64,000 nt of DNA, taken from contig JAXLXM010000001.1 of the NCBI GenBank assembly GCA_046327925.1, positions 555,316-619,315 on the forward strand. The letters are read 5' to 3'. The stretch is from Candidatus Binatia bacterium (GTDB taxonomy: Bacteria; Desulfobacterota; Binatia; HRBIN30). Under the pieces are notes generated by a model that was not told where the DNA came from, did not search any database, and saw only the letters and a list, made by a program, of their open reading frames with translations. How positions within the stretch are numbered: the first letter of the stretch is position 1; the number at the start of each line of letters is the position of its first letter. Below are positions 1 through 64,000 of the stretch, in pieces. Position numbers and translations under genes: made by a program.

Positions 1-87
1 GTTCATTCGATGTCCTCCTCTAATCATCCTTGTCACCGCTTGAGTTGAGCTTCCTTGCCTATTGCGCCGTAACGATACCGCGCTCAG

Positions 88-2994
88 TTACTGGCAGCCA
101 CTGCCGTAGTTGATCGTAACCGCGGTCACCTCATTACTCCGCACGATCGTGTCCCCGTTGATGTCGTCGGCTGGACAGGCGCTCAGAGGCGTCAACCCGG
201 TGTAGATTCGCACCAACGCCGTGATCTCGTTGCTGCGCACGATGCCGTCAAGGTTGCAGTCGCCACCGCACTCACACACGCTGGAGCCGTTCTCTTCGAT
301 ACAGGCCTCGCGTCTTCCGAGGCATTCCGTCGGACCGGCCATCGGCCCCGAGCACGGGCGGATCCCCTTGCACACACCAGCGCGGCAGTGGGTGCCGTCC
401 GGACACTCGCTATCCTGCGCACAGGGCGGCGGTTCGGTCACGGTGATCGATCCCGACGTGGATGCGGCGATGTATTCGACCCCGCGCGGATCGCCAATGT
501 TCAGCCGAGCCGCATCCAGCGGCGACACCGTTCCGGGCGTCGCCAGCGGATTGATGCGGAACTGACAAATCACCAGCGAACCTTCCGTGAACGCCGGCAA
601 CGGGTACGGCTCGTTGTCACGGCAGATGTTGAGATCGGCCACGAACAAGCGCACCCGAGCCAAGCCCGGTGCGCTGGGCGGCGTTTGCGGCAAGAAGGCA
701 AACGCCACATCGGTCGCGGCGACGCGGGGATCGACCGTGCATGCGGTCGATGCGTCGGCTGGCACTTCCAAGACGTTCGTGTCAAGCAACAGATCCAATT
801 GCGCGGTGGCCACGTCGCCGCCGCCGCTGAGACCCACACCGATTGTCACCACAGTCCCCGGCGCCCCACTAGCGGAACCGATGTCCAAGCTCCGCGTTTC
901 CGCCGCCGCCTGACCCGTGACCAGCGGCTGGCCTTCGCCCGGACAGCCGAGTCCGAGATTGGTAACGGCGGTGCAGACCTCGCTCCCCTTGATGGTGCCG
1001 TCACCGTTGAAATCGCCGGCGGCGCACTGCGACAGCGGACAATTGCCGCTCAGCACGCAGACCATCTGGGTCACTTCGTTGCCCAGTACCAAACCGTCCA
1101 GGTTGCAGTCGCCGCCACACTCGCACGTGTGCTGAACGCACGCCTCGCGGTCACCACGGCACTCCTTGCGATCGACGTTCGGATCGATATCGTCACACTC
1201 GCGCACCGGCACACAGACGCCGGCCCGACAATGCGTGCCCGGCTCGGCGCACTGCTCGTCCGTCGTGCAGGTGGGGAGCGGTGTCGGGGTCACCGTTGCC
1301 GTCGGCGTCACTTTCGGCTGGCAGTAGCCATTGACGCAGTTGTCCGTGGACGGACAGTCCTCAGGCGTCGTACACGGTGTGAGCGGCGTCGGGGTCGGCG
1401 CCGGCTTGCAGTACTTCCCAACCGGGTCGCACACCTGCCCGCGCGGGCAATCCGTATCGACGAAGCACGAAATCGTCGGCGTCGGCGTTGGCGTCGGCGT
1501 CACCGTAGGTGTCGGGGTGGGCGTTCCGGTCCGGGTCGGCGTCGCACTCGCCGTCGGCGTCGGCGTCGGCGCCGTACAGAACCCCGCGACGCAGGAAAAG
1601 CCGACCGGACAGGTGCTCGCCGCCGCACAGACGAACGGATTGGACGTGGCGAACACATCCGCCTGTTCGTTCAGGTCGTTCGGCACGTACTGGGAGACGA
1701 AGGACGCGAACGCAATGGTCTTGACATCCGCACTGATCGCGGCGGGGGCATCGGGAAGGCCGGCGCTTGGCTGAAAACCGTTAGCCAAGAGATCCGCCAG
1801 CATGGTGAAGCGGTTCTCGCGGTCACGAACGAACAGGTCCGCGGCCGCGTTGGTGTCGTGCGACACCAGATTCGTGGCCTCGGACCCAAAGACCACGAAG
1901 CGTCCATCGCGACTGACAACCGGCGCGTACGACTCGCCATTGGAGTCCGTGCCGGTCACGCTGATGCTAATCCGTTCCGTGGTCCCCGCATTCCGGTCGC
2001 GTACAAAAACATCGACATTGCCGTTCCCGTCCCCGGACACCAGGTTATTCGCATTAGACTTGAATGCGACGATCGAGCCATCGCCGTTGATCATCGGCAC
2101 GATGCTATCGGCATTTCCCGGCTCCCCGGCAGCATTGACGCTGACCAGTTCGATGCTGCTCGCGGTGCGATTACAAACGTATACATTTCTTCGGCCCTTG
2201 GTGTCGCTGAGCACCAGGTTCGTGGCGCTGGAAACGAAGGCGACGTAATTCCCGTCCGCGCTGATGCTCGGCGCGGTGCTGTCCGCGTTCGGCTCCACGT
2301 TGCACAGCCGTTCCGTAACCCCGGTCTGCAGATCGCGGACGAAAATGTCGGTCCTGTTATTGGTGTCTCCGAGTATCAGGTCGGAGGCCGCGGACTGAAA
2401 GGCGACGAAGTGTCCATCGGCACTGACGCTGGGGAAGCGGCTGGCACCGTTCCCGGACGTTCCGCTCGGGTTGGCGCTGACCAGTGCGGTCGTTCCCGCC
2501 CCGCGATCGCGTACGAACACATCCGCAGCCCCGTTACCGTCCCCCGTCACCAGATTGCTGGCATTGGAATAGAAGGTGACGATCATGCCGTCGTCGCTGA
2601 TGCCCGGCGCCCCGCCATTCGAGTGGCTCGTCCCATTGGCCTGCTCGCCGGCGCTGGAGACGCTGACGCGCTCGGTGTGCTGCGCGTTGCGGTCACGCAC
2701 AAATATATCGCGCACCTGGTTGGTATCCCCGCTCACCAGATTGTTGGCATCGGAATAGAAGGCCACCACGCTTCCATCGGCGTTCAGTGCGGCCCCACCG
2801 CTGGGAAGGTTACCCGACACGCCATTGATGTTGATGCTGACCAGGTCGACAGCCGAGACCGGCAGTGCCATCGCGATCGAGTACGCGCTGGCCGCCCAGA
2901 GCAACAGCCGCAGGTGGCACAGACGACGGCGGGAGATGGAGCGTGGACTCGGCGCGAGAATCGATTCAACCCGGTGCGAAGATCTTGTTCCCAT
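88..2994 (-). CDS. Secreted multidomain protein: signal peptide, about 7 PD40/TolB-like beta-propeller repeats, Pro/Thr linker, Cys-rich modules, and a cohesin-like domain flanked by two dockerin-like modules
   Basis: Start chosen at the ATG at 2994 (M8 of ORF 88..3015), preceded by GAGGAG with a 6-nt spacer. It is followed by a hydrophobic signal-like segment (LLLWAASAYSIAMALPVSA). Repeats of the form S..G..GNG.S..P.ISADG..VAF.S.A.NLV.GDTN...DVFVRDR..GTTE occur about 7 times. A PTPTPT linker follows. GDCNLDG.V..NE(V/I)T motifs occur twice, around a segment resembling cohesin (GTVVTIGVGLSGGGDVATAQLDLLLDTNVLEV). Confidence 0.75.
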   Translation of the reverse strand: MGTRSSHRVESILAPSPRSISRRRLCHLRLLLWAASAYSIAMALPVSAVDLVSININGVSGNLPSGGAALNADGSVVAFYSDANNLVSGDTNQVRDIFVRDRNAQHTERVSVSSAGEQANGTSHSNGGAPGISDDGMIVTFYSNASNLVTGDGNGAADVFVRDRGAGTTALVSANPSGTSGNGASRFPSVSADGHFVAFQSAASDLILGDTNNRTDIFVRDLQTGVTERLCNVEPNADSTAPSISADGNYVAFVSSATNLVLSDTKGRRNVYVCNRTASSIELVSVNAAGEPGNADSIVPMINGDGSIVAFKSNANNLVSGDGNGNVDVFVRDRNAGTTERISISVTGTDSNGESYAPVVSRDGRFVVFGSEATNLVSHDTNAAADLFVRDRENRFTMLADLLANGFQPSAGLPDAPAAISADVKTIAFASFVSQYVPNDLNEQADVFATSNPFVCAAASTCPVGFSCVAGFCTAPTPTPTASATPTRTGTPTPTPTVTPTPTPTPTISCFVDTDCPRGQVCDPVGKYCKPAPTPTPLTPCTTPEDCPSTDNCVNGYCQPKVTPTATVTPTPLPTCTTDEQCAEPGTHCRAGVCVPVRECDDIDPNVDRKECRGDREACVQHTCECGGDCNLDGLVLGNEVTQMVCVLSGNCPLSQCAAGDFNGDGTIKGSEVCTAVTNLGLGCPGEGQPLVTGQAAAETRSLDIGSASGAPGTVVTIGVGLSGGGDVATAQLDLLLDTNVLEVPADASTACTVDPRVAATDVAFAFLPQTPPSAPGLARVRLFVADLNICRDNEPYPLPAFTEGSLVICQFRINPLATPGTVSPLDAARLNIGDPRGVEYIAASTSGSITVTEPPPCAQDSECPDGTHCRAGVCKGIRPCSGPMAGPTECLGRREACIEENGSSVCECGGDCNLDGIVRSNEITALVRIYTGLTPLSACPADDINGDTIVRSNEVTAVTINYGSGCQ

Positions 2995-3345
2995 GCTTCT
3001 CTCCTCAGACTGCACTACCAGTAGACACCAGCATGCTCACCGCCAGCCCCCGCGTCGAAGGCATAACGCTTGCCTGACATACCGGCAAAGGTAGCTCTGC
3101 CCTTCGTGGCTCAATTGCCGTATCGCACGCGCTGCCAAGGCGGGGGCTAACACCCAGGCCCGTCCGGCGGCTTCCGTCGACAATGTCCCCACCTTGCATC
3201 GAATCCCCTCCGCTTCTCCGTCAAAAGCCAAGCGACAGTGGTGTTTATGACTGCCATTACCAAGGGGAAAAGTCAATGCAATATCCGACGTTCAGCGAAT
3301 CGGGCGCCGTGACGGCTCCGGGGGTAGCCGGCAGCCGGTCGAACG

Positions 3346-5913
3346 TCAGCCAATGAGTCGACCGATTTCCTCCGGCAGGCGCAAGAACTGGAACCCCGCC
3401 CTCCGCAGCCAGTGGCCCCCCGCGGCCACAAAGAAATCTTCCTCATTTGTTATGCTCGCCTCGTCCAGCAGGACTAATATTGGCAGATCGCGAGTCGACT
3501 CGTTCGCGCGCAGGCCGGCAATTGCACTGGCGGCCGAGGGACAGGTTGGAGCGAGGTGAACGACGGCGGCATCGGGTTCTACCATTGAAGCGAACTCCAG
3601 CGCCTGTTTGGCATCCAGTACGATGGAGGTTGAAATCTTGGCGCGACCGAGCGGCACACGCAACGCGCCCATGCCCTCGACATCGGCGCTGACCATCAAG
3701 AGTCGTTGCAACTTGGGCCGCAGGCGGCCGAGCCGCTCGATCAGGCGGCCGGATTCCAGCGGCCACAAGGCGAAGTCGACCCTGCCCAGGCAGAAACCGG
3801 TCGGGCACTGGCCGTTCATCGCGTAGGCGAGGACGGGCACATTGCGGGTAGCGGTCCGCTCGCGCAGCAGGCGGAGCGTACGCCAGGCCGGGCCACCCGC
3901 CCCCAGGTTGAGCATGACGCACTTCAGCTTGCGTCGGGCGAGTTCGTCCACCGTCGCCTCCGCTAGCGGCAGGGCCGACACCTCGAAACCCGCCGCCGCA
4001 AGCGCGGCGCAGGCTTGGTTTGCCAATACCTCGTCGTCAAGAACCACCAACTCGCCAAGCGAGCCGGCTGGCGAAGGGGCCACCGCCGGCGGCAGCGATT
4101 CGATCGCCTCGGGGACGACATCCGCGAGGGAGGCAAGGGGTGCGGAGCGCTCGATGGTCAGCACATCGTCGACCGGCGCCGCGTCGCTGGGCTGCGACGG
4201 GGGCCGTTCCCCAGGTGGTTCGGCTCCGACATCGAGCGCGCCCTCGGGCGCCACCTCCTGCAGCAATGCGTCGAGTTCCGCGGCGCGCTCCCGGCGCTCC
4301 TGGTCGAGCCGCCGGCCCGCTTCGCGAACGGCGTCGCGCAGTTCCCGAATTTCCGCCGCGGCGGCGGCGGCCTCCGCGTCCGCCGCCAGCTGAGCCCGCT
4401 GCAACCGCTCGCAATCTCCCGTCATGGTCTCCAGGGTCGCATCGCGCTGGTGCAGTTGTTCGCGCAGGGCGTCGCCCTCGGCCCGCGCCGCGGTCACCTG
4501 CTGTTGCAACCCGGCGACCGTGCCCTCCAGGTCGGCACCGGCGCCGCGGAGGTCGGCAACCGATTGCGCCAGGGCGTCGCGTTCGGCCGCAATCACGCGG
4601 AAGGGCTCCAACTGCGCGTGCAGCGCTGCGATCTCGTCCGCAAGCCGCTGCCGCTGCGCGGCTTCAAGCGCCTCCTGGGACTGCCAGCGTTCCCGCTCCT
4701 CTGCAAACGCCTCGCTTGCCTGTGCGTACCGCGCACGCAGCTGGTCCTGCTCGGCCTGCGCCGCCCGGAGTTGCACCGCCAACGCCTCGCGCGCCGCGTC
4801 GAGCGCCGACAGCTGGCCCCCCGTCTCCGCGGCGCTGGACTCCAGGGCGTCCAGGCGCTCACGCAGAGTGTCGCGCTCGCCGCGCAGGGCCTGCAGGGCT
4901 TCATCCGCCGCGCGCCGTTGCGCGTCGGCAAGCCGCTGTGTCCGCTGCCGCTCCGACTCCACCGCGAGCAGGCGGTCTTCCAGGGTCGCGAGCTGGCCGC
5001 GCAGTTCGGTCGTGTCGCGCGCCCGCAGCGCCTCGATCTCCGCAACCTGCTGGCGGAGGCGGTCGCGCTCGGCGCGGACGGCACGGCTGGCATGCAGGAG
5101 ATTGCGCAGCGCCTCGTTGGAGCGCTGCGCGTCCGGCGGCGTTCGGCCGGGATCCAGCTCCATGGACGGCACTGCGGGGCTTCGGGCGTCCGCGATCCCG
5201 CGGTCAACCACGCTTGTGGGCGTGCCGTCTCCCACCTGCAGATGGGAAGTTCCGGTGAGGGTGGTTGCGCCGCCCATCGCGCCGGGGTCGGGCAGCCCCA
5301 CCGCCGGCTGCGCAGCCTCGGACCACGCATCCGCATGCGTGGGCTCCAGGACGTGCGCCGGGGCGGGTTCGCGCTCGCGTAGGCCACGGCCACAGACGCG
5401 CAGCGCCTGACTCAGGACCTGCAGTTGAGCGTCCGTGAACGCACGGCTGCGCGCCGCAAAGAGCACGACGGCGCCGACCGGCGCGGCATCGTAATAGACC
5501 GGCAACGACACCACGCACAAGCCCTCAGCACCCAAGCACCTTAGGCTCTCCGGGACGAGCGGATTCTGATGCGCGGCCTCGACCACGCTGATGCGCCGGC
5601 CTTTGAGGCCGCGCACGGGGATCTCCCACGCCGTATCGACCGCCCCACCCAACGTCAGACGGGCGTCGCTGGACAGTCCACAATCCGCCAATAATACCAG
5701 GCGGTCGCGGTGCCGTTCGTACGCCAGTACCGCAACCGCCTTTGCCTGCGCTGTTTCCGCGAGCAGCTTGGCGACCTCCGTGGCGAAGCTGCGCCGAGAC
5801 CACCTGCGCCCAAGCAGGCCGAGGAAGCGGTTGCCGAGCCCGCCCAGCTCCAGCCGGGCAATCCGCGGCGAACTCTCGCTCGCCCGAATATGTGGCGTCG
5901 GCTGCGCTAGCAT
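3346..5913 (-). CDS. GAF domain / long coiled-coil / two receiver-like domains signalling protein
   Basis: 855-aa ORF. The N-terminus looks GAF-like (AVAVLAYERHRDRLVLLADCGL...VVSLPVYYDAAPVGAVVLFAA). About 300 aa are Ala/Glu/Arg/Leu-rich with heptad character. The C-terminus has two CheY-like alpha/beta units (ELVVLDDE..., RLLMVSADVE...). Confidence 0.6.
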   Translation of the reverse strand: MLAQPTPHIRASESSPRIARLELGGLGNRFLGLLGRRWSRRSFATEVAKLLAETAQAKAVAVLAYERHRDRLVLLADCGLSSDARLTLGGAVDTAWEIPVRGLKGRRISVVEAAHQNPLVPESLRCLGAEGLCVVSLPVYYDAAPVGAVVLFAARSRAFTDAQLQVLSQALRVCGRGLREREPAPAHVLEPTHADAWSEAAQPAVGLPDPGAMGGATTLTGTSHLQVGDGTPTSVVDRGIADARSPAVPSMELDPGRTPPDAQRSNEALRNLLHASRAVRAERDRLRQQVAEIEALRARDTTELRGQLATLEDRLLAVESERQRTQRLADAQRRAADEALQALRGERDTLRERLDALESSAAETGGQLSALDAAREALAVQLRAAQAEQDQLRARYAQASEAFAEERERWQSQEALEAAQRQRLADEIAALHAQLEPFRVIAAERDALAQSVADLRGAGADLEGTVAGLQQQVTAARAEGDALREQLHQRDATLETMTGDCERLQRAQLAADAEAAAAAAEIRELRDAVREAGRRLDQERRERAAELDALLQEVAPEGALDVGAEPPGERPPSQPSDAAPVDDVLTIERSAPLASLADVVPEAIESLPPAVAPSPAGSLGELVVLDDEVLANQACAALAAAGFEVSALPLAEATVDELARRKLKCVMLNLGAGGPAWRTLRLLRERTATRNVPVLAYAMNGQCPTGFCLGRVDFALWPLESGRLIERLGRLRPKLQRLLMVSADVEGMGALRVPLGRAKISTSIVLDAKQALEFASMVEPDAAVVHLAPTCPSAASAIAGLRANESTRDLPILVLLDEASITNEEDFFVAAGGHWLRRAGFQFLRLPEEIGRLIG

Positions 5914-6294
5914 CTGTAGCTCCCCTCAGTCCGACCGATCTGCGCCGTTCACGTGTTCGCGCCTCGCCCCGGAGTAGTCTCGTATGCCGGAAGCAAGAGC
6001 AGCAAGACACGCACCAGCCATGCGCTCTCAACAAGCTCTCCAAGACCATCCCATACCGCTGCGCCGCGCCCCGACACCCAGCGCATGGCGAACTTCACGC
6101 GGATATCCCTGGAATGACGCCACCCTGGAGTATCCGCGCGCGGCAGTTCGCGAGCACCAACCGGTCACCGCATACGCCGATCGCGCACTGTCGGAAAGAT
6201 GACGAAGATGCGGCGAACGCCAGATTCTTGACGGCGCTACACTGACAACGAACCTCTCGCGGCGGCCGAACGTGCGGCCCGCCGACTGCCGGCG

Positions 6295-7218
6295 CTAGCG
6301 GGTCTCCCCAGCGTAGATCTGCATGACCGTACCGAGGAACCTCAGGGCGTCATCTCGCGGCCGTTGGAAGGAGTTGCGCCCGATGATCGAGCCAAAGCCT
6401 CCACCGTCACGAATAGCGCGCACCTCGTCGAGGAGCGCGTTGGTCTCCTTCGCTTCGCCGCCGGAGAAAATCACCACGCGCCGGCCGTTGAACGCACTCT
6501 GTACGACATGGCGCACGCGCTCGGCGAGCGTGCCGATCGGGATGCGCTCCTGCTCGTAGACTTTCTTCGCCGCGCTCTGTTCGATGTGCGCCGTGGGTGG
6601 TTTCACCTTGATAAAGTGCGCGCCCAATTGCGCCGCGATCTGGGCTGCATAGGCCACCACATCGATGGCGGTCTCCCCCTCTTTCGACAGTCCTCCACCG
6701 CGCGGATACGACCAGACCACCACCGCGAGTCCTTTGCGCTTGGCTTCTTCCGTCAGGCTGCGGATCTGGCCGTACATTTCATTGCGCGCTGCCGACCCAG
6801 GGTAGACGGTAAAACCGATGGCGGCGCAACCCAGGCGCAGGGCTTCGTCGACGCTACCGGTGAGCGCCGGGCACGGATCCCCGCCGCCGACCAGGCTGTC
6901 GGAATTGTTCAGCTTCAGGATCAGCGGAATGTCGCCGGCAAACTCGGCGACGCCGGCTTCCAGAAACCCTAAGGGTGCGGCGTAGGCGTTGCATCCCGCG
7001 GCGATCGCCAATTCGAAATGGTAGCGGGGATCGTACCCCGACGGGTTGGGCGCAAAGCTGCGCGCCGGCCCATGTTCGAAACCCTGATCCACCGGCAGAA
7101 TCACCAGCCGGCCCGTGCCACCCAGTCGGCCATGGTTCAACAAGCGGGCAATGTTCGCCTTGGTTCCAGGCGTGTCGCTGCCGTACCAACTCAAGATTTC
7201 ACGGACTCTTTCCGTCAT
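6295..7218 (-). CDS. fbaB: Class I fructose-bisphosphate aldolase (FbaB/DhnA family)
   Basis: GRLGGTGRLVILPVDQGFEHGPARSFAPNP...ELAIAAGCNAYAAP closely matches my recollection of the E. coli FbaB signature ([20 protein letters not shown]...). The Schiff-base-type IKVK segment is present. Length is 307 aa. Confidence 0.85.
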   Translation of the reverse strand: MTERVREILSWYGSDTPGTKANIARLLNHGRLGGTGRLVILPVDQGFEHGPARSFAPNPSGYDPRYHFELAIAAGCNAYAAPLGFLEAGVAEFAGDIPLILKLNNSDSLVGGGDPCPALTGSVDEALRLGCAAIGFTVYPGSAARNEMYGQIRSLTEEAKRKGLAVVVWSYPRGGGLSKEGETAIDVVAYAAQIAAQLGAHFIKVKPPTAHIEQSAAKKVYEQERIPIGTLAERVRHVVQSAFNGRRVVIFSGGEAKETNALLDEVRAIRDGGGFGSIIGRNSFQRPRDDALRFLGTVMQIYAGETR

Positions 7219-8224
7219 CGGTTGTCTCCTTTTCGGTTAACCGCGCCGCGCACCATGCCGCGCCCTGCAACGCGGTCGTCTCTCTTAATACAACTCGGAC
7301 CGGCATCGCGTCCATAAGCGCCGTCATCCGCCCTTTGTCGCGGAACGCCGCCATGAACGTTCCGTCCGCCAACTTGGTGCGTATCTTCGGCGCAATCCCG
7401 CCGCCCACATAGACGCCACCGGTGGCCATGAATTTCAGCCCGAGATTGCCGGCCTCGGCCCCATAGATGGCCGTGAACGTGTGCAACGCCTGCACGCACA
7501 GGGCGGAGTCCCCCTGCAGCGCGGCCTGCGAAATCACCGCCGCCGGATCCTGTTCGCGCAAGCGCGCCGCCAACCATGGCGGTTCATGAGCGTCCCCCTG
7601 CTCGCGCAAGAACTCGTAAATGGTGACCAGCCCGGCACCGGAGAGCAGACGTTCGTAACTCGCGTGCCCGTACCGTTTCCAGAGAAACGACAGCAGCGCA
7701 CATTCCAGCGCGTTGCGCGGGGCGAAATCCGCGTGGCCACCCTCCGACGGCGCGGCCCGGTACTCGACACCGTCCCAGAACAGTCCGCCTTCCCCCAGGC
7801 CCGTCCCCGCGGCAATCACGGCGACGTTTCCGCGAACGGTCGCACCGGGGTTTAACAGCAATATATCCGCCGGCTCCAACGTAAGCACCCCATACGCCGT
7901 GGCTTCCAAGTCGTTGATCAGTCGGACGCGCGCGATGCCGAGCGCGGTACTTAATTGCCCCTCGTCGATGAGCCACGGCAGGTTGGTGGTCTGTACGCGT
8001 CCTTGTCGCACCGGACCGGCCACCCCAAACACCGCGGCATGGAGGCGGGGCGGGTCCGACCCCAAGAACCGGCGCACCCCGCTCACGAGATCGCCGAGTT
8101 CGTGACTCGGGTAGGACGCGCTCCGCAGGCACCGCACGGAGCCTGCGCCACAGGCAAACAGGGCCAGGTTGACTTTCGTACCGCCCACATCCGCCGCCAG
8201 AACCGTCGCGCGCGTTGGTCTCAT
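7199..8224 (-). CDS. glk: Glucokinase
   Basis: N-terminal ATP-binding motif LAADVGGTKVNLALF. Length is 341 aa. Glk-family features such as NDLEA.AYG and GGVY.GGGIAPK are present. It overlaps the start of fbaB by 20 nt, consistent with an operon. Confidence 0.8.
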   Translation of the reverse strand: MRPTRATVLAADVGGTKVNLALFACGAGSVRCLRSASYPSHELGDLVSGVRRFLGSDPPRLHAAVFGVAGPVRQGRVQTTNLPWLIDEGQLSTALGIARVRLINDLEATAYGVLTLEPADILLLNPGATVRGNVAVIAAGTGLGEGGLFWDGVEYRAAPSEGGHADFAPRNALECALLSFLWKRYGHASYERLLSGAGLVTIYEFLREQGDAHEPPWLAARLREQDPAAVISQAALQGDSALCVQALHTFTAIYGAEAGNLGLKFMATGGVYVGGGIAPKIRTKLADGTFMAAFRDKGRMTALMDAMPVRVVLRETTALQGAAWCAARLTEKETTDDGKSP

Positions 8225-8285
8225 AAAGCCGTGTCCTGTTCGCTTGCTCCCGACCGCTCACCCGCACCGACACCGACCGTGCACG

Positions 8286-9752
8286 CTACTCGGAGCGACG
8301 CAGAGCAACCAAGAAGAACTGCCCCTGACGCTGCACCAGCAAGAGCAACTGGTTCTGCGCCCCAGCGACCACTTTGCCAAAGCCGCGCACATCGCGGACG
8401 GGCTGGCGGTTCGCTTGCGTAATGACATCGCCCGCTTCCAGGCCGGCATCGCCGGCCGGGCCATCGGCAGCGACGTCGGTCACAACCACCCCTTTCGTCG
8501 AGGTCAGGGCGAGCTGCCGGGCCACCTCCGGCGAAATATTGGCGACGGCCAACCCCCAGCGTCGCGCGATCTCCGGGCCCGCCCCTGGCGCACGGCGGCC
8601 CGGCGGTTCAGCCACAGTCGCCCGCAGGGTGCGCCGGCCGCCGCGACGCAGGATCGTCAGGCTGACCGTCTTGCCAACCTTCGATTCCGCGATCAACACC
8701 GGGACCTGATGGGCTTCGTCGATGTCGGTACCATCGAAATTGACGATGATGTCGCCACGTTCCAACCCCGCCCGATCCGCCGGACTGTCCGCCGCAACCT
8801 CCGTCACCAGGGCCCCCTGTGCGCGCTTCAGGTCGAATGACCGCGCCAGCTCCGGGGTGATATCCTGTACCGTCAGCCCGAGCCAACCGCGAACGACCTT
8901 GCCGCGCGTCTTGAGCTGCTCGACCACCGTCTTGACCATGTTGATCGGTATGGCGAACCCGATCCCGATGCTGCCGCCGCTCTTGCTGAAGATCGCTGAA
9001 TTGATGCCTACCACTTGCCCCTGGGTATCGATCAACGGACCGCCGGAGTTCCCGGGGTTGATGGAGGCGTCGGTCTGGATGAAGTTGTCGTACGGCCCTT
9101 GCCCGATCACCCGACCCAGCGCGCTAACGATGCCGGCGGTGACGGTTTCCGCCAAGCCGAACGGGTTACCGATCGCCAGCACCCAGTCTCCCACTTGCAG
9201 CGTGTCGGAGTCGCCGAGCGGCGCGACGGTCAGGTCGTGAGGCGACGCGATTTTGAGCAGCGCGACGTCCGATTTCTCATCGAGCCCGACACGGCGGGCC
9301 TCGAAGTCGCGCTTATCGTTCAGCTTGACCACGATCTTGTCGGCATCCTTGACCACATGGGCGTTGGTGACGATATAGCCGTCGGCATCGATGATCACCC
9401 CCGATCCGAGGCTACGCTGCGTGAAGCTGCGCGGCGTCTCCGGAAAGAAGTGCCGGAAAAACTCGTAAAACGGGTCCTGCGGATCCAACTGCCCCCCCGG
9501 GTCGAATCCGGGCACACCCTGCGCGCGCACCGTTTGCGTGCTTGAGATATTCACCACTGCCGGCTTCACCGCACGCACGATGCCGGCAAAAGAAAACGGC
9601 GGCCCGGCGACGCCGGCAAGCCGCTCCGGCGGCGGCGCCCCTTTGCCGCCTCCGAGAAACCCGAGCGGATTCGGAAACGCCGTAGCCGGCAGCGCACACC
9701 CCACCGCACAGAGGATCAGGCACAACCAGATCGTGAGGTCTTTCGCCTTCAT
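8286..9752 (-). CDS. htrA: HtrA/DegP-family periplasmic serine protease with two PDZ domains
   Basis: Start moved to the ATG at 9752 (MKAKDLTIWLCLILCAVGC signal), because the longer ORF would overlap metH. His (TNAHVV) and Ser (GNSGGPL) triad motifs are present, followed by two PDZ-like segments. Confidence 0.85.
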   Translation of the reverse strand: MKAKDLTIWLCLILCAVGCALPATAFPNPLGFLGGGKGAPPPERLAGVAGPPFSFAGIVRAVKPAVVNISSTQTVRAQGVPGFDPGGQLDPQDPFYEFFRHFFPETPRSFTQRSLGSGVIIDADGYIVTNAHVVKDADKIVVKLNDKRDFEARRVGLDEKSDVALLKIASPHDLTVAPLGDSDTLQVGDWVLAIGNPFGLAETVTAGIVSALGRVIGQGPYDNFIQTDASINPGNSGGPLIDTQGQVVGINSAIFSKSGGSIGIGFAIPINMVKTVVEQLKTRGKVVRGWLGLTVQDITPELARSFDLKRAQGALVTEVAADSPADRAGLERGDIIVNFDGTDIDEAHQVPVLIAESKVGKTVSLTILRRGGRRTLRATVAEPPGRRAPGAGPEIARRWGLAVANISPEVARQLALTSTKGVVVTDVAADGPAGDAGLEAGDVITQANRQPVRDVRGFGKVVAGAQNQLLLLVQRQGQFFLVALRRSE

Positions 9753-9861
9753 GCTTTCGACGGTGCCGTAGCCGTGCGGAAACGTCAATCGTCGCAGCGG
9801 ATCCGTGCCCGCTCGGGCTTCGCTCGCACTTCCGTGCGACACGCCGGCAGGCGGGAACCGG

Positions 9862-12800
9862 TCACGCGGACGGCGCATCGGCCAGCGGATCGATCTCGCG
9901 CTCCAGGGAGGCCACGTCATCGGGTGACAGGCTGAAGTACCGTGCCTCGGGGTGGTGGAAGACTAACGCCGTAACCGATCCCTCGGGGTCCATCATGTAC
10001 CCCTCGGTGAGTTGAACCCCGATGTGCACCGGCACGTCGAGCAGGCGGAACAGCTTGGCCTGATCTTCAAGGCGCGGGCAGGCCGGATAACCAAACGACA
10101 CGCGGACTCCGCGATAATGGGCTCTAAACAAATCCGCCATCGTCGTCCCCGCCGGATCGGGGAAGCCCCACATTTCGCGGATTTTCTGGTGCAGGAGCTC
10201 GGCGAACGCCTCCACGCCTTCGAGCGCCAGGACCTGCAGGATGTGCGATTTGAGGAATGCGCCCTCCGTCTTCCACTGCTCCGCGAGGCGGCGCACCCCC
10301 GGACCGATGGTGACCGCAAACAGGCACACGTAGTCCGACCGGCCGGCGTCCACCGGCAGGGTGAAGTCCGCCAAACAGAGGTGCGGCTCGACAGATTGCC
10401 GCCCAAAGTGAAAGGTCTCGATCGCGGTGCCGCCGTCGGACGTGTAGAGCCGCAGCCGATTGCCGTCGCTACGCGCCGGGAAGAAGTGGTAGACCGCGTT
10501 GGCGGTAATTTCGGGGTGCGCCAGCATCGTGGCTTCCACCGCCGCGACCTGTGCGCGGAGCGCCGTCGCTTTCGGGTGTCCGGCGGCCAGGGCATCTTCG
10601 AACTTGCCCTTGAAGCCGAGGTGACGCGTGTACAGCATCACCGGATTGATGTACCGGAAGATCGCTTCCAGATCGTAGTCGCGCAGCACGTGCAGCCGCA
10701 GATCCGGCGGTATCGGCACGTCGTCCACCGCGTGCACGACGGATCGCGGTCTACCCGCCCGGACCTCCGTGGGCTGCCGCGCCGGCATCGCCGCCTCGAA
10801 TTGGCGCGATTCCTCCTCAAGCCGGACGACCAGCGCCGCACGCTTGTCCGGATGCATCAGCTGATTCGCCAGGTCCAGCCCCGTCATCGCATCTTTGGCG
10901 TAGGCTACGGTCCCGTCGTATTGCGGAGCGATCTTCAGACGCGTGAACCGGTTGGACAGTGCCGCGCCACCAACCAGAATCGGACAGGCGACGCCGGCAG
11001 CGCTGAGGTCCTGCGCCGTCACCGCCATCATTTGCGCCGACTTGACCAGGAGCCCCGACAGACCGATGAGATCCGGCCGATACTGGCGATAGGCTTTGAT
11101 CAGTTCCTCCGGCGGCACCTTGATACCGAGGTTGACGATCTTGAAGCCGTTGTTGCCGAGAATGATATCGACGAGGTTCTTGCCGATGTCGTGGACATCC
11201 CCTTTCACGGTGGCGAGCAAGACCGTCCCCTTAGCGGCGCTCTCAGCCTTCTCCATATACGGCTCCAGGTATGCCACCGCTGCCTTCATCGCTTCCGCCG
11301 ACTGCAACACTTCGGCAACGATCATCTCGTTGGCGGCAAACAACCGCCCGACCGTGTCCATCCCGCCCATCAGCGGACCGTTGACGATGTCGAGCGGCTT
11401 GCGCTCCCGCAGCGCCAGGTCCAGATCGGCATGCAGACCGTCGCGCGCGCCTTCGACAATATACGAGCTCAGGCGTTCGTCGAGCGGCAGTTCGCGCCGA
11501 CGCTCCATCCGCGGGGTGGACACCTTGGCGCGGAAGTGCGCGGTAAATGCCGCGATCGGGTCGTCGCCGCGCCACCAAATCAGATCCTCCGCCAGCAACC
11601 GTTCCTGTTCCGGAATGGAGGGGTAGCGTTCGAGCTTCTCCGCATTGACGATGGCCATGTCGAGGCCCGCTTGCACGCAATGGTAGAGGAACACCGAGTT
11701 CAGCACTTCGCGCCCTGCCGGTGGTAGACCGAACGAGACGTTGGACACACCCAGGAGGGTCTTGCACGCGGGGAAGGCGTCCTTGATGAGGCGGATACCC
11801 TCGACCGTTTCGACCCCCGAGCCGATATAGTTCCGATCGCCGGTGCCGACGGGAAAGACCAGGGCATCGAAGATCACGTCCTCCGGCGGCACGCCATACC
11901 GAGTGGTCAGCAACTCGTAGGCGCGCCGCGCGATCTGCAGCTTGCGTTGGCGCGTGATCGCCTGCGCCTGATGCTTGTCGTCGTCGATACAGCCGACGAC
12001 GAGGGCGGCGCCGTAGCGGCGCGCCAACGGCACCACCTGCCGGAAGCGCGCTTCGTCATCTTCCAGATTGATCGAATTGACGATCGATTTCCCCTGGGTC
12101 CGCTGAAGGGCCTTCTCGATCACACCGGCGTCCGTGGTGTCGATCATGATCGGCACCTTCACCTTCTTCACGAGCACTTCGAGGAAGGCGCTGACATCGG
12201 CAGCTTCATCGCGGTCGGGATCCTGCAGGCAGACATCCACCACGTGGGCGCCGCGGCGCACCTGGGCGCGTCCCACTTCGGCGGCCTGGTCGAAATCGCC
12301 CGCGGCGATCAGTTCTTTGAACTTGCGGCTGCCCAGCACATTGGTGCGTTCGCCGACGATCACGGGACGGGTATCTCGATCGATGCTGAGCGTCTCGATG
12401 CCCGCGACCAGCGAACGGCGGCTGACGAGCGGCCGGTGTGGCCGGTGGCGCCCCGCCGCGGCGGCCAGCATCCGCACGTGCTCCGCCGTGGTTCCGCAGC
12501 AGCCGCCGACGATATTGACCCAGCCCTCGGCGCAGAAGCGCTCGACTTTTTTCGCCAACATGGCCGGCAATTCGTTGTAGCGTCCCTCTTCGTCCGGCAA
12601 TCCGGCGTTGGGGAATACGGAGATCGGAAACCGCGAAATCTCCGCCAGCGTACGCAGGTGGTCGGTCATGAAATCGGGTCCCGTGGCACAGTTCAGGCCG
12701 ATGGCGAGCAAGTCGCGATGGGCCACCGAGACGTAGAGCGCTTCGATCGACTGCCCAGCCAGCATCGTACCCATGGTTTCGATCGACACCGACAGCACCA

Positions 12801-13380
12801 CCGGCACGGAGCGCCGCAGTTGCGCGCTGGCGTCTTCGATGCCGAGAAGCGCCGCCTTGATGTTGAGGGTGTCCTGTTGCGTTTCGAGGAACAGCACGTC
12901 GACGCCGCCCGCGATGAGCGCCGCGGCTTGCTCGGCAAACGCCGCCTGCACCTCGTCGAAGGCGATCCCGCCGGTCACCGAAATTGCCTTCGTCCCGGGC
13001 CCCATGGAGCCGGCAACGAAGCGCGGCCGGCCGACGGTCGACGCGGCATCGGCGGCCACGCGCGCCAGCCCGGCGGCTCGGAAATTGACCGCGTACACCT
13101 GGTCTTGCAGCCCGTATTCGGCCAGCACGATGCGGGTGCCGCCGAAGGTGTTGGTCTCGATGATGTCCGCGCCGGCGTCCAGATAATCCCGGTGAATGGC
13201 GCTGATGACGTCCGGACGCGTCAGCACCAGGTGCTCGTTGCAGCCCTCCAGCTCGGAGCCGCCGAAGTCCTCGGCGTGCAGGTCGAGCGCCTGAATGGCG
13301 GTTCCCATCGCGCCGTCGAGCACGAGGATCCGTTGCTCCATTGCCGCGCGTAGCATCTGCTCGGATGTCGTATAATCCAT
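9862..13380 (-). CDS. metH: Cobalamin-dependent methionine synthase
   Basis: 1172 aa with all modules: the Hcy-binding domain (GLNCATGP, GGCCGTT), the pterin-binding domain, the B12-binding DxHxxG motif (GDVHDIGKNLV), and the C-terminal reactivation domain. Confidence 0.95.
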   Translation of the reverse strand: MDYTTSEQMLRAAMEQRILVLDGAMGTAIQALDLHAEDFGGSELEGCNEHLVLTRPDVISAIHRDYLDAGADIIETNTFGGTRIVLAEYGLQDQVYAVNFRAAGLARVAADAASTVGRPRFVAGSMGPGTKAISVTGGIAFDEVQAAFAEQAAALIAGGVDVLFLETQQDTLNIKAALLGIEDASAQLRRSVPVVLSVSIETMGTMLAGQSIEALYVSVAHRDLLAIGLNCATGPDFMTDHLRTLAEISRFPISVFPNAGLPDEEGRYNELPAMLAKKVERFCAEGWVNIVGGCCGTTAEHVRMLAAAAGRHRPHRPLVSRRSLVAGIETLSIDRDTRPVIVGERTNVLGSRKFKELIAAGDFDQAAEVGRAQVRRGAHVVDVCLQDPDRDEAADVSAFLEVLVKKVKVPIMIDTTDAGVIEKALQRTQGKSIVNSINLEDDEARFRQVVPLARRYGAALVVGCIDDDKHQAQAITRQRKLQIARRAYELLTTRYGVPPEDVIFDALVFPVGTGDRNYIGSGVETVEGIRLIKDAFPACKTLLGVSNVSFGLPPAGREVLNSVFLYHCVQAGLDMAIVNAEKLERYPSIPEQERLLAEDLIWWRGDDPIAAFTAHFRAKVSTPRMERRRELPLDERLSSYIVEGARDGLHADLDLALRERKPLDIVNGPLMGGMDTVGRLFAANEMIVAEVLQSAEAMKAAVAYLEPYMEKAESAAKGTVLLATVKGDVHDIGKNLVDIILGNNGFKIVNLGIKVPPEELIKAYRQYRPDLIGLSGLLVKSAQMMAVTAQDLSAAGVACPILVGGAALSNRFTRLKIAPQYDGTVAYAKDAMTGLDLANQLMHPDKRAALVVRLEEESRQFEAAMPARQPTEVRAGRPRSVVHAVDDVPIPPDLRLHVLRDYDLEAIFRYINPVMLYTRHLGFKGKFEDALAAGHPKATALRAQVAAVEATMLAHPEITANAVYHFFPARSDGNRLRLYTSDGGTAIETFHFGRQSVEPHLCLADFTLPVDAGRSDYVCLFAVTIGPGVRRLAEQWKTEGAFLKSHILQVLALEGVEAFAELLHQKIREMWGFPDPAGTTMADLFRAHYRGVRVSFGYPACPRLEDQAKLFRLLDVPVHIGVQLTEGYMMDPEGSVTALVFHHPEARYFSLSPDDVASLEREIDPLADAPSA

Positions 13381-13461
13381 CGGTACCTTTGTTTAGCGCA
13401 GCGCGCCGGCCAATTCCAAACGCAGGTCGTAGGGCAGTCGAGCGGTGCCGCGCTCGGGGCG

Positions 13462-13854
13462 TCAGGGCGTGATCTGCAACCCGAAGAACACCTGAGCGGC
13501 GGCCAGCAAGATGGCGGCGGCACCGAACCACGGGTGCGCGGCGCGCACCGCCGGAAATTCCATCCAGCGCGCGGTCAACGCACTCCCGGACAGCGCCAGC
13601 ACGACCGCGCCACCGCAGCGGAAGTGGACGCTGGCCGCCAGTTCAAGGTCGGGCCGCAGCAGCCATGTGGACGCGATTCCCCCGGCCCAGGCAACCAGCA
13701 CGATGACGTAGACGAATGGGGCGAGGCGCGCGTGCCGCGTGAGATATGTGGGCGCATGACGGCGGTCACTGCGGGCGCGTAACCCCAACGAGCCGACGTA
13801 GCCAAGCGCGACGACCGTTACGCCCGCCAACACCGGATGCACGTAGCGTAGCAC
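13462..13854 (-). CDS. Small four-TM membrane protein (DUF4079-like)
   Basis: 130-aa ORF with four hydrophobic helices and conserved-looking HP/His positions (YVHPVLAG, SVHF, AAHPWFG). The family call is from memory only. Confidence 0.5.
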   Translation of the reverse strand: MLRYVHPVLAGVTVVALGYVGSLGLRARSDRRHAPTYLTRHARLAPFVYVIVLVAWAGGIASTWLLRPDLELAASVHFRCGGAVVLALSGSALTARWMEFPAVRAAHPWFGAAAILLAAAQVFFGLQITP

Positions 13855-13887
13855 GCGATGCGCCCAATCGCTGGACTGCCCCCGTCG

Positions 13888-14520
13888 TCACACGTGGGCG
13901 CGCACCAGCCGCATCGGGAAGAGCGAGGCCCCGGGCATGTCGTGCGCCTGCACCGCATCGATCCGAAACCCGCACCGTTCAATGGTCCTGACGGTATCCC
14001 GGTTGATGTTGCACCCATCCATGGCCCAGCGCCACAGCGGGTTGAAAATGTCCTGCACCACCGCGCCCAGTGCGTGGTCGCTGCGGACGTGCTCAAAGAA
14101 GCGTACCGGCGACCCCGGTCGCAGCACCCGCCGCAGCTCCAGCAGACCCTGGGCGTCGTTGGGTACCGAACAGAACACCAGCGTCTGCAGCGCGCCGTCG
14201 AAACTGGCGTCCGGAAACGGCAACGCCTGCGCATCCCCGTCCTGCACGACGATATGCGCTTGTGCGCGCTGCGCACGTAGCGCGGCACAGGTACGGAACT
14301 CCTCGAGCGGCTCGATCGCCGCCACCTCCAGCCCGGCTGGATAGTGCGCGAAGTTCAATCCCGTACCGCAGCCGACCTCGATGATTCTGCCGTGCATCTC
14401 CGCCGCCAACTCGGCACGAATGGCCGCCAACCCGGCACGTTCCATGGGCGCCGTGAAGTGTTCGTACAGAGCCGCCATGCCGCCGTAGCGGCGCGCCGCC
14501 CATCGCGTGAGGAGACTCAT
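13888..14520 (-). CDS. Class I SAM-dependent methyltransferase
   Basis: Motif I IIEVGCGTGLN, followed by an acidic post-I residue and the DASFD motif. Length is 210 aa. Confidence 0.75.
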   Translation of the reverse strand: MSLLTRWAARRYGGMAALYEHFTAPMERAGLAAIRAELAAEMHGRIIEVGCGTGLNFAHYPAGLEVAAIEPLEEFRTCAALRAQRAQAHIVVQDGDAQALPFPDASFDGALQTLVFCSVPNDAQGLLELRRVLRPGSPVRFFEHVRSDHALGAVVQDIFNPLWRWAMDGCNINRDTVRTIERCGFRIDAVQAHDMPGASLFPMRLVRAHV

Positions 14521-14852
14521 GCATGTTCTTTGTTAGCAGGGTCCAGGAACCGTGGAAAGATCCGGGCAACGGTGCATCCTCTGGCATCGGCGCGCCATCG
14601 GGGGCGGCGGGCACACCGGCCGCGGTCGGCGCGATCGCGAATTTGACTTTGCTCGGAGGCCTGGTTAGAAGGCGGGCCGGCTGGCTCGTACAGAACGGGA
14701 CCTGACTGTATGCCGTGTTCACGCAGTGCCGTAACGGTACGGTCGACAAAGGCGCCGCACCCGTTTGCCGGTGTGGCCCTGCCACGTCGCGAGCGGCCTA
14801 TCAGCACGGTGCACGCCCCGGCGGCGGGGTGTGCCGGGGAAAGGAGACGGAC

Positions 14853-14999
14853 ATGGACGATCTGCTGTTGCGCAGGCGGGAGGAAGAGGACGAGGAAGAG
14901 GACTGGGACGAAGAAGACGAGGACGACTACGACGAAGACGATGAGGACGACGACGATTTCGAGGACGAAGACGAGGACGAGTGGGACGTGGATGACTGA
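14853..14999 (+). CDS. Hypothetical 48-aa hyper-acidic mini-protein
   Basis: ATG at 14853 is preceded by AAGGAG with a 6-nt spacer. It encodes MDDLLLRRREEEDEEEDWDEEDEDDYDEDDEDDDDFEDEDEDEWDVDD. It ends 16 nt before dtd on the same strand. No family is recognised and the coding status is unproven. Confidence 0.35.
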   Translation: MDDLLLRRREEEDEEEDWDEEDEDDYDEDDEDDDDFEDEDEDEWDVDD

Positions 15000-15015
15000 T
15001 CGCTAGGCCGCTACC

Positions 15016-15462
15016 GTGCGGGGTGTGATACAACGCGTCGCCAGCGCACGTGTTGTGGTTGCCGGCACGCTCGTGAGTGCGATTCAGTCGGGCCTCCTAC
15101 TGCTCCTCGGCATCGCCCACGCGGACACCGAAGTGCAGGCCAACTGGCTGCTCGACAAGGTGCTGGGCCTGCGGGTCTTCGAGGACGAGCACGGGAAATT
15201 TGCCCGCTCATTGCGCGATGTCCGCGGAGAACTGATGGTGGTGTCGCAATTCACGTTGCTCGCCGATACCCGTAAGGGGCGGCGGCCGTCGTTCGCCGGC
15301 GCGGCCCCGCCGGCGCAGGCCGTCGCCCTGTACGAGCACCTGGTCGCACGCGCCCGCAATCAGGGACTCGCCGTCGCCACGGGCAGCTTCGGCGCCCGCA
15401 TGCAGGTCGAATTGGTGAATGACGGACCGGTAACCATTGTGTTGGATACCGTGGAGCGCTGA
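15016..15462 (+). CDS. dtd: D-aminoacyl-tRNA deacylase
   Basis: MRGVIQRV..A.V.V....V..I..GLL.LLGI N-terminus, SQFTL motif, length 148 aa. This is typical of Dtd. Confidence 0.9.
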   Translation: MRGVIQRVASARVVVAGTLVSAIQSGLLLLLGIAHADTEVQANWLLDKVLGLRVFEDEHGKFARSLRDVRGELMVVSQFTLLADTRKGRRPSFAGAAPPAQAVALYEHLVARARNQGLAVATGSFGARMQVELVNDGPVTIVLDTVER

Positions 15463-15478
15463 CCGAAAGACAGATGCC

Positions 15479-15973
15479 ATGCCCGGCGCGGGGTTTTTTC
15501 CTATTGCGGCTTCCCAGCTGCGGTTCGGTAGCGACGGGCGGTGGTACGCCGACGACGAACCCGTAACGCACGCGCGTCTGGCGCGCTTTTTCACCCGCTA
15601 CCTGCGGCGCAAAGCGTCGGGAGGATACGAAATCTGGGTCGACGAGCGCTACCACGCCGACGTGGAGATCGCCGACACCCCTTATGTCGTCGTCTCGGTC
15701 AGCGCCCCCCCCAGTGCGGCGGAAACCTGCTCCTCCTCGTCCGGTTCCGGCTTCACCCTACTGATCAATGACGAAACGACCGAACCCCTGGACCCCACGA
15801 CGTTACGGGTAGGTGCGGCCAACGTCTTGTACTGCCGCATCAAGGGCGGCACGGAAGGCGCGCGGTTCCTGCGGCCAGCCTATTACCACCTCGCACACTT
15901 CATCGAGGAAATCGGCGACGGGCATTTCTGGCTTCGTTGCGGTACCGCCGCACACCCCATTGCCACCCACTGA
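15479..15973 (+). CDS. DUF1285 domain protein
   Basis: LRFGSDGRWYADDEPVTHARLARFFTRYLRR...YEIWVDERYHADVEIADTPYVVV matches the DUF1285 pattern I remember. Start set at the ATG at 15479, 17 nt after dtd. Confidence 0.6.
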   Translation: MPGAGFFPIAASQLRFGSDGRWYADDEPVTHARLARFFTRYLRRKASGGYEIWVDERYHADVEIADTPYVVVSVSAPPSAAETCSSSSGSGFTLLINDETTEPLDPTTLRVGAANVLYCRIKGGTEGARFLRPAYYHLAHFIEEIGDGHFWLRCGTAAHPIATH

Positions 15974-16436
15974 CATCCATCCGACGCTGCACGTCGTCCT
16001 GGTGGCACCGGAAATTCCACCCAACACCGGGAGTATTGCCCGCCTCTGCGCCGCTACCGCGACACGGCTCCACCTCATCCGCCCTCTCGGCTTCTCGCTC
16101 GACGATCGCTACCTCAAACGTGCCGGCCTCGACTACTGGCCGTACGTGGACGTACACGTGTACGACGATTGGCCCCAGTTTCGCCGCCAACATTCCGATA
16201 CACACCTGCACTTCTTTTCCGCGCGGGCCGCCCGCAGCTATCTGAGCGTCTGCTACGGCCGGGGCGACGCGCTGGTGTTCGGATCCGAGACCAAGGGGCT
16301 ACCGGCGACACTGCTGGCCGCTCACGCGGATAACGCCTACGCGATTCCGATCGCCAATCCGCACGTCCGCAGCCTCAACCTCTCGAACGCCGTGAGCATT
16401 GTGGTCTACGAGGCGCTGCGTCAACTGGCGGATTGA
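15960..16436 (+). CDS. trmL: tRNA (cytidine/uridine-2'-O)-methyltransferase TrmL (SpoU/TrmH family)
   Basis: LHVVLVAPEIPPNTGSIARLCAAT...RAGLDYW...GSETKGLP...SLNLSNAVSIVVYEALRQL is collinear with my recollection of E. coli TrmL. There is no ATG near the homologous N-terminus. An in-frame TTG at 15960 is proposed, so the start is uncertain. Confidence 0.8.
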   Translation: MPPTDIHPTLHVVLVAPEIPPNTGSIARLCAATATRLHLIRPLGFSLDDRYLKRAGLDYWPYVDVHVYDDWPQFRRQHSDTHLHFFSARAARSYLSVCYGRGDALVFGSETKGLPATLLAAHADNAYAIPIANPHVRSLNLSNAVSIVVYEALRQLAD

Positions 16437-16445
16437 ACCGCGCGC

Positions 16446-17060
16446 TCAGCCGCGGGCAAGCAACCGATCCCACAAGGTGCGCACGTCCCGGCGTAGGTCC
16501 GCAAGCGAACCGGTGTTGCGGATGACCACGTCGGCGTGGCGCTGTCGCTCGGCGTCGCTCAATTGGGCCGCGATCCGCGCGGCAACCGCGGACGCCTGGA
16601 GGCCGCGCTGCTTTTCCAGCCGGTCGATGACCCGATCCGCGCTGGCGATCACCAGCCAGACTTCGTCCACGAGCGGCAGCCAGTTCGCCTCGATCAGCAC
16701 CGCGGCCTCGACCACGATAGGGTAGGCATGCCCCGCGGCGCGATACGCGGCAATCCGCCGCTGGATCTCGGCGAAGATGAGCGGGTGCACGATGGCGTTG
16801 AGCCGCGCCAGCGCCTGCGGATCGCTGAATACTACCGCCCCAAGCCGTTGGCGGTCGATGCTCTCGTCCGGAGCCAAGATGGCGGCACCGAACGTGGCGA
16901 GCAGCCGCTGCCATCCATCGCTGTGTGGGCGGTAGGTTTCGTGACCGACGGTATCGGCGTGAATCACCGTGGCCCCAAACTCCTCGAGCACAGCGGCCAC
17001 GGTCGTCTTCCCGGAGCCGATGCCTCCGGTCAGGCCGATGGCTTTCACACGCTCTTGCAT
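16446..17060 (-). CDS. coaE: Dephospho-CoA kinase
   Basis: Start at the ATG at 17060 gives MQERVKAIGLTGGIGSGKTTVA (P-loop at the N-terminus) and 204 aa. The upstream extension of ORF 16446..17429 is Arg/Ser-rich and not CoaE-like. Confidence 0.85.
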   Translation of the reverse strand: MQERVKAIGLTGGIGSGKTTVAAVLEEFGATVIHADTVGHETYRPHSDGWQRLLATFGAAILAPDESIDRQRLGAVVFSDPQALARLNAIVHPLIFAEIQRRIAAYRAAGHAYPIVVEAAVLIEANWLPLVDEVWLVIASADRVIDRLEKQRGLQASAVAARIAAQLSDAERQRHADVVIRNTGSLADLRRDVRTLWDRLLARG

Positions 17061-17190
17061 ACCGAAGGGCAGGCCGTGCGTCCAGCGCCCGCCGCGTGCA
17101 CGGGCGCCGCGACACAGCCGCGCGCGCCTCGGCGAGACGGCAGAGGGAGGGGATCGGACCGACGACCGCTGGCGGGCGCCGCCGGCGTGC

Positions 17191-17583
17191 CTACCCGACA
17201 GCGGCAAAATGGCCGTCAGAGGAGGTGACTGCCGCGACGTCGCGAAGGATCGGGCGTCGGAGGTCCACCGTATGTTGCCGCCAGGCCTGCATACCGTGAC
17301 GCAAGTAATCGGGATCGATCTCCAGTGTCTCGCAAATGTTCTCGAACGAGAAATACCACGTCCGCTCCTGACACGATATCCACTCATCGGCTTCGGCAAA
17401 CAGCTGATGCCCGTGCAGGTCGCTGGCAAAGGCGTACTTCTGATAACACTCCAGCGCGTCTTGGAGCACGGCCAACATCAGGCGCTTCTCACCGCGCACA
17501 GCCGAGCCACCGCGAAACGCCGCATAGAATTGTGCCGGCAATAGCGCATCCGGTTCGAACAACCCGAAGGATCGATCACTCAT
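17191..17583 (-). CDS. Hypothetical protein
   Basis: 130 aa from the ATG at 17583 (MSDRSFGLFEPDALL...). The composition looks coding. No family is recognised. Confidence 0.4.
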   Translation of the reverse strand: MSDRSFGLFEPDALLPAQFYAAFRGGSAVRGEKRLMLAVLQDALECYQKYAFASDLHGHQLFAEADEWISCQERTWYFSFENICETLEIDPDYLRHGMQAWRQHTVDLRRPILRDVAAVTSSDGHFAAVG

Positions 17584-17781
17584 ACACCCCCCACGCGACA
17601 ACCCGACCCAGGCTAGTAGAAATCGACAGATAAGCCAAATGAAAAACGCTACTAGCCCGTCGCCAGTAGTGCTTATCGCACTCGGAGCGGGCACACAAGA
17701 GCGCACATCCGCCGGTACGGCAAACGTGCGCTCTTGCGCGTGTACAAACAGCCCGGCTGGGACCTTACGCCCGGCCCGGCG

Positions 17782-18063
17782 TTATTTCTTTCCGAGTACC
17801 GATTCCTTGAAGGTCTTGGCCACCGAGAACCGAACCTTCTTACGTGCGGGGATCTTGATCTGTTCGCCCGTTTGTGGGTTACGCCCCATCCGCGCCTTGG
17901 TCTGTACCTTGCGGAATGTACCCAGACCAGGGATCTTCACCGGGTCCCCCTTCTTGACCGAGCTCACCGTCACGTCAACCAGCGTCTGCAGAACAGCATC
18001 GGCTTGTTTCTTACTCACATCCGCCACATCCGCCAGCTTCTGAACCAACTGCGATTTGGTCAT
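17782..18063 (-). CDS. hup: HU-family nucleoid DNA-binding protein
   Basis: MTKSQLVQKLA....SKKQA..VL..L......VKKGD.V.IPGLGTF......AR.GRNPQTGE.I.IPA is the classic HU/IHF signature. Length is 93 aa from the ATG at 18063. Confidence 0.9.
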   Translation of the reverse strand: MTKSQLVQKLADVADVSKKQADAVLQTLVDVTVSSVKKGDPVKIPGLGTFRKVQTKARMGRNPQTGEQIKIPARKKVRFSVAKTFKESVLGKK

Positions 18064-18229
18064 CGCCCTTCCCTCCCCTCGCTGCTCGACGCTCCCCTGC
18101 CGAGCCAATAGTGCGGTATAACTGCATCGGACAGCCGCTGGTGTCAAGCAAAATATGCCGGAAAACGAGCGTTCGGCGCAATTTTGTCCCAGGTCGGCCG
18201 CGGTTCCCGAACGCCTGACTGCACCGTGC

Positions 18230-19546
18230 TTAGTCGTAGTATTCCAAACCGAGGTGGGTGATCAGTTCTTCGCCACGCAAAAAGCGCAGCGTGTTCTTCA
18301 GTTTCATGAGTTGGATGAACAAATCGTGTTCGGGGTAGAGCCCCGGGGCGGTTTGTGGGCTCTTGAAGTAAAACGACAACCATTCTTGGACGCCCTTCAT
18401 CCCGGCGCGCTGCGCGAGGTCGAGCAACAAGGCCAGGTCCAGCACCAGAGGCGCGGCCAAGATGGAATCCCGGCAAAGGAAGTTGATCTTGATCTGCATC
18501 GGATAACCGAGCCAACCGAAAATGTCGATATTATCCCAGCCCTCCTTGTTGTCGCCGCGCGGTGGATAGTAATGGATATTCACCCGGTGCACGTAATCTT
18601 TGTAGAGCTCCGGGTAGATCTCCTGCTGCAGAATCACGTCGAGGACCGACAGCTTGCTCTCCTCTTTGGTCTTGAACGACGACGGTTCATCCAAGACCTC
18701 GCCATCGCGATTGCCCAGAATATTGGTGGAAAACCATCCGGTGAGGCCGAGGAGTCTGGCCTTCAGGCCCGGAGCGATGATCGTCTTCATCAGCGTCTGG
18801 CCGGTCTTGAAATCTTTGCCGCAAATGGGGACGCGATGGCGCTCGGCGAGGCCGATCAATGCCGGGATATCTACGGTGAGATTCGGCGCCCCGTTGGCGA
18901 AGGGGATGCCGAGGGACAGCGCCGCATAGGCGTAGATCATACTCGGCGCGATGGCCGCATCGTTGGCCCGCAGGCCGTGTTCGAACTCGTCCAGCGACGC
19001 GTGCACCGCGCCGGATCGCAAGAAAGACTCGGTGCTGCCGCACCAGATCATGACCACACGCGACGCGCCCGTGGCCGCACGAAAGGCGCGGATATCGGCC
19101 ATCACTTGCTCGGCCAGATCCGCTTTGTGGGCGCCCACCTTCACGTGCGGACCGTCGAGGCGCTTGACGTAGTCGCGGGAGAACACGGCCGGCCACGGCT
19201 TGACCGCCTCCAATTCCGGCCGCACGCGATCCAGCAGCGCGGGCTCCACGACGCTGGCGCGCACCGCGGCTTGATACGCGTTATCCGGGAAAATGTCCCA
19301 GGCGCCGAATACCAGCGCATCGACGCCTGCCAACGGAACGAACTCGCGTATCCGGGGTGTGCGCTTGTCGGTCCGCTTGCCCAGCCGAATGGTCCCGAGC
19401 TGCGTCAGCGAGCCGATGGGCTGACCGATGCCCTTCTTCAGCAGTTCGACGCCGGCAATGAAGGTGCTGCTCACGGCGCCCAGCCCGACCAGTAAGACGC
19501 CCAGTTTCCCCTCGGCCTCGGCAATTGCGTTTCGCGTACCCGTCAT
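18230..19546 (-). CDS. ino1: myo-Inositol-1-phosphate (inositol-3-phosphate) synthase
   Basis: 438 aa from the ATG at 19546 (MTGTRNAIAEAEGKLGVLLVGLGAVSSTFIAG...). It is collinear with bacterial/archaeal MIPS as I remember them (NAD-binding N-terminus, ...FKTGQTL.K...AP.L). The 219-codon upstream extension is Arg-rich junk overlapping the next gene. Confidence 0.8.
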   Translation of the reverse strand: MTGTRNAIAEAEGKLGVLLVGLGAVSSTFIAGVELLKKGIGQPIGSLTQLGTIRLGKRTDKRTPRIREFVPLAGVDALVFGAWDIFPDNAYQAAVRASVVEPALLDRVRPELEAVKPWPAVFSRDYVKRLDGPHVKVGAHKADLAEQVMADIRAFRAATGASRVVMIWCGSTESFLRSGAVHASLDEFEHGLRANDAAIAPSMIYAYAALSLGIPFANGAPNLTVDIPALIGLAERHRVPICGKDFKTGQTLMKTIIAPGLKARLLGLTGWFSTNILGNRDGEVLDEPSSFKTKEESKLSVLDVILQQEIYPELYKDYVHRVNIHYYPPRGDNKEGWDNIDIFGWLGYPMQIKINFLCRDSILAAPLVLDLALLLDLAQRAGMKGVQEWLSFYFKSPQTAPGLYPEHDLFIQLMKLKNTLRFLRGEELITHLGLEYYD

Positions 19547-19620
19547 GGCGTACCAATAGGCAACCACCGTTGGCGACGCAAGGTAATTGCCCGCGCCGTC
19601 GCACCCACGGCGCGGGCGGG

Positions 19621-20223
19621 CTATTCGTCGGCCACCGGGCGTGGCCGTCCAAATCGTCCGCGGCGGTACTCGACCACGACAATGCCGGCATTCGGCGTCA
19701 CCGTCAGCCCCTCCCACGAACCGGAGACATAGGCGCACAACGCTAGCATGACGCCACCGTGGCTGACGACAACGATCTCCTCCCCGATGCTGCCCCGCGC
19801 CAGCCGGTCGAATGCCGGCACCGCCCGCTGGCACACGTCGACGAGCGATTCGCCGCCTGGTGGCCGCCAGTGCCACCGGGGCCCTTCGTGGTACGCCGCA
19901 TCGCTCAGCATGACCGCGTACGGCTGTCCGGCGAACACGCCGAAGCTCTGCTCGCGCAGTGCGACCTCCGGCTGCACTTCGAGTCGCAGCGCCGCGGCGA
20001 GGATCTCCGCCGTCTGCCACGCCCGCGCCAACGGACTGGCCACAATACGCGTCGGACGGTAGAGGCGAACGATGCGCCCGGCGGTGGCATGCGCTTGCCC
20101 GCGGCCGGTGGCCGTCAAAGGCACCTCGGCATCCTGCGTGAACGTCCGATCGCGGTTGCCCTCGCTCTCGCCATGGCGCACGAGAATGAGGCGGGCGGCA
20201 CAAGCGCGGTCCTGCGCAGTCAT
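19621..20223 (-). CDS. Histidine phosphatase (phosphoglycerate mutase-like) family protein
   Basis: RLILVRHGESEGN (RHG catalytic motif), SPL.RA.QTA, and a second His in VVVSHGGV. Length is 200 aa from the ATG at 20223. Confidence 0.8.
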   Translation of the reverse strand: MTAQDRACAARLILVRHGESEGNRDRTFTQDAEVPLTATGRGQAHATAGRIVRLYRPTRIVASPLARAWQTAEILAAALRLEVQPEVALREQSFGVFAGQPYAVMLSDAAYHEGPRWHWRPPGGESLVDVCQRAVPAFDRLARGSIGEEIVVVSHGGVMLALCAYVSGSWEGLTVTPNAGIVVVEYRRGRFGRPRPVADE

Positions 20224-20294
20224 ACGAGGGCAGTCCTGAGATTCCACACGAGCGACACGCTCTCTTAGCGACCCGCGCGGTGGCTGCAAGGCGC

Positions 20295-22052
20295 TCACGG
20301 CTGGGCAGGTAAGCACGTCAGCCGTACCCGGTTGCGATCGACCCGCCCGTCGCTGGCGGTTGCGGAAAGACGAATCCATCCGACACCCGGCGCGTGCCCC
20401 ACCGGCACGACGATGGGAATGGGCGCGGTACAGACATTCTGACTCGCCACGGGGAAGGAGGGGAGCGCCGCGCGGATGGCCGCGGCATTGGCGGCTTCGA
20501 CGGCCCCACCCAAGGGGCTGGGGCGTGGGGATAGTAACTCGTACGCCGCGAGCGGCACATCGGCCGCGCAGCTCGGCAGCCACCGATCGGGCACGTTGAA
20601 ACAGGCGGCGACGCTGAAGGTGCACTGGCCTGGAGTCGGGTCCGTATCGCAGCTCGGATCATTGTCGCGGCACACGGCGCTCGGGAAGGGCAGCGCCGTA
20701 GCAATCCCTGGGGGCGCGATCGTCCATTCGACGAGGCAATCGTTCCGCCGCTGTCCGCCGCCACCCATCGGCTGCATGGAGTTCACCACCGCGGTCAGTG
20801 CCGCAAGTGCGTTGACACGGGGAAAGGTCAGGCCGCTGGCAGCGTCAATAATGGGCGTCCCCGTCGAGGTGAGGACGCCCTCGAGTACGTCCGCCTGCAG
20901 GGTCGGATCCACCGCCAGCAGCAATGCCGCGGTCCCGGTGGCGTGGGGCGCGGCCATCGACGTGCCGCTGTCGAACGAAATCGACCAGCCGGGACCGGTC
21001 GAAACGATGCCCTGGCCGGGGGCCAACAGCGCGAGGGTGGCGTTCCGATTGGTAAACGAAGAAAGGGTGTCCTGCTTGGTCACCGCCCCGACGGCCACCG
21101 CCGCACTCACGCACGCGGGCATGGTCATCTGATCGCGCAGGCCACCATTGCCGGAGGCGGCGAACGTCAATGTACCGCGAGCGCGCAGCGGTGCGATCGC
21201 CTGCTGAAACAGCATGGCGTAGCCATTCGGGTTGGCCCCCTGGTCGCACTGGCCGGGGTAGGCATCGTAACTTGCCAGGCTCATATTCACCGCCTGCACG
21301 TCGGGGCGATTGGCGGCGATCCAGTCGAGCGCGGCAAGCCAGTCCGCAAGGTACCCCGAGTTGTTGTCGGCCAACACCTTGATCGCCACCACGTTCGCAC
21401 CGGGGGCCACGCCCACTGGGGCGACGATACCCTTCGACACGACGATACCCGCCACGTGAGTGCCGTGCACGGCGCTGCTGGCGGCGCTCCCCGGCCCCGA
21501 TTGTCTCCCGCTGCCGTCGGGACAACATCGGCTGGTGGCGCAAAAGCATTCCTCGGCAACGATGCTGCCCGCCAGGTCAGGATGCGTCGCCTCGATGCCG
21601 GTGTCCAATATCGCCACCGTCACCCCTTGTCCCATGTCCTCACGGCGGTGCACGGCATCGGCGCGGATCTGCGGCACACTCTGCGCCAGGGCGGCTCCGC
21701 CGCGCAGCATGGGCTCGACACGCAGCACCCCGGGCTGAGCCAGGAGTTGACGCACCCCCTGCGCCGTGACGGTGGCCGTGAACCCGGTCAGCACCGCGAA
21801 CGGGTGGCGCACGCGCACGGCGGGTGCCGCCAATCGCGACAGTAGCGCCTCGCGGCCTTTCCCGACAATCCGCCGGCGCTCGGTCATGTCGGCATGCGGG
21901 ACCGGCGGTGCGGAAAACACCACGAGGACCTCCGACTCGCCCGCTTCCTCGATCTGGCGGGTGACGAGCGGAGCAAGCCGAGAGGTCTGGCCGAATGCCG
22001 TGGCCGCCACTGCCAGGAAGCAGCACGCCACCAGAGAGCGTGTCGGGCCCAT
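20295..22052 (-). CDS. Secreted subtilisin-like (S8) serine peptidase with an N-terminal propeptide and a C-terminal Cys-rich domain
   Basis: Signal peptide from the ATG at 22052 (MGPTRSLVACCFLAVAATAFG). Triad motifs are AILDTGI (Asp), HGTHVAGI (His) and GTSMAAPH (Ser). The last ~150 aa contain 8 Cys (NDCLVEW...CRDNDPSCD...). Confidence 0.85.
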   Translation of the reverse strand: MGPTRSLVACCFLAVAATAFGQTSRLAPLVTRQIEEAGESEVLVVFSAPPVPHADMTERRRIVGKGREALLSRLAAPAVRVRHPFAVLTGFTATVTAQGVRQLLAQPGVLRVEPMLRGGAALAQSVPQIRADAVHRREDMGQGVTVAILDTGIEATHPDLAGSIVAEECFCATSRCCPDGSGRQSGPGSAASSAVHGTHVAGIVVSKGIVAPVGVAPGANVVAIKVLADNNSGYLADWLAALDWIAANRPDVQAVNMSLASYDAYPGQCDQGANPNGYAMLFQQAIAPLRARGTLTFAASGNGGLRDQMTMPACVSAAVAVGAVTKQDTLSSFTNRNATLALLAPGQGIVSTGPGWSISFDSGTSMAAPHATGTAALLLAVDPTLQADVLEGVLTSTGTPIIDAASGLTFPRVNALAALTAVVNSMQPMGGGGQRRNDCLVEWTIAPPGIATALPFPSAVCRDNDPSCDTDPTPGQCTFSVAACFNVPDRWLPSCAADVPLAAYELLSPRPSPLGGAVEAANAAAIRAALPSFPVASQNVCTAPIPIVVPVGHAPGVGWIRLSATASDGRVDRNRVRLTCLPAQP

Positions 22053-22205
22053 TGTGCCGAGTAGACCGGGAGTCGGGGCCCGGGTCAAGCAAGAGCGCGT
22101 GCCCCGGTACGGTGTGGCGTGGGTGTCGACGCCAGTGCCGGGCACACCTTGCGCAGCGGCGCCGTGAGCAGGTACTGGTAGCATGCGGAGGGAAAGGCAA
22201 GGCGG

Positions 22206-23270
22206 TTGGCGATGCCACGACACGACCCACGGGTCACCGCGGCCGAGAGCGGCAGGCTATTCTTCGTCGGCATTCCCGGTTTGCGGCTGGACCCGGCAAC
22301 ACGGCGGGTGCTCGAACGCCTGCACGTGGGCGGCGTGATTTTGTTCCGGCGCAACTTCGATACGCCCGCACAGATCGCTGAACTCACCGCGGCCCTGCAT
22401 GCGCTCCCCTCGCAGCCGTTGGTGGGCATTGACCACGAAGGAGGGCGTGTACTGCGGCTGGGGGAGCCCTTCACCCAGTTTCCACCGGCCGCACGCGTCG
22501 GCCGCGGCGGCGATGCGACCCTTGCCTTCCGCGTCGGACAGGCCATGGCCGCGGAACTCCGCAGTGTCGGCATCGACCTCAATTTCGCACCGGTGCTCGA
22601 CGTGCATTCGAACCCCGCCAATCCCATCATTGGCGACCGAGCGTTCAGTAGCGATCCCGAGGTCGTCAGCCAGTGCGGCATCGCCATGATGCGCGGCCTG
22701 CTGGCCGGCGGTGTGATTCCCTGCGGCAAGCACTTTCCCGGCCACGGCGATACGGTCGCCGATTCGCATCGCGAGCTCCCGGTAGTGCGGCGCTCGCGGG
22801 CGGAACTGGAGCGAACGGAACTGCGGCCGTTCCGCGCCGCCATCGCGGCGGACATCCCGATGCTGATGACGGCCCACGTGCTATATCCGGCTCTCGATCC
22901 CACCGGCCCGGCCACCGTGTCCACCGCCATCCTCACCGATCTGCTGCGCACCGAGCTACGCTTCGCGGGCGTCATCGTCAGCGACGATCTCGAAATGCGG
23001 GCGATCGCCGATCGCCAGACGATCGCCGCGGCCGCGGTCGCGACGTTGCGAGCCGGCGCCGACGCGCTGCTCGTCTGCCAGGATCTGCGCCAAGCCGCGC
23101 TCGCCGTGCGGGCTGTCGCGCGCGGTGTCGGCGACGGCGCGCTGCCCGCGACCGTGGTGCGGGCCGCGCTTACGCGCCTCGGCCGGCTGCGGCAGCTACG
23201 CCCTGGCGGGTCGCCCCTACCGTGCGCGCTGCCGAGCGCAACCCATCGGGCGCTCGCGCGGAGCTGTTGA
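22206..23270 (+). CDS. nagZ: Beta-N-acetylhexosaminidase (GH3, NagZ-like)
   Basis: GGVILFRRN, GIDHEGGRV, NFAPVLDV and KHFPGHGDT motifs. Length is 354 aa. Confidence 0.8.
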   Translation: MAMPRHDPRVTAAESGRLFFVGIPGLRLDPATRRVLERLHVGGVILFRRNFDTPAQIAELTAALHALPSQPLVGIDHEGGRVLRLGEPFTQFPPAARVGRGGDATLAFRVGQAMAAELRSVGIDLNFAPVLDVHSNPANPIIGDRAFSSDPEVVSQCGIAMMRGLLAGGVIPCGKHFPGHGDTVADSHRELPVVRRSRAELERTELRPFRAAIAADIPMLMTAHVLYPALDPTGPATVSTAILTDLLRTELRFAGVIVSDDLEMRAIADRQTIAAAAVATLRAGADALLVCQDLRQAALAVRAVARGVGDGALPATVVRAALTRLGRLRQLRPGGSPLPCALPSATHRALARSC

Positions 23271-23284
23271 GGCCCGGGACGCCG

Positions 23285-24340
23285 TCATCCGCGGCTCGAT
23301 GCACCAGCCAAGCGCGGTACGCGCAGCAGCCGGCGCAGGCTACCCTTGTACGGCGCGCTCGCCACACCGCGCTCGGTGATGATCGCGCTGACGAGTTGGC
23401 ACGGCGTAACGTCGAAAGCGGGATTCGCGACGACAATGCCGGAGGGTGCGATCCGGCGATCGCCGATGTGCGTCACTTCGCGCGGATCGCGATCTTCGAT
23501 CGGTATGCGGTCACCGTCGGCGCAGGCGAGGTCGATCGTCGAGGTCGGCGCGGCCACCAAGAACGGGATGCGGTGGCGGCGGGCCAGCGCCGCCAAGCCA
23601 TACGTGCCGATCTTGTTGGCGACATCGCCGTTGGCCGCCACCCGGTCGGCGCCGACGATCACGCAGGCGATCTTGCCGGCGCGCATGAAGTGACCGGCCA
23701 TGCCGTCGGTGATCAAAGTGACGGGTATCCGGTCGGCTCGCAGCTCCCATGCGGTCAACCGCGCGCCCTGCAGGAACGGGCGGGTTTCGGTCGCCATCAC
23801 CGAGATGTGCTTGCCGGCCTCCTGGGCCGCACGGACGACGCCGAGCGCCGTCCCGTACCCGGCGGTGGCCAACGCGCCGGCGTTGCAGTGGGTCAAGACC
23901 TGCGCGCCGCGCGGCACTAAGGCCGCCCCGTACCGTCCCAGCGCACGGTTCGCCGCGATATCCTCGCTGTGAATGGACCGGGCCTCGCGTAAGAGCGCCG
24001 CACGGATTTCGTCGGCACTCTGCGCCCGTACGCGATCGAAGGCGTGGCGCATACGGTCGATGGCCCAGAACAGGTTGACCGCGGTCGGCCGCGTGGCGGC
24101 GAAGGTCTCACAGATGCGCTCGAAGCCGCGCGCCACATCGCGCCGCGTCTGGCGCATGCCGAGGGCGATGCCGAAGGCGGCGGCAACGCCGATCGCCGGG
24201 GCGCCACGAATCACCATGTCCTTGATCGCCCGCGCCACCTCGCGGTAGTCGCGGCACACCCGATACACCTCCTGGCCGGGCAACAGCCGCTGATCGATCA
24301 TCACCACGGTTCCGTTGCGCCACTCGATGGTTCGCACCAT
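23285..24340 (-). CDS. mtnA: S-methyl-5-thioribose-1-phosphate isomerase
   Basis: [21 protein letters not shown]...[27 protein letters not shown] and GADR.AANGD.ANKIGTY are MtnA/eIF-2B family signatures. Start set at the ATG at 24340. Confidence 0.85.
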
Positions 24341-24411
24341 GACCTTTCCGTATCCCGTGCTGTAGATATCGGGCGCACGCACGGGGCGTCAAGATAGGCG
24401 CGGACGGGCAA

Positions 24412-24442
24412 TTGACGACACCCCCTTCCCGCCGGGTATAAT
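24412..24442 (+). promoter_or_regulatory. Putative sigma70-type promoter for the radical SAM operon
   Basis: TTGACG (24412-24417) and TATAAT (24437-24442) are separated by 19 nt, which is longer than optimal. Downstream lie GAGGAGG (24468-24474) and the GTG start at 24484. Sequence match only. Confidence 0.35.
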
Positions 24443-24483
24443 ACGGCCATTTCGCTTGACACATCCCGAGGAGGTTCTCGCAG

Positions 24484-25713
24484 GTGGAGATCCAGCAACG
24501 CCCCTATCGATTCCCCGCTATCTATTTCGAGGCCACACGACTGTGCAACTTGCAGTGCGCTGGATGCATGGCGGGCAGCAATCGGCCCGAGCGGGTCCGT
24601 GCCAGCCGCGAAGCGGAACTCAGCTTCGACGAGATCCGGGATCTCGTGCTGGTGCCCGCGAAGCGCCTCGGCGTCCTCGCCATCGGCTGGAGCGGCGGGG
24701 AGTTCCTGCTCCGCAAGGATGCCTTCGATCTCTTCCGGCTGACCGTCGAAATGGGCTATCAGTGCAAGCTGTGCAGCAACGGCGAGCTGTTGACCCGCGA
24801 CCGCTTACTGCAGCTCAAGGAGGCCACCAACGGCAAGATCACCATCGCGCTCGGCCTCAACTCGATGGATGACGCCAATTCCGCGAGCCGCGATGCAGCC
24901 CCCGATCGCACCCTCGAGGTCTTGGACCTGTGCGATGAATTGAAGATCGACCGCCACGTGATCATTACCATCGGCAAGCACAACGCCGAGACCTTCGAAC
25001 AGACGGTCCAGTACCTTGTGGATCGGCGCATCTCCTACAACCGCTCGCCGTTGGTCGCGCGCGGCTCCGGGGGCGAGTTCTTCAACCAGAACGCCTTCGA
25101 CCAGCGTGACCTCAAGGAGAAATTCCATCCCATCCTGCGGCGTCACGTCAACGGCTACGTGAGCTATACCCCGTTCTTCCTGTCGCCGCAGTTGCACGCG
25201 GAGGTCTCGGGGGGCATTCGCAACGGGACCGTGCCCCACAACCCGCCCATCGGCTGCTGGACCGGCACCTGGCTGACGTTGAACGCGGAAGGCGACGTGT
25301 CGGTCTGTCCCGTTCTCCTCGACGTGCTCTCCGCTGGCAACGTTCGCGAGCAACCCCTCGATCGACTGGTCCACGAAAGCGCTCTCTTCGCGACACTGCT
25401 CGATCGCGGGCAGCTCAAGGGCAAGTGCAGCCGCTGTCGCTACCAGTACACCTGCGGCGGTTGCCGAGCGATGGCGTACTTCCACACCGGCGACTACATG
25501 GAAGCCGACCCCACGTGTTTTTTCGAGCCGGTGGACAAGACGACCGTGTGTGAGCACGAAGAAGAAACCAATCGCTTCTTCAAGAAATATCTCATGGTTG
25601 CGCGGTACGTCGGGTTATACCAGCGGCCCGCGGGCGCTGCCGGGCAGCGCCCGGAACGCGTCGTGACGCAGCCGCCGCCGGCCGCCAACGCCGCGACGGC
25701 AAGCGAAGCCTGA
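24484..25713 (+). CDS. Radical SAM / SPASM-domain protein
   Basis: CX3CX2C at the N-terminus (ATRLCNLQCAGC). C-terminal auxiliary-cluster Cys pattern (GCWTG..., VCPV..., KCSRCRYQYTCGGCRAMAY....DPTCFF). GTG start with a GAGGAGG Shine-Dalgarno 9 nt upstream. Confidence 0.85.
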   Translation: MEIQQRPYRFPAIYFEATRLCNLQCAGCMAGSNRPERVRASREAELSFDEIRDLVLVPAKRLGVLAIGWSGGEFLLRKDAFDLFRLTVEMGYQCKLCSNGELLTRDRLLQLKEATNGKITIALGLNSMDDANSASRDAAPDRTLEVLDLCDELKIDRHVIITIGKHNAETFEQTVQYLVDRRISYNRSPLVARGSGGEFFNQNAFDQRDLKEKFHPILRRHVNGYVSYTPFFLSPQLHAEVSGGIRNGTVPHNPPIGCWTGTWLTLNAEGDVSVCPVLLDVLSAGNVREQPLDRLVHESALFATLLDRGQLKGKCSRCRYQYTCGGCRAMAYFHTGDYMEADPTCFFEPVDKTTVCEHEEETNRFFKKYLMVARYVGLYQRPAGAAGQRPERVVTQPPPAANAATASEA

Positions 25714-25751
25714 ATCGCATCCGCGGATTCCCGCGAGGAGAGGAGCCCTCC

Positions 25752-26471
25752 ATGACAACGTCTGCGCTGCAAATCACCTGGCTCGGCCACTCCACGTTTC
25801 GCATTGCCAGCGTCAATGGCCGCACGCTGCTCGTCGACCCCTGGGTGCAAAACAACCCGGCATGTCCGGACGCGGAGAAATCGCCCCGGCCCGTGGATGC
25901 CATGCTCATCACCCATGGCCATTTCGATCATATCGGCGATGCCGTGGACATCGCACTTACGGTGAGGCCGGCCAGTGTCGTCGCCATCTTCGAGACCGCG
26001 GTCTGGCTGGGGAGCAAAGGGGTCGAGAACTGCATCGGCATGAACAAGGGCGGCACAGTCGAAGTCGCCCCCGGCATCTCCGCCACCATGGTCCACGCCG
26101 ACCACTCCTGCGGCATCCAGGACAACGGCCAGATCATTTACGGCGGCGATCCGTGCGGTTATGTCATCGAGTGCGAAAATGGCACGCGGGTGTATCATGC
26201 CGGCGACACGAATGTGTTCGGCGACATGCAGCTTATCGGCGAGCTCTTCCACCCGGACGTCGCCCTGTTGCCGATTGGCGGACTCTACACGATGGGGCCG
26301 CGCCTAGCGGCGCACGCCATCAAGCTGCTCGGCGTCAAGCGCGTGATCCCGATGCACTTCGGCACATTCCCGGCACTCACCGGGACCCCTGCCGCGTTAC
26401 GTGACGCCACCGCCGAGATTCCGGGACTCCAGATCATCGAACTGAAGCCCGGAGAGTCCGCGCACGTATAG
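25752..26471 (+). CDS. MBL-fold metal-dependent hydrolase (UPF0173-like)
   Basis: ITWLGHSTF...LLVDPW...ITHGHFDHIGD (HxHxDH motif) and later HAGDT. Length is 239 aa. It starts 38 nt after the radical SAM gene, with GAGGAG upstream. Confidence 0.8.
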   Translation: MTTSALQITWLGHSTFRIASVNGRTLLVDPWVQNNPACPDAEKSPRPVDAMLITHGHFDHIGDAVDIALTVRPASVVAIFETAVWLGSKGVENCIGMNKGGTVEVAPGISATMVHADHSCGIQDNGQIIYGGDPCGYVIECENGTRVYHAGDTNVFGDMQLIGELFHPDVALLPIGGLYTMGPRLAAHAIKLLGVKRVIPMHFGTFPALTGTPAALRDATAEIPGLQIIELKPGESAHV

Positions 26472-26914
26472 GGGAGTAGCAGGCGGCGCCCGCAATTCTC
26501 ACCGTGCCTATTGGGCGCGAACGCGTCGACTGCCTGCATACAAGGTCGGAGGGCACCAACACTGCCGCGGCCGCCGGCGCTATATCGGGCGAGCAGATAG
26601 CCGATGGCTCCCTCCCGTGCGGGGAGCCGAGTCCGCCGGGGAGGCGCATCCCCCACCCGCCGATCTGACAAAGACTCACGCCTCAACGCCTCGGCGGTAA
26701 CGCGCCGGCGCGGAGAGCTTCGCAACAAGCGGCATCGCTCATGCCGGTCGCGTTCATCGCCCGGTTAGCGTGCCTCGCTGGCTTCGCGAGCGAAGGACTT
26801 TCGTAGAGCCCGAACCGGGCGGTTGGTAGTGTCGCGAATCTGGTGGAAAATGGGAAAAGGCGTCATCTTCCGGCTGTTTCCTAACCCCAACCGTTTGCGG
26901 CCGCTGACCGGCGG

Positions 26915-27601
26915 GTGTCGAAGGGGACGCGCATGTGCGAGAGTAGCAAGGCAGGTAGAGCAGACAAAGCTGAAGTGACGTTCGACCGCGACACGATCGA
27001 ACGGAGCATCCGTAAGCGGGTGCGCGGTATCATCGAGCAGGTGGTGGAAGCGGAGCTCGACGCGGCGCTGGGAGCGCAGGTGTCGCAACGGGTTGGCAAG
27101 CAGCGTCAGCGGTATCGGCACGGATACCGGGAGCGGACGCTGACCACCAGTACGGGGCGGACGACGTCTGCGATGCCCCGCGCCCAGTTGAGAGAACGAG
27201 ACGGGCGCAGCCATGAATGGCGCAGCCAGGCGGTTGCCCGGTACGCGCGGCGCAGCCGGCGCGTCGGTGAAGCGATCGTGGGGGTGTACCTGAGCGGCGC
27301 CAACGCGCGGCACAGCGGCGTGTCGGAGCTGGCGGTGGTGGACGGCACGCCCGGCCTGACGCAGGCGCTGCAGGAGCAGTGGAAGAAGATTCGCATCCAG
27401 CGCTGCACCAACCACACGCTGCGCAACCTCCAAGCCAAGGCCCCGGCGCGGCTGCGCGCGGAGCTCACCGAGGACTTCCGGCGTATGATCCACGCCGAGA
27501 GCGTGGACGAGATCACCAAGCAGCGGAAGAAGTTTGCGAAGAAGTGGAGGCTCAAGTGCGCCGCGGCTGCGGAGACACCCACATTATTGAGCTTCGCGTA
27601 A
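26915..27601 (+). pseudogene. Internally deleted IS256-family (mutator-type) transposase remnant
   Basis: The N-terminal IS256 signature is present (EQVVEAELDAALGA...RYRHGYRERTL.T..G......PR....RY.RR...V.E.IV.VYLSGANAR). It joins directly to the C-terminal part (VDGTPGLTQAL...IQRCTNHTLRNL). The ~150 aa that should carry the first two DDE residues are missing. The result is 228 aa against the expected ~400. Confidence 0.7.
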
Positions 27602-27632
27602 TATAGTGACATAAGCGGCAGCTTGTGGTGTA

Positions 27633-27836
27633 GTGCCCTGCATGGGAAATCCAGCCGGGGTGAAGCGGAACTTCGAGACATTGGAGCGGCGGCGGATGGA
27701 GGGAGCACGCCTGCTGCGACCAGGGATCAAAGAGGCCGAGGTGGCGCGGCGCGGCGGTGCGCATCGGCACTCGGTGAACCGCTGGGCCAGCGAGTTGGCC
27801 GCCAATTGGCAAAGGATCTTCGTATGGAGAAGCTGA
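27633..27836 (+). pseudogene. IS630-like transposase N-terminal HTH fragment
   Basis: LERRRMEGARLLRPGIKEAEVARRGGAHRHSVNRWASEL resembles the HTH N-terminus of IS630-family transposases. Only 67 aa remain, with no DDE domain. Confidence 0.45.
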
Positions 27837-28525
27837 TCTACACGCTGTGGAAATCGGACGCGCAAAGCCCAGAGGCGTTCAAGGCCGACCTGCTCGGCGA
27901 GGTCTCACGGGACCTGTTGCAGCGGGGTGCACGCAAGCTGCGGGTGAGCGTTGTCGATGATGCCGTGGCACCCGCGGCGGCGTTGCGCCAGATCAACAGC
28001 ATTCCAGCGGTCGACGCGGTGGTCTCCCTGTGGGTCGACACCGCACTGTACCGCCGGCCCTACGAGGAAGTCCTGCAATCCGCGAGTGCGCGCGTGGCCG
28101 GCTACCTGGTCACGGAATCCGAGGCCATCGTGAATACCACGCATCCCGCCCGCGACGGCGAGCGCGTTACGGGGATGATGCAGATCGTGTTCCTCACGCG
28201 ACCGCCGCGCCTGTCGTACGCGCACTGGCGCGACCTGTGGGTCGACGACCACACCCCGGTCGGCGTCGAGACCCAGGCTAACTTCGGCTACCGGCAGAAT
28301 ATCGTCGTGCGCCGCCTGACATATGGCGCGCCAGCGTGCGACGGCATCGTCGAGGAGAACTTCCCCGCGGCGGCGATGACGTCACCGCACGCCTTTTACG
28401 ACGCCGCGGGCGACGAGGCCAAGTATCGGGCGCGCCTGCAGCGCATGATGGAGAGCTGCCATCGCTTTATCGATTTCGACAAGATCGACGTGATCATCGC
28501 GAGCGAGTACGTGATCAAGGGGTAG
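27824..28525 (+). CDS. EthD-like domain protein
   Basis: The MEKLIYTLWK... N-terminus is typical of EthD-family proteins. Length is 233 aa from the ATG at 27824. The upstream part of ORF 27623..28525 overlaps the IS630 remnant and is not used. Confidence 0.55.
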   Translation: MEKLIYTLWKSDAQSPEAFKADLLGEVSRDLLQRGARKLRVSVVDDAVAPAAALRQINSIPAVDAVVSLWVDTALYRRPYEEVLQSASARVAGYLVTESEAIVNTTHPARDGERVTGMMQIVFLTRPPRLSYAHWRDLWVDDHTPVGVETQANFGYRQNIVVRRLTYGAPACDGIVEENFPAAAMTSPHAFYDAAGDEAKYRARLQRMMESCHRFIDFDKIDVIIASEYVIKG

Positions 28526-28628
28526 CGCGGCCGGTCAAGCGCGCCCCGTTGCGTTCGGTTGCAACCGCATCGTACCGTGCGATCGCACGGCAGATAGCTG
28601 GCGTGCGATCGGATGGCGGTGACGGAAG

Positions 28629-29822
28629 GTGAAGGACATGAGCATCCCGACCAGGGCCGGCGGCCGGCGTGCGCGGCGGTGCGAACGTCGAATCCGGCCC
28701 ACGCGCAGTGCGGCGATATGGACGCTGAGTGCCGTCATCTGTGGGTGCTCCGGCAGTGGGGGTGCGCCGCCGGAGGCGGTGCCGGTTGACGTCGCCCAGG
28801 TGGTGCAGCGGGATGTGCCGGTACAGGTACATGCGATCGGCACCGTGGAAGCGTACACCACCGTCTCAGTGCGGTCACAGGTCGATGGAATACTGGCTGA
28901 GATCAGATTCCACGAGGGGCAGGAGGTCGGCGAGGGCGATCTACTGTTCGTGATCGACCCACGCCCTTTCGAGGCCGATCTCCGCCAAGCCGAGGCGAAT
29001 CTGGCAAGAGACCGTGCCGAAGCGAGGAACGCCGACGTGCAGGCGGAGCGCTATGCGCACTTGTTGGCGCCGGGCTTCATCTCGAAGGATCAATACGATC
29101 AGGTCCGGACGCAGGCGCAATCGCTGCGGGCGGTGGTGAGCGCCGATCTGGCGGCGGTGGAAGGCGCGATGCTACGGCTGCAGTACTGTTACATTCGCTC
29201 GCCGACAGGCGGTCGCATCGGGAGATTCTTGGTGAATGTCGGCAACGTCGTCAAAGAACGGGAGACGGCCCTGGCGGTGATCAACCGTGTGCGGCCGATT
29301 TATGTGAGCTTCGCCGTACCGGAGCAGGAGCTTGCGGAGATCCGCAGCGGCGCCGCCCGAGGCCCGCTTCCGGTACAGGCACGCGCGGGCACTGACGACG
29401 GTGCGGCGGTCACCGGCGACCTCAGCTTCATCGACAACGCGGTGGATACCGCAACGGGCGCGGTCCTGCTCAAAGCCCTGTTTTCCAACGAGGACGAGGT
29501 GCTGTGGCCGGGACAGTTCGTCACGGTGACGCTGACGCTGCGGTCACAACCGAACGCTCTGCTGGTTCCGGCCATGGCGATCCAAGCAGGCCAGGAAGGC
29601 CCGTACGTGTTCGTGGTCGGCCACGACCGGACGGCCGAAGTGCGGCACGTGGTTCCAGGGCTATCCGTGAACGAACAGACCGTCATCAAGGAGGGGTTGG
29701 CGGCCGGGGAAACGGTGGTTACGCGGGGCCAAATCCGACTGGCGCCAGGTCGCAAGGTGGACGTGCGGAGCGGGCCGGAAAGCGACCGGCAGGAAGGCAT
29801 GGCAAGAGGACAGGGGTCATGA
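28629..29822 (+). CDS. RND efflux periplasmic adaptor (membrane fusion protein)
   Basis: Lipoprotein-like N-terminus (LSAVICGCSG). Coiled-coil hairpin region (FEADLRQAEANLARDRAEARNADVQAERY), then beta-barrel/MP domains. The stop overlaps the pump start (ATGA). The start could be the GTG at 28629 or the ATG at 28638. Confidence 0.85.
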   Translation: MKDMSIPTRAGGRRARRCERRIRPTRSAAIWTLSAVICGCSGSGGAPPEAVPVDVAQVVQRDVPVQVHAIGTVEAYTTVSVRSQVDGILAEIRFHEGQEVGEGDLLFVIDPRPFEADLRQAEANLARDRAEARNADVQAERYAHLLAPGFISKDQYDQVRTQAQSLRAVVSADLAAVEGAMLRLQYCYIRSPTGGRIGRFLVNVGNVVKERETALAVINRVRPIYVSFAVPEQELAEIRSGAARGPLPVQARAGTDDGAAVTGDLSFIDNAVDTATGAVLLKALFSNEDEVLWPGQFVTVTLTLRSQPNALLVPAMAIQAGQEGPYVFVVGHDRTAEVRHVVPGLSVNEQTVIKEGLAAGETVVTRGQIRLAPGRKVDVRSGPESDRQEGMARGQGS

Positions 29823-32800
29823 ATCTGTCCGCTCCTTTCATTCGGCGTCCGGTTGCGACTACGCTGATCATGCTGGCCATCTTCATTTTCGGCATGGTGG
29901 CGTACCGCGCGCTTCCCGTCAGCGACTTGCCCAACGTCGACTTGCCGACGCTGCTGGTGACCGCGAGCTTGCCGGGCGCCAATCCGGAGACGATGGCCTC
30001 CGCCGTCGCCACGCCGCTCGAGCGGCAGTTCTCCACCATTGCCGGCCTCACCTCGATAAACTCCATGAATACCCTGGGGGCAACTCAGATCACGCTGCAG
30101 TTCGAGTTGAATCGGAACATCGATGCGGCCGCTCAGGACGTGCAGGCGATGATTACGCAAGCGTCTCCATTGCTGCCGCCGGACATGCCGAATCCGCCCA
30201 CGTACCGCAAAGTCAACCCGGCGGATCAACCGATCATGTTTATCGCCCTCACCTCGGCCACACTGCCGCTGTACACGTTGAACGACTACGGCGAGACGCT
30301 GCTTGCCCAACGGATCTCCATGGTCAGCGGTGTGGCGCAGGTGGCGGTATACGGCGCGCAAAAGTACGCCGTGCGTGTGCAACTGGATCCGCGCGCCTTG
30401 GCAAGTCGCGGAATTGGGATCGACCAGATCGAGCAGGCCGTGCAGGCCGCGAATGTCAACCTTCCCACCGGCACGCTGTACGGAGCGCAGCGTGCCTTGA
30501 CCGTTCAGGCCAGCGGCCAGTTGTTACACGCCGCGGCATATCGGCCGGTGATCGTTGCCTATCGCAACGGATCCCCTGTGCGCCTCGACCAACTCGGGCA
30601 GGTGATCGACGGTGTGGAGAACGACAAGACGGCGGCCTGGTACGGCGACAACCAACAGTTGCAGCGTTCGATTGTGCTGGCCGTCCTCCGTCAACCGGGC
30701 ACGAACACGGTCGCCGTCGCCCACGATGTCGGCGCCCTGCTGCCGGCGTTCAAGCGCTGGCTGCCACCCGCGGTTGACCTGCGCCTGCTGTCCGACCGCT
30801 CGGAGTCGATTCGGGATTCGATCAACGAAGTCAAGTTCACCCTGCTCCTGGCACTGATTCTTGTGGTCATGGTGATCTTCCTGTTCCTGCGCAACGTCTC
30901 CGTCACCATGATTCCGAGTCTGGCGCTGCCACTGTCCATTATCGGCACCTTCGCCGCGATGTCGCAGCTCGGCTACAGCCTCGACAACCTCTCGATGATG
31001 GCCCTGGTGCTGTGTATCGGGTTCGTTGTCGATGACGCCATCGTCGTGCTCGAGAACATCGTCCGGCACATGGAAATGGGCGAGTCGCCGATGGCGGCGG
31101 CGTTGAACGGTTCGCGCGAGATCAGCTTTACGATCCTCTCGATGACGCTGTCGCTGGCGGCGGTGTTCATTCCGGTCCTCTTCCTGCCGGGGATTCTGGG
31201 TCGCCTGTTCCATGAGTTCGCCGTCGTCATTTGCGTGGCTATTCTCCTTTCCGGAGTGGTATCGTTGACCCTGACCCCGATGTTGTGCGGTCGTGTCTTG
31301 CGCCCGCCGGAAGAGGTGCGGCACGGCGCATTCTATCGGTCGACGGAGCGCGCCTTCGCCGCGATGCTGCACCTCTACGAGCGCAGCCTGCGCGCAGTGT
31401 TGCGCCACCGCGGCACGACCATGGCGGTGTCGTTGGCAATCCTGGTGCTGACAGCGTATCTATTTACAGTCGTTCCCAAGGGTTTCATCCCCGATGCGGA
31501 CGATGGCATGATCTTCGGCGTCACCGAGGCGGCGCAGGGCGTGTCGTTCGACGAAATGAGACGGTTGCAGCGTACGACTACCGAGATCGTGCGGCGCGAC
31601 CCGCGCGTGGCGACGCTCTTTTCCAGCGCACTCGGCTCGAGCGCCTCTGCCGGCAGCACGCCGAATCTGGGGCGGATGTTCATCCACCTCAAGCCACGCT
31701 CGGAACGCGGCCCTATCGGCAAGGTGGTACAAGACCTCCGGCGCGAGCTTGCCGGGATTGCCGGGTTGCGCGTGTTCCTACAGCAGATGCCGAACATCCG
31801 CTTCGGCGGCCAGCTGACGAAGAGCTTGTATCAATTCACGTTGCAGAGCCCCAACACGCAGGAACTTTACGAGTCCGCGCAACGGTTCGAAGCACGCATG
31901 CGGGAGGTGCCGGACGTGCAGGATGTCACCAGCGACCTGCAGATCGCCAATCCACAGATCAACGTCGTCATCGACCGAGACAAGGCATCGACCCTTGGCG
32001 TGACCGCCGAAAAGATCGAGAATGCCTTGTACGACGCTTATGGCGACCGCTGGATTTCGACGATCTACGCGCCCGATAATCAGTACAAGGTCATTCTGGA
32101 ACTGCAGGACGACTACCAGCGCGATCCGGGGGTGTTGTCGATGTTGTACGTCACGGCGGCAAGCGGGCAACTGGTCCGGCTGGATGCGGTGGCTCGGTTC
32201 AGCCAAGGCCTCGGTCCGATGACGATCAACCATGCCGGGCAGTTGCCGGCCGTGACCCTCTCGTTCAATTTACGGCCTGGTGCGGCCCTGGGCGACGCGG
32301 TCGACCGTATCAACGCCCTGGCCCGCCGCGAGCTTCCCGGCTCCATCATCACCGGCTTTCAAGGGACGGCGCAGGCATTCCAGTCGTCCCTCGCCGGCCT
32401 CTGGACTTTGCTGGTGCTGGCGATCGTGGTGATCTACATCGTGCTCGGTATCCTCTACGAAAGCTTCGTGCATCCGGTGACCATCTTGTCGGGACTGCCG
32501 TCGGCCGGATTCGGGGCCCTGCTCACCCTGCTGCTGCTGCGCTTGGAGCTGAACATTTACGCCTTTGTCGGGCTGATCATGCTGATCGGCATCGTCAAGA
32601 AAAACGCCATCATGCAAATCGACTTCGCCCTGCAGGCGCAGCGCACAGAGGGCAAAGACGCGCTGGACGCGATCTACGAAGGGTGCCTGATCCGCTTCCG
32701 TCCCATCATGATGACCACGATGGCCGCGTTGCTGGGGGCGCTGCCGATCGCCTTCGGTATGGGTGCCGGCGCCGAGGCTAGGCGCTCGCTCGGTGTCGTG

Positions 32801-32941
32801 GTCGTTGGCGGGCTGGTGTTTTCGCAGCTCATCACCCTGTATCTGACCCCGGTGTACTACCTGTACCTCGAAGCCTTGGTGGAGCGGCTGCGCCGGCGGC
32901 GCCATCGCCGACGTCTCGAACCGGGCGCGGTCCTCACTTGA
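29819..32941 (+). CDS. RND multidrug efflux permease (AcrB/MdtB/MdtC family)
   Basis: MNLSAPFIRRPVATTLIMLAI.IFG..AY..LPVS.LP.VD.PT is the canonical HAE1 N-terminus. Length is 1040 aa with 12 predicted TM segments. The ATG at 29819 overlaps the adaptor stop. Confidence 0.9.
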   Translation: MNLSAPFIRRPVATTLIMLAIFIFGMVAYRALPVSDLPNVDLPTLLVTASLPGANPETMASAVATPLERQFSTIAGLTSINSMNTLGATQITLQFELNRNIDAAAQDVQAMITQASPLLPPDMPNPPTYRKVNPADQPIMFIALTSATLPLYTLNDYGETLLAQRISMVSGVAQVAVYGAQKYAVRVQLDPRALASRGIGIDQIEQAVQAANVNLPTGTLYGAQRALTVQASGQLLHAAAYRPVIVAYRNGSPVRLDQLGQVIDGVENDKTAAWYGDNQQLQRSIVLAVLRQPGTNTVAVAHDVGALLPAFKRWLPPAVDLRLLSDRSESIRDSINEVKFTLLLALILVVMVIFLFLRNVSVTMIPSLALPLSIIGTFAAMSQLGYSLDNLSMMALVLCIGFVVDDAIVVLENIVRHMEMGESPMAAALNGSREISFTILSMTLSLAAVFIPVLFLPGILGRLFHEFAVVICVAILLSGVVSLTLTPMLCGRVLRPPEEVRHGAFYRSTERAFAAMLHLYERSLRAVLRHRGTTMAVSLAILVLTAYLFTVVPKGFIPDADDGMIFGVTEAAQGVSFDEMRRLQRTTTEIVRRDPRVATLFSSALGSSASAGSTPNLGRMFIHLKPRSERGPIGKVVQDLRRELAGIAGLRVFLQQMPNIRFGGQLTKSLYQFTLQSPNTQELYESAQRFEARMREVPDVQDVTSDLQIANPQINVVIDRDKASTLGVTAEKIENALYDAYGDRWISTIYAPDNQYKVILELQDDYQRDPGVLSMLYVTAASGQLVRLDAVARFSQGLGPMTINHAGQLPAVTLSFNLRPGAALGDAVDRINALARRELPGSIITGFQGTAQAFQSSLAGLWTLLVLAIVVIYIVLGILYESFVHPVTILSGLPSAGFGALLTLLLLRLELNIYAFVGLIMLIGIVKKNAIMQIDFALQAQRTEGKDALDAIYEGCLIRFRPIMMTTMAALLGALPIAFGMGAGAEARRSLGVVVVGGLVFSQLITLYLTPVYYLYLEALVERLRRRRHRRRLEPGAVLT

Positions 32942-33364
32942 CTGGGTTGACGTTGCGCAAGCGAAACGGGTCGAGATCACGCGTCCGCGGGGAACGTCGC
33001 GACTTCCCCGAGTTCACCCACGTTCCAGCACGGCCACCCGATACTGATGGGTCAGGCGCGCCCGACGGGAGATCGCCGGTTCAAAACCGGCCCGGCGCGC
33101 GCGAACGCCCACCGTGGCGCAACGGTTGCCAGGTCAGCCGCCGCTTGCGTGCCCGCGCGCGGGGCCGCAGAACCTTGAAGGGCGTGGGCGGGGCGCTCGA
33201 GGATCGCGGCGAGGTTGCGTCGACTGACGTTCATTTCACAGGCACGGACAGCAGGGCCGGGGACCGAGGTTGTCGGACACTCATGTTGCGGTCACCATGC
33301 GGCGCTTCGCTGATCCGCAGGTCGCATGCGGGGCGGTTCCACGATCCCATGCGACGCGTTCGCC

Positions 33365-34489
33365 TCAGACGGATGAGGCGGGCGTCGTGCGTTCCCTGAG
33401 CAGGATGCGTCGGATGGTCGTTTGCTGCTCGGGCACAATGCCGATCGAGGCGAGAAAGCCGCCGATTCCACCGTACCCCCGTTCAATCCAATCGATCAGC
33501 TTCTCTATTGTCTCGACCGGGCAGCCCAAAACCGGCATCCAGTCCGCGAGCGTCACACCTGGCGGAACACGCGGGCTGGTCTGGAGCAAGTTCTCCCAAC
33601 GCGCGATCAAAGCCTCGATGTCCGTAATCTCACCGGTGAGCACGTAGTCCTGTACGATCGTGGCTGTGGGGACCTTGAGCAGCATGAGGAGCAATGCCGC
33701 CAGCGTCCCGGCACGATCCTTCCCGGCGGTACAGTGTTCCAGCACCGGATAGTGCGCCGCGTCCGCGAACCGCTCGAAGGCGCGGCGGATGAATACGGTG
33801 TTTCTGCGAACCAAATCGATGTAGTTCTCGTGGCCGCCGAATACCCGTGGATCGACGGCAAGCCAGTCCGTAATGCCGTCCGTGTGCGGTGCATTCGCGA
33901 ACGGCAGGAAGTCATACTTGCTTTCGTTGCCGCGGTAGAGCCTGTCTGGCTGACTCGATACCTCCCACTCTTTGCGCAAATCGAGCACCCGGGCTAACCC
34001 TAGCGCGTTGACTCTGGCGAGATCGTCCTCGGTGAGGTCTGATAGATCGCCGGACCGGTAGACCATGCCCCACCTGACCTGCTCGCCGTCCGTGTTGACG
34101 TACCCACCGAGGTCTCTGAAGTTCGGCTGGCCGCTGAGGCGCACGATACGGTCGGTCTGCTCGACGCAGTTTGCTTCCGCATCCCCCTGCGCGTTCCGCG
34201 CACGCACGATAAAGTAGTGTCTCCTCGCGGCGTCCAGGTTCCGGACCTCCGCCACGGTGCGGTCGGCAACCGAGAGAACCGGGCGGCGGAAGTCGAAATG
34301 TTCGGCGCCCGCCCGTGCGCTCGCAAACACGTCATAGGTGACCGGAAGCGACGCCGCCGCACCGCTGGCAGCGGGCTCCCACCTTAGATGATAGATGCCG
34401 TCGCTCAACCTCACCGCGGCCACGCCGGCAAAACGAAGACCCGGTGCGTTGTGCACCGAGTCGGCCAACGAAGATCCATTCTCATCCAC
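33365..34489 (-). CDS. Protein-tyrosine phosphatase-like protein (Y_phosphatase3 type) with an N-terminal FN3-like domain
   Basis: CX5R active-site loop HCTAGKDRAG, and NFRDLGG upstream motif. The GTG at 34489, with GGAGAGG 8 nt upstream, is proposed as the start. The annotated longer ORF would overlap the preceding gene. The start is uncertain. Confidence 0.7.
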   Translation of the reverse strand: MDENGSSLADSVHNAPGLRFAGVAAVRLSDGIYHLRWEPAASGAAASLPVTYDVFASARAGAEHFDFRRPVLSVADRTVAEVRNLDAARRHYFIVRARNAQGDAEANCVEQTDRIVRLSGQPNFRDLGGYVNTDGEQVRWGMVYRSGDLSDLTEDDLARVNALGLARVLDLRKEWEVSSQPDRLYRGNESKYDFLPFANAPHTDGITDWLAVDPRVFGGHENYIDLVRRNTVFIRRAFERFADAAHYPVLEHCTAGKDRAGTLAALLLMLLKVPTATIVQDYVLTGEITDIEALIARWENLLQTSPRVPPGVTLADWMPVLGCPVETIEKLIDWIERGYGGIGGFLASIGIVPEQQTTIRRILLRERTTPASSV

Positions 34490-34560
34490 GAGCTCAGCCT
34501 CTCCCGTTCCGTTCGCCGCCGCGCACACCCTGCACGTGCTCCGGTTCGGCGTCCACCTCG

Positions 34561-34980
34561 CTAGGTGTTGAACCCCGGCGCCGGCGTGCTGCAGAGCACG
34601 TCGTTGGCGTGCATGGTGTCGAAGTACTCGTGGAACGCCTGGATCTTGCCGCCGCTGACGAAGAACAGCCAATGGAGACGATTGTTGTAGATTTTGCCGC
34701 TGACGTGGACACCGTACAATTCGGCTTCGACGGATACCCGGTCCTCTTCCGCCGTCATCGTGCGCACCGTGTAGGTCAGGCCGTGCGGGAATACACCGCG
34801 CACCCCCCGCACTTTGTCCGGGATCGCTTCGCGCGGCTGTGCGCCCGAAAAGGGCAGGCTACCCGCGATCCACGCGGTGAACGAATCGCTGTACAGGTCC
34901 ATGAGCGCGTCGACGTCCCCTCGACCGATGTACTCGAAGAACCTACGCACCACGGCCTTGTTCGACTCGATGTCCGACAT
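34561..34980 (-). CDS. SnoaL-like / NTF2-fold protein
   Basis: 139 aa from the ATG at 34980 (GGAGG upstream). The pattern NKAVVRRFFEYIGRGDVDALMDLYSDSF is typical of SnoaL-like polyketide-cyclase-fold proteins. Confidence 0.65.
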   Translation of the reverse strand: MSDIESNKAVVRRFFEYIGRGDVDALMDLYSDSFTAWIAGSLPFSGAQPREAIPDKVRGVRGVFPHGLTYTVRTMTAEEDRVSVEAELYGVHVSGKIYNNRLHWLFFVSGGKIQAFHEYFDTMHANDVLCSTPAPGFNT

Positions 34981-34997
34981 CGTATGCCTCCCCACCG

Positions 34998-35948
34998 TCA
35001 GTAGCCCTGAGTGCGGTCCACCTGCCCGTGCAACGGTTCGCGCGCGCGGTACCGCTGGAGATTGTCGATGAACGTGTCGAGCAGCAGATCGAACGCCGCC
35101 GGCATGCTCCACGAAATGTGCGGGCTCAGCCGGACGCGCGGATGCGCGTACAGCCAGTGTCCGGCAGGCAGCGGTTCCGGTTCGACGACGTCGAGCGAGG
35201 CCCGCGCCACGCGGCCGTCGTCGAGCGCGGCACGCAGTGCCTCCTGGTCGACCAGCGCCCCGCGCGCAACGTTGATCAGATGGAGGCCGGGTTTCACCTG
35301 TGCTAACGCCTCATGGCCAATGAGATGGTGGGTCTCGGCGGTCAGCGGCAGCGCCAGGACGAGGTGATCGGCCGACCCCAGCACTTCGACAAGGCTGCGC
35401 ACGCATTCGATACCAGCGAACGGGCTCGGCGTCCCGCTACGGCGCAGTGCCCGCACGCGCATGTCGAACGCCAGCGCCCGGCGTGCCACCGCCGTCCCGA
35501 TCCCCCCCAGCCCGACCACGCCGCAAGTCTTCCCGTAGAGGCCTCCCAGCTGCGCCTCGTGCCAGCGTTCCGGTGGCTGCGTTACCCAGGCCTCCGGCAA
35601 CCGTTTTTCGAACGCCAACATCATTGCCAGCACCCATTCGGCAATGGGGATCCCGCTCGCGCCGCGCGAGCAGGTCACGAGGCGGTCGCCGACAACGGCG
35701 AACGGGAAGCGATCCAGTCCGGTCCCGACGGTGTGAATCCAGCGAACGCCACGGTCGAGGACGGCACGCAGATTCCCGCTATCCCACGGCGGCGTGAGCA
35801 GCACCTCGCCGTACACGGCGGGCGGAAGATCGGGGGTATCGGGGACTTCGATCAGCTCCACCCCCGGCACCGCATCCACCACCCGTGCCAGCATGCTGAT
35901 CGGAAAGCTCGCCGCCAGTACCCGTGTCGTCTGCGCCATCGTGTTCAC
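34998..35948 (-). CDS. D-isomer-specific 2-hydroxyacid dehydrogenase family protein
   Basis: NAD-binding GVVGLGGIGTAVARRA. The catalytic region has N.ARG.LVD..AL and a C-terminal His (SPHISW). Length is 316 aa. Confidence 0.8.
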   Translation of the reverse strand: MNTMAQTTRVLAASFPISMLARVVDAVPGVELIEVPDTPDLPPAVYGEVLLTPPWDSGNLRAVLDRGVRWIHTVGTGLDRFPFAVVGDRLVTCSRGASGIPIAEWVLAMMLAFEKRLPEAWVTQPPERWHEAQLGGLYGKTCGVVGLGGIGTAVARRALAFDMRVRALRRSGTPSPFAGIECVRSLVEVLGSADHLVLALPLTAETHHLIGHEALAQVKPGLHLINVARGALVDQEALRAALDDGRVARASLDVVEPEPLPAGHWLYAHPRVRLSPHISWSMPAAFDLLLDTFIDNLQRYRAREPLHGQVDRTQGY

Positions 35949-36048
35949 CTATTCGCGGAAACCGGCCATTGGCCGGCGCTTCCGGATCATTCTCCGATGC
36001 TCTCGGTCCATGCGATCGTCGGACGGGCCGGCTGCGTGCGCACGGCGA

Positions 36049-37485
36049 TTACCTGATCCGCTGGAAGTTTGCATGCTCCAGTTCGCGCATGACCGGCTTG
36101 AGGAGCGCCTCCTGACGCAGCATGCGGCGATGGAAGTAGCGCACGAACTCGGCGCTGCGCTCGGGAGCGGCCGTCAGCACCAAGGCCTCGAGCGCCGCGT
36201 CACCGTCGATCCAGTTGGCCGGCCGCCGGCCGAGGATTACACCCATCTCGTCCAGGTCTTGCTCCTCGAAGGCCGGGCCCAGCAGATCCGCGCGGCGAAT
36301 GTACTCGGCGATACGCCCGGCCGCGTCGATGCGATAGCGGTCGGATACGGTCGAGCGCGGGTCGTCATCGAGCAGCGAGACTAGGGCGCGATAGCCGGGC
36401 GAATGCCTGGTCTGGCGCTCCTCCGGCATATCGATCGGGGTCAGCTCGACGCCCAGGCGCCAGGCCAGCACTTCCAGCGGCAGCCGTGCGTAGACGAGGT
36501 ACCAGGCGAGATACTGCACCAGGTTGGTTCCCGGGGGCGGATCGGCGACCACGGCCTGTACCGACATGGGCGTGCAGATTCCCAGGCGCACCGTATGAAA
36601 GTCGACGGCCTCCAGGTCGACCTCCTCCCCGACGATCTCGCCGTAGCGGCGGATCGCCCGCGCCAGGTCGCCGAGCGGCTCGCTCGTGTCGCGACAGCGC
36701 AGACCCGCGAGGTCGGCGGCCGGATCCCCCAGGCACGCCAACTCGAGATCGTGCAGCACCGTCACGCGGTCATTTCGGTACAGGAATTGTCCGCAATCTC
36801 CCGTGAGCAGGCTCACCCGGTTTCGCCCCTGTGGGATATTCCCGCGCACCCAACGGATGACGAACTCGATCAGCGGCTCCGGCCGGCGCTTCTTGCCGCG
36901 GTAGACACGCTCCCAGGCATCGAAATCGACAAGTGCTAGTTCCTGGGCCTGTCGTGGCCGCGACAGACCGATCGCTTCGAGCGCCGCGGGATCGATGCGG
37001 TGCATACGCGCGAGAATGTCGATGTAGTCGTCAAACACCGCCTGCCGCGTCCCCGCCTCCTCCGACACCAGCTGCGCCACCGGCCGCCCAGGCGCGCGCG
37101 CCATCACGATACCGCGCGGGTCTGGGCAGAAGCCGTAGATGTGCGGCACGGGAATCCCGTGGGCTTCGAGCACCTGCAAGACGCGCATCTCGTGTTCCAG
37201 CGGATAGACGCCATGGTCGGAGGCTCCACGATCGCCGCGGAAGTAGAGCGGGATCGACTGTCCGTCACGCTCCAAGTCGAGGAACGCGGCGGGTCGCCAC
37301 CGTGGTTGGCGCTCGAAGCGGACGGCCTTGCCGTCGAGCTCCCGTTCGATCCACGCGAGCGCCCGTCGCCACTCGTCCGACAGCCCGGCCTCCGCCTGCG
37401 CTTCCTCGTGCACGCGATTGGGTCGCTGTGCATTCGCCTCAGGTGCATCTGCCCGCATCTCCTGCTCCTCTTCGCCGCCCGCCAC
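36049..37485 (-). CDS. Phosphotransferase (APH / choline-kinase-like) family protein
   Basis: Kinase-like N-lobe. Catalytic-loop/DxD region LLTGDCGQFLY...VLHDLELACLGDPAADLA resembles the APH-family Brenner and DFG-like motifs. Length is 478 aa and the start is not resolved (M1 or M10). Confidence 0.65.
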   Translation of the reverse strand: MAGGEEEQEMRADAPEANAQRPNRVHEEAQAEAGLSDEWRRALAWIERELDGKAVRFERQPRWRPAAFLDLERDGQSIPLYFRGDRGASDHGVYPLEHEMRVLQVLEAHGIPVPHIYGFCPDPRGIVMARAPGRPVAQLVSEEAGTRQAVFDDYIDILARMHRIDPAALEAIGLSRPRQAQELALVDFDAWERVYRGKKRRPEPLIEFVIRWVRGNIPQGRNRVSLLTGDCGQFLYRNDRVTVLHDLELACLGDPAADLAGLRCRDTSEPLGDLARAIRRYGEIVGEEVDLEAVDFHTVRLGICTPMSVQAVVADPPPGTNLVQYLAWYLVYARLPLEVLAWRLGVELTPIDMPEERQTRHSPGYRALVSLLDDDPRSTVSDRYRIDAAGRIAEYIRRADLLGPAFEEQDLDEMGVILGRRPANWIDGDAALEALVLTAAPERSAEFVRYFHRRMLRQEALLKPVMRELEHANFQRIR

Positions 37486-37673
37486 GGCCGGAACCGGCGG
37501 CGGGGACCCCGATCGTGACAGGTTGTCTCTCTCGCCAATATCAGATGCGCCACACGCGACGCCAGAGCCTTGAGCCCACCTTGACTTTGACGCCCGTGAT
37601 CGGCTTTGAACTCTCCACCACCGGGAAACTCCCGTCGCTGCGCGGAAACGGCGCCCGCGGGTTGGAGGTCAAT

Positions 37674-38441
37674 GTGACATTGAAGGACAAGCGCATTCTC
37701 GTGGTCGGGGCGTCGTCCGGGATCGGGCGTGCCGTGGCCGTGCAGTCAGCGGAAGCGGGCGCCCGTGTGGTCTTGGCTGCTCGCCGGCTCGATCGGCTCC
37801 AGGAAAGCGTACGCGCGGCGGGCCCACACACGCACGCCCTCGCGTGCGATGTGCGCGACGCCGCGAGCTGTGAAGCGGCGGTCGGAGGCGCCGTGCGACT
37901 CCTGGGCGGGCTTGACCTTCTGGTGTACGCCACGGCCATCGATCCGCTGGTCCGGCTCATCGAGGCCGACGCGAGCCTGTGGCAAGCGGTGCTATCGACC
38001 AACGTCATCGGCGCTAGTCTGGTCTGTCGTGCCGCGATTCCCCACCTGCGGGCGGCACGCGGGCGCGCGGTGTTCATCTCGGCTTCCTCCGTCGGACGGC
38101 CGCTTCCGGGAATGGGCCCCTATGAGACAAGTAAGGCGGCGCTCGACGAACTGGTGCGCGCCTGGCACGGCGAACACCCCGAGGTCGGCTTCTCGAATGT
38201 GGCGGTGGGCCAGACCCTGGGGACGGAGGTCTGGACCTCGTGGGACCCGGAATTGATGATGGAACTTACCGCCCTGTGGGCCGATCGTGGCTACAGCTTC
38301 GACAACGGGCCCGGCGCCATGTCGGTGGAGGACGCGGCCGCTGCCGTGATCGCCGTGATGGCCGCGCGCGCGGATCTGCGCTACGTGGTGGCGCTGCCGC
38401 CCGCCGGCAGCACCATGCCGGGGCTGGAGGGAGTGGGATAG
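37674..38441 (+). CDS. SDR-family oxidoreductase
   Basis: GTG at 37674 with GGAGG 5 nt upstream. Motifs are VVGASSGIGRAVA (TGxxxGxG-type) and YETSKAAL (YxxxK). Confidence 0.8.
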   Translation: MTLKDKRILVVGASSGIGRAVAVQSAEAGARVVLAARRLDRLQESVRAAGPHTHALACDVRDAASCEAAVGGAVRLLGGLDLLVYATAIDPLVRLIEADASLWQAVLSTNVIGASLVCRAAIPHLRAARGRAVFISASSVGRPLPGMGPYETSKAALDELVRAWHGEHPEVGFSNVAVGQTLGTEVWTSWDPELMMELTALWADRGYSFDNGPGAMSVEDAAAAVIAVMAARADLRYVVALPPAGSTMPGLEGVG

Positions 38442-38606
38442 GGGAGGAGGGCCGCAACCCGCTGCACGTTGGATTATTCACTTGGGCCGCGGGTAAGACC
38501 CGGGCCGAGCGGAAACGACGATACCGAAAACCTGCCGTGCGGGAGTCTCTCCAGGCGATGGACGCACTGAACAGCGGGCGTTCGCGATTCCCGCCCGCCG
38601 GCGAAC

Positions 38607-39854
38607 TTAGCCCACCGCAACGCGGGGCCGGCGCGCGGCGTACAGCGCGAAGACCGTGCCTCCGGCGGCAAACAGGCCGATGTGCAACAAGAAGGCCGGC
38701 CGGTAGCTTCCGGCGGCGTCGAAGATGAAGCCCATGAGCAGCGGCGCGCCGAAGTTGAAGGGCAACTGAATCAGGCTGATCAGCCCGAACGCCTGACCGA
38801 ACCGTTCGGCGCCGTAGAGTACGCTGATGAGCGTGCTCAACGGCGCAACGACGCCGCCGCCACAGGTGCCGATCAACGCCGCGGTGGCAAACAGGTACCA
38901 GAACGCCCCCCCGTGCCACAGAAACAGCCAGAAGACCAGTTGTGCGAAGGCGTTGAGCGCCAATGCCGCCGCACCGCCGAGCCGGTCGCTGAGCCAGCCG
39001 AAGAGAAACGAGCCAACCATCCCGCTGCCGCCGGAGACCGCGAGCAGGATCGAAGCCCGATGCGTATCGATCCCCAGGTCGGTGGCATAGGGGAGTAGAT
39101 GCGTGACGATCGCCGTCCCGGCGGCGAGAATCAACGCGGAAGCCACCGCAACCATCCAGAAGATCGCATCGCCCAAGAACTGCCGAGTGACGGCGGCGCT
39201 CTGGTGGGCGTGGCCGTGCAGCGGTGGCGGTGCGCCGGCCGCGGCGGTGCCGCAATCCGCCGGACCGTTGCGAACCAGGCGCAACAGCGGCGTGACGGCA
39301 AGCAAGAACACCGCGAGACAAGCGAAGGCAACGCGCCAGCCGAACGCTACGATCGTGTGCGTCGTGACCACGGGCATGAGCATGACGCCGAACGGGATCA
39401 TGACGATGCCGATCGCCTTGCCACGGCCTTCCACGAACCAATTGGTCATCAGCGCCATCGCCGGCAGCGGCCCGAGCAGCGTGGCGCCCAACCCCAAGAG
39501 CGCGCAGAGGCCGAGGACAACCCCCGCGGTCGGCGCGATCGCCACCAGACCGAAGCCCACCACCATGCACGCGGCACCGGCCGTCATCACGTCCCGAATT
39601 GGGCGACGCTGGAGCAGCCCGCCCACCCACGGCGACGCCAACCCCAGGATCAGGGTAATGATCGCCAGGCCGGAGGCGGCGACTCCACGTTTGATGGCGA
39701 AGCTGTCGGCAAAGGGCTTGACGAACGCGCCATAGACTCCAAACGTGAGGCCGATCGCAAGATTCTGCGCCAAGAAGCCGAGCGCGACCATGCGACCGGC
39801 AGGATCGCGATGGGGGCGGGCGATTTCACCCGGCAACACTTGCTCCGCGCTCAT
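38607..39854 (-). CDS. MFS transporter
   Basis: 415 aa from the ATG at 39854, with about 12 hydrophobic helices and the typical MFS loop 2-3 region (GGLLQRRPIRDV). Confidence 0.8.
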   Translation of the reverse strand: MSAEQVLPGEIARPHRDPAGRMVALGFLAQNLAIGLTFGVYGAFVKPFADSFAIKRGVAASGLAIITLILGLASPWVGGLLQRRPIRDVMTAGAACMVVGFGLVAIAPTAGVVLGLCALLGLGATLLGPLPAMALMTNWFVEGRGKAIGIVMIPFGVMLMPVVTTHTIVAFGWRVAFACLAVFLLAVTPLLRLVRNGPADCGTAAAGAPPPLHGHAHQSAAVTRQFLGDAIFWMVAVASALILAAGTAIVTHLLPYATDLGIDTHRASILLAVSGGSGMVGSFLFGWLSDRLGGAAALALNAFAQLVFWLFLWHGGAFWYLFATAALIGTCGGGVVAPLSTLISVLYGAERFGQAFGLISLIQLPFNFGAPLLMGFIFDAAGSYRPAFLLHIGLFAAGGTVFALYAARRPRVAVG

Positions 39855-40224
39855 CCGCAATCTCCCGTCCGTCGCTCGCGGACGCCGCCGCCGCATTCGA
39901 GTTGTCAAGGTATCCGCGCACCACTCCGAGCTCAACGTCGGATCCAAGTCCGTGTCCGTCGCGACGCGGATCGCTTACGACGGAGGGTCGTGGTTGTCAA
40001 TCGTGGAGCACGCGACGCGGCGCCACCGCACTCGGTGGCCGTCAGGTAACGCCGCGTGCGGCAGCGGCGCCTTGCGCCAGTTTTCCGCGACCCCTTGTGT
40101 CGTGTCACGAATTCTGTGAATCATCGCCGCACGCAGAGGTTTTCGGCAAGAGTCTTGGACTCTGGGCTTGCGAGTTTGCACCGCGGGCGCAGCCTGCGCT
40201 GAAGCAAGAGAAAGGAGACCAGAG

Positions 40225-41316
40225 ATGGCAACGTCGCAACCAAAGGCTGTCGTCGTCGGTACGGGCTTCGGCGTTCTCACGCACCTGCGGGCATTGCGCG
40301 CCGCCGGGTTCGAGGTGGTAGCGCTGATTGGCCGCGACCCGCAAAGGACGGCGCAGCGCGCCGCCAAGGCCGGTGTAGCGCACGGATTGACCTCCCTCTC
40401 CGCCGCGCTGGCACTGCCCGGTGTGGAGGTGGTCAGCGTCGCCACACCACCGCATACGCACGCCGGCTTGGTGCTGGAAGCGATCGCGGCAGGCAAACAC
40501 GTGGTCTGCGAGAAGCCGTTCGCCCGCGATGTGGCCGAAGCCCGGCGTATGCTGCAAGCGGCGGAGGACGCGGGCGTCGTGCACCTGCTGGGCACCGAGT
40601 TCCGCTTCGCCACCGGGCAGGCGGTCGCGACCCGTGCCGTGCATGCGGGGTTGATCGGCGAACCGCGGTTGGCAACGTTCCTGTTACAGGTGCCGATCCT
40701 GGCCGATGCCTCGACCGAGGTGCCGGCGTGGTGGTCGGACGCCGCAGAAGGCGGCGGCTGGCTCGGGGCGTACGCTTCGCACGTCATCGACCAGGTGCGG
40801 CAGATGCTGGGTGAGATCGCCGGGGTGAGTGCGTCGCTCGGGTTGGTGTCGGAACATCGCTGGACCGCGGAGGACAGTTACACGGTGCACTTCCGCACGC
40901 GCAGCGGGGTCGGCGGGATCATGCAAAGCAGCGCCGGCACGTGGGGCCCGCCGGTGTTCTGCAGCCGGATCGCCGGCACGCGCGGCACCCTCTGGCTCGA
41001 AGGCGACAGCGTGTACGTGGCGGACCGCTCCGGCCAGCGGCAACTCGACGTACCCGATGACCTGCGCAATCCGCCCCCGGTCCCAGCCGACTTCGAACCG
41101 GTTACGGCCTACGACATGATGCACACGATGGGCACCGACCTGGGCCCGTTCACCAAGCTGTTCCGTGTGCTGCGGGCACGCATGGCCGACCGGGCCGCGG
41201 TATCCCACCCCGCGGCGGCGACCTTCGCTGACGGCGTCGCCATACAGGCCGTCATGGACGCCATCCGCCGCTCGCACGCCGAGCGATCCTGGGTGGAGGT
41301 GGGCACACTTGCCTAG
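40225..41316 (+). CDS. Gfo/Idh/MocA-family oxidoreductase
   Basis: AAAGGAGA Shine-Dalgarno, then the ATG at 40225. Rossmann N-terminus KAVVVGTGFGVLTH and the EKP motif (VVCEKPFARD). Confidence 0.8.
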   Translation: MATSQPKAVVVGTGFGVLTHLRALRAAGFEVVALIGRDPQRTAQRAAKAGVAHGLTSLSAALALPGVEVVSVATPPHTHAGLVLEAIAAGKHVVCEKPFARDVAEARRMLQAAEDAGVVHLLGTEFRFATGQAVATRAVHAGLIGEPRLATFLLQVPILADASTEVPAWWSDAAEGGGWLGAYASHVIDQVRQMLGEIAGVSASLGLVSEHRWTAEDSYTVHFRTRSGVGGIMQSSAGTWGPPVFCSRIAGTRGTLWLEGDSVYVADRSGQRQLDVPDDLRNPPPVPADFEPVTAYDMMHTMGTDLGPFTKLFRVLRARMADRAAVSHPAAATFADGVAIQAVMDAIRRSHAERSWVEVGTLA

Positions 41317-41355
41317 GCGGCCCCTGCGAGACTACACCGAGGCGGGAGGTGCGTC

Positions 41356-42111
41356 ATGAGTGAGTTTTCGGCGAAGGTGGCGTTGGTGACCGGTGGCGGT
41401 TCGGGCATCGGGGAAGCGACGGCGTTGCTGTTCGCGGAGCGCGGGGCGGCAGTGGCGGTGGTCGATGTCGACGAGGCGGCGGCACGGCGGGTGGCCAGCA
41501 CGATTCAGTCCACGGGCGGTCAGGCCCTGGCGGTCGCCGCCAACGTGGCCCAGGCGACACAAGTGCGGGCGGCCGTGGCCCAGGCGGTCTCGCACTTCGG
41601 GCGTCTCGACGCGCTGCTCAACAGCGCCGGCATCAGTCCCCAGTACGCTCCGGTGGGCGACTATCCGCTGGAGGAATGGGATCGGACGCTGGCCACCAAT
41701 CTGAGCGGGACGTTTTACGGCATGAAATACGCCATTCCGGAGATGCTGCGCCATGATGGCGGCGCGGTGGTCAACATTTCTTCGATCATGGGGCAGGTCG
41801 CCAGCCCGGGCGGCCTGGCCTACTGTGCCACCAAGCATGGGGTCATCGGCCTGACCAAGGCGGCGGCCCTGGACTATGGCGCCCGCGGCGTGCGGGTCAA
41901 CGCCATTGGTCCCGGTGTGGTGGAAACTCCCATGACGGCGGCGTCAATCACCACGGACGAGATGCGACAGGGATTACTGGCTTTCACGCCACTGCAACGC
42001 TTTGCGCAGGCACGCGAGATTGCGGAACTGGTCATCTTTCTGTGCTCGGCGCGCGCCAGCTTCATCACCGGCGCCTACTACCCAATCGACGGTGGGTACC
42101 TCGCCATGTAA
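41356..42111 (+). CDS. SDR-family oxidoreductase (FabG/glucose-1-dehydrogenase-like)
   Basis: ALVTGGGSGIGEA, NSAGI, YCATKHGVIGLTK and PGVVETPM motifs. Length is 251 aa. Confidence 0.85.
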   Translation: MSEFSAKVALVTGGGSGIGEATALLFAERGAAVAVVDVDEAAARRVASTIQSTGGQALAVAANVAQATQVRAAVAQAVSHFGRLDALLNSAGISPQYAPVGDYPLEEWDRTLATNLSGTFYGMKYAIPEMLRHDGGAVVNISSIMGQVASPGGLAYCATKHGVIGLTKAAALDYGARGVRVNAIGPGVVETPMTAASITTDEMRQGLLAFTPLQRFAQAREIAELVIFLCSARASFITGAYYPIDGGYLAM

Positions 42112-42160
42112 GGGCAACGCCGAACCTGCGGGGATTGTCGGCGACTTGGTCGGACGGGAC

Positions 42161-44611
42161 TCAGGTTGCTGTCGGAGCCTGGGCGACGACGCCCTCCGCG
42201 CCAAACTGCTCGATTTGCTCGTTCGAATAGCCGAGTTCCGCGAGGATCTGCTGTGTATGTTGCCCCACGATCGGGGGCGGGCCCTGCACGCGGCCCGGGG
42301 TGCCGGAGAAATCGAAGAAGAGCCCAATCTGACCGAGCCTGCCGACCGCCGGGTGCGCGTACGAAACCACCCAGCCCCGCTCGATCATTTCCGCATCGTC
42401 GTGTAGGCGACGCCCGAACTCCGGGTCGCAGATTTCGACCGGCACGCCGGCGCGATCGAGCGCGGCGTACCAATCGGTCGCCGGGCGCGCCACGAACGCC
42501 TCCTCGAGAATGGTCGCCAGTGCGCCGTCGTTGCAGGCACGCGCCGCGGACGACTCGAAGCGCACGTCTCGTGTGAGATCGTCACGACCGAGCACAGCGC
42601 ACAGCCGCCGCCAGTGCGGCTCGCTCGCCAGGACAATGCAGAGCCAGCCATCCGCCGTTGCATACAGGCGGTGAGTGGCCGAAAAGCCAAGTTGCATACC
42701 GTCGAGCCGTGGGCGAGCGAGGGAGCCGCCGTCCGCGGTGGCAACGGCGGATGAGCAGTTCAGTAGCTGGGCATTGATGATCGCGGTCGTACACATCTGC
42801 CCCGCGCCGGTGCGCTCGCGGTGATACAGCGCCTGGATGATGGCGACTGCCGACAGGAACCCGTTCCCCGTATCTCCCAGCGAGGTGAAGCTCCAGAAGG
42901 GCTTCCCGCCGCGCCCCATGCCGCCGTCCTCATACTGTACGCCCGCCAGGCAACCGGCGGTCTGCTCGTTCGCCGGCAGGGGCGCGCGCGGTCCACGCTC
43001 GTGTCCGCGTGTATGACAATAGATCAGCTTCGGGTTGATTTGTCGCATACGCGCGTAATCGATGCGCAGCCGCTCGGCCGCGGCGTAGCGCATGTTGTGC
43101 TGGAGCACATCGGCCGACTGGACGAGCCGCTGCAGGATCTCCAGCGCGCGCGGGTGCTTCAGGTCTATGGCAAGGCTGCGCTTGCCGCGGTTCGCCCTGA
43201 ACGCAATGTGGGTGGAATGCCAATACCCGTCGTGCGGCGCGTTGATCTTGATGACTTCGGCGCCGAGGTCCGAGAGAATCTGCGTCCCGAACGGACCCGC
43301 GAGCGCCAAACCGAAATCAAGCACGCGAATGCCATCCAGGGGCGCGCACAAAGCTTGGCCGGCGCGTCCCGTCCTCGCCGTGCGAGCGGGCAAGGCCGCC
43401 ACCTCAGCTTTGACGGCATGCGTGTGCTCCCCCACGGACGGAGCAGGGCCGCGAATCTTCCCGGGGCTGGTATCGAGCTGGTAGGCGATGCCAACGTGAC
43501 GAATCGCTCCCAACTCCGGGTCCGCAACCTCCGCCACGCACCCGTCCGCCAGCAGCAGCGGGTCGCGCAAGGCCTCGTCCGCGGACCGGACCGCCTGTAG
43601 CGTGATCCCCGCGGCCGCGGCGGCCTCCACCCACTTGGCGGCCGGGAATCGCCGCATCCGTTCGGCAAGCAACGGCTGATAGTGCCGCAGGACGACGATC
43701 TCCTCGGGGCCGGTTCCGATGCGGTCGGGATCGTTGCGTGCCTGGAGCTCACCCGTCGCGCGCAGGTCGTCACCGTCAGCGACCGTCAGGATGAATCGGG
43801 GACTTGGCACCCAATTGTGCACCCAACGGCCGTCCGCGCACTGAAAATGTCCCTTGGGCGACCGACTGCTGTAGATCCAGCTATCGAACATTGGCGCATC
43901 GACGTTTTCCGCCCGCTGCCATACGTCGTTGGCGCACGCGAGCGCACCCTGCAGGAGCGAGGTCTCCACCCATTGGCCGCGACCGGTGATCTCTCGCGCC
44001 CGCAGGGCAGCACTGATCGCCACACTTGCCGCGTAGAATGCGCCGAGGCTCGGATACGGTACCGCGGGGAATACCGGCCCGGGACGCGGTGGCCCCTGCA
44101 GGTAGTCGGCTGGCATTTCCACGTCGGCAAAGCAATCCGGCTGCCCGGCCATGCGCCGCACAGGCCCTTCGGGCCAACCACGCTGCTCCCAGTGCAACCC
44201 CGTCCGCGCCGCCACCAGCGCGTCGTAGCCCGGCCGGCCGGAGTGGCGGTTGTTCCGCCCGTATGCGGTGATCGAACAGTATATGAGTCTCGGATTGAGC
44301 GCACTCAGGGTGGCATAGTCGATGCCGAGCCGATCGGTTACCCCGGGGGTGTAACTTTCGACCAGGATATCGGCGTCGCGTGTCAACGCAAGGAACGACT
44401 CGCGATCCCCCCGCGCCTTCAGGTCAAGCACGGCGCTCCGCTTCCCGCGGTGCCAGGCGCGGTAGCCCGACTGGCAGCGGAACGGGTCGCCGCCCGGAGG
44501 CTCGATCTTCGTAACCATGGCGCCGTGGTCGGCCAGCAGCATGGTCGTCATGGGACCCGCAATGCCCCATGACAGATCCAACACCTGGAGATCGTCCAAC
44601 ACACCAGTCAT
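42161..44611 (-). CDS. Tandem-fused family III CoA-transferase (two CaiB/BaiF domains in one polypeptide)
   Basis: Two collinear repeats of the family III N-terminal signature: L.DLQVLDLSWGIAGPMTTMLLADHGAMVTKIEPP and LDGIRVLDFGLALAGPFGTQILSDLGAEVIKINAP. Each is followed by about 380 aa. The ATG at 44611 is preferred because AGGAGA lies 7 nt upstream. Confidence 0.8.
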   Translation of the reverse strand: MTGVLDDLQVLDLSWGIAGPMTTMLLADHGAMVTKIEPPGGDPFRCQSGYRAWHRGKRSAVLDLKARGDRESFLALTRDADILVESYTPGVTDRLGIDYATLSALNPRLIYCSITAYGRNNRHSGRPGYDALVAARTGLHWEQRGWPEGPVRRMAGQPDCFADVEMPADYLQGPPRPGPVFPAVPYPSLGAFYAASVAISAALRAREITGRGQWVETSLLQGALACANDVWQRAENVDAPMFDSWIYSSRSPKGHFQCADGRWVHNWVPSPRFILTVADGDDLRATGELQARNDPDRIGTGPEEIVVLRHYQPLLAERMRRFPAAKWVEAAAAAGITLQAVRSADEALRDPLLLADGCVAEVADPELGAIRHVGIAYQLDTSPGKIRGPAPSVGEHTHAVKAEVAALPARTARTGRAGQALCAPLDGIRVLDFGLALAGPFGTQILSDLGAEVIKINAPHDGYWHSTHIAFRANRGKRSLAIDLKHPRALEILQRLVQSADVLQHNMRYAAAERLRIDYARMRQINPKLIYCHTRGHERGPRAPLPANEQTAGCLAGVQYEDGGMGRGGKPFWSFTSLGDTGNGFLSAVAIIQALYHRERTGAGQMCTTAIINAQLLNCSSAVATADGGSLARPRLDGMQLGFSATHRLYATADGWLCIVLASEPHWRRLCAVLGRDDLTRDVRFESSAARACNDGALATILEEAFVARPATDWYAALDRAGVPVEICDPEFGRRLHDDAEMIERGWVVSYAHPAVGRLGQIGLFFDFSGTPGRVQGPPPIVGQHTQQILAELGYSNEQIEQFGAEGVVAQAPTAT

Positions 44612-44807
44612 GATCATGTCTCCTGTGGGAAACACGCGCTCGAGGTCGGCCAAGGGGTACGCGTTCCCGATCCCCGTAGCGCCAGCCAGGGCGTAGATCA
44701 ACTCTGTCACATCGCCGTATCGCCTTCGGGCAATACGCGACGCCAAGGTGGTGCATCCCATTGGCCCGTCATCCGCCCACGGGATTGCGCAACCGTGCCG
44801 CGGCTAG

Positions 44808-44826
44808 CTAGTTTCCGTCTCGAAAT
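44808..44826. repeat. IS left terminal inverted repeat
   Basis: CTAGTTTCCGTCTCGAAAT. It pairs with 46986-47004, with one C/T mismatch. Confidence 0.75.
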
Positions 44827-44872
44827 GCGTCTAGGCCTTGTGACACAAGGGTTTGCGACGTTTAAGCAGCCG

Positions 44873-45277
44873 TCATTTGTGGGCCGGGCGGCGGCGATTG
44901 TCTAGGGAAAGAGGCTTGGCGCGACGAATTTTGGCTGTGAATGTCTGGCGGCGCAGTCCGCGTAACAGGCGCGCCCGCTCGATACTGAGGCCGATCCACT
45001 CGTCCACCAGAGCGCGCAACCGTTGGTAGTTTCGTAGCTGCTGCTCGACGCCGGGGAGGTCGGGCGCGCGCACGAAGGTCGACGAACTCTTACGCCGGTG
45101 GCCATAGCTGAGCTGGTAGTACGGGCCGTGGCGTTGCGCCGGGTCGGCCTTGCAGCGGCAGGCGGGATTGCCGCAGACATTGTACTGGCGGCTGATCGAA
45201 CCCGGGTGCAGCGCACCGAGGGCGGCGAGCTCGTGCTTGATGGCATTGATGCGGTGGTGGATCTCACGCTCGGTCAT
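44873..45277 (-). CDS. DUF6788-like small Zn-ribbon protein (IS passenger/accessory gene)
   Basis: 134 aa. The YNVCGNPACRCKADPAQRHGPYYQLSY motif is one I associate with DUF6788 proteins found next to transposases. It sits inside the IS, divergent from the transposase. Confidence 0.55.
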   Translation of the reverse strand: MTEREIHHRINAIKHELAALGALHPGSISRQYNVCGNPACRCKADPAQRHGPYYQLSYGHRRKSSSTFVRAPDLPGVEQQLRNYQRLRALVDEWIGLSIERARLLRGLRRQTFTAKIRRAKPLSLDNRRRPAHK

Positions 45278-45374
45278 GGAGCATCCGAGAGTAGCTCACG
45301 CAGAGAAATCTTCGAAGGGGACTTACTCCGATAGCCGAATATATGCTACCGGAGAGGGGCGGAGGTGCTGGTGG

Positions 45375-46802
45375 ATGCGGGAGATCAGGCACACGCAGAT
45401 CAGCTTTGCAGACCTGGAGCTGGGACGCCGCGTCCGGCTGGACCCGTTGCTGCAACAGATCAGCGACTTTCTCGATCGGCACGGCGAGCTGGTCACCGCG
45501 GTGCATCGGGATTTGAGCCGCTCGCTCAAAAACGCCCGACGGGGGCGTCGGGGCTTGAACGCCGAGCAAGTGTTGCGCGCCTTTGTATTGATGCGGATCA
45601 AGAACTGGGACTACCGGGAGCTGGCGGAGCGCGTCACCGACGGGTTTACGCTGCGTCAGTTTACCCGCTTTGATAGCGCACCGGTGCCCCGCCACCACGC
45701 CTTCCACCGCGCCTTCGTGCGCCTCCAAGCCCGCACGCTACGTAAGATCAATGAGGCCATCGTGGCCGCCGCGGTGCAGATGGGCCTGGAGGATGTCGAG
45801 AAGCTGCGGCTGGACACCACCGTGGTCGAGACCGCCATTCGTTATCCCCGCGACAGGGGGCTGTTGTGGGATACGGTGCGGGTGCTCAGCCGGCTGGTGC
45901 GGCACATTGGCGAGATCGCGCCGGTGGCCTGCGAGACCTTCCCCCACCGGACCCGCCGCGCCAAGCGCCGCATGCAGGAGATCGGCCGGATGCGAGCGCG
46001 CGCGCAGCGTGCGCGGAGCTTGCGGCGCAAGTATCGAGATCTGCTTACCGTGACGACCGAAGTCATCGAAAAAGCCGCGGCGGTAACGCGCAAGGCCCGC
46101 ACCGTGCGGGGCACCGAGTTGCTCGACACGCTCACCCTCAAGGCGCTGTGCGATGAGGTCAGCGAAGTCGCGGCGCTCGGGCGGCGCGTGATCGACCAGA
46201 GTGAACGGCGGGTCTTTGGTGGCGAGACCGTGCCCGCCGACGAGAAACTCTACTCGCTCTTCGAGCCCCATACCGACATGATCAAGCGGGGCAAGGTCTA
46301 CAAGCCGGTTGAATTCGGCCACAAGGTGCTGCTCGTGGAAAGCCGCATCGGTCTCATCACCGATTACCAGGTGCTCGACGGCAACCCCATCGATAGCGAC
46401 CAACTCGTACCGTCCGTGCAGCGTCACCGAAAACGATTCGGCAAGGCCCCCCGCGTCCTGGCCGGCGACCGCGGCTTCCATGACGCGGCTGGCTGCGAGC
46501 AAGTGCGCCGCCGCGGCGTTGCGCTTGTCGCGATCCCGCAGCGGGGCGGCAAGCGCAGTGTCGAACAAGCGCAGTTCGAGAAGAGTCGCGCTTTCAAGCA
46601 GGCGCAGGCATTTCGCTCGGGCGTCGAGGGCCGGATCTCGGTGCTCTTTCGTGGCCGCGGCATGAAGCGCTGCTTGTGGTCCGGCAGCGAGCGTTTCGAA
46701 CTGTTCCTTGCGGCAGCGGTCCTTGCCAACAATCTACTGGTGATCGCCGCGCGCCTGCAGAAGCGACCTGCGAAGGCCGCCGCCCTCCGAGGTGCAGCCT
46801 GA
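45375..46802 (+). CDS. DDE transposase (IS4/IS5 superfamily; IS5/ISNCY-like with a DUF772-type N-terminus)
   Basis: ATG at 45375 gives 475 aa. The N-terminal segment LNAEQVLRAFVLMRIKNWDYRELAERV.D...RQF resembles the DUF772/InsH N-terminal domain. Candidate DDE residues lie in LRLDTTVVE, LAGDRGF and FRSGVEGRISVLFRGRGMKRC. Confidence 0.8.
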   Translation: MREIRHTQISFADLELGRRVRLDPLLQQISDFLDRHGELVTAVHRDLSRSLKNARRGRRGLNAEQVLRAFVLMRIKNWDYRELAERVTDGFTLRQFTRFDSAPVPRHHAFHRAFVRLQARTLRKINEAIVAAAVQMGLEDVEKLRLDTTVVETAIRYPRDRGLLWDTVRVLSRLVRHIGEIAPVACETFPHRTRRAKRRMQEIGRMRARAQRARSLRRKYRDLLTVTTEVIEKAAAVTRKARTVRGTELLDTLTLKALCDEVSEVAALGRRVIDQSERRVFGGETVPADEKLYSLFEPHTDMIKRGKVYKPVEFGHKVLLVESRIGLITDYQVLDGNPIDSDQLVPSVQRHRKRFGKAPRVLAGDRGFHDAAGCEQVRRRGVALVAIPQRGGKRSVEQAQFEKSRAFKQAQAFRSGVEGRISVLFRGRGMKRCLWSGSERFELFLAAAVLANNLLVIAARLQKRPAKAAALRGAA

Positions 46803-46985
46803 TCGCCAGCGCTCTGCGTCCTTTTGTCGGTGGGTACCCGCCGGCCGATCGCGCTCGTCCGCAGCCACCCGCAGTTGCCATCTTGGCCGCCATGTGCGTC
46901 CCGGCGGGCGTGCAGATGTCTTCGCGCGCGCGATTCTCGTGCTGGAACTGCGCTCGGTTACCCTTGAAAATAGCGGCCGAAACTG

Positions 46986-47004
46986 ATTTCGAGACAGAAA
47001 CTAG
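46986..47004. repeat. IS right terminal inverted repeat
   Basis: ATTTCGAGACAGAAACTAG, the inverted copy of 44808-44826. Confidence 0.75.
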
Positions 47005-47952
47005 ATAGCGCTTTTGGGCAGGGACGGTTCCGGGCTTCGTTTGGACGATTCGACCTTGCCGATAGAGCTCTTCCATCCGCTCCTTCTTGAAGCGCCAGTA
47101 CCGCGTAACGCCAAGGAACTCATAGTATGGATTCCCTTTTGCCGCTCCTCCCGGGCCTGTTGCATCGCTCAGCCGGTATCGCCTCCCCGTCTTTGGCTCT
47201 ACATGCTTGTAAAAGGCTCCGACATACTCTTCGGAGTACGGCTGGTACTGCATATCCCAGCAGAAAGCGTCACTCTTGGTATACAGGAAGATGACATCGT
47301 GGATTGGGCCCATGTGCATGGAGCCCTGCCCGATGTCGCTGTGTGCCGTCTGCCGCTTCCAGATGATCTGGTTCACAAACTTCTCGGGGCCAAACACTTG
47401 GTCGAGAGCGGCCTTGATGTAGTGCGACACGTCCCATCCCATGTGAACGTAGATGGTCCCGCGCTCCGACAGCAGGTCCCGCATCAACTGAAACCGATCG
47501 AACAGCATCTGAACGAATGACTCGAGACCTCGACCCCACGTGTCGCGATACGCCTTCTCCTCAAGGAGCGAGGCCTCCTTGGTGACTTCTTCCTCCCCTA
47601 TGAACGCTCGAAAGGAGAAGTCTGCGCCGGTTGCAAACGGCGGATCGATGTAGATCAGATCGACCTTCCCCGCGAACTTCTCCAGCAGCGAACCCATCAC
47701 CAGCAGGTTGTCGCCCCAGATGAGCTTGTTGCGCCAGCCAGCTTCGAAGGTGTCGCCCTCCTTGCCTTCGTAGACGTCGAAGAGCGTGCCCTGCACGCCG
47801 CCTTTCTTCGCCTCGCGCGTGGCGCGGCTCTCGTTGACGGTCTCGATGACCTGGAACGGCAGGCTGACGCGCGGCACTTCCTTGAGCGTGCCGTCCTCGT
47901 TGTACTTGCCGGGCCAGACCAGCTCGGTCCTGGTGATGTCGATCTTCGCCAT
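47005..47952 (-). pseudogene. mod: Type III Mod-like (beta-class N6A/N4C) DNA methyltransferase, truncated after codon 316 by the IS
   Basis: N-terminal 316 codons carry catalytic motif IV IYIDPPFATG and the Mod-like region ...PAQKRY. After Y316 the frame runs into the IS end and reads nonsense. Motif I (AdoMet binding), which follows motif IV in beta-class enzymes, is absent. GC is about 56% by hand count over 47101-47340. Confidence 0.75.
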
Positions 47953-49410
47953 CTACTGGTTCTCCTCGATCTTGTTCAGGTAGTCGGCGCCCGCGCGGGT
48001 CAGGCGGTAGCGCTGTTTGCTGCTGCGCGGCTTGTCCGGGATGGTCATCTCGAGCAGGCCGGCGGCGAGCAGCGGATTCAGGATTGCGACCCGGAAATGC
48101 TTCCGGTCCGCGACCTTTGCTGCACGCTGCAGTCGCTCTCGCGGGCTCGGCTCCTGTGCCGCTTCCAGGACGGCGATGACTTGGGACGTACTTGGGGGAT
48201 ACTTGGGGGGCACTTGGGGGGCACTTGGGGCCCACTTGGTCCCTGCTTGGTCCCCACTTGGTCCCGGTCGATTCGCCGCGGCCCGGACCGCGGGGTTCGG
48301 CCGGAAAATCGCGGTCGTGAAACCGTTGGTCTCCCAGACGGGCTCGGGGTAGCCACCCTCCCGCGCCTCGTCCCGGATCCGCTTGATGCCGGTGCCGGCC
48401 TTCTCGATGAAGTCGATCCGATGCAGGAGGTCGGCGATCAGCGCGTTGCGGCGGACGGCCTTGCGGCCAAGATCGGAAAGAGTCATGCCCTTGGGGAGTC
48501 CTCCGGGACTCACCACCTCGATGCGGTCGGTGTAGAGCTCCACGAAGACGTTGGCCCCGTCCATGAACCAGTCCCGGTGCATGACCGCGTTGATGATGGC
48601 CTCGCGCAGGGCCTTCATCGGGTATTCGGGGATGTCCTGCCGCTGCACGGCCTCGATCCGCCAGGCGGCGCGGGTGTTGCGCGCGACAAAGCGCATCGTG
48701 TCCTCGATGTCGGCCACGATGCCGCCGTCGAAGTCCTTGCGGTCGAGGATGTCCGCCTTGCTCGTTCCCTTCGCCAGGAGGCAGGTGATGTATCCCTGAT
48801 TGAAGAAATGGCGGACGTTTTTCGCGAAGAAGAGCACGCCGGCGTTGCGGAAGAGGAGTCTCCCTCCGGCCCGCTCGGCCACCTCGATGTTCACCAGCAC
48901 ATCTTCGGTGCGCGGGCGTCCGGTGATGCCCGAGAGCTCGAGCCAGGCTTTGTACTTCGCGCGGTCGAAGTCCTGCGGGTAGCGGAAGTGCGGGCAGGGC
49001 GAGAGATCGAAGCGGATCGCGCCCTCGGCTCGGAAGAAGTCGCGGATCTCGCCGCGCGAGAGCTTCTGCGTCACCGCGCCCTGACGCCAGAAGAAGCCCT
49101 CGCTGCACTGCACCGGCTTGGCGTCGCTCTCGTGGACCTGGACGACGAGCACCCGGCCCACCGGGCCGACCACGACCTTCACCGGCGGATCGCAGTTGCG
49201 CGCCATATCCTGAATGCGGGCGCGGAGCGCGTTCGTGTCCTTCACGCCGACCACGGCGCCATCGTCCCGCACGCCGAGCAGGATGCGGCCGCCGATCGTA
49301 TTGGCCAGCGCCACCATCTCGCGCGCCAGCGATCCGGAAAGGCTCTCCTTGAACTCCAGGGTCGTGCCTTCGCCTTCCTGGATGAGGATCGCGAGGTCGG
49401 CCGTCTTCAC
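47953..49410 (-). CDS. AlbA_2 (Schlafen-like) / HATPase_c_4 / C-terminal wHTH ATP-binding putative DNA-binding protein
   Basis: The GTG at 49410 overlaps the stop of the upstream helicase (GTGA). Motifs are EGEGTTLEFKESLS (AlbA_2 N-terminus), ...HRDW....NVFVELYTDRIEVVSPGGLPKGMT (HATPase_c_4-like), and a C-terminal ...KQRYRLTRAG wHTH-like tail. The stop TAG abuts the mod ATG. Confidence 0.75.
   Translation of the reverse strand: MKTADLAILIQEGEGTTLEFKESLSGSLAREMVALANTIGGRILLGVRDDGAVVGVKDTNALRARIQDMARNCDPPVKVVVGPVGRVLVVQVHESDAKPVQCSEGFFWRQGAVTQKLSRGEIRDFFRAEGAIRFDLSPCPHFRYPQDFDRAKYKAWLELSGITGRPRTEDVLVNIEVAERAGGRLLFRNAGVLFFAKNVRHFFNQGYITCLLAKGTSKADILDRKDFDGGIVADIEDTMRFVARNTRAAWRIEAVQRQDIPEYPMKALREAIINAVMHRDWFMDGANVFVELYTDRIEVVSPGGLPKGMTLSDLGRKAVRRNALIADLLHRIDFIEKAGTGIKRIRDEAREGGYPEPVWETNGFTTAIFRPNPAVRAAANRPGPSGDQAGTKWAPSAPQVPPKYPPSTSQVIAVLEAAQEPSPRERLQRAAKVADRKHFRVAILNPLLAAGLLEMTIPDKPRSSKQRYRLTRAGADYLNKIEENQ
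48179..48266. repeat. Eight tandem, degenerating 11-bp units (ACTTGGGGGGC-like) inside the AlbA_2-family gene
   Basis: Units read directly: acttgggacgt, acttgggggat, acttggggggc, acttggggggc, acttggggccc, acttggtccct, gcttggtcccc, acttggtcccg. The unit length is not a multiple of 3. Confidence 0.85.
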
Positions 49411-52400
49411 GCGAAAACCCCCTGGCGCGCGATGATCCCTTCCGCGTGGCAGAGCATCCGCAGGTCGCATTCTCCGCAGATCGCCGACTCGGGCGGTGTA
49501 GCGACCGCGAACTCACGCGCCTGGATGCGGCGCACGGTCTCGTCGAAGTGCCGCCCCGCCTCTTCCACCCGCGCCGGGTCGTAGGGCAGGGCCATCAGAG
49601 CATCCGCCTTGCGCGGCTCCGATGTCCAGTAGAGGAGCAGCCGATCCACGCGCCGGCCGTGGCGGCGCTCCAGGATGTGGGCGTAGGTGCAGAGCTGGCG
49701 CTCATAGGCCGCAATCAAGTCGGGGCTGTCCTTCGGCCGCGGCGAGGTCTTGAAGTCGAGCAGCTCGAGCTTGCCGCCTGCCTGCCGCGCCCGGCCGCTC
49801 TCGATCAGGCGACGCAGATATTTTCGGCCATAACCCGTCTTGAGATCCCTTTCGCGCTTGACCGCGTCTTCTCGCGATGGGTGCTCTTCGTAATGAGCGA
49901 TGCGAACGGGTCTGTAACGTGCGGTCCAATCAGCTCCTGAGCCTCGCAAATGCTCAGTCCAACGGCGATGGAGATCGTCTGTATGTCCGATGTAGTGACT
50001 GCCATTGTCGCATTCGATTACATAGACGAAAAAGACGCCCGGCCGCGGCGCAGGCAGGTCGCCGCCGAGCAAGAGGTCCACCTTGCCGGCGAGGATGTAG
50101 CCGTCCTTCTCCAGCGACACGTCCACTTCGGTCTCGATGACGCGGCGCATCTCGTCGCGGTTCTGGCGGAAGTAGTGCACTACCTGCGTGAACGCCGATT
50201 CCTTCGCCGCATCACCGATGGGCCGCACGTCGGAGAGGCAGAGGAAGCGGAACGTGCGCTCGAACAGCTCGCGGATTCGCGCCTCGTCGAGCGTGTCGAG
50301 CTTCCCGTCGAGGGCGATGCGGTGGATCTCCTCGATGGTCTGGTGCACGAGGAGCCCGAAGAAGATCACCGCCGAGCGGGACGGCGTGAAGTCGTACTCG
50401 CGGAAGAACTGGTACTGGCGCGGGCAGGTCTCGTAGATCTTGAGGTCGCCGGTGAAGCTGTAGGTCCGCTTGACCGGCATCCGCTCGCGCACCTCGAAGC
50501 GCTGAGCGGCAAGCAGCTCCTTCTGCACGTAGGGCCACTGCGGCAACCCCTGCCAGATCGGCGCGAAGTGGTCCTTGGGCGGCTCGTGCGCCGAGAGCAC
50601 GAGCAGCTTCTGCGGCCGCGAGAAGGCGACGTAGTGCAGGCGCATGCGGTCGAACAGCGTGATCCGGTTTTCGGGCTCGAAGGGCGGCCGGTGGTAGAAG
50701 TGGCCCAGATCCCGGTCGGTCTGCTTGGGGCTCCCGCGCTGGTTGCTCAGCGAGCCGACGACCACCACCGGGAACTCGAGTCCCTTGGTCTGGTGGATGG
50801 TCATGACCTGCACGTGGCCTTTGGGGAAGGGCTGGTCCGGGTCCTCGTACTCGTTGATGCCGCCGTCGTAGAGCAGGCGCAGGAAGCTGTTGAAGAAGTG
50901 CCACCGAAGGAACTCGCGGTTTCGGTGCGTGACCACCGTGTAGTGGTAGTAGCTCTGGAAGACGTTCAGGAGTTGGGAAAAGATCGCCAGGTTGCGGGCG
51001 GTGTTCTCGTTGTGCACCGCGCTCCGGAACGGGTCCAGCGCGAGCAGGTGGTATAGGTAGTCGGCCGGCCGCAGGTCGAGCGCCTCGCCTTCCTTGAGGC
51101 CCGCGATCTGCGTGACCCATCGCGCGAGCGACGCGGCGAGCGGGTGCGGGGCCCCGAAGCGGCGCCCGAGCTGCACGATCGCGTCGTCCACGTAGGTGGC
51201 CAGCTCCGCGACCGCGCCGGCCACCTGGCCGCGGCCCTCGCCGTGCCAGCCGAAGATGACCGCGAAGCACGCGATGAGGTCACGCACTTCAGGGATCTCG
51301 AAGTAGCCTCGGGCGCGTGGGCAGAACGCCGGGATGCCCCTGACTTCGAGGGCGGCGAGGTAGGGCCCGCTATGGTCCTCGCGAACGCTGTGCAGCAGGA
51401 GCGCCACCTGGCTGTAGTCCGCGATGACGTCGTTCTTCTTCAGGAAGGCGACGAGATCCGCGAAGCGGGCAGCCTCGTCACGTTGATCCTTGCCCCAGAT
51501 CGCGATCACCGACGGGTAGGTGGGATGCATGCCCGCCTCATCCGCCTCGATCGTTTTGTCGTAGCGAAAGGAGGCGCCGGTGCGGTTCGACCAGTCCGCC
51601 GAGGCCATCCAGCGGTCGTAGCGCTCGACGATGGCGCGGTGAGAGCGGTAGTTGGTGGTGAGCTTGAGCGTGTGGCAACCGGGCACGCGCTGCGGGAACT
51701 CGAGGATGTTGCGCACGGTCGCGCCGCGGAACCGGTAGAGGCTCTGATCCTCGTCGCCGACCACGCAGAGGTTGAGGCTCTTCTCCGTGAGCTTGAGGAG
51801 GACCTGCTCCTGGATGTAGTTCGTGTCCTGGTACTCGTCGACCAGGACGTACCGGAGATCGCGAGTCACCGCCTCCGCCGTGGCGGGGTCCTGGAGCAAA
51901 TCGAAGACCAGCCGCTGGAGGTGCGCGAAGTCCGTGCGGTTCGCGTCAAGGAGCGCGCGTTCGTAACGCCGGTAGGCGTCGCCGATGCAGCGGAGGAACA
52001 AATCGGCTGACGCACTGAGAAGCATTGGGTCCAACAGCTCCTCGGTAATCTTGTCGAAGTAGGCTCGCGCACCCTCGATGGCGGTCCAGCGCGTCTTCCA
52101 ACGGTGCAGGAAGAGGTCGTTCTCGGCCGGCCCCACGATTGCGTCGAAGTGCTCGAATATGAAGAGCAGCTGCGTCAGCTCGTCGAGCGTGTCGTAGCTG
52201 TGGCCGAGCTCCGTCCGATGCCGGTGCTGCGTGAGGATGCGATTGCAGAGGCTGTGGATGGTTGACGCCGTCAGCTCGGAGAGATCGCCCGCGTACCCGA
52301 CCTTCCGCGCAGCAGCGGCGAGGCGATCGCGCATCTCGAATGCCGCCTTCTCCGTGAAGGTGCAGAGGACGATCTGCCTCGGGTGCGCTCGCTCCAGCAA

Positions 52401-52553
52401 CAGGAGATTCAGGGCGCGGAGGACGATACTGAAGGTCTTGCCCGAGCCGGGGCCGGCGATGACGAGGAGCGGGCCGTCGAGGTGCCCGATGATTTCGCGC
52501 TGGACATCATTGAGGCGCGGGAAGTGCTCGGCGATTGCCCGCGCGAGCGTCAC
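49407..52553 (-). CDS. UvrD/Rep-family SF1 helicase fused to a Cas4/AddB-type Fe-S PD-(D/E)XK nuclease that carries a nested GIY-YIG domain
   Basis: Helicase motifs are VIAGPGSGKT (Walker A), VLVDEYQDTN, TNYRS and MTIHQTKGLEFPVVVV. The C-terminus has YETCPRQY...GKVDLLL...[GIY-YIG: FFVYVIECDNGSHYIGHTDDLHRRWTEH...REDAVKRERDLK]...ELLDFKTS...YERQLCTYA...CGECDLRMLC. The GTG start at 52553 overlaps the radC stop. Confidence 0.85.
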   Translation of the reverse strand: MTLARAIAEHFPRLNDVQREIIGHLDGPLLVIAGPGSGKTFSIVLRALNLLLLERAHPRQIVLCTFTEKAAFEMRDRLAAAARKVGYAGDLSELTASTIHSLCNRILTQHRHRTELGHSYDTLDELTQLLFIFEHFDAIVGPAENDLFLHRWKTRWTAIEGARAYFDKITEELLDPMLLSASADLFLRCIGDAYRRYERALLDANRTDFAHLQRLVFDLLQDPATAEAVTRDLRYVLVDEYQDTNYIQEQVLLKLTEKSLNLCVVGDEDQSLYRFRGATVRNILEFPQRVPGCHTLKLTTNYRSHRAIVERYDRWMASADWSNRTGASFRYDKTIEADEAGMHPTYPSVIAIWGKDQRDEAARFADLVAFLKKNDVIADYSQVALLLHSVREDHSGPYLAALEVRGIPAFCPRARGYFEIPEVRDLIACFAVIFGWHGEGRGQVAGAVAELATYVDDAIVQLGRRFGAPHPLAASLARWVTQIAGLKEGEALDLRPADYLYHLLALDPFRSAVHNENTARNLAIFSQLLNVFQSYYHYTVVTHRNREFLRWHFFNSFLRLLYDGGINEYEDPDQPFPKGHVQVMTIHQTKGLEFPVVVVGSLSNQRGSPKQTDRDLGHFYHRPPFEPENRITLFDRMRLHYVAFSRPQKLLVLSAHEPPKDHFAPIWQGLPQWPYVQKELLAAQRFEVRERMPVKRTYSFTGDLKIYETCPRQYQFFREYDFTPSRSAVIFFGLLVHQTIEEIHRIALDGKLDTLDEARIRELFERTFRFLCLSDVRPIGDAAKESAFTQVVHYFRQNRDEMRRVIETEVDVSLEKDGYILAGKVDLLLGGDLPAPRPGVFFVYVIECDNGSHYIGHTDDLHRRWTEHLRGSGADWTARYRPVRIAHYEEHPSREDAVKRERDLKTGYGRKYLRRLIESGRARQAGGKLELLDFKTSPRPKDSPDLIAAYERQLCTYAHILERRHGRRVDRLLLYWTSEPRKADALMALPYDPARVEEAGRHFDETVRRIQAREFAVATPPESAICGECDLRMLCHAEGIIARQGVFA

Positions 52554-53278
52554 AGGAGGCCGGCCTTTCGGAAGCTGAATGCGTCCTGCGCCGAGACGAT
52601 GAGGTGGTCCACGACGCGAACGCTGACCGCCTCGGCAGCCAGCACGATGGCACGGGTCAGAACCTTGTCCTGCTCGGTCGGCGCGACCGTTCCGTTCGGA
52701 TGGTTGTGGGCAAGGACAACGCCGAAGGCGCGGCGCCGCAGAGCGGCTTCGATCACGCGCCGCGGGTACACGGCTGCACGATCAATGGTCCCTTCTTCAA
52801 GCGTCTCGATACCGTCGCGCAGCAGCCGGTAGCCGGAATCGAGATAGCCGACCTCGAAGACCTCGTGCTGCAGCGCGCCGATGCGCATCCGCCAGAAGCT
52901 TGCGAGCCGGTCGGGCTCGGCCAGGACATCGCGTCCCTCGCCGCCCTGCTGAAGGTACAGGGTCGCGGCCGCCCGGATGACCCGCAGGGCCACGGGCGTG
53001 ACGCTCCCGATACCCGGCACGGCACGGAGTTCTTCGATGGGCGCATCGAGGATGTCGCGGAGGTTTCCGAAGCGGGCGATGAGATTCTTTGCCGGCCGCT
53101 TCACGTCGGAGCGGGGGATCGCGAGCGTTAAGAGCAGCTCGACCACCTCGTAATCCGCGAAGCCGTCCAGGCCGGACTTCAGGAAGCGGTCGCGGAGGCG
53201 CTGCCGGTGACCGAGGTAGCGGGGATCGTCATCGCTCATGTCCTGGCGCGTCTCGATTCCTGTCGGCGTGCGAATCAA
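52550..53278 (-). CDS. radC: RadC-family (DUF2466, JAB/MPN-like) protein
   Basis: HhH region ELRAVPGIGSVTPVAL and the C-terminal JAB motif VVLAHNHPNG. The start is either 53278 or the ATG at 53239 (MSDDDPRYLGHRQRLRDRF), the latter being closer to typical RadC N-termini. Confidence 0.85.
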   Translation of the reverse strand: MIRTPTGIETRQDMSDDDPRYLGHRQRLRDRFLKSGLDGFADYEVVELLLTLAIPRSDVKRPAKNLIARFGNLRDILDAPIEELRAVPGIGSVTPVALRVIRAAATLYLQQGGEGRDVLAEPDRLASFWRMRIGALQHEVFEVGYLDSGYRLLRDGIETLEEGTIDRAAVYPRRVIEAALRRRAFGVVLAHNHPNGTVAPTEQDKVLTRAIVLAAEAVSVRVVDHLIVSAQDAFSFRKAGLL

Positions 53279-53490
53279 TGGGCTGCGTCAAGGCCGCCGA
53301 ACTTCAGTCCGCCTCCCGAACGAAATCCGCTACCTCTATGTGTTTCCACGGGGTAGCGCTTTTCGAACGTATCGATTCCATAGGTCGAAACCGATGGCTC
53401 TATCAAGCGGGTAGGTGGCCGATGTGCATCCAGGCGCCGCCGTCCGGATGCCGGAACCGGCCTCGAGCAAGCGTGCGGCGCGGCGGTGGC

Positions 53491-54285
53491 TCACGCCGTG
53501 GGGCAACGGACGTGGATGCGAAAGAGATACAGGAATGAAAACACAGCGGCGGCACCGCCCGCCAGACCCCACAAGCCGTTGAGGATCCAGTACAGCAGGG
53601 GCGCAAGGATGGAATCCGTGGCGATGTTGGCGAAGCGCTCGACGATGCCGCCGTACCCGATGAAGAAGCAGACGTTGTAGAACTGCAGGGCGCCGCTGAG
53701 GCCAAAGAGGGCGAATGCCTGCGCGTCTCGGCCGCGCCACAACCGCACCAGCGCCGCGGCAATGGGAATGGCGATCACCCAGAACGAGAGTTCCGCCAGC
53801 ACAAAAAAGGGTGTCAGCCCCCCATAATCCAAATCGGACGAGAAATAGCCCCACCACCAAATGTAATAGGGCAGGCTGGCCTGTGTGTGCGCGACGTTCT
53901 CAAACGCCGACCGGTACACGACCGGAGGCACCTCCCAGATGAGAATCCACAACGACGAAAAACAAAACCAGTGGAGGATATAGCCCCGCCAGCACAGTTC
54001 CCGCGGATACGGCAGGAACAGCGGCGCGAAGATGATGACGGCGAGGACGGGGACGGCCGTCAGCCAGGCGGCGCGGGCGACGAAGATGACATCGAGATCG
54101 AGCGCGCGCGACAGGATCACCCACGCGACGAAGACCAGCGGCAGCGCGCCCAGCAAGGCAACCCCCTGAACGCGCCGTGAATGTCGCAGATGACGCGCCC
54201 CCAGGGTCATATCGAGATCCGTCGTCGCCGCGGAATGTGCCTCCCCGATCGACGACGGCGCTTGACTGATAGAACCGTACTGCAT
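53491..54285 (-). CDS. Multi-pass membrane protein, family not recognised
   Basis: 264-aa ORF with about 7 hydrophobic helices and many Trp/Tyr/Phe residues (YYIWWWGYFSSDLDYGG). GC is somewhat lower than the surroundings. The start is not resolved. Confidence 0.5.
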   Translation of the reverse strand: MQYGSISQAPSSIGEAHSAATTDLDMTLGARHLRHSRRVQGVALLGALPLVFVAWVILSRALDLDVIFVARAAWLTAVPVLAVIIFAPLFLPYPRELCWRGYILHWFCFSSLWILIWEVPPVVYRSAFENVAHTQASLPYYIWWWGYFSSDLDYGGLTPFFVLAELSFWVIAIPIAAALVRLWRGRDAQAFALFGLSGALQFYNVCFFIGYGGIVERFANIATDSILAPLLYWILNGLWGLAGGAAAVFSFLYLFRIHVRCPTA

Positions 54286-54399
54286 GGCGCCCTCCCCCTC
54301 TTACGGTCATTGAGCCAATGGAAAACGGCTCACTGTCATTGGCACAGGGGCATGTTCCCACGCAAGCGGTACCGCCGGGTCGGTTGCCGATGTGCCTGC

Positions 54400-54708
54400 C
54401 TATTCCTGCAGGAAAGTCTTGTCGTCGCGCACGGACATTTCCGCCCGCCCGAGTTCGTAGGCCACGTACGCAAGGTGGTCGCGATTGATGCCCCAGTTGA
54501 TCAGCATCTTGCGCAGACCGACGGTGTCGCCGCTGAAGGCGATGCGCGGCAGATCATCGACCATCACGGTCACCCGGCCGCACTTTCGATGCGGCAGCGC
54601 CTCGACGACGAAGCAATACCCAGCCTTGTCCTCCTCCCAAGCGTCGTTCGGTCCGATTTCCTCGAAGGTGAGGTCGGGGTACTGCTCCTTCAGCTCCTCA
54701 AGCTTCAT
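54400..54708 (-). CDS. Hypothetical 102-aa protein co-transcribed with the corrinoid-reactivation genes
   Basis: ATG ORF (MKLEELKEQYPDLTFEEIG...) overlapping the stop of the upstream gene by 11 nt. The amino-acid composition is balanced. No family is recognised. Confidence 0.45.
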   Translation of the reverse strand: MKLEELKEQYPDLTFEEIGPNDAWEEDKAGYCFVVEALPHRKCGRVTVMVDDLPRIAFSGDTVGLRKMLINWGINRDHLAYVAYELGRAEMSVRDDKTFLQE

Positions 54709-55438
54709 TGTTGGCGTTCCTTTCTCCCGGCTCGCCCGGGTGGCGTGCGCGGTCCTGGGGGAATTGGCGGACCGAGCAGTGTTCGAGGTCGCAGATGCGG
54801 CACGGCACCACTTCGGCGGCGGCGGATCCGCCGGGGACCAGCCCGATCACATTGAGCAGCGACTTCGCCGGCAGCATCATGAACTGCCCGTTCAATTCGA
54901 CCGGCAGACGGTGGCGGTCGAGATACGAGAAGAGGACGGCGGTGTCCTCCAACCGCCAACCCGTGTAGCCGGGCCCGTAGCGGATCGTCGTGCCGAAGCC
55001 GCGCACGCGGGCGTCGTTGCAGACCCGTTCACGGACGGCGGCCATCACCCGCGTCACCGCGGCCGATGCGCCGGCGTCGAGGGCCAGCGCTTCCACCATG
55101 GCGCCCGCGGCCACCAGACGTTGGATCTCCTCCATCACCGCGGCGCCCACGGTCGCCAGACAGATCCGCACGGCGGTGGCGCGGCGTAGAATCGCGGCGA
55201 GGCGGCGCCCCGATAACATGCGGCCGCCATCGAGGCGGACCGCCTCCACGGTCACGGCCTCGACGCGGACCTCGTGCACGCCCGCCCACGGCCGGACGAA
55301 CTGATCGAGCCGGCCGAGTTGGTCGAGGCAGATCTCGTGGACGGGCGCCGAGACGCGGGTGCGGTCCGGATACCCGAGGGCGCGGAAGAGCGCGTCCGCA
55401 TCGATTGCCAGCCCGCCTCCCTGGATCACCGTTTCCAC
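54698..55438 (-). CDS. Stand-alone methionine-synthase activation-domain-like protein (Met_synt_B12 family)
   Basis: ICLATVGAAVMEEIQRL...EALALDAGASAAV......YGPGYTGWRLEDTAVLFSYLD....PVELNGQFMMLPAKSL fits the pattern I recall for the MetH reactivation domain and its stand-alone homologs in corrinoid methyltransferase loci. Length is 246 aa. Confidence 0.65.
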   Translation of the reverse strand: METVIQGGGLAIDADALFRALGYPDRTRVSAPVHEICLDQLGRLDQFVRPWAGVHEVRVEAVTVEAVRLDGGRMLSGRRLAAILRRATAVRICLATVGAAVMEEIQRLVAAGAMVEALALDAGASAAVTRVMAAVRERVCNDARVRGFGTTIRYGPGYTGWRLEDTAVLFSYLDRHRLPVELNGQFMMLPAKSLLNVIGLVPGGSAAAEVVPCRICDLEHCSVRQFPQDRARHPGEPGERNANNEA

Positions 55439-55456
55439 CCCCGTCTCCTCCGCCCC

Positions 55457-57409
55457 CTATTCGCAGTGCGCGAGCCAGCCGTCCGCGAGGGACGGAAAGT
55501 GGTCGGTCGCATGCGGCAGATGGGTGGCGTCGACGAACGCATCCATGAATCCCGGCTCGGCCGTCAGCTCCACGTATTCGACCTGGCGCGCCATGCGCTC
55601 GGCCTCGGCGCGTTTGTGACGATTCAGGAGGGCGATGCGCGCGCCGTCACCCGCGGCATTGCCGACCGCCCGAACATTCTCGATGCCACAATCCGGGAAC
55701 ATGCCCAGCCAGAGGGCGCGTTCGACATCGATGACGCTGCCGAACGCGCCGGCCAACGTGACTCGATCCGGGCGGGCAATTCCGAAGCGCCGTAGGAGCA
55801 ACTGGCCGCCGGTGTACAGCGCCGCCTTGGCGAGTTGGATGGCACGCACGTCTTCCTGGGTTACCGTGATGTCGATGCCAATGGCCGTCTGTTCCGCCCA
55901 GGCGACGACGAACTCGAACCCGCCGTCGGTGCATGGCCGCACCCGCGGCGACCCGCCGCCGTTGCGGATGCGGCCGCTGCGATCGACGATTCCGGCGTGG
56001 AACATCTCGGCGACGGTTTCGAGGATCGCCGACCCGCACAGGCCGCGCGCCTGCAACGTGCCCGGTTCGACGCGCGTGCTCCAGCGCGGATTGCCGATTA
56101 CCCGGAAGCGGACGTCGCCCGTTGCGGGATCGATCCGAACCTTGTCGATCGCCCCGGGCGTAGCCCGCGTGCCGAACTTGATACACGCGCCTTCGAGCGC
56201 CGGACCGGTCGGGCACGAGGCGGAGAGCAGCCGGTCGCGGTTGCCCAACAGCAGCTCGGCGTTGGTGCCGATGTCGATGATGAGCTGGACCTCGTCGCGC
56301 CGGTGCGGTTCCTCGGCGATGAGCACGGCGACGTTGTCCGCGCCGACGAAAGCGGCCTCGATCGGTAGGAGGTGAACGTTGGCCGAGGGCAGGATCGCCA
56401 AGCCCACATCGCGCGCCTTGACGTCGACAGCGCCGCTGACCGCGGGTGTGAACGGGACGATCCCCAAGGCCTGCACGTCGAGGCCAAGAAAGATGTGGTG
56501 CATGGCGGTGTTGGCGACCAGCACCACCTCGGCGATATCCAGCGGCGCGATCGACGCCTGCGTGGCCGTCTCGCGCGCCAATGCACCGACCGCGTCGACG
56601 ACCAGCCGCCGCATGGCTTCGAGCCGGTCACGACCTTTGCTGCTGGCGATGCGATTCATCACGTCTTCGCCATGCGCGATCTGCGGGTTCATCATGGCGC
56701 TACTGGCTAGCACCTCTCCGCTGGCCACATCGCACAGGTAGGCGGCGACGGTCGTGGTGCCGAGGTCCACCGCGAGGCCGTACGCCCGTTCGCTATAGCC
56801 CGGCTCGATGCGGATCACCTCCTGGCCGTTCCACACGGTGGCCGTGACGGCGCCGTCGCCCGCCCGCAACGCGGCGGGGAGTTGCCGTAACGCGTAGGGG
56901 TCGATGCGCAGATGCGGCAGCGCAAAGTGCGCGTCGAGCGCGGCGCCGAGCCGCTCCCAATCCCCCCGGGGATCCGTCAAACTGGGTGGGGCGGGGCGTA
57001 CGTAGTGCTGGTGCAGGGTGGGGGCAATGTCGATGGACCGCTCGCAGGCCGCTTTCAGGATGATGGGCCGGTCCACCCGGCTTTCCTCCGGGACGTACAC
57101 GACCACGTCGCCCCGCACGCGGGCCTGGCACGACAGCCGCTCCCCGGCGCGCAAGGGACGGCGACCCGTGTAGCGCAGCTCCTCCGGCGTCGGCGGCGAC
57201 ACGTGACTGCCGTGCGAGGCGATGCCCTGCTCGGGGTGCGGCCCCTCCAACACACGCACCTTGCACTTGCCGCACACGGACTGTCCGCCGCAAATGGTTT
57301 CGATGCCGACACCAAGCAAACGCGCGGCCTCGCGCAGCGTCGTTCCCGCGGCGATCTCGCCACACTCGCCGGAAGGCAAGAAGCAGACTCGATGTGTCGT
57401 CATTGCCAA
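55457..57409 (-). CDS. RACo-like reductive activator of corrinoid enzymes (2Fe-2S ferredoxin domain + ASKHA ATPase, DUF4445)
   Basis: The N-terminus has plant-type ferredoxin Cys spacing (ICGGQSVCGKCKV...LSCQA). The long C-terminal ASKHA-like region includes YGLAVDLGTTTV and IDIGTNAE phosphate-binding loops. Length is 650 aa. Confidence 0.85.
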   Translation of the reverse strand: MAMTTHRVCFLPSGECGEIAAGTTLREAARLLGVGIETICGGQSVCGKCKVRVLEGPHPEQGIASHGSHVSPPTPEELRYTGRRPLRAGERLSCQARVRGDVVVYVPEESRVDRPIILKAACERSIDIAPTLHQHYVRPAPPSLTDPRGDWERLGAALDAHFALPHLRIDPYALRQLPAALRAGDGAVTATVWNGQEVIRIEPGYSERAYGLAVDLGTTTVAAYLCDVASGEVLASSAMMNPQIAHGEDVMNRIASSKGRDRLEAMRRLVVDAVGALARETATQASIAPLDIAEVVLVANTAMHHIFLGLDVQALGIVPFTPAVSGAVDVKARDVGLAILPSANVHLLPIEAAFVGADNVAVLIAEEPHRRDEVQLIIDIGTNAELLLGNRDRLLSASCPTGPALEGACIKFGTRATPGAIDKVRIDPATGDVRFRVIGNPRWSTRVEPGTLQARGLCGSAILETVAEMFHAGIVDRSGRIRNGGGSPRVRPCTDGGFEFVVAWAEQTAIGIDITVTQEDVRAIQLAKAALYTGGQLLLRRFGIARPDRVTLAGAFGSVIDVERALWLGMFPDCGIENVRAVGNAAGDGARIALLNRHKRAEAERMARQVEYVELTAEPGFMDAFVDATHLPHATDHFPSLADGWLAHCE

Positions 57410-57785
57410 AGCGCCGCGCTCACAAGCGGTAGGGCGGTCTCATGATTCGATGCGATTAGTCTCGATATATCCGATCGGCATGCACCGCTCAACGGGGCCG
57501 GCCCGCGGGGCTGGCCCGCGGGCGATGGATGCGCGCGGCAGCGAGAGTGGGCGATCGCCGACCGCAACTCCGGATCCGTGCGGCGCTCGGCGGCGACAGG
57601 CGAGCGGACTGGCCCGAGCGCCGCGGCGCTGAGGATCTTGACCAGGGCGGAGTGGATTTGACGCAGAGCGCCGCACGGGGTACCGGTGCTGGGCACTCTG
57701 AGTTCGGGGAGCGCGTGGATGCCTTTCGCGACCAACCGTCGTTTCGAGGACCACCGCCGGTGGCGACGCAGGCGGAGGCACGGCC

Positions 57786-58238
57786 ATGAGACGTAAGGTT
57801 GCACGCCCCGCCGACACACCGGCCGACATCTATGACTATTGGCACCGGCGCTGGTGCGAGATCCTGACGCAGCATCACCGGCAAGCCATTGTCGACGCCG
57901 GCCTTGCCGGCATGAGCTTCACGGAACGCGTACCCGACGCACCGGACGGCAAAGGTTACTTCAGTTATGTCTTCGCCGCTGATGGCTCCGTGCAGTTCAT
58001 GGAGGGGGAGGGCGACGCGGTTGCGGCCTACGAGAGCTACGAGCTCGGCTTCCGCATGCTGAGCGACGACACGCTGGATGTCGCGCAACCGATCGCCAGC
58101 GGACGATTCCGGATGATCAGCAAGCCCGAGCGCTGGCGTATCCTCATGAGTCTGATTCCCATCCTTCGCGATGCCTGCCGCCGCGCTATCGAGGACGCCG
58201 AGCGCGAATTCGACGTGGAGTTGCCGAAATACTGGTAG
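57786..58238 (+). CDS. Hypothetical protein, possibly SCP2-like fold
   Basis: 150-aa ORF divergent from the RACo gene. A weak by-eye resemblance to SCP2 sterol-carrier domains (...MLSDDTLDVAQPIASGRFRMISKPE...). Confidence 0.4.
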   Translation: MRRKVARPADTPADIYDYWHRRWCEILTQHHRQAIVDAGLAGMSFTERVPDAPDGKGYFSYVFAADGSVQFMEGEGDAVAAYESYELGFRMLSDDTLDVAQPIASGRFRMISKPERWRILMSLIPILRDACRRAIEDAEREFDVELPKYW

Positions 58239-58485
58239 CGGGCACGGGACAGGAATCGCAGCGAGGCGTCCCCGAGCGCAGTGGCCTTCACCTGGTTCGG
58301 CGGCCATACCGGCCTGCAAGCCCGCTTTGTCGGATGAGCTGGGAGGCCTGGGGATACCCTTCCAATGGCGCGATCATGCTTCGACAGCGCACACGCAAAC
58401 GAGGTACTATCCCCGGAGTGCGCACGGGCAGAAAGGGGACAAACGGCATGGCGGTCAAGGCGATGGCTTCGAGGGGGCGGTACAC

Positions 58486-59427
58486 ATGAGTATGAACGTG
58501 TCGGTCGCGACGCTGACGGCGACGGGTCCGGTGCTGACCGACGGCGCCTGGGGCACGCAGCTCCAGGCGCACGGATTGCCCCCCGGCGAGGTGGGCGACG
58601 TCTGGAACGTGGTCTATCCCGAACGCGTCGAAGCGGTCGCCCGTGCATACGTCGACGCCGGAAGTCAAATCATTCTCACCAACACCTTTCGGGCCAACCG
58701 GATCGCGCTCGAACGTTCCGCGGAGCGTGACCGGGTGGTCGACATCAATCGCGCCGGGGTGGAAATCTCGCGGCGCGCCGCACAAGGACGGGCACTGGTG
58801 TTCGCGTCCATCGGGCCCAGCGGCAAGCTGCTCATGCGACGCGACATCACCGAGAGCGCATTGGCGGCGGCTTTTGCGGAGCAAGCGCACGCCCTGGCGG
58901 AGGCGGGCGCGGATGCGCTGGTAGTCGAAACCATGAGCGACGTGGTGGAGGCCCGAATTGCGGTCGAAGCGGCGGCGGCCACCGGTCTGCCGGTGGTGGC
59001 CTGCATGGTGTTCGATGCCGGAAAGGCGAAGGACCGGACGATGATGGGCGTGAGCGCGCAGCAGGCGGCGGTCGACCTCACGCGTGCGGGGGCCGCTATC
59101 GTTGGCGCGAACTGCGGGCTCGGTATCGAGCAAGTCGTTCCCATTTGTGCGGCACTGGCGGGCGCCACGGACCGCCCCATCTGGATCAAACCCAACGCCG
59201 GCATTCCCGAGCTGATCGCTGGGGAGATCGTCTATCGGATGACGCCGGAGGCGTTCGCGGGGTACGTACCGCAACTGATTGCGGCGGGGGCGCGTTTCAT
59301 CGGCGGGTGTTGCGGGACGACGCCGGCATTCATCGCGGCACTCCGTTCGCAACTGCGCGCCTGCGCAGGCGGTACGTCCACCGACGGGCGACCGAAGCGG
59401 CGGCTACTCGAAACTGAGCGCCGCTGA
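58486..59427 (+). CDS. Stand-alone homocysteine S-methyltransferase domain protein (Pfam S-methyl_trans type)
   Basis: LTDGAWGTQL, ILTNTF, ETMSD, and the Zn-ligand Cys motifs GANCGLG and GGCCGTTP. It is collinear with the N-terminal module of MetH. Length is 313 aa from the ATG at 58486. Confidence 0.8.
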   Translation: MSMNVSVATLTATGPVLTDGAWGTQLQAHGLPPGEVGDVWNVVYPERVEAVARAYVDAGSQIILTNTFRANRIALERSAERDRVVDINRAGVEISRRAAQGRALVFASIGPSGKLLMRRDITESALAAAFAEQAHALAEAGADALVVETMSDVVEARIAVEAAAATGLPVVACMVFDAGKAKDRTMMGVSAQQAAVDLTRAGAAIVGANCGLGIEQVVPICAALAGATDRPIWIKPNAGIPELIAGEIVYRMTPEAFAGYVPQLIAAGARFIGGCCGTTPAFIAALRSQLRACAGGTSTDGRPKRRLLETERR

Positions 59428-59455
59428 CGGTGGCGCCGATGAAGGGAGCGCATCG

Positions 59456-59563
59456 ATGAATTGGTTCTGGGCGTTGATCATCGTGATCGCGGGCAACGCG
59501 GCCCTGTTTATCGGCTTGGCGATGCTCATCCGCGTGGCCAATGGCGGCGGTCGCCGGCGTTGA
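59456..59563 (+). CDS. Possible 35-aa single-TM peptide
   Basis: ATG at 59456 with GAAGGGAG upstream. It encodes MNWFWALIIVIAGNAALFIGLAMLIRVANGGGRRR (one TM helix plus a basic tail), 28 nt after the Hcy methyltransferase gene. Unverified small ORF. Confidence 0.25.
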   Translation: MNWFWALIIVIAGNAALFIGLAMLIRVANGGGRRR

Positions 59564-59575
59564 CCACCCGTCCGC

Positions 59576-60448
59576 TCACCGCCTCATTTTGGCGATGATG
59601 TTGTTGGCGAACTCCTCGATCCGCGCCCGTTTCGCCTCCAGCGTCGAGGTTGGCCCGATGGTGAAGGTGAAGGGATAGCTCACCATCCCGCCCGCTCCGG
59701 CGTCCTCGAGACGCTTGAACGTGTCCACGTCCGGCGGGCTATTGATGGGGACAATGCTGTCGAACGGCTCCGTGCCGCGTCCGGCTTCGGCGCGCAACTG
59801 ATCCAGACGCCGCAAAGTCTCGAGCGCTTGCTCGAGGGATTGCCCGGGGCCCAGCCAACCGTCGCCCAGCCATGCGGCGCGGCGCAGCGCCGCCGGCGTG
59901 ATGCCGCCGATGTAGATCGGAATGGGCTGGCGCGGCGCCGGCAGCATGCGCACCGGAGGGAAGTCGAAGAAGCGGCCGTGGTGCTCGACCAGTTCGCCGC
60001 TCCAGAGCTTGCGCATGACCGCGATGCATTCGTCGAAGCGCTTGCCGCGCGTGTGGAAATCCACGCCGAGGAGATCGTACTCCTCCTTCATCCAACCGGC
60101 GCCGGCGCCGAGGGCGATGCGACCTTCGCAAAAGGAGGCGGCGCTGCCGATCGCCTTGGCCACCTCGATGGGATTGCGCAGCGGCAGGACAAAGACGTTG
60201 GTGGCGAAGCGGATGCGCTTGGTCATCGCGCCGACGGCGGCGAAGAACGACCACGCATCGGGCCACACGGTGAGTGGCGTGAACGGCGGTAGGCCGCTCG
60301 GTGTGTACGGGTAGCGCGGCGCCATGTGCTGAAAGTGAATCAAGTGGTCGGAAATGGTGATGCCGTCGAAGCCGGCGTCTTCCGAGAGCTTGGCGACCGC
60401 AATGAACTGGTCGGCCTCGGTGAACGCGATGGATTGCCAGAAGCGCAT
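59576..60448 (-). CDS. Luciferase-like (LLM class) oxidoreductase, probably F420-dependent
   Basis: MRFWQSIAFTE.DQ....A..SE.AGFDGITISDH and the later GGI.P.ALRRAA.LGDGW pattern are typical of F420-dependent LLM subfamilies. Length is 290 aa. Confidence 0.75.
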   Translation of the reverse strand: MRFWQSIAFTEADQFIAVAKLSEDAGFDGITISDHLIHFQHMAPRYPYTPSGLPPFTPLTVWPDAWSFFAAVGAMTKRIRFATNVFVLPLRNPIEVAKAIGSAASFCEGRIALGAGAGWMKEEYDLLGVDFHTRGKRFDECIAVMRKLWSGELVEHHGRFFDFPPVRMLPAPRQPIPIYIGGITPAALRRAAWLGDGWLGPGQSLEQALETLRRLDQLRAEAGRGTEPFDSIVPINSPPDVDTFKRLEDAGAGGMVSYPFTFTIGPTSTLEAKRARIEEFANNIIAKMRR

Positions 60449-60612
60449 GCTCGCTCTCTCCTCTCGATAGGCGTGTGCGGTCGTGCCGCGGGCGCGGCAC
60501 CGTGCGGCGGATCACTCCCGAGGTTGCACGCCGGGCGATATAGTGCGGTTCGTATCGTACCGCAAGGGTTGGGGCGGCCGGCCACCGAAAAGGACGATCG
60601 CGCGACGCCGGC

Positions 60613-61695
60613 TCAGCGCCGCAGCCGGCGTCCGGTTACCAGCGGCAGGTCGAGGGCGGAGAGGATTCCCGGCGCGGCCTGGCACACCGCGGGGATCGCG
60701 TTCACCACGCGCGTGGCGGTGGCGAGAATGCCGCCGGCTACGTGATCGCCGCTGGCATCCCGCTGATCGAAGTGGCAGGTCATCTTCGGATCGCCGTCGA
60801 TCGTGATGTAGTACCCGGGGCCGTCGCGACCCTGCGGCCAGTCGGGGCCGATGTCGGGACGCAGGCGGGTAACGTGCTCGAGCACGATCGTCGGGCGACC
60901 CGCGACGATGCCCTGCACCGCGAAGCGTAACGCGGCCGCCGTACCCTTGCGGATCGGGCCGGCTTGGATCTCGAAGTCATCGGCAGCCGGCAAACGTTCG
61001 TATACCTCGCGAACCGCGTCCAGGGTGACGCCCAGACCCGCGGCGATGGCGTGTACCGGACCGCCCCAGACGTACGTCAGAACACCCGGCTTGAACAGGT
61101 TCGGCACGTAGTCCATCGGCATGCCAAAACCCATGCGCTCGTAGAGGATCTGTTGCGCGACGGCTCTGGACGCCGGGCAATAGGTCGCGTAATCGAGGAT
61201 CTCCATCACGTGGATCGACGTCCAATACTGGCACAGGCCACTGATGACCAGCGGCAGGGTGTCGCTGGCGAAGCCGGGTTCGATGCCGGAGGTGAAGACG
61301 GACTTTCCGCTCGCGCGGCACGCCGCCTCCAGCTTGCGCACCAAGCTCTGGTCGGGGAACGATGGCGGGTACACGAGGCCGACGACGGAGGTAGAGACGA
61401 TATTCTTGCCGGACGCGAGCATACGGCACATCAGGTCGACAGTCTCGGCCTCGCGCTCGTCGCCCGAGGCCGCGGAACAAACGCAATCGGCATCGAGGGC
61501 CAGCAGCGCGTCGATGTCGTTGGTGGCCGCAATCCCGGTGCGTCCGAGCCCGCACAGCTCCCCGGCGTCCCTGCCTACCTTCTCCGGGCTGTGGACCCAC
61601 ACGCCGACCAACTCGAGATCGGGATGCTCGATCACGGCGCGCAGGGCAAAATGGCCGACGAAGCCGGTCGCCCATTGGATCACCTTGTAACGCAT
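60613..61695 (-). CDS. DapB-N-like NAD(P)-binding protein (amine dehydrogenase / 2,4-diaminopentanoate dehydrogenase-like family)
   Basis: MRYKVIQWATGFVGHFALRAVIEHPDLELVGVWVHSPEKVGRDAGEL is the N-terminal signature I associate with this family. Length is 360 aa. Confidence 0.6.
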   Translation of the reverse strand: MRYKVIQWATGFVGHFALRAVIEHPDLELVGVWVHSPEKVGRDAGELCGLGRTGIAATNDIDALLALDADCVCSAASGDEREAETVDLMCRMLASGKNIVSTSVVGLVYPPSFPDQSLVRKLEAACRASGKSVFTSGIEPGFASDTLPLVISGLCQYWTSIHVMEILDYATYCPASRAVAQQILYERMGFGMPMDYVPNLFKPGVLTYVWGGPVHAIAAGLGVTLDAVREVYERLPAADDFEIQAGPIRKGTAAALRFAVQGIVAGRPTIVLEHVTRLRPDIGPDWPQGRDGPGYYITIDGDPKMTCHFDQRDASGDHVAGGILATATRVVNAIPAVCQAAPGILSALDLPLVTGRRLRR

Positions 61696-61732
61696 AGGTA
61701 CCTCCGATCGCGTCTTCCCGGTGTCCGCGGCG

Positions 61733-62671
61733 TCACACCAGCGCGTCGATGCGCCGATCCACCGCTCGCAGGAACGTAGGCATCTCGTTGGGGTGATCGA
61801 TGAATTGCGACGGTTTGATGGTGATCGAGTGCACGCCCGCTGCCAACAGGGGGGGCACGCTGGTGTCGATACTGCGGGCGAGGTCGGCGGGCTTGGTGGG
61901 GTGCGTGAATATCGGGAACACGAGGCCGCTCGTTTTCAGAGATGAGACGTCGCGTCCCGCCTTGCCCATCTCCGCGGCCAGAAGGGCGAGACCTTCGGCA
62001 TCGGGCGCGCTGGTCAGGGTGTAACCGCTGCCGTACTTGACGATGCGCTCGATGACCTTCGTGCTCATGCGCTCCCCGCCGATGATGATTTCCGGTCCGC
62101 CGGGCTGCACCGGCTTGGGCATGACGTAGATGTCCTTGAAGCTGTAATATCGCCCCTCGTAGCTGGCCGGCGTCTCCCGCCAAACCAGGCGCATGATCTC
62201 CAGTTGCTCGTCGAGGCGGCGGCTACGCTGCGCGAAGGGGATGCCGAAGGCGGCGTATTCTTCGTGCTGCCAGCCGGCGATTGGTGTAATGGTGACGCGC
62301 CCGCCGGAAAGCAGGTCCAACGTCGCCCACTGCTTCGCGTTCAGTAGCGGCGGGCGCAACGGCACGAGGGTGGCGGTGGCGTGCAGCCGAATGCGCGAGG
62401 TGACCGCGGCGATCGCCGACATCATGACGATCTGACTCGGCATGTGCTGGTCCGGGCGCTGATTGCCGACCCAACGAAAGGCGCGCGGATTGTCCGGCAG
62501 GCCCTTAAAATCGGCGTGCGGCCCCATCACGACGTGGTCGATGATGTGGATGCCATCGTAACCCGCGTCTTCCGCCTGCTGCGCGAAGCGCAAGACGAGC
62601 CGTTCTTCGTCCGGTTTGATGAGCGTGTCGAGTTCGCTCAGGATGACGGTCAGCTTGGGCTTCCGCGGCAT
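61733..62671 (-). CDS. Luciferase-like (LLM class) flavin/F420-dependent oxidoreductase
   Basis: A.QAEDAGYDGIHIIDHV, TIM-barrel-length 312 aa, GGR...I..GW pattern. Confidence 0.75.
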   Translation of the reverse strand: MPRKPKLTVILSELDTLIKPDEERLVLRFAQQAEDAGYDGIHIIDHVVMGPHADFKGLPDNPRAFRWVGNQRPDQHMPSQIVMMSAIAAVTSRIRLHATATLVPLRPPLLNAKQWATLDLLSGGRVTITPIAGWQHEEYAAFGIPFAQRSRRLDEQLEIMRLVWRETPASYEGRYYSFKDIYVMPKPVQPGGPEIIIGGERMSTKVIERIVKYGSGYTLTSAPDAEGLALLAAEMGKAGRDVSSLKTSGLVFPIFTHPTKPADLARSIDTSVPPLLAAGVHSITIKPSQFIDHPNEMPTFLRAVDRRIDALV

Positions 62672-62722
62672 CAGAAATCTCGCGCCCTCGCTCTCGCCCG
62701 ATGACGTGCGGTCGCCGGTTGG

Positions 62723-63982
62723 CTAGTGCAGCGGCATCCCCAGCCGCGCCAACTCGTCCATGACGCGCAACATGCCGGCTTCGTACGCCGGCTTGGGCCG
62801 CACGGTTTCAAGGTCGTAGGCGTCAGGGAACGCAACCTGCTTCTCGACGGTCGGCAGCAGTTCGTCCACCTTGCGCATGATCTTCTGCGCCAGTTCGTTG
62901 GACTTCTCGGGGGACAGGCCGGTGCACGCCTTCATCATCTGATCGATCAAGCGGGCTTCCAGTCCCGTGTGCCCGGAGATCCAGGAGTAAGACATGCCGC
63001 TGGCGACGTACACCGCCACCACCGCCGCCGACTGCCACAACGACACCGGCGTGCGCCACACCCGGTCGATGCCGGAGATGGACGAGCCCACCGCCAGGCC
63101 CAGGTGCCGCTCCGAGGCGCGCGCCGCGCCGCTGAAGGCCCAGTGCGAGTCGCGCGTGGCCCAGGTGCCGTCGAGATGGCTGGGGAAGTAGCTCATGGTG
63201 CCGCCGTGCGCATAGCTCATTTGCCCGAGCCCGTTGGCCACCATGGTCACGGCCACCTCGGCGCCATCGCGGCAGAGGCCGCCGATGCACGACATCGAAC
63301 TCTGCCACGGCTCGATGCCCTTGATCTCGCAGTACTGGGCCAGGAGCAGCGGATTCCAGCTCAGTTTCTGTTCGGGCATGATGTGGATGCCGATCTGCGT
63401 GTTGTAGGCATCGCGGTAACCGCCCTCCATGACGGCCATGGTGCCGCTCGGCGTACTGGCCGTGCCCAGCAGCCCAAGATTCAAGTGCAGGCGTCCCGCG
63501 CGCTTGAGCGCCTCGCGCAAGGCTTCCTGTTCCCACAGGGCGACGTAGACTTCGGTCAACGTCCCCGCTTTCGGATCGATGGTATCGAGCCGGGCCAAGC
63601 CGGGGCAAATGCCGAGCCCGGCGACCGACGGCTCCTGCGCGATGGACTGCACGTAGGGAATGAACCATTCCTGCGCCGCCACGCCGGCGGGGCCGGCATA
63701 GTTGGTCGGTGCCCATGGATCGGTGCCCTTGCGGTGGCGCAAGGTCATTTTATCTGGGGCCTTACCGAGCGTGACGCAGGCCGGGTTCTCGCGCGATTCC
63801 TTGGCGATCTGTTGGAGCTCCTCCTTCGTGTACTTGACGACGCGACCGGTGTTCATCTGGTACAGTCCGATCTCGGCAAGCAGGTCGACCGCGGCGTGGA
63901 ATATGGCATCGGCCGTCCGCTCGCTGACGACCAGATTGTCCGGGTCGTACTTGATATCGTACTCCGCGACCAGCTCGCGCAC
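62723..63982 (-). CDS. Non-pyrrolysine homolog of monomethylamine methyltransferase MtmB (possibly 5'-incomplete at the window edge)
   Basis: Collinear by eye with my recollection of Methanosarcina MtmB:
- GLYQMNTGRVVKYTKEEL versus GIYCTDTHRIVKYTEDEI.
- AGPAGVAAQEWFIPYV versus GGPTGSPISEDVFMPVH.
- HLDGTW versus HLDGPV.
- HTGLEARLIDQM...AFPDAYDLETVRPKPAY...LARLGMPL versus TTGMEARMMGEV...TFQECYDVKTVTPTEEY...LEDLGLVF.
There is no in-frame stop. The frame is still open from 63983 to 64000, so the true start may lie outside the window. Confidence 0.8.
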   Translation of the reverse strand: MRELVAEYDIKYDPDNLVVSERTADAIFHAAVDLLAEIGLYQMNTGRVVKYTKEELQQIAKESRENPACVTLGKAPDKMTLRHRKGTDPWAPTNYAGPAGVAAQEWFIPYVQSIAQEPSVAGLGICPGLARLDTIDPKAGTLTEVYVALWEQEALREALKRAGRLHLNLGLLGTASTPSGTMAVMEGGYRDAYNTQIGIHIMPEQKLSWNPLLLAQYCEIKGIEPWQSSMSCIGGLCRDGAEVAVTMVANGLGQMSYAHGGTMSYFPSHLDGTWATRDSHWAFSGAARASERHLGLAVGSSISGIDRVWRTPVSLWQSAAVVAVYVASGMSYSWISGHTGLEARLIDQMMKACTGLSPEKSNELAQKIMRKVDELLPTVEKQVAFPDAYDLETVRPKPAYEAGMLRVMDELARLGMPLH

Positions 63983-64000
63983 CTTGAAGGCGAGCTCCAG

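What the first reader, a model, noticed from the sequence alone, without database searches (positions are those of the whole stretch)
47005..53278. Translationally coupled radC / UvrD-Cas4-like helicase-nuclease / AlbA_2-HATPase / Mod methyltransferase operon: candidate uncharacterised defence or DNA-surveillance module
Four minus-strand genes are joined without any intergenic space:
- The radC stop TGA overlaps the GTG start of the helicase-nuclease (GTGA, 52550-52553).
- The helicase-nuclease stop overlaps the GTG start of the AlbA_2/HATPase protein (GTGA, 49407-49410).
- That protein's TAG is followed immediately by the ATG of a type III Mod-like methyltransferase (TAGATG, 47950-47955).

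The methyltransferase is partnered with an SF1 UvrD helicase fused to a Cas4/AddB-type Fe-S PD-(D/E)XK nuclease, not with an SF2 Res subunit. A Schlafen-like AlbA_2 ATP-binding protein and RadC are also present.

I do not recognise this gene set as any named system. Gabija pairs UvrD-like GajB with an OLD nuclease. Type III R-M uses Res. DISARM and BREX have different cores.

Composition is heterogeneous. mod is about 56% GC by hand count, against roughly 65-70% for its neighbours. An IS sits at the 3' end. Both points fit a horizontally acquired island. In this genome the system is probably dead, because mod is truncated.
Basis: partly seen in the sequence, partly recalled or inferred. Interest (0 to 1): 0.75.

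Follow-up and report, generated by a model that had tools for sequence, protein, structure and literature searches.

The report
Broken type III restriction-helicase cassette
This is a broken copy of a widely shared bacterial anti-virus gene cassette, an ordinary type III restriction system that travels with an extra helicase-nuclease and a RadC protein whose roles nobody has tested; one of its genes also carries a small mobile nuclease element that may be undescribed.

Summary
The four minus-strand genes and their overlapping junctions are real (GTGA, GTGA, TAGATG). The domain calls are right.

In 80 metagenome loci the same cassette recurs: radC, then the UvrD-Cas4 helicase-nuclease, then a variable slot, then mod, then res.
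- RadC lies upstream in 52 of 60 loci.
- Mod lies downstream in 36 of 39.
- A classical Res follows Mod in 34 of 35.
- The slot is empty in 29 loci, holds the AlbA_2/HATPase gene in 14, and a Tiamat TmtA-like gene in 21.

So Mod is not Res-less. In this window an ISNCY element cut mod near codon 317, and res is gone.

Relatives at 30-38% identity on plasmids and in E. coli keep helicase-nuclease, Mod and Res, but lack RadC.

The association of UvrD-Cas4 with type III Mod/Res and Schlafen-like ATPases was published in 2017 (PMC5704561). No function has been tested. The RadC link and the alternating slot were not found in the literature.

Most novel is the 282-bp in-frame element with conserved inverted-repeat ends. 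It also sits in HsdS, HsdM and other restriction genes.

The parts
52550..53278 (-). radC: HhH/UPF0758_N plus RadC JAB domain. The longest ORF starts at TTG 53278; the likely start is ATG 53239 (229 aa).
   Evidence: Pfam RadC 9.5e-31 and TIGR00608 160 bits against a cutoff of 133.85. The JAMM-like motif HNHPNGTVAPTEQD is intact. Homologues are 229 aa, and their stop overlaps the helicase start. A RadC homologue lies upstream of the helicase in 52 of 60 related loci.
49407..52553 (-). UvrD-Cas4 helicase-nuclease, 1048 aa: an SF1 UvrD/PcrA-type helicase fused to a Cas4/AddB-type PD-(D/E)XK nuclease with four Fe-S cysteines.
   Evidence: Pfam UvrD-helicase 1.1e-62, UvrD_C, PDDEXK_1 2.2e-20 and Cas_Cas4. 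Walker A (GPGSGKT), DEYQD, and the nuclease and Cys residues are invariant in alignment A1. Homologues are 76-90% identical across Acidobacteriota, Actinomycetota and Latescibacterota. The closest solved structures match only the helicase N-terminal part (PcrA, UvrD).
49776..50057 (-). 282-nt in-frame GIY-YIG element inserted in the hairpin between nuclease motif II (VDLLLGGD) and motif III (GKLELLDFK). Its ends are inverted repeats: CTGCCTGCGCCGCGGCCGGG ... GGCCGGGCGCGGCAGGCAG.
   Evidence: Pfam GIY-YIG 3.8e-15 at aa 842-911. The insert is absent from 116 of the 120 listed homologues (precomputed Pfam) and from 19 of 23 sequences in alignment A1. Terminal inverted repeats are seen in the DNA. 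Interior GC is 53% against 66% in the host gene. The same 282-nt unit with near-identical ends sits in HsdS, HsdM and other genes.
47953..49410 (-). Schlafen-like AlbA_2 / HATPase_c_4 / C-terminal winged-helix (Fic-like_C) protein. It is the optional occupant of the slot between the helicase-nuclease and mod.
   Evidence: Pfam HATPase_c_4 4.2e-22, SLFN_AlbA_2 1.9e-18 and Fic-like_C 2.8e-17. The GTG start overlapping the helicase stop is conserved in L086. The gene is present in 14 of 66 related loci, truncated in L001-L003, and absent in L004.
47001..47952 (-). 5' remnant of the type III mod gene, about 317 of 620-670 codons. It keeps motif IV (IDPPF) but lacks the AdoMet-binding half.
   Evidence: The PADLOC MTase_III match (5.5e-52) covers profile positions 17-237 of 616. 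The Pfam N6_N4_Mtase match covers 1-128 of 221. tblastn with an intact Mod aligns residues 1-319 of 670 and ends at nt 47002. The first 50 aa are 82-100% identical in all related loci.
44812..47000 (+). ISNCY-family insertion sequence: transposase ORF 45150-46802 (+) and a DUF6788 ORF 44873-45277 (-). It truncates mod and abuts the 5' region of an unrelated CoA-transferase gene.
   Evidence: NF033593 417 bits against a cutoff of 325. 35-nt inverted repeats lie at 44803-44837 and 46975-47009. CTAG sits on both flanks. No further Mod or Res remnant exists anywhere in the window. The window holds a single copy of the IS.

Best explanation
This locus is a decayed copy of a horizontally spread restriction cassette. 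Its gene order is radC, UvrD-Cas4 helicase-nuclease, an optional ATPase gene, mod, then res.

**Shown**
- The core of intact copies is a classical type III R-M pair: a Mod methyltransferase and an SF2 Res with a C-terminal PD-(D/E)XK nuclease.
- The helicase-nuclease is a conserved, translationally coupled upstream partner of that pair, from near-identical copies down to 30-38% identity.
- RadC is added in the highly conserved environmental clade to which this window belongs.
- The AlbA_2/HATPase_c_4/wHTH gene is an interchangeable passenger. It alternates with a Tiamat TmtA-like gene or with nothing.
- Here an ISNCY element cut mod near codon 317 and res has been deleted. Methylation and restriction are therefore lost, while radC, the helicase-nuclease and the AlbA_2 gene remain intact ORFs.

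**Inferred mechanism**
- Mod2Res recognises unmethylated sites and makes a single double-strand cut.
- The UvrD-Cas4 enzyme then loads on the DNA ends, or on nicks and forks, and unwinds and degrades the invader. This would be an AddAB/RecBCD-like step that belongs to the cassette, needs no Chi site, and would not depend on a host RecBCD that phages can inhibit.
- RadC (HhH plus JAB) probably helps bind or process those DNA ends.
- The slot gene acts as an independent sensor or effector.
For: **Cassette statistics in 80 metagenome loci**
- RadC upstream in 52 of 60.
- Mod downstream in 36 of 39.
- Res after Mod in 34 of 35.
- Slot: empty 29, AlbA_2 14, TmtA-like 21, other 2.

**Conserved coupling**
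- The 4-nt overlaps recur in homologous loci.

**Co-conservation of all genes**
- Median identity is about 78% for RadC and the helicase-nuclease (to the window's own proteins) and about 82% for Res (to L001/L004).
- Mod is 62-67% identical, with a variable middle, as in type III systems generally.

**Different flanks in each genome**
- The cassette moves as a unit.

**Distant relatives keep helicase-nuclease, MTase and Res-like helicase**
- Seven of 9 plasmids examined: Blastomonas, Nitrosomonas, Enterococcus, Spirosoma, Vibrio, Priestia and Tunicatimonas.
- An E. coli integrase-bearing island.

**Control**
- 77 generic UvrD loci have no Mod or Res.

**Catalytic residues**
- Helicase and nuclease catalytic residues and the four Fe-S cysteines are invariant.

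**Published support**
- PMC5704561 describes the same neighbourhood and the same inference of an ancillary defence role.

**Decay in this window**
-.
Against: - No experiment exists for any member. The degradation step is inference from domain content only.
- UvrD-Cas4 also occurs with Dcm-Vsr or alone (the Natronococcus plasmid). It is therefore not strictly tied to Res cutting.
- In Eco86II, a type III system with an extra helicase-like gene 5' of mod, that protein was not needed for methylation and was not found in the cleaving fraction. Whether it belongs to the same family was not established.
- The three upstream ORFs here are intact although mod and res are lost. That could mean they work on their own, or only that the loss is recent.
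- The structure model was too poor to test anything.
Confidence: 0.6

Rival explanations
1. RadC and the helicase-nuclease are a self-protection or repair module. They repair or limit double-strand breaks that the type III enzyme makes in the host's own chromosome, for example just after the cassette enters an unmethylated genome. That would let the cassette establish itself after horizontal transfer.
For: - The cassette is spread across phyla at about 80% identity, so it often lands in naive hosts.
- UvrD plus a RecB-family nuclease is the domain content of the recombinational repair enzymes AddAB and RecBCD.
- RadC is historically linked to repair and competence.
- DprA sits in the RadC position on the Tunicatimonas plasmid.
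- PMC5704561 also suggests a RecB/AddB-like recombination role.
Against: - There is no RecA-loading or Chi-recognition partner and no second subunit.
- Most hosts already have RecBCD or AddAB.
- Type III enzymes already avoid self-cutting, because they need two inverted unmethylated sites (established knowledge of EcoP15I).
Confidence: 0.15
2. RadC, the helicase-nuclease and, where present, the AlbA_2 ATPase form an autonomous defence system. It only shares an operon and a mobile cassette with a type III R-M. It senses and degrades foreign DNA without any input from Mod or Res.
For: - All three ORFs remain intact here after mod and res were lost.
- UvrD-Cas4 is found alone or with Dcm-Vsr or DISARM neighbours.
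- Other single-protein helicase-nucleases are stand-alone defences, for example Nhi and Hna (own knowledge; Hna titles).
Against: - Tight coupling to mod, with 0-15 nt gaps or overlaps, and conservation of the trio down to 30% identity argue for a functional link.
- A nuclease-helicase with no self/non-self marker of its own would need the methylation system, or another sensor, to be safe.
Confidence: 0.15
3. RadC and the helicase-nuclease serve the cassette's own mobility. They would process DNA for integration or transfer, rather than serve defence.
For: - The cassette appears in unrelated flanking contexts without an integrase or flanking tRNA.
- RadC-type JAB proteins are common on conjugative elements.
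Against: - No recombinase or transposase is conserved with it.
- No terminal repeats were seen.
- Distant copies ride on plasmids and integrase islands that provide their own mobility.
- Helicase-nucleases are not known to catalyse integration.
Confidence: 0.05
4. This is the reader's reading: a new four-gene system in which the SF1 helicase-nuclease replaces Res as the restriction subunit of a Mod-dependent system.
For: Only the appearance of this window, where no res gene follows mod.
Against: - Res follows Mod in 34 of 35 related loci and in all 8 distant trios examined.
- The absence here coincides with an IS at the break point.
Confidence: 0.03

Closest known systems
UvrD-Cas4 fusion proteins in type III Mod/Res neighbourhoods (Hudaiberdiev et al. 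2017, BMC Evol Biol 17:232, PMC5704561)
   Same: - The same fusion: an SF1 UvrD helicase plus a pfam12705 Cas4-like nuclease.
- The same commonest neighbourhood, Mod plus Res.
- The same occasional Schlafen-like ATPase-HTH gene.
- The same inference of an ancillary defence role.
   Different: - That paper does not mention RadC, the alternating slot with a Tiamat-like gene, or the GIY-YIG insertion.
- No function has been tested.
- The copy here is broken.
Classical type III R-M (EcoP15I, EcoPI)
   Same: Intact relatives have an N6_N4_Mtase Mod with a variable middle, followed by a Res with an SF2 ATPase and a C-terminal PD-(D/E)XK nuclease.
   Different: - There are one or two extra conserved upstream genes and an embedded slot.
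- In this window Mod is truncated and Res is absent.
Type III systems with an extra 'helicase-like ATPase' 5' of mod (Eco86II, BspHIV; Murray et al. 2021, PMC8259958)
   Same: - A third, conserved helicase-like gene sits immediately 5' of mod.
- It is linked in more than 500 genomes, and its role is unknown.
   Different: - The authors call it SF2-like, without a nuclease motif.
- DNA search with a gammaproteobacterial UvrD-Cas4 gene found only 3 E. coli genomes, none labelled as strain NCTC86.
- Whether it is the same family was not established.
AddAB, RecBCD and AdnAB helicase-nucleases
   Same: An SF1 UvrD-like motor plus a RecB-family nuclease. The four-cysteine Fe-S arrangement is like that of AddB and Cas4.
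   Different: - It is a single polypeptide with no partner subunit.
- NCBIfam scores are far below the cutoffs, for example AddA at 126 against 708.
- It is encoded in an R-M operon.
Gabija (GajA OLD nuclease plus GajB UvrD helicase)
   Same: The UvrD-type helicase domain gives PADLOC GajB hits.
   Different: - There is no GajA/OLD nuclease.
- The matches cover only the helicase N-terminal half.
- The nuclease is fused and Cas4-like.
R-M operons that carry embedded defence genes, and the Tiamat gene TmtA
   Same: - The slot between the helicase-nuclease and mod holds alternative defence-type genes.
- The slot protein of L132 matches the PADLOC TmtA model PDLC03969 along its full length, at 1510 bits.
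   Different: In this window the slot holds the AlbA_2/HATPase_c_4 gene, which has no PADLOC system of its own. Its only hits are partial, to pAgo-associated models.

Membership tests
Type III restriction-modification system | A complete Mod methyltransferase with catalytic motif IV, a target-recognition region and the AdoMet-binding motif I | tested here: not met
   The window's Mod stops at about residue 317-319 of 620-670. The Pfam match covers profile positions 1-128 of 221, and the AdoMet-binding half is missing. Intact relatives meet this feature.
Type III restriction-modification system | A Res subunit (SF2 ATPase plus PD-(D/E)XK endonuclease) encoded next to mod | tested here: not met
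   tblastn with two Res proteins finds no match anywhere in the 64-kb window. Res is present in 34 of 35 related loci, with ResIII plus RE_endonuc.
Type III restriction-modification system | Site-specific hemimethylation, and ATP-dependent cleavage that needs two inversely oriented sites | not testable with these tools
   This needs methylome and cleavage assays on an intact copy.
UvrD-Cas4 fusion family (largest branch of pfam12705, PMC5704561) | An N-terminal SF1 UvrD-like helicase fused to a C-terminal Cas4-like PD-(D/E)XK nuclease | tested here: met
   UvrD-helicase 1.1e-62, UvrD_C, PDDEXK_1 2.2e-20 and Cas_Cas4 1.8e-05.
UvrD-Cas4 fusion family (largest branch of pfam12705, PMC5704561) | Four cysteines for an Fe-S cluster, and the RecB-type motifs D...(D/E)xK...QxxxY | tested here: met
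   C710, C1026, C1029, C1035, D826, E930/D933/K935 and Q953/Y957 are invariant in 23 sequences. Cluster binding itself was not tested.
UvrD-Cas4 fusion family (largest branch of pfam12705, PMC5704561) | Genomic association with type III mod and res | tested here: met
   for close relatives. for relatives at 30-38% identity. Negative control.
Gabija | A GajA OLD-family ATPase-nuclease encoded next to the GajB helicase | tested here: not met
   No PADLOC GajA hit on any neighbouring protein; there are only GajB-type hits on the helicase.
AddAB / RecBCD | Scores above the family cutoffs, and a partner subunit (AddB, or RecC/RecD) | tested here: not met
   AddA scores 126 bits against a cutoff of 708, and RecB 108 against 696. 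No partner gene is in the operon.
RadC / YicR family | A JAB domain with an H-x-H...S/T-x-x-D metal motif, and an N-terminal HhH region | tested here: met
   TIGR00608 scores 160 bits against a cutoff of 133.85; PF04002 9.5e-31; PF20582 3e-07. The motif HNHPNGTVAPTEQD is present.
Schlafen-like AlbA_2 ATPase with HTH (the COG2865-type protein of defence islands) | AlbA_2 domain, HATPase_c_4 domain and a C-terminal winged helix | tested here: met
   PF04326 1.9e-18, PF13749 4.2e-22 and PF21247 2.8e-17. The assignment to COG2865 is from memory and was not tested.
ISNCY insertion sequence | A family transposase above the cutoff, plus terminal inverted repeats | tested here: met
   NF033593 scores 417 bits against a cutoff of 325. 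The inverted repeats are 35 nt and 83% complementary.
Tiamat (TmtA) | A TmtA protein (sacsin-like ATPase plus NOV_C) | tested here: not met
   It was not found in the part of the window examined. It is present in the equivalent slot of 21 related loci.

The most novel reading that the evidence does not exclude
The 282-bp GIY-YIG insertion inside the helicase-nuclease gene (49776-50057) is a copy of an undescribed family of small mobile elements.
- The elements insert in frame into protein-coding genes and are translated as part of the host protein.
- They are bounded by conserved inverted-repeat DNA ends.
- They mainly colonise restriction-modification genes, above all type I HsdS.
- They are presumably moved by their own GIY-YIG nuclease.
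- Short 'solo-end' palindromes of 36-66 nt in some homologues would be their miniature derivatives or excision scars.
Probability: 0.4. Interest if true: 0.8.

Novelty: new variant of a known kind. Interest (0 to 1): 0.5.

Why it matters
Type III restriction is treated as a two-protein system. Yet a conserved helicase-nuclease travels with mod-res from Firmicutes plasmids to soil Acidobacteria, and in one very widely exchanged clade RadC travels with them too.

Nobody has tested what these extra proteins do. RadC itself has had no established function for decades.

An intact cassette is small, about 8 kb, and several cultured sources exist: Thermoleophilum album, three E. coli strains, and Vibrio, Enterococcus and Priestia plasmids. 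The question is therefore directly testable.

The slot between the helicase-nuclease and mod is also a natural place to look for new defence genes.

Separately, the in-frame GIY-YIG element could be a new kind of selfish DNA that lives inside restriction genes without destroying them. That would bear on how restriction specificity subunits evolve.

Tried and rejected
- **Genome-contig scan.** The scan with the full-length alignment picked generic UvrD motifs (LVDEYQDT) and returned almost only ordinary UvrD/PcrA loci. I reused these as a negative control. A second scan with the nuclease-domain alignment on metagenomes worked.\n- **Window protein look-up.** The window's own helicase-nuclease is not on record, so the source organism stays unknown.\n- **AlphaFold2 model.** The model of the 1048-aa protein from the 23-sequence alignment was poor (mean pLDDT 45.9), so I did no fold search.\n- **viral-contig scan.** An exact-pattern scan for the element's ends found nothing.\n- **Promoter scan.** It found no sigma-70-like site in 46800-53700.\n- **RNA scans.** There is no tRNA and no Rfam family in the window.\n- **Systems considered and rejected.**\n - Gabija: no GajA.\n - AddAB/RecBCD: far below the cutoffs, and no partner subunit.\n - Hma: the 25 best of 60 PADLOC matches for the helicase-nuclease were GajB-type or RTasHel, and HmaA gave only a marginal partial match to a slot protein of L132.\n - DISARM: not a member; DrmA/DrmC are neighbours of a split relative on a Nostoc plasmid.\n - Nhi and Hna: single-protein helicase-nucleases with a different architecture; this comparison is from memory only.\n- **Simple IS insertion into mod.** I rejected this because the far flank is the 5' region of a CoA-transferase gene, not the rest of mod. 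The CTAG on both flanks is uninformative for an element that targets CTAG.\n- **Literature searches.**\n - Searches for RadC together with type III, and for COG2003, found nothing relevant.\n - Searches for GIY-YIG with HsdS or with in-frame insertion also found nothing relevant.\n - The useful papers came.

Full report
**1. The observation**

The minus strand between 47.0 and 53.3 kb carries four consecutive ORFs.
- radC lies at 52550-53278. It has a RadC JAB domain plus HhH/UPF0758_N and passes the TIGR00608 cutoff.
- A 1048-aa protein lies at 49407-52553. It has UvrD-helicase, UvrD_C, PDDEXK_1 and Cas_Cas4 domains.
- An AlbA_2 / HATPase_c_4 / Fic-like_C (winged-helix) protein lies at 47953-49410.
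- The 5' part of a type III mod gene starts at 47952.

The same overlaps occur in homologous loci from other samples, so they are a conserved feature, not chance.

The Walker A and DEYQD helicase motifs are invariant among 23 homologues. So are the nuclease residues D826, E930/D933/K935 and Q953/Y957, and the four cysteines C710, C1026, C1029 and C1035.

The mod remnant is 58.8% GC, and 56.6% for codons 101-316. Its neighbours are 65-69%.

Two corrections:
- The likely radC start is ATG 53239, giving 229 aa as in homologues.

**2. The break**

An ISNCY-family insertion sequence occupies 44812-47000.
- Its transposase scores 417 bits on NF033593 against a cutoff of 325.
- It has 35-nt imperfect terminal inverted repeats.
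- CTAG lies on both flanks.

Homology to intact Mod proteins ends at nt 47002, which is residue 319 of 670. The AdoMet-binding half is missing.

On the other side of the IS there are only about 45 nt before the start of an unrelated CoA-transferase gene. No further Mod or Res remnant exists anywhere in the 64-kb window. So the 3' half of mod and everything that followed it were deleted, and the restriction-modification function is dead here.

The window has no tRNA, no Rfam match and no second IS copy.

**3. What intact copies look like**

The helicase-nuclease has thousands of relatives. The best 120 are 76-89% identical to it. Those with names come from Vicinamibacterales, Blastocatellia and Thermoleophilum album. 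A fragment at 74% identity lies in a Latescibacterota genome.

Contigs carrying close homologues show one gene order: radC, helicase-nuclease, an optional gene, mod, res. Res carries ResIII and a C-terminal RE_endonuc domain.

I fetched 80 metagenome loci with a nuclease-domain alignment and scored their ORFs against the cassette proteins.

| Feature | Count |
|---|---|
| RadC directly upstream | 52 of 60 loci with enough sequence |
| Mod downstream | 36 of 39 |
| Res after Mod | 34 of 35 |
| Slot empty (gap under 60 nt) | 29 |
| Slot holds the AlbA_2/HATPase_c_4 gene | 14 |
| Slot holds a sacsin-ATPase + NOV_C protein of 1070-1510 aa | 21 |
| Slot holds something else | 2 |

The sacsin-ATPase protein matches PADLOC TmtA (Tiamat) models. 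One matches along its full length at 1510 bits.

Median identity is about 78% for RadC and the helicase-nuclease (to the window's own proteins) and about 82% for Res (to L001/L004). For Mod it is 62-67%. The first 50 residues of Mod are 82-100% identical everywhere. This is the usual type III pattern of a conserved frame around a variable recognition region.

Flanking genes differ from locus to locus, so the cassette moves as a unit.

As a control, 77 ordinary UvrD/PcrA loci retrieved by an unspecific scan had no Mod or Res nearby.

**4. More distant relatives**

tblastn against plasmids found relatives at 29-38% identity. I examined nine.
- Seven have the helicase-nuclease followed directly by a site-specific methyltransferase and a protein of about 870-1070 aa annotated as a DEAD/DEAH-box helicase or TnsA-endonuclease protein. 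The three I scanned with Pfam carry ResIII plus a TnsA-like PD-(D/E)XK domain. The seven are Blastomonas, Nitrosomonas, Enterococcus, Spirosoma (two small genes in the slot), Vibrio, Priestia and Tunicatimonas.
- A Nostoc plasmid has a split version next to DISARM drmA/drmC.
- A haloarchaeal plasmid has it alone.

Three of 5426 complete E. coli genomes carry the same trio. In the one examined, it lies in an integrase-bearing island next to yecA.

None of these distant copies has RadC in the operon. The trio is therefore the old, conserved core. RadC is an addition of the highly conserved clade to which this window belongs.

**5. What is already known**

Hudaiberdiev et al. 2017 (PMC5704561) describe exactly this UvrD-Cas4 fusion as the largest branch of pfam12705. 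They state that its most common neighbourhood is type III Mod and Res, sometimes with WYL/HTH regulators and Schlafen-like ATPases fused to HTH. They infer an ancillary role in defence. They do not mention RadC or GIY-YIG. I found no later paper using their term.

Murray et al. 2021 (PMC8259958) report type III systems (Eco86II, BspHIV) with an additional helicase-like gene 5' of mod in more than 500 genomes. That gene was not needed for methylation and was not detected in the cleaving fraction. They call it SF2-like, without a nuclease motif. I could not establish whether it is the same family.

PADLOC 2.0 has no model for RadC. It matched the helicase only through generic UvrD/GajB models. 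The set is therefore recognised in the comparative literature but is not a named or tested system.

**6. How it most likely works**

Shown:
- the gene content
- the conservation of gene order and coupling
- the intact catalytic motifs
- the decay in this window

Inferred:
- Mod2Res does the sequence-specific recognition and makes the single cut typical of type III enzymes.
- The UvrD-Cas4 enzyme has the domain content of AddAB/RecBCD-type end-processing machines. It would load on the resulting ends and destroy the invader independently of host RecBCD.
- RadC (HhH plus JAB) has been proposed on contextual grounds to be a nucleic-acid-processing domain. It would assist.
- The slot gene is an independent passenger.

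I give this 0.6 overall. Most of that weight is on the identity of the locus; the degradation step alone deserves perhaps 0.35-0.4.

Rivals:
- a self-repair or establishment role (0.15)
- an autonomous helicase-nuclease defence merely co-transcribed with the R-M (0.15)
- a role in cassette mobility (0.05)

**7. The GIY-YIG insertion**

The insert is present in only 4 of the 120 listed homologues (precomputed Pfam). In the 23-sequence alignment it separates VDLLLGGD from GKLELLDFK, the two catalytic strands of the nuclease.

Its DNA is 282 nt and 53% GC inside. It ends in inverted repeats: CTGCCTGCGCCGCGGCCGGG ... GGCCGGGCGCGGCAGGCAG.

A search of 1.84 billion cluster representatives with the 95-aa stretch (the 94-aa insert plus the next host residue) gave 448 hits at E <= 1e-10. 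Of the 150 best, most match the full stretch (105 of 150 by my local re-alignment) and most lie inside larger proteins.

Of the first 110, the Pfam host families were:
- 60 type I HsdS proteins
- others are HsdR, HsdM, DUF1156 methylases, a type III Mod and NOV_C proteins
- a few are housekeeping proteins

The borders are constant: LPAPRPG ... GR(A/T)RQAG. The commonest site is the HsdS motif GKLVPQDPND^EPASVLLERIK.

In seven copies from six host contexts, in loci of 45-66% GC, the element is exactly 282 nt and its terminal roughly 20 nt are almost identical as DNA.

About one in six of the listed HsdS homologues of one carrier have it, and most of those are roughly 60-100 aa longer than typical non-carriers.

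Some helicase-nuclease homologues carry a 36-66 nt 'solo-end' palindrome in another hairpin.

The GIY, YIG, Arg and Glu positions are nearly invariant.

This behaves as a mobile element that is read through in frame. I found no description of it, but the library is incomplete.

**8. Verdict**

- The locus is a dead copy of a known but untested kind of cassette, in a RadC-bearing variant with an exchangeable slot.
- Interest is moderate for the cassette.

Noticed in passing
window 49776-50057 (-); also L171:3028-3309, L170:2054-2335, L180:4360-4641, L181:5477-5758, L001:5051-5332, L172:12560-12841: A 282-nt GIY-YIG-coding element with near-identical inverted-repeat DNA ends is inserted in frame in unrelated genes: the UvrD-Cas4 nuclease, HsdS, HsdM and a type IIG-like methylase tail. 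There are 448 protein clusters at E <= 1e-10, and 60 of the 110 examined are type I HsdS. I found no published description.
   Followed up: yes
L001:4973-5003 (and L002, L003, L124, L128); proteins P0002, P0003, P0090: Some helicase-nuclease homologues carry a 36-66 nt palindrome made of the two element ends alone. It encodes LPAA..GAAQAGG and is inserted in frame in a different hairpin (SLEKD^GYIL). It looks like a miniature derivative or an excision scar of the GIY-YIG element.
   Followed up: partly
L096:10885-14097, L132:10825-15357, L172:13207-16434 and 18 further loci: In about a third of related cassettes, the slot held here by the AlbA_2 gene holds a Tiamat TmtA-like gene (sacsin-type ATPase plus NOV_C). 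The position behaves as an exchangeable cargo slot between the helicase-nuclease and mod.
   Followed up: partly
window 47653-47952 versus 47005-47652: The first 50 residues of Mod are 82-100% identical in all related loci. The rest is about 60% identical and drops to 56.6% GC here. This suggests the recognition region is swapped by recombination behind a constant 5' end.
   Followed up: partly
window 44812-47000: The ISNCY element carries, besides its transposase, a 134-aa DUF6788 ORF on the opposite strand (44873-45277) that overlaps the annotated transposase start. CTAG lies on both flanks. The window has only one copy.
   Followed up: partly
L172:18520-18891, L173:9315-9686, L174:9309-9680: A small PDDEXK_3 gene (123 aa) sits between mod and res in the cassettes that also carry the GIY-YIG insert and the TmtA-like gene.
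   Followed up: no
L004:4948-9048 (Thermoleophilum album FNWJ01000002.1): The cassette lies directly downstream of DruA, NurA and HerA-like (DUF87) genes, so it sits in a defence island.
   Followed up: no
L178:4764-6901 (Tunicatimonas pelagia plasmid): A phosphoribosyltransferase and DprA occupy the position upstream of the helicase-nuclease where RadC sits in the window's clade. By my recollection, RadC and DprA are both competence-induced DNA-processing proteins.
   Followed up: no
L180:6204-8722: A very large ORF (more than 1700 aa) with AEP-TOTE primase-like and reverse-transcriptase domains directly follows the hsdM of the type I system whose HsdS carries the GIY-YIG element.
   Followed up: no
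L005:9292-10897 (Latescibacterota chromosome OZ240239.1): Another decayed copy: RadC plus only the first ~196 residues of the helicase-nuclease at 74% identity, with no Mod or Res nearby.
   Followed up: no

Follow-up and report, generated by a model that had tools for sequence, protein, structure and literature searches.

Known systems closest to the locus

Homing endonuclease genes (GIY-YIG nucleases of group I introns such as I-TevI, and the free-standing Seg and Mob genes) and endonuclease inteins are among the closest known systems to the locus described here, a 282-nt insert in a helicase gene. Like homing genes, the insert is a small, apparently selfish nuclease that is present or absent at one exact site of conserved, horizontally exchanged genes, with phylogeny and synonymous divergence at odds with the host. 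Like inteins, it lies in frame between catalytic motifs. Unlike introns and inteins, it has no ribozyme or splicing domain and apparently stays in the protein, and unlike homing nucleases, its nuclease is minimal and UPF0213/Slx1-like, without a DNA-binding extension. It also differs from homing genes in having terminal inverted repeats and hairpin mini-elements, and in occurring at many unrelated sites with only GAC|G in common. The element has none of the housings of a homing gene: it lies in neither a self-splicing intron nor an intein, and it is not a free-standing gene equipped with expression signals.

Published description of the family is almost absent, and the precedent is one case from 2006. 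Dunin-Horkawicz, Feder and Bujnicki (2006, PMC1564403) described an Slx1-like GIY-YIG domain at about residue 800 of the HsdR protein MCA0838 of Methylococcus capsulatus. A homologue 80% identical to MCA0838 lacked the GIY-YIG domain, and the authors proposed a recent insertion and possible molecular parasitism (PMC1564403). MCA0838 resembles the present element in that a GIY-YIG domain lies inside a restriction-modification protein, a likeness known at the protein level alone. The report concerns a single protein; ends, target site, mini-elements and a family survey are not part of it. A full-text literature search returned this paper as the sole related report, and nothing else in the results described the repeats, the mini-elements or the family as such.

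Like the element, the IS200/IS605 and REP/RAYT systems have hairpin ends and many short palindromic non-autonomous relatives, they do not duplicate the target, and a short stretch directly 5′ of their left end is conserved. They use an HUH Y1 transposase, bring genes of their own and lie mostly between genes. The element differs from them in its true terminal inverted repeats, its translation within host proteins and its low copy number. No HUH family was found in it by Pfam, its coding capacity being the GIY-YIG domain alone. Of the classical transposon traits, target duplication and a DDE, HUH, serine or tyrosine transposase are missing from the element; terminal inverted repeats common to the full element and its short non-autonomous derivatives are a transposon-like trait that it has.

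We know of no coding-capable autonomous partner for palindromic elements of the Rickettsia type. The mini-elements of the present family behave like the Rickettsia palindromic elements and the palindromic amphipathic repeat coding elements (PMC2996958), being short inserts inside genes that keep the reading frame. The comparison with the Rickettsia elements is one of behaviour, and here a nuclease-bearing version has the same termini. Stand-alone UPF0213/YhbQ proteins and eukaryotic Slx1 have the same catalytic core and fold family as the insert, whereas the stand-alone UPF0213/YhbQ proteins are encoded by separate genes, are at most 44% identical to the insert and lack repeat-encoded ends. 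Slx1 cuts branched and stem-loop DNA, and a link to the hairpin ends of the element is therefore suggested.

The insert and its host helicase

The window, that is, the whole stretch of DNA analysed, is 64,000 nt long. The host gene (49407..52553, minus strand, as are all features below) encodes a UvrD-family SF1 helicase fused to a Cas4/AddB-like PD-(D/E)XK nuclease, 1048 aa in total. Pfam annotated the domains UvrD-helicase, UvrD_C, PDDEXK_1 and Cas_Cas4 (the last at residues 941–1036), and NCBIfam gave partial PcrA, AddA and Cas4 matches. The host domain has the motif II aspartate, the (D/E)-x-K of motif III and the four cysteines by which Cas4/AddB-type nucleases are recognised, and all of these residues are invariant in the homologue alignment. 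The motif II aspartate is D826 in GKVDLLL (50076..50078), inside the first PDDEXK_1 stretch (residues 704–829), as the original prediction had it; motif III, which had been read as ExK, is D933-F934-K935 in ELLDFKT (49749..49757). C1026-x2-C1029-x5-C1035 (49449..49478) and the fourth cysteine, C710 (50424–50426), make up, as judged from sequence, the putative iron-sulfur cluster signature of this nuclease type. Structure matches of the host domain to Cas4-family proteins and AddAB were weak. The helicase is under purifying selection (dN/dS 0.13–0.18).

The helicase belongs to a conserved island. A RadC-like JAB-domain gene (52550..53278; Pfam RadC) lies directly upstream, with a homology-implied start at about 53239 by tblastn, and it adjoins the helicase in every related locus examined. 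The slot downstream is the variable part of the island; it is occupied here by a Schlafen AlbA_2 / HATPase_c_4 / Fic-like_C gene (47953..49470; Pfam and tblastn), whose likely start is near 49410. Next to it is the remnant of a type III Mod methyltransferase that was cut by an insertion sequence (47010..47952; Pfam N6_N4_Mtase, PADLOC MTase_III). In tblastn the match of this remnant was limited to residues 1–246 of the Mod protein of locus L008, and no match to a Res gene was found within the window. Among known defence systems, PADLOC detected only generic UvrD/GajB and type III methyltransferase matches in the window.

The insert occupies 49776..50057 and consists of 282 nt, or 94 codons (residues 833–926), in the same frame as the helicase. 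It is located between motif II (D826) and motif III (D933-F-K935), where the open reading frame reads ...GKVDLLLGGD-LPAPRPGVFFVYVIECDNGSHYIGHT...RLIESGRARQAG-GKLELLDFKTS.... The boundaries are based on the insert-free homologues, which have no segment between LLLGGD and GKLELLDFK, on comparison of empty and filled sites at the DNA level, and on the foreign composition. Alternative boundaries at 49777–50058 give perfectly palindromic termini, CCTGCCTGC...GCAGGCAGG. The earlier estimate of about 85–90 aa at 49770–50039 was too small. The insert lacks its own start codon, stop codon and ribosome-binding site, and so it is not the stand-alone-type gene first proposed.

The GIY-YIG catalytic core spans 49821..50030 (residues 842–911) according to Pfam, the alignment, PDB matches and AlphaFold2. 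The PF01541 (GIY-YIG) match over these residues scored 56.4 bits against a cutoff of 22.6 (E = 3.8e-15), and PDDEXK_1 is broken into two stretches around it. The solved structures nearest by sequence are the UPF0213 proteins BH0048 (1zg2, E = 7e-18) and EF2693 (1ywl, E = 8e-16). The profile and structure-sequence matches agree with the predicted UPF0213-like GIY-YIG nuclease inside the helicase nuclease domain. The window copy has the element residues Y12 (FVY), Y22 and G24 (YIG), R32, H36 and E69, and none of them varies among 30 aligned copies. The insert is accordingly assigned by its sequence to the UPF0213/Slx1-like branch of the GIY-YIG superfamily, as a predicted nuclease with all catalytic residues intact.

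The AlphaFold2 model had a mean pLDDT of 74.8, a moderate confidence overall, and a pLDDT of 82–98 across the GIY-YIG core. It placed PD-(D/E)XK strands on either side of a confident GIY-YIG domain, the strand at motif III following the insert immediately; the model is used as support solely for these flanking strands. Foldseek comparison of the model gave weak matches, none at E ≤ 0.001, with Slx1-Slx4 (7cq2) among them.

The G+C content is 0.589 in the insert, 0.531 between the repeat arms and 0.662 in the remaining helicase gene, where the lowest 282-nt window is not under 0.606. GC3 is 0.585 in the insert vs 0.911 in the remainder of the gene, and across all four helicase copies it is 0.59–0.63 vs 0.87–0.92 in the host. 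The base counts first reported (129/240 G+C in 49801–50040, and 44/60 in each 60-nt flank) were exact, and both GC3 and a G+C below that of every other 282-nt window of the gene confirm that the DNA is compositionally foreign.

Independent insertions, ends and the wider family

PF01541 was found in three (P0001–P0003) of the 120 best helicase homologues, which are 76–89% identical to the host. The other 117 of 120 lack exactly this segment, and the insertion point is the same to the nucleotide, as an in-frame insertion between motifs II and III predicts. In the alignment, the insert length is exactly 94 residues between the invariant LLLGGD and GKLELLDFK. With the window copy included, 4 of 121 close helicases carry the insert, and in a host-only tree of the 121 the bearers form no clade. 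The nearest neighbours of each bearer are insert-free (identities of 90.5, 91, 87.5 and 84.9%), and host identity among the bearers is only 82–85%. The inserts of P0001 and P0003 are 89% identical and their hosts 82%, and the window insert is 70–74% identical to the other helicase inserts. Between loci L001 and L007 the insert dS is 0.24 and the host dS 0.63; comparisons of the window insert with the others give a saturated dS, at a host dS of about 0.6. The same site was invaded independently in separate helicases. Such a pattern, in which close homologues differ by an element at one identical site and the history of the element conflicts with that of the host, is a homing-gene hallmark.

The insert has a dN/dS of 0.21, and purifying selection acts on the nuclease. 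Classical homing often leaves co-conversion tracts; no raised flank identity was detected around the insert between L001 and L007. An assembly artefact is ruled out by the same junctions in at least four independent assemblies. The reading as a foreign insertion also survived a check of all three points on which it could have failed, namely universal presence of the segment with host-like composition, a missing GIY-YIG profile match, and wrongly assigned flanking motifs.

The left half of the target site, GAC (Asp832, 50058..50060), is immediately 5′ of the element, and the right half, GGC (Gly927, 49773..49775), is immediately 3′. The filled site reads GAC-CTGCCTGCGCCGCG...GCGGCAGGCAGGC-GGC, vs GAC|GGC and GAT|GGC when empty. 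The empty sites are GGCGGCGAC|GGCAAG in L009 and GGCGGCGAT|GGCAAG in L008, and the empty-site DNA at the insertion point is ...CTCGGCGGCGAC|GGCAAGCTCGAG.... Comparison of empty and filled sites at the DNA level revealed no target-site duplication. Across 67 copies, the three bases 5′ of the element were G in 53, A in 53 and C in 59. Survival of insertions in tolerated loops, and not nuclease specificity, could explain part of the preference for Asp-Gly or GAC|G.

The element ends are imperfect inverted repeats of about 20 nt (CCTGCCTGCGCCGCG...CGCGGCAGGCAGG). The left (5′) terminal inverted repeat, CCTGCCTGCGCCGCGGCCGGGCG (50036..50058), encodes LPAPRPG, and the right (3′) repeat, CGGCCGGGCGCGGCAGGCAGG (49777..49797), encodes GRARQAG. 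Both were defined from the inverted-repeat pairs I1 and I2, conservation in 67 copies, a pairing and covariation test, and the single-strand DNA fold, in which the ends pair at minimum energy. The ends are conserved base for base across phyla: CCT (Pro2) and GCA (Ala93) occur in at least 64 of 67 copies, low-GC hosts included. Default RNAalifold on 53 elements missed the inner helix and, misled by the repeated CCTG of the termini, chose a register 4 nt off; pairing was tested on an explicit structure in place of this default choice. In the explicit structure, 84.7% of cells pair, vs at most 50.6% with the partners slid. The covariation exceeds 500 of 500 shuffles and falls at synonymous positions; for example, the third bases of Arg5 and Gly88 occur as the pairs GC (18), AU (10), CG (4) and UA (2).

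Mini-elements, hairpins of 30–63 nt, occur in frame in numerous genes and also in a second loop of the helicase family. In P0002, P0003 and P0090 the neighbouring loop has, at GAC|GGC, inserts of 33 and 63 nt that share the termini of the full element. A metagenome scan gave at least 127 mini-elements. Among the 127 listed, 122 (96%) have lengths in multiples of 3 and 112 sit in open frames of at least 100 codons; all three phases occur. Their hosts are diverse, with gyrase A, FtsQ and restriction-modification genes among them, and they fold as hairpins with z-scores of −3 to −5.7. One class has a separate consensus, CCTGCCTGCCG...CGGCGCAGGCAGG, unlike the ends of the full element.

An exhaustive homologue search with the 94-aa insert returned 447 cluster representatives at E ≤ 1e-10; a word-indexed search had given 3 matches only. 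Among the best 150 of the 447, 137 have at least 10 host residues on either side and 125 begin with LP. The end-encoded peptides LPAPRPG...GRARQAG recur in frame inside many unrelated proteins. Type I HsdS accounted for 79 of the 96 hosts of at least 300 aa examined; the others included HsdR, HsdM, type III Mod and SNF2, and also trigger factor, ArgRS, QueC and TatD. A total of 175 loci were found in 185,579 species genomes of many phyla. In the frame of the element, the median length of open frame is 218 codons upstream and 204 downstream; for the two remaining frames the medians are 22/16 and 10/10. Copies of the family occur widely among bacteria, mostly within restriction-modification genes, and repeats and nuclease stay together in full elements across phyla. 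One Bacteroidota group has the core without repeats, at a fixed position in large proteins. The bias toward restriction-modification genes could mean some host benefit.

The copy number per genome is nearly always one. A search of the window for the terminal sequence found nothing beyond the two ends of this copy, and matches with up to 2 mismatches are no commoner there than by chance. The element was not found in 72,556 plasmid records or 50,697 phage records, which contain stand-alone relatives at most 44% identical, and the full element had no match in IMG/VR. From the single-copy habit and the absence from plasmid, phage and IMG/VR records, movement would therefore be rare. No Rfam family was matched in the region, even at E ≤ 1. 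Annotation pipelines take such inserts for domain fusions, split genes or truncated ORFs, and P0121 and P0123 were miscalled in this way.

Origin, movement and meaning of the element

The insertion, its exact boundaries, the covarying repeats, the in-frame habit and the host range are established by the above observations. The best explanation, to which we give a probability of about 0.78, is that window positions 49776–50057 are one copy of a small selfish mobile element, whose embedded nuclease most likely drives a homing-like spread. The role of the nuclease as the driver of mobility, its cleavage target and the copy step (homing vs transposition) are inferred, and the course given below is the most likely one.

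Without a start codon, stop codon or promoter, the element would depend for expression on lying in sense orientation, and in the right frame, within a host gene. On translation, the ends supply the linkers LPAPRPG and GRARQAG around an interior of 80 aa, the predicted UPF0213/Slx1-like GIY-YIG nuclease. This copy inserted precisely, and without target duplication, at GAC|GGC (Asp-Gly). The Asp-Gly dipeptide is probably the hairpin turn joining the strands with motif II and motif III of the host nuclease, and the host fold could therefore close around the element. The embedded nuclease would be the mobility enzyme, cutting insert-free alleles or other GAC|G sites, after which the element would be copied into the cut site. 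This may produce homing-like spread at conserved sites in horizontally transferred genes (the conserved regions of HsdS, the C-terminus of HsdM, the helicase) and occasional jumps to new sites. The paired ends may be the structure recognised by the Slx1-type structure-specific nuclease, and the 30–63-nt hairpins may be non-autonomous relatives mobilised in trans. GIY-YIG nucleases are hydrolases for which, to our knowledge, no strand-transfer chemistry has been described, and any transposition-like step would therefore need host repair or ligation.

The mobile unit might instead be the palindrome itself, a REP- or RPE-like in-frame hairpin that depends for its movement on a host enzyme, an unlinked enzyme or replication slippage, with the GIY-YIG domain as loop cargo that gives at most a homing boost. 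The nuclease-free mini-elements are at least as widespread as the full elements and sit in many unrelated genes, one class of them has its own consensus, and no second copy lies within the window. We nevertheless regard this explanation as unlikely: a dN/dS of 0.21 and invariant catalytic residues are unexpected for inert cargo, repeats and nuclease are kept together across phyla, and no other candidate enzyme is linked to the full elements.

It is improbable that the GIY-YIG domain is a domesticated module, taken up as an additional nuclease and retained for the benefit it brings to defence by the helicase and by restriction-modification proteins. Such a role would suit hosts that are overwhelmingly DNA-acting defence proteins (79 of 96 HsdS), a conserved nuclease in a helicase with a dN/dS of 0.13–0.18, and the fixed, repeat-free core of the Bacteroidota group. 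It agrees poorly with an insert found in just 4 of 121 close helicases that form no clade, with an island in the window whose Mod gene is cut by an insertion sequence and whose Res gene is absent, and with the invasion of housekeeping proteins. The repeats are conserved at the nucleotide level and covary at synonymous sites without a protein-level explanation, and the foreign GC3 has not moved toward the host value. The original prediction had left a choice between a mobile element and a dual-nuclease helicase; the evidence favours the former, and nothing requires the latter.

Removal of the segment after transcription or translation, by an intron, an intein or translational bypass, would leave a mature helicase without it. 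The paired ends would join both junctions in the mRNA, and the insert lies between catalytic motifs, where inteins often sit. This is very improbable when set against the lack of an Rfam match even at E ≤ 1, the 282 nt that are fully coding and leave no space for a group I or II ribozyme, and the strict multiples of 3 without stop codons, an indication that read-through translation is selected for. Leu is the first residue of the insert, Ala-Gly are the last two, and Gly comes straight after; an intein would need Cys/Ser/Thr and His-Asn, which are missing, and Pfam detected no Hint domain. Intein and intron readings were rejected on these grounds. Descent from an ancestral GIY-YIG domain lost precisely in most lineages, for which the identical insertion point in all four bearers could be cited, has next to no probability and is already contradicted by the dozens of exact 282-bp deletions it needs, by insert and host dS values that disagree in both directions, by the foreign GC3, and by the same element and ends in unrelated proteins.

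Beyond the reading as a selfish mobile element, we propose tentatively, at somewhat less than even odds, an undescribed class of prokaryotic mobile element. It would be an obligate translational parasite whose Slx1-like GIY-YIG nuclease acts on its own hairpin or cruciform ends, and which colonises and may modulate defence genes. If so, it would represent a GIY-YIG "transposase" with in-frame hairpin miniature derivatives, colonising restriction-modification and defence genes across many phyla. If the reading as a selfish mobile element is right, the uncharacterised UPF0213/YhbQ proteins of bacteria could be assigned a function open to testing, since a minimal nuclease of the Slx1 type is here tied to defined hairpin ends. 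The element is also of interest to protein engineering, as a 94-residue plug-in domain with defined linkers whose insertion is tolerated in dozens of folds.

The selfish element would account for many puzzling "GIY-YIG fusion" architectures, above all in HsdS, HsdM and HsdR, and for short peptide inserts of the LPA...AQAG type. Its concentration in restriction-modification specificity subunits would raise the question of whether it alters or disables defence. Besides introns and inteins, it would represent a third lifestyle for selfish nuclease genes inside genes, in which the element persists in a tolerated protein loop and uses the transcription and translation of the host gene.

Insertion of a GIY-YIG nuclease into a helicase-nuclease

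The 1048-aa ORF on the reverse strand (49407..52553) encodes a helicase-nuclease. Pfam annotated a UvrD-family helicase domain (residues 14–290; UvrD_C was also matched), a Cas4-like C-terminus (residues 941–1036), and the PD-(D/E)XK nuclease PDDEXK_1, which was split into two separate stretches around a GIY-YIG domain (residues 842–911, 56.4 bits, cutoff 22.6). The original prediction had described a GIY-YIG cassette of foreign composition at this place, and its quoted peptide matched the translation exactly. Its assignment of the motif II Asp held (D826), but motif III proved to be D933-F-K935, not E-x-K. The Cas4/AddB-type signature is completed by four cysteines that are invariant (C710, C1026, C1029, C1035). 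The nearest solved structures to the insert in sequence comparison were the UPF0213 proteins BH0048 and EF2693, in agreement with the UPF0213-like identity first guessed.

An AlphaFold2 model of the last 357 residues (mean pLDDT 74.8) predicted the GIY-YIG domain confidently (pLDDT 82–98), with predicted flanking strands at residues 820–830 (motif II) and 929–935 (motif III). Because the Foldseek matches were weak (Cas4-family ACE1, 1zg2, Slx1-Slx4, Cas4, and AddAB), the model is taken only as consistent with a nuclease fold that closes around the insert.

The predicted base counts were exact (129/240 G+C over 49801–50040, 44/60 in each flank), and the composition is foreign. Third codon positions show a stronger contrast, GC3 being 0.585 for the insert and 0.911 for the remaining gene. 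The insert as a whole had a G+C content of 0.589 and its interior one of 0.531, and the lowest value of any 282-nt stretch in the rest of the gene was 0.606. The insert is absent from most close relatives. PF01541 was found in only 3 of the 120 best homologues (76–89% identical; Acidobacteriota, Thermoleophilum, and others), and the remaining best homologues were 947–974 aa long. In the alignment, bearers have an additional stretch of exactly 94 residues (LPAPRPG...GRARQAG; window 49776–50057) at a common point, between the invariant LLLGGD and GKLELLDFK. Nucleotide sequences from four independent assemblies gave filled sites of the form GAC-CTGCCTGCGCCGCGRCCGG...GGCCGGGCGCGGCAGGCAGGC-GGC, whereas the two empty sites compared read GAC|GGC and GAT|GGC. 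This indicates a 282-bp insertion without target duplication. The two ends are inverted repeats and pair in the minimum-energy fold of single-strand DNA. The placement of the element is ambiguous by 1 base, and with one option the termini are perfectly palindromic (CCTGCCTGC...GCAGGCAGG).

The helicase-nuclease belongs to an island with the conserved order RadC, helicase-nuclease, variable gene, type III Mod, and Res (46594–53278 in the window, compared with loci L001–L009). The variable slot holds Schlafen-AlbA_2/HATPase_c_4/Fic-like_C in the window, and SACS/NOV_C or nothing elsewhere. Island proteins were about 80% identical between Acidobacteriota, Thermoleophilum album (Actinomycetota), and others, and this sequence identity implies that the whole island was transferred horizontally in recent times. 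In the window, an ISNCY-family insertion sequence (44803–47009) cuts the Mod gene; its transposase ORF lies at 45150–46802 (+; NF033593, 417 bits) and its 35-nt terminal inverted repeats at 44803–44837 and 46975–47009. Only residues 1–246 of Mod are recognisable and Res is absent from the window, so this copy of the island has a decayed restriction-modification half. G+C is also low in a second stretch (46960–47620, 0.49–0.60 over windows of 120 nt), which starts at the right end of the insertion sequence and continues across the recognisable part of Mod.

Distribution and independent invasions of the element

An exhaustive search with the 94-aa insert over 1.84 billion cluster representatives gave 447 matches at E ≤ 1e-10. 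Among the best 150 of these 447, 137 were flanked on either side by 10 or more residues of another protein, 125 began with LP, and 108 ended with AG or a close variant; the matches therefore include the repeat-encoded ends. Among 96 hosts with a length of 300 aa or more, 79 were type I specificity subunits (HsdS), and HsdR, HsdM, type III Mod, SNF2, and DUF1156 proteins were further hosts in this set. Trigger factor, arginyl-tRNA synthetase, QueC, and TatD were also among the hosts. In a Chloroflexota HsdM (L010, 1420–3321), the element sits in frame at GACGAC|GGC in a full ORF of 633 aa, which the gene caller had reduced to a 138-aa 'GIY-YIG nuclease family protein'. More generally, gene callers split or shorten host genes at the element.

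When one genome per species was scanned at the DNA level, independently of gene calls, 175 element loci were found. The 80 retrieved came from Acidobacteriota, Nitrospirota, Verrucomicrobiota, Planctomycetota, Patescibacteria, Bacteroidota, Desulfobacterota, Chloroflexota, and others. The median open frame in the frame of the element was 218 codons upstream and 204 downstream, against 22/16 and 10/10 codons in the other two frames. Element lengths were 279–309 nt, all multiples of 3, and the element has neither start codon nor stop codon. It was not found in the searched plasmid, phage, and IMG/VR collections and occurs mostly in uncultured lineages, which may explain why it has been overlooked.

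Several variant arrangements were observed. Some HsdS carried two copies (P0124, residues 211–304 and 337–430), and in P0179 a partial copy directly abuts a full one. One copy (L011, 5001–5432) is degenerate, with a scrambled catalytic core and both ends kept. In Bacteroidota and Ignavibacteria, a GIY-YIG core (element residues 9–91) without the LPAPRP/RQAG ends always lay at about residues 215–275 of 1100–1400-aa ORFs (L055, L057, L058, L062, L063, L066, L068, L075, L082, L085, L086, and L087; match at about 4001–4250 in most). This core may be a fixed or domesticated form of the element.

When 121 helicases were placed in a tree built from host sequence only, the four insert-bearing ones were scattered. 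Each was nearest to insert-free proteins (84.9–91% identity), and identity to the other bearers was only 82–85%. The inserts of the bearers P0001 and P0003 were 89% identical and their hosts 82%; the window insert was only 70–74% identical to the others. The dS between L001 and L007 was 0.24 for the insert and 0.63 for the host, and between the window and the other three it was saturated for the insert and about 0.6 for the host. GC3 was foreign in all four copies. From the scattered bearers, the discordant divergence, and the foreign GC3, it follows that the same site was invaded independently and recently by different element lineages. No co-conversion tract was found around the insert between L001 and L007. 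The dN/dS was 0.21 for the insert and 0.10–0.18 for the host, and the window copy holds all family-invariant residues; the nuclease of the element is maintained by selection. The observation in the original prediction is confirmed, and its mobile-element reading is supported and considerably extended, to terminal inverted repeats, hairpin miniatures, and many other host proteins.

Paired ends and hairpin miniatures

The termini were conserved to the base across 67 copies, synonymous positions included. Pro2 was CCT and Ala93 was GCA in at least 64 of the 67, even in AT-rich Patescibacteria. A 19-pair structure was tested on 53 elements, with slid partners and 500 shuffles as controls. Paired cells reached 84.7%, compared with at most 50.6% with slid partners. 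The third bases of Arg5 (CGN) and Gly88 (GGN) paired as GC 18, AU 10, CG 4, and UA 2. Protein-level selection cannot explain this covariation. All but one of the covariation measures beat 500/500 shuffles, which ignore kinship among the sequences; support for pairing at the nucleic-acid level is therefore strong, short of formal proof. The target read from the 67 flanks was G(53) A(53) C(59) | G(46). The Asp-Gly preference may partly reflect the survival of insertions in tolerated loops.

A second insertion site lies one loop upstream in the helicase (EKD|GYIL, GAC|GGC). It is occupied in two insert-bearing homologues and in P0090, which lacks the GIY-YIG element, by short inserts (33 or 63 nt) that share the termini of the full element; examples lie at L001 12451–12513 (63 nt) and L004 4972–5004 (33 nt). 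The 63-nt insert resembles a hairpin nested within a hairpin. In this helicase family, each of the two sites is an Asp-Gly turn between strands of the core.

At least 10 hairpins of 30–63 nt with the same termini were found in frame in long ORFs around full elements; in L010, a 30-nt hairpin is followed by a GDAGANAGADVGAN repeat. At least 120 metagenome contigs matched one mini-element consensus. Among the matches listed, there were 127 mini-elements, of which 122 had lengths that were multiples of 3 (30 nt in 61, 33 nt in 35) and 112 lay in open frames of 100 codons or more. All three phases were represented in these matches (LPA..AQAG, PAC..AGR, and ACL..RQV), in restriction-modification genes, gyrase A, FtsQ, riboflavin synthase, an integrase, and others. 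The mini-elements fold into stable DNA hairpins (z-scores −3 to −5.7). Mini-elements of 39 nt bear the own ends of the full element (CCTGCCTGCGCCGC...GCGGCGCGGCAGGCAGG, read as LPAPQSEAARQAG/D). One lies in the Mod gene adjoining an insert-bearing helicase (L007, 7276–7314), and another in a 1179-aa ORF that also has a full element (L070, 1189–1227). They could be internal-deletion derivatives.

Possible mechanism and relation to known systems

A repeat-bounded, in-frame, nuclease-encoding insert has entered one site repeatedly and many other sites, and hairpin miniatures accompany it. We infer that its spread is driven by the GIY-YIG nuclease. Homing fits two observations: insertions recur where exchanged genes have conserved sequences, and element and host have discordant histories. 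In its many unrelated sites sharing only GAC|G, its lack of target duplication, its hairpin ends, and its miniatures, the element resembles IS200/IS605 and REP-RAYT systems. Slx1-type nucleases are known to cut branched and stem-loop DNA, and Slx1-Slx4 was among the structure matches, so it is plausible that the nuclease recognises the paired ends of its own element. GIY-YIG enzymes are hydrolases, and any insertion would therefore have to be completed by host repair or ligation. A classical insertion sequence (no duplication, no known transposase), an intron (no Rfam match, no non-coding room), and an intein (no splicing residues, no Hint domain) were ruled out.

No published description of the element family was found in full-text literature, a search that covered papers outside subscription-only access. 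The one precedent found is a single case in Dunin-Horkawicz et al. 2006 (PMC1564403): HsdR of Methylococcus capsulatus contains an Slx1-like GIY-YIG domain that a homologue with 80% identity lacks, and the authors raised molecular parasites as a possibility. We rate the element as a variant of homing-type selfish nuclease genes and in-frame palindromic elements, with a substantial chance that it represents a distinct class of mobile element.

Follow-up and report, generated by a model that had tools for sequence, protein, structure and literature searches.

A candidate emt-type methyltransferase gene set accompanied by a split-MetH-type homocysteine methyltransferase in a Candidatus Binatia bacterium

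In Denitratisoma, the Emt system converts estrogens to androgens by cobalamin-dependent methylation (10.1101/714501, PMC7448270). The methyl group comes stoichiometrically from SAM and is accepted by the steroid, and D. oestradiolicum induces SAM-regeneration genes (PMC7448270); strain DHT3 is a treatment-plant isolate (10.1101/714501). AbeA of the androgen demethylase AbeABC is ~40% identical to EmtA, and identities within the AbeA/AbeB-EmtA/EmtB set go as high as 57% (PMC11912376). MtqB indicates that the MtmB family takes substrates besides monomethylamine (PMC13044021). That one corrinoid protein may serve several methyltransferases is an established idea from split MetH (PMC5764234, PMC12478193).

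Here, we analysed a 64,000-nt stretch of DNA from a Candidatus Binatia bacterium (the window), which is present in 20 metagenomes from wastewater, sludge or biofilm. An earlier note had listed several of its genes as spare parts of a split MetH beside an MtmB homolog. The genes exist, but the genes at 54.4-64 kb are best read as a linked group resembling an Emt system, with RACo and its neighbor as activation and SAM-entry components rather than MetH spares. With moderate confidence, we interpret the region 53.5-64 kb as an emt-type gene set (a cobalamin-dependent, SAM-driven C-methyltransferase) together with a recruited homocysteine methyltransferase (Hcy-MT) of the split-MetH type.

Gene content and conservation of the locus

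Table 1 Features of the emt-like locus and the context gene metH in the window.
Feature	Position	Strand	Basis
Full-length five-module MetH, outside cluster	9862..13380	-	Pfam S-methyl_trans, Pterin_bind, B12-binding_2, B12-binding, Met_synt_B12
264-aa membrane protein, last gene of RACo operon	53491..54285	-	several hydrophobic segments
EmtC homolog, 102 aa	54400..54708	-	70% identity to DHT3 EmtC
Stand-alone protein with MetH activation (AdoMet-binding) domain fold and Cys-rich tail, 246 aa	54698..55438	-	profile and fold matches
RACo/RamA-type ATP-dependent reductive activator of corrinoid proteins ([2Fe-2S] + ASKHA)	55457..57409	-	Pfam Fer2, RACo_linker, Raco_middle, RACo_C_ter
TetR-family regulator gene remnant	57562..57761	.	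blastn 78% identity, 200 nt, to TetR gene of L019, E 1e-42
150-aa conserved protein	57786..58238	+	homologs in L019, DHT3, L109
Remnant, 3' end of lost emtA paralog	58266..58334	+	blastn 79%, 72 nt, L019 5538-5609 (within its MtmB/EmtA gene), E 1e-11
Stand-alone Zn-type Hcy-MT, Hcy module of split MetH, MtgE-like	58486..59427	+	PF02574 at 3.6e-65
EmtD homolog (luciferase-like, TIGR03619 F420-type oxidoreductase)	59576..60448	-	Pfam and NCBIfam; 58% to DHT3 EmtD
DapB/2,4-diaminopentanoate dehydrogenase-like oxidoreductase	60613..61695	-	Pfam DAP_DH_C and DapB_N
Second luciferase-like oxidoreductase (LLM_b)	61733..62671	-	Pfam and NCBIfam
EmtA homolog, non-pyrrolysine MtmB-family corrinoid methyltransferase	62723..64000, 5' end cut off	-	PF05369 at 2e-34

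Against the DHT3 emt locus (L108), identity amounts to 73% for EmtA, 70% for EmtC, 69% for LLM_b (to a 386-aa luciferase-like protein adjoining DHT3's 150-aa gene), 59% for the 150-aa protein, 58% for EmtD, 58% for RACo (RamA-like protein B9N43_10290) and 44% for the 246-aa protein (the adjacent "methyltransferase-activating protein", B9N43_10285). Every cluster gene compared with a relative showed purifying selection (dN/dS 0.05-0.26; the 150-aa and Hcy-MT genes against L019, all others against L008 or L106).

The MtmB-like ORF was rightly assigned to its family by the earlier note, but its extent needs correction: because no stop codon occurs across 63983-64000, the ORF runs out of the window. 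Relatives measure 448 aa, placing ~29 codons and all upstream sequence beyond the edge. A glycine aligns with Pyl202 of Methanosarcina barkeri MtmB. The protein is 68% identical to EmtA of D. oestradiolicum, which itself shares only 71% with DHT3 EmtA, and so stands as close to both as they do to each other. By sequence, it is an EmtA relative at the ortholog level. In relatives, EmtA occurs as two or three paralogs.

No B12-binding domain other than that of MetH (DVHDIG at residue 728) was found in any frame of the window, in keeping with the previous restriction of the motif to MetH. In relatives, the corrinoid protein gene lies immediately 5' of emtA (L107, L010, L012, L014, L018, L108, L109 and L111), as it does where EmtA is 95% identical to the window homolog (L107). 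Because of this arrangement, the EmtB-type gene of this genome very probably lies just past base 64000, next to the MtmB homolog, where the earlier note had advised looking.

The 246-aa protein had no significant Pfam match (PF02965 reached only E 0.19). Its relationship to the activation domain of the window's own MetH was nonetheless recovered by hhalign (91% probability, E 9e-7), and its family profile matched Thermotoga maritima TM0269 (1j6r) over the full length (E 2e-9), aligning RYGPGY with RISPGY. An AlphaFold model (pLDDT 82.7) returned 1j6r as the top Foldseek match (E 4e-11, TM 0.84). The protein is thus genuinely, if remotely, homologous to the MetH activation domain, as originally suspected. 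TM0269, a stand-alone MetH activation domain, is the best match by both profile and fold and has the RxxxGY-type motif in common with it, yet only 17% identity; the 246-aa family has an additional invariant C-terminal PCRxCDLxxC tail, and its partners are RACo and Emt genes, not a core MetH. Invariant within the small family (33 proteins, 7 species genomes) are YGPGYTGW, C213, C216 and C221. RACo directly adjoins the 246-aa gene in six of seven species-genome loci, in the window, in L008-L011 and at the DHT3 locus, with L007, L017 and L109/L110 as exceptions.

The 102-aa ORF, previously an overlapping unknown, is a real gene. It shares 11 nt with the 246-aa gene, retains 45 invariant columns over nine loci (dN/dS 0.05), has only eight representative clusters among 1.84 billion proteins and matches no known fold. 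The 264-aa membrane protein matched no Pfam family and is kept at 85-87% identity in L008 and L009, in the same place after the EmtC-like gene (dN/dS 0.10). Synteny extends to the DapB-like gene in L105 and L106 (89-91%), which was not found in more distant emt-like loci. The 150-aa protein matched nothing in Pfam, NCBIfam or PDB; it is 76% identical to the product of the gene 5' of EmtB in L019 and 63% identical in L109 (dN/dS 0.14).

Loci that join RACo, the 246-aa protein, EmtC, EmtB and EmtA come from MAGs of Deltaproteobacteria, Binatia, Gammaproteobacteria/Steroidobacteraceae and Myxococcales. More than ten independent loci link the MtmB homolog with RACo, the activation-domain-like protein and the 102-aa protein, bearing out the proposal that these four constitute one corrinoid methyl-transfer system. 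MetK lies beside emt-like clusters in L007, L010, L011, L014, L016 and L109, the last also with SAH hydrolase and adenosine kinase; these SAM-cycle neighbors agree with the induction reported in D. oestradiolicum (PMC7448270).

The homocysteine methyltransferase and its decayed operon

The Hcy-MT belongs to a large family of stand-alone proteins and carries its cysteine ligands in GANCGLG (residues 207-213) and GGCCGTTP (residues 273-280). Among PDB entries, the Hcy domain of T. maritima MetH matched it best (8e-45), and it falls under the NCBIfam cut-offs for BHMT, MmuM and YitJ. Of 53 metagenome loci with related genes, 26 encode a stand-alone corrinoid protein within 4 kb; a RACo-type protein is a neighbor in 17 and a pterin-binding protein in nine. 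We read the Hcy-MT as an Hcy module of the split-MetH type that depends on a corrinoid protein.

In L019, its closest relative, the gene sits in an operon in the order FAD oxidoreductase, 150-aa protein, EmtB, EmtA paralog, Hcy-MT, Fe-S protein and ETF; a further emt-like cluster, L111, contains it as well. With 99.9% identity in their overlap, L019 and L106 make up a single supercluster syntenic with the window. In the window, three deletions flank the Hcy-MT, and EmtB and the EmtA paralog of the L019-type operon are gone. A TetR gene remnant with no intact ORF persists, as does the 3' end of the lost emtA paralog, followed by a blastn block (58332-59386) that spans the final bases of the L019 emtA paralog and then the Hcy-MT. 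The window Hcy-MT is the intact survivor of a longer, L019-like operon that has otherwise decayed. Neighborhood conservation, a check proposed by the earlier note, holds for RACo, the 246-aa protein, EmtC and the MtmB homolog. None of the 12 loci retrieved via the 246-aa protein (L007-L018) contains the Hcy-MT, for which reason we regard it as a lineage-specific, non-core addition.

Direction of methyl transfer and alternative readings

In our preferred, Emt-like reading, an EmtB-type protein would be the cobalamin carrier. RACo, judging by its family, would use ATP and a low-potential electron to reduce oxidised Co(II) to Co(I), and the 246-aa protein, with its activation-domain fold and RxxxGY motif, may bind SAM and methylate the cobalt. 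We propose it as the SAM entry point, filling the vacant SAM-binding role of the Emt system. The EmtA homolog would then methylate a phenolic steroid or similar nucleophile, as its identity to EmtA suggests, with EmtC, EmtD and the remaining luciferase-like proteins as conserved presumed accessories. The Hcy-MT, recruited in this lineage, would most likely recycle the homocysteine left by SAM use to methionine; Denitratisoma has an additional MetH next to emt, along with MetK and SAH hydrolase, to the same end.

Several points count against this reading. The SAM-transfer role of the 246-aa protein is a prediction, and in MetH the activation domain is used for repair only. Substrate and direction cannot be read from sequence, the EmtA/AbeA family runs both ways, and the two or three EmtA paralogs of relatives suggest several substrates. 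The window contains no EmtB-type corrinoid gene, encodes neither MetK nor SAH hydrolase, and has no stand-alone pterin-binding protein through which methyl-THF could charge a corrinoid for the Hcy module; were the Hcy-MT fed by methyl-EmtB charged from SAM, a futile cycle would result. Despite its dN/dS of 0.20, the Hcy-MT gene, its operon neighbors gone, may be in the process of being lost.

The earlier note had the MtmB homolog as MT1 and the Hcy module as MT2, making methionine without methyl-THF. A corrinoid pathway was correct, but flow in the Emt system is opposite, from SAM to steroid. Updated, the demethylating, Abe-like model (an EmtA-type MT1 loading EmtB with the C-19 methyl of a 1-dehydro-androgen or from another methylated compound) stays a live minority reading that we consider possible but unlikely. 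EmtB is the sole corrinoid protein in the L019 operon holding an EmtA paralog and the Hcy-MT. L111 has the Hcy-MT, a URO-D-like methyltransferase and a short RACo beside EmtC-EmtB-EmtA, with neither 246-aa protein nor MetK, and L020/L021 have the classic MT1-CoP-MT2 layout (corrinoid protein, URO-D methyltransferase, Hcy-MT). Emt can be reversed in vitro (PMC7448270), AbeABC demethylates physiologically (PMC11912376), and in Ruegeria one corrinoid protein is common to MT1 and Hcy module (PMC12478193); a methionine product would also suit a MetK adjoining emtA. Against it, the window keeps the putative SAM-binding protein beside a long RACo, like the methylating Denitratisoma, and the SAH hydrolase and adenosine kinase of relatives indicate SAM consumption rather than methionine production alone. 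The Hcy-MT is missing from L007-L018, its partners EmtB and the EmtA paralog are deleted in the window, and routing a steroid methyl into methionine would bring little catabolic gain.

Alternatively, the Hcy-MT might have no functional tie to emt, being an ordinary split-MetH module with partners elsewhere or stranded after operon decay, its proximity historical. We deem this improbable. Most of the family does occur in split-MetH contexts without EmtA, the gene is surrounded by the three deletions and the TetR and emtA remnants, its dN/dS exceeds the 0.06-0.12 of emt genes over the same divergence, and the window encodes a complete MetH, whose five modules were all recovered as previously described. 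Yet three independent arrangements (the window, L019 with L106, and L111) bring it together with EmtB/EmtA, and it is probably on the L109 contig too; its intact ORF, full set of Zn ligands and dN/dS far under 1 likewise speak against this reading. That it is instead a corrinoid-independent enzyme of the BHMT/MmuM/YagD type, using betaine, S-methylmethionine or SAM, is very improbable: it has a single PF02574 domain, and MtgE is homologous to a predicted Sinorhizobium meliloti Bhmt according to Mausz et al. (PMC12478193), but its scores of 229 bits (bacterial BHMT, NF005718) and 98 bits (MmuM-type) fall short of the curated cut-offs of 338 and 215, its closest solved structure is a MetH Hcy domain, and a corrinoid gene adjoins about half, RACo-type activators a third, of related loci. 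The observations named by the earlier note as contrary to its model (grouping with corrinoid-independent enzymes, no corrinoid neighbor, an unconserved gene association) were thus not made.

Comparison with described systems

The split MetH of Phaeobacter/Ruegeria comprises the corrinoid hub MtgC, pterin module MtgD, Hcy module MtgE, a RamA-like DUF4445 protein and DUF1638 (PMC5764234, PMC12478193). As in the window, its Hcy module is a stand-alone PF02574 protein, and the window's Hcy-MT family is typically flanked in the same manner, by a stand-alone corrinoid protein, RACo/DUF4445 and sometimes a pterin-binding protein. In contrast to the roseobacter system, the window has a complete MetH, no stand-alone pterin-binding protein, no second B12-binding domain and no DUF1638 among the proteins scanned against Pfam. 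The neighboring MT1 in the nearest relative is EmtA-type, not MtgB/MttB, and the activation-domain-like protein does not occur in the roseobacter system.

AbeABC of Phosphitispora sp. TUW77 draws on the same EmtA/AbeA and EmtB/AbeB families and illustrates that they can work as a demethylating MT1-CoP-MT2 system (PMC11912376). There, AbeC transfers the methyl group to tetrahydrofolate, feeding the Wood-Ljungdahl pathway of a strict anaerobe, whereas the window's sole candidate MT2 is the Hcy-MT; its EmtA homolog is 73% identical to EmtA, against AbeA's ~40%. MtqB, a tetramethylammonium/choline:corrinoid methyltransferase of Methanococcoides (PMC13044021), is likewise a non-pyrrolysine MtmB-family protein, with demonstrated function. 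It belongs to an archaeal system whose MT2 is a CoM methyltransferase and is presumably far less near to the window protein than EmtA.

The closest described system is EmtABCD with its RamA-like/RACE activator and activating protein (Denitratisoma sp. DHT3, D. oestradiolicum and Steroidobacter denitrificans; 10.1101/714501, PMC7448270), all components of which except EmtB are matched in the window at 44-73%. The window differs in its uncultured host lineage, a rearranged gene order, additional DapB-like and LLM genes, a stand-alone Hcy-MT where Denitratisoma has a full MetH, and two or three EmtA paralogs in its relatives. As to the host, near-identical proteins carry the label of a Deltaproteobacteria MAG and relatives that of Binatia. 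Common to both are the non-Pyl MtmB-type catalytic subunit, the pairing of RACo with an activation-domain-like protein, SAM-cycle genes beside the clusters (in the window's relatives) and a wastewater habitat.

An emt-type gene set in the window

Among the homologs of the window's MtmB-like protein we found B9N43_10325 of Denitratisoma sp. DHT3. This protein, EmtA, is the subunit that carries out catalysis in Emt, a cobalamin-dependent estrogen methyltransferase (10.1101/714501). Further genes at the DHT3 locus have counterparts in the window, listed in the table together with their identities, and between DHT3 EmtB and the corrinoid proteins found in the window's relatives identity is 80%. 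The window's EmtA homolog shares 68% identity with EmtA of D. oestradiolicum, as compared to 71% between the two Denitratisoma proteins, both EmtAs with experimental support. The RACo gene and the gene for a 246-aa protein adjoin each other in the window, as do B9N43_10290 and B9N43_10285 in DHT3. Judged by protein sequence, the core of the gene set is a further member of the known Emt system. The pyrrolysine position of Methanosarcina barkeri MtmB aligns to a glycine in the window protein and there is no in-frame UAG, so a true pyrrolysine-dependent methylamine methyltransferase was rejected.

Features of the window and of related loci, with counterparts in Denitratisoma sp. DHT3
Feature	Position	Strand	DHT3 counterpart (identity)
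855-aa ORF	3346-5913		
455-aa ORF	4015-5382	opposite to 855-aa ORF	
MetH, full length	9862-13380		
Mutator-family transposase fragment, 228 aa	26915-27601		
SDR	41356-42111		
866-aa protein, two CoA-transferase family III domains	42161-44761		
Mobile or defence-type island	44873-53278		
DUF6788 protein	within island		
DUF772 transposase-domain protein (island)	45150-46802		
Schlafen AlbA_2/HATPase_c_4/Fic-like_C protein (island)	47953-49470		
1048-aa UvrD helicase/PD-(D/E)XK protein, embedded GIY-YIG domain, Cas4-like end (island)	49407-52553		
RadC (island)	52550-53278		
264-aa membrane protein	53491-54285		
102-aa protein	54400-54708	-	EmtC (70%)
246-aa protein	54698-55438	-	'methyltransferase-activating protein' B9N43_10285 (44%)
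PCRICDLEHC, residues 212-221 of 246-aa protein	54776-54805		
RACo	55457-57409	-	RamA-like B9N43_10290 (58%)
TetR fragment (remnant)	57562-57761		
150-aa protein	57786-58238	+	neighbouring 150-aa gene (59%)
3' end of lost emtA paralog (remnant)	58266-58334		
Homocysteine methyltransferase (Hcy-MT)	58486-59427	+	
Luciferase-like oxidoreductase (LLM)	59576-60448		EmtD (58%)
Second LLM (LLM_b)	61733-62671	-	neighbouring 386-aa LLM (69%)
MtmB/EmtA homolog	62723-64000	-	EmtA (73%)
Raised contig depth inside emtA	63211-63262; 63375-63406		
Tandem EmtA paralogs	L105 423-5659; L106 107-3872; L109 10001-14702		
FAD oxidoreductase	L019 1653-3155; L109 11425-12882		
Second paralog of 246-aa protein	L008 7303-7944		
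URO-D-family (MtaA-like) gene	L020/L021 3419-4501; L111 4370-5368		

Several components named in the earlier note were borne out. Its RACo-type [2Fe-2S]+ASKHA activator carries all four expected Pfam domains (Fer2, RACo_linker, Raco_middle and RACo_C_ter), its full-length MetH has all five modules, and its stand-alone Zn-type homocysteine module shows a single PF02574 domain with both cysteine motifs, GANCGLG and GGCCGTTP. An assignment of RACo as an AcsV equivalog was ruled out (420 vs 800 bits).

The small proteins of the cluster are less readily placed: those of 246, 102, 150 and 264 aa matched nothing significantly in Pfam or NCBIfam, and family profiles of the 102-aa and 150-aa proteins had no match among PDB sequences. 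The 102-aa ORF overlaps the 246-aa gene by 11 nt, and its single-sequence AlphaFold model (pLDDT 52) was unusable. The 264-aa membrane protein, which belongs to no family, is kept after the EmtC-like gene in two relatives' loci (L008 and L009). A CobD/CbiB gene adjoins the ortholog of the 246-aa gene in Denitratisoma; the match of the 264-aa protein to CobD_Cbib was weak and not significant (E 0.28). Scans of the window returned no Rfam family, cobalamin riboswitch included, promoter-like sites not above chance, and a modest excess of terminator-like sites (10 vs expected 5.6 +/- 2.7).

A predicted activation-domain fold beside RACo

The 246-aa family is rare, with 33 proteins in a collection of 5.8 billion and seven loci in 185,579 species genomes. 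Against the Pfam activation-domain model PF02965, the window protein stays below threshold (E 0.19). An alignment of 22 family members, compared by hhalign with the activation domain of the window's MetH, gave 91% and E 9e-7; the family profile matched TM0269 (1j6r), a stand-alone activation domain, over its full length (E 2e-9), with RYGPGY aligned to RISPGY. The AlphaFold model (pLDDT 82.7) had 1j6r as its top Foldseek match (E 4e-11, TM 0.84), all other MetH reactivation domains ranking after it. Profile comparisons and model thus support a predicted MetH AdoMet-binding activation-domain fold with an RxxxGY-type motif, in agreement with the reactivation-domain likeness that had been proposed for this protein.

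Beyond the fold, the family has an invariant C-terminal tail, PCRxCDLxxC, modelled at low confidence. Its cysteines C213, C216 and C221 are kept in 22/22 members, and C37 and C140 are nearly invariant. TM0269, by contrast, does not have the motif; aligned with the family profile, it stops at residue 210/214, short of the tail. The tail could be a metal or Fe-S site. L008 has a second copy, a paralog with 47% identity to the 246-aa protein, immediately upstream of RACo, so that two activation-domain-like genes flank RACo there.

Jacoby et al. did not name the SAM-binding component of Emt (PMC7448270). Given an activation-domain fold beside RACo, the 246-aa protein is the obvious candidate for this part, an assignment by predicted fold that would extend to its family.

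Gene order, losses and the corrinoid gene

In loci with relatives of the 246-aa protein, a recurring set comprises RACo, which in most adjoins the 246-aa gene, the 102-aa gene, an MtmC-like corrinoid protein and an MtmB homolog (67-84% identity); MetK and luciferase-like oxidoreductases are often there as well. The neighbourhood suggested in the earlier note is therefore conserved in part: RACo, the activation-domain protein and the MtmB homolog are linked in relatives, whereas Hcy-MT is present in 0/12 of the loci fetched via the 246-aa protein (L007-L018). Hcy-MT is therefore no core emt part but an addition that recurs in a lineage-specific way.

Two loci of the window's nearest relative, a MAG labelled Deltaproteobacteria, overlap at 99.9% identity over 1010 nt (L019 and L106) and, together with L107, reconstruct one supercluster. 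The window is collinear with it, minus several segments: the FAD gene, EmtB and an EmtA paralog between the 150-aa gene and Hcy-MT, Fe-S and ETF genes after Hcy-MT, and a second EmtA paralog between LLM_b and a DapB-like gene. Two remnants mark the window's cluster (Table), and the genes retained there are intact, with dN/dS of 0.05-0.26. The island directly beside the cluster may be related to these deletions. In both L019 and L109, an FAD oxidoreductase lies directly upstream of the 150-aa gene (20-nt gap and 4-nt overlap, respectively). This protein belongs to the flavocytochrome c/KstD superfamily and its best NCBIfam match, vinyl phenol reductase, is below cut-off; KstD itself was rejected, as its models score far below their cut-offs.

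Relatives carry two or three EmtA paralogs in tandem (L105, L106 and L109), 62-80% identical to one another and 75-80% to the window protein. No more than a single corrinoid gene stands beside them: L109 has one, L105 has a cut 104-aa ORF upstream of its first paralog, and L106 itself has none. On this pattern, one corrinoid hub may serve several substrates.

As claimed in the earlier note for the B12 motif, the only B12-binding domain of the window is that of MetH, according to a phmmer search of all six frames with the B12 region of MetH. No stop codon occurs in the MtmB-like ORF between 63983 and 64000, so it runs off the window; in relatives the protein has 448 aa. Where relatives carry a corrinoid gene, it always lies directly upstream of the MtmB homolog, as in L107, whose homolog is 95% identical to the window's, and in seven further loci. 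By this gene order, the window's own corrinoid gene very probably sits just beyond base 64000. Of the four runs compared, three (X1, X2 and X10) contain a 3166-nt Logan contig that continues 2.5 kb past that base. Logan contigs carrying the LLM_b protein are short and all break inside emtA, where, in wastewater metagenomes, contig depth rises two- to three-fold over two short stretches and assemblies break. Raised depth and breaks both fit the presence of several emtA paralogs within the same genomes or communities.

Elsewhere in the window, the SDR and CoA-transferase family III genes are of kinds common in steroid and bile-acid catabolic clusters, and ChsH2-like, thiolase, enoyl-CoA hydratase and MaoC genes occur in related loci. 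No Pfam family matches the 855-aa ORF, which is situated where the GC content of the window is highest (GC 0.72); the 455-aa ORF opposite has equally high GC3, and either may be the real gene. The transposase fragment, matching part of a 379-position profile, is probably a decayed insertion sequence.

The homocysteine methyltransferase and the direction of methyl flow

Hcy-MT is one of a very large family of proteins that stand alone and are about 292 aa long; among solved structures, the T. maritima MetH Hcy domain is closest to it. Its NCBIfam scores lie below the cut-offs of the BHMT, MmuM/YagD and YitJ models (NF005718, 229 vs 338; NF007020, 98 vs 215; NF006396, 254 vs 453), and a BHMT/MmuM-type enzyme was rejected on these scores and on the corrinoid-linked context of the family. 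This context was counted within 4 kb in 53 metagenome loci with enough flank, at 53-71% identity: a stand-alone corrinoid protein was near Hcy-MT in 26, mostly directly upstream, a RACo-type protein in 17 and a pterin-binding protein in nine.

Individual loci differ in their layout. In L022-L024, a corrinoid protein is followed by Hcy-MT; in L020/L021, a URO-D methyltransferase stands between the two. L019 (84-86% identical) comprises the FAD oxidoreductase, the 150-aa protein, EmtB, an EmtA paralog, Hcy-MT, an Fe-S/CCG protein and ETF alpha and beta, while in L111 a distance of 5 kb separates EmtC-EmtB-EmtA from Hcy-MT and a URO-D-like protein. URO-D-family (MtaA-like) genes adjoin the stand-alone Hcy-MT in L020/L021 and L111, and L020 has the corrinoid protein as well. 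The layout of L020/L021 and L111 looks like a complete unit of substrate methyltransferase, corrinoid protein and acceptor methyltransferase (MT1-CoP-MT2) ending in homocysteine.

We regard an Emt-type pathway with SAM-cycle support as the best supported reading and give it about an even chance. RACo would hold the corrinoid in the Co(I) state, the 246-aa protein would deliver the methyl group of SAM, the EmtA homolog would pass it to a phenolic steroid, and the Hcy module would help to return homocysteine to methionine. SAM is the stoichiometric methyl donor of the Emt system, and a second, induced SAM-regeneration set lies beside emt, comprising MetK, SAH hydrolase, adenosine kinase, MetH, MTHFR and SHMT (Jacoby et al., PMC7448270). 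Relatives' clusters are flanked by genes for MetK, SAH hydrolase and PfkB, in keeping with this set. Among the window proteins scanned against Pfam, neither MetK nor SAH hydrolase was found; MetH lies ~40 kb from the cluster, and Hcy-MT is the only SAM-cycle gene next to it. The weak point of the Emt-type pathway is that the window holds no pterin module to load methyl-THF onto a corrinoid for Hcy-MT, and that Hcy-MT drawing its methyl group from SAM-charged EmtB would be a futile cycle. Searched by tblastn with the pterin module of MetH for a stand-alone PF00809 protein, the window gave MetH alone. Near the MtmB homolog there is accordingly no stand-alone pterin-binding gene in the window, and the cluster proteins scanned against Pfam include no URO-D type.

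The opposite direction, methyl flow from a substrate to homocysteine as the earlier note had it, is credible, though we lean against it. Emt is reversible in vitro (PMC7448270), AbeABC runs in the demethylating direction in Phosphitispora (PMC11912376), and the layouts of L019 and L111 resemble MT1-CoP-MT2 units with Hcy-MT as MT2. We consider it unlikely that Hcy-MT is the MT2 of an EmtA/AbeA-type corrinoid system, in which methyl groups from androgens or other donors of EmtA paralogs would reach homocysteine via EmtB, wastewater and sediment non-fermenters would make estrogens from androgens together with folate-free methionine, and the family would be a universal sink for EmtA-like, URO-D-like and pterin-type MT1. 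The share left by the two directions of flow falls to an Hcy-MT that is unrelated or decaying, or corrinoid-independent.

To our knowledge, estrogen-to-androgen methylation by Emt has been shown only in a few cultured denitrifiers. The present loci add uncultured Deltaproteobacteria/Binatia-like bacteria, whose emt-type clusters are near-complete and hold as many as three EmtA paralogs; near-identical proteins are labelled Deltaproteobacteria MAG and relatives Candidatus Binatia. Many wastewater plants, in which the removal of estrogens is important, contain DNA of the window: for a 9.5-kb segment, 74-100% of the sampled words were present in each of 20 metagenomes of wastewater, sludge or biofilm, which come from nine or more studies. 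The Hcy module in EmtB/EmtA operons would mean either local closure of the SAM cycle or a methyl acceptor branch; the latter would imply that bacteria other than strict anaerobes can use the reaction in the direction of estrogen.

By their gene content, the Hcy-MT neighbourhoods are the split MetH of Phaeobacter and Ruegeria, in which one corrinoid hub serves both MtgE, the Hcy module, and other methyltransferases (PMC5764234, PMC12478193). Its recruitment into emt-type operons appears to be undescribed in the literature searched, as does the RACo-adjacent protein assigned by fold as a probable SAM-binding component. With split MetH (MtgC/MtgD/MtgE), the window shares the PF02574 Hcy module with its Zn-binding cysteines, and it is without a stand-alone pterin module. 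Its one B12-binding domain is that of MetH. RACo is present, and DUF1638 was not found among the window proteins scanned against Pfam.
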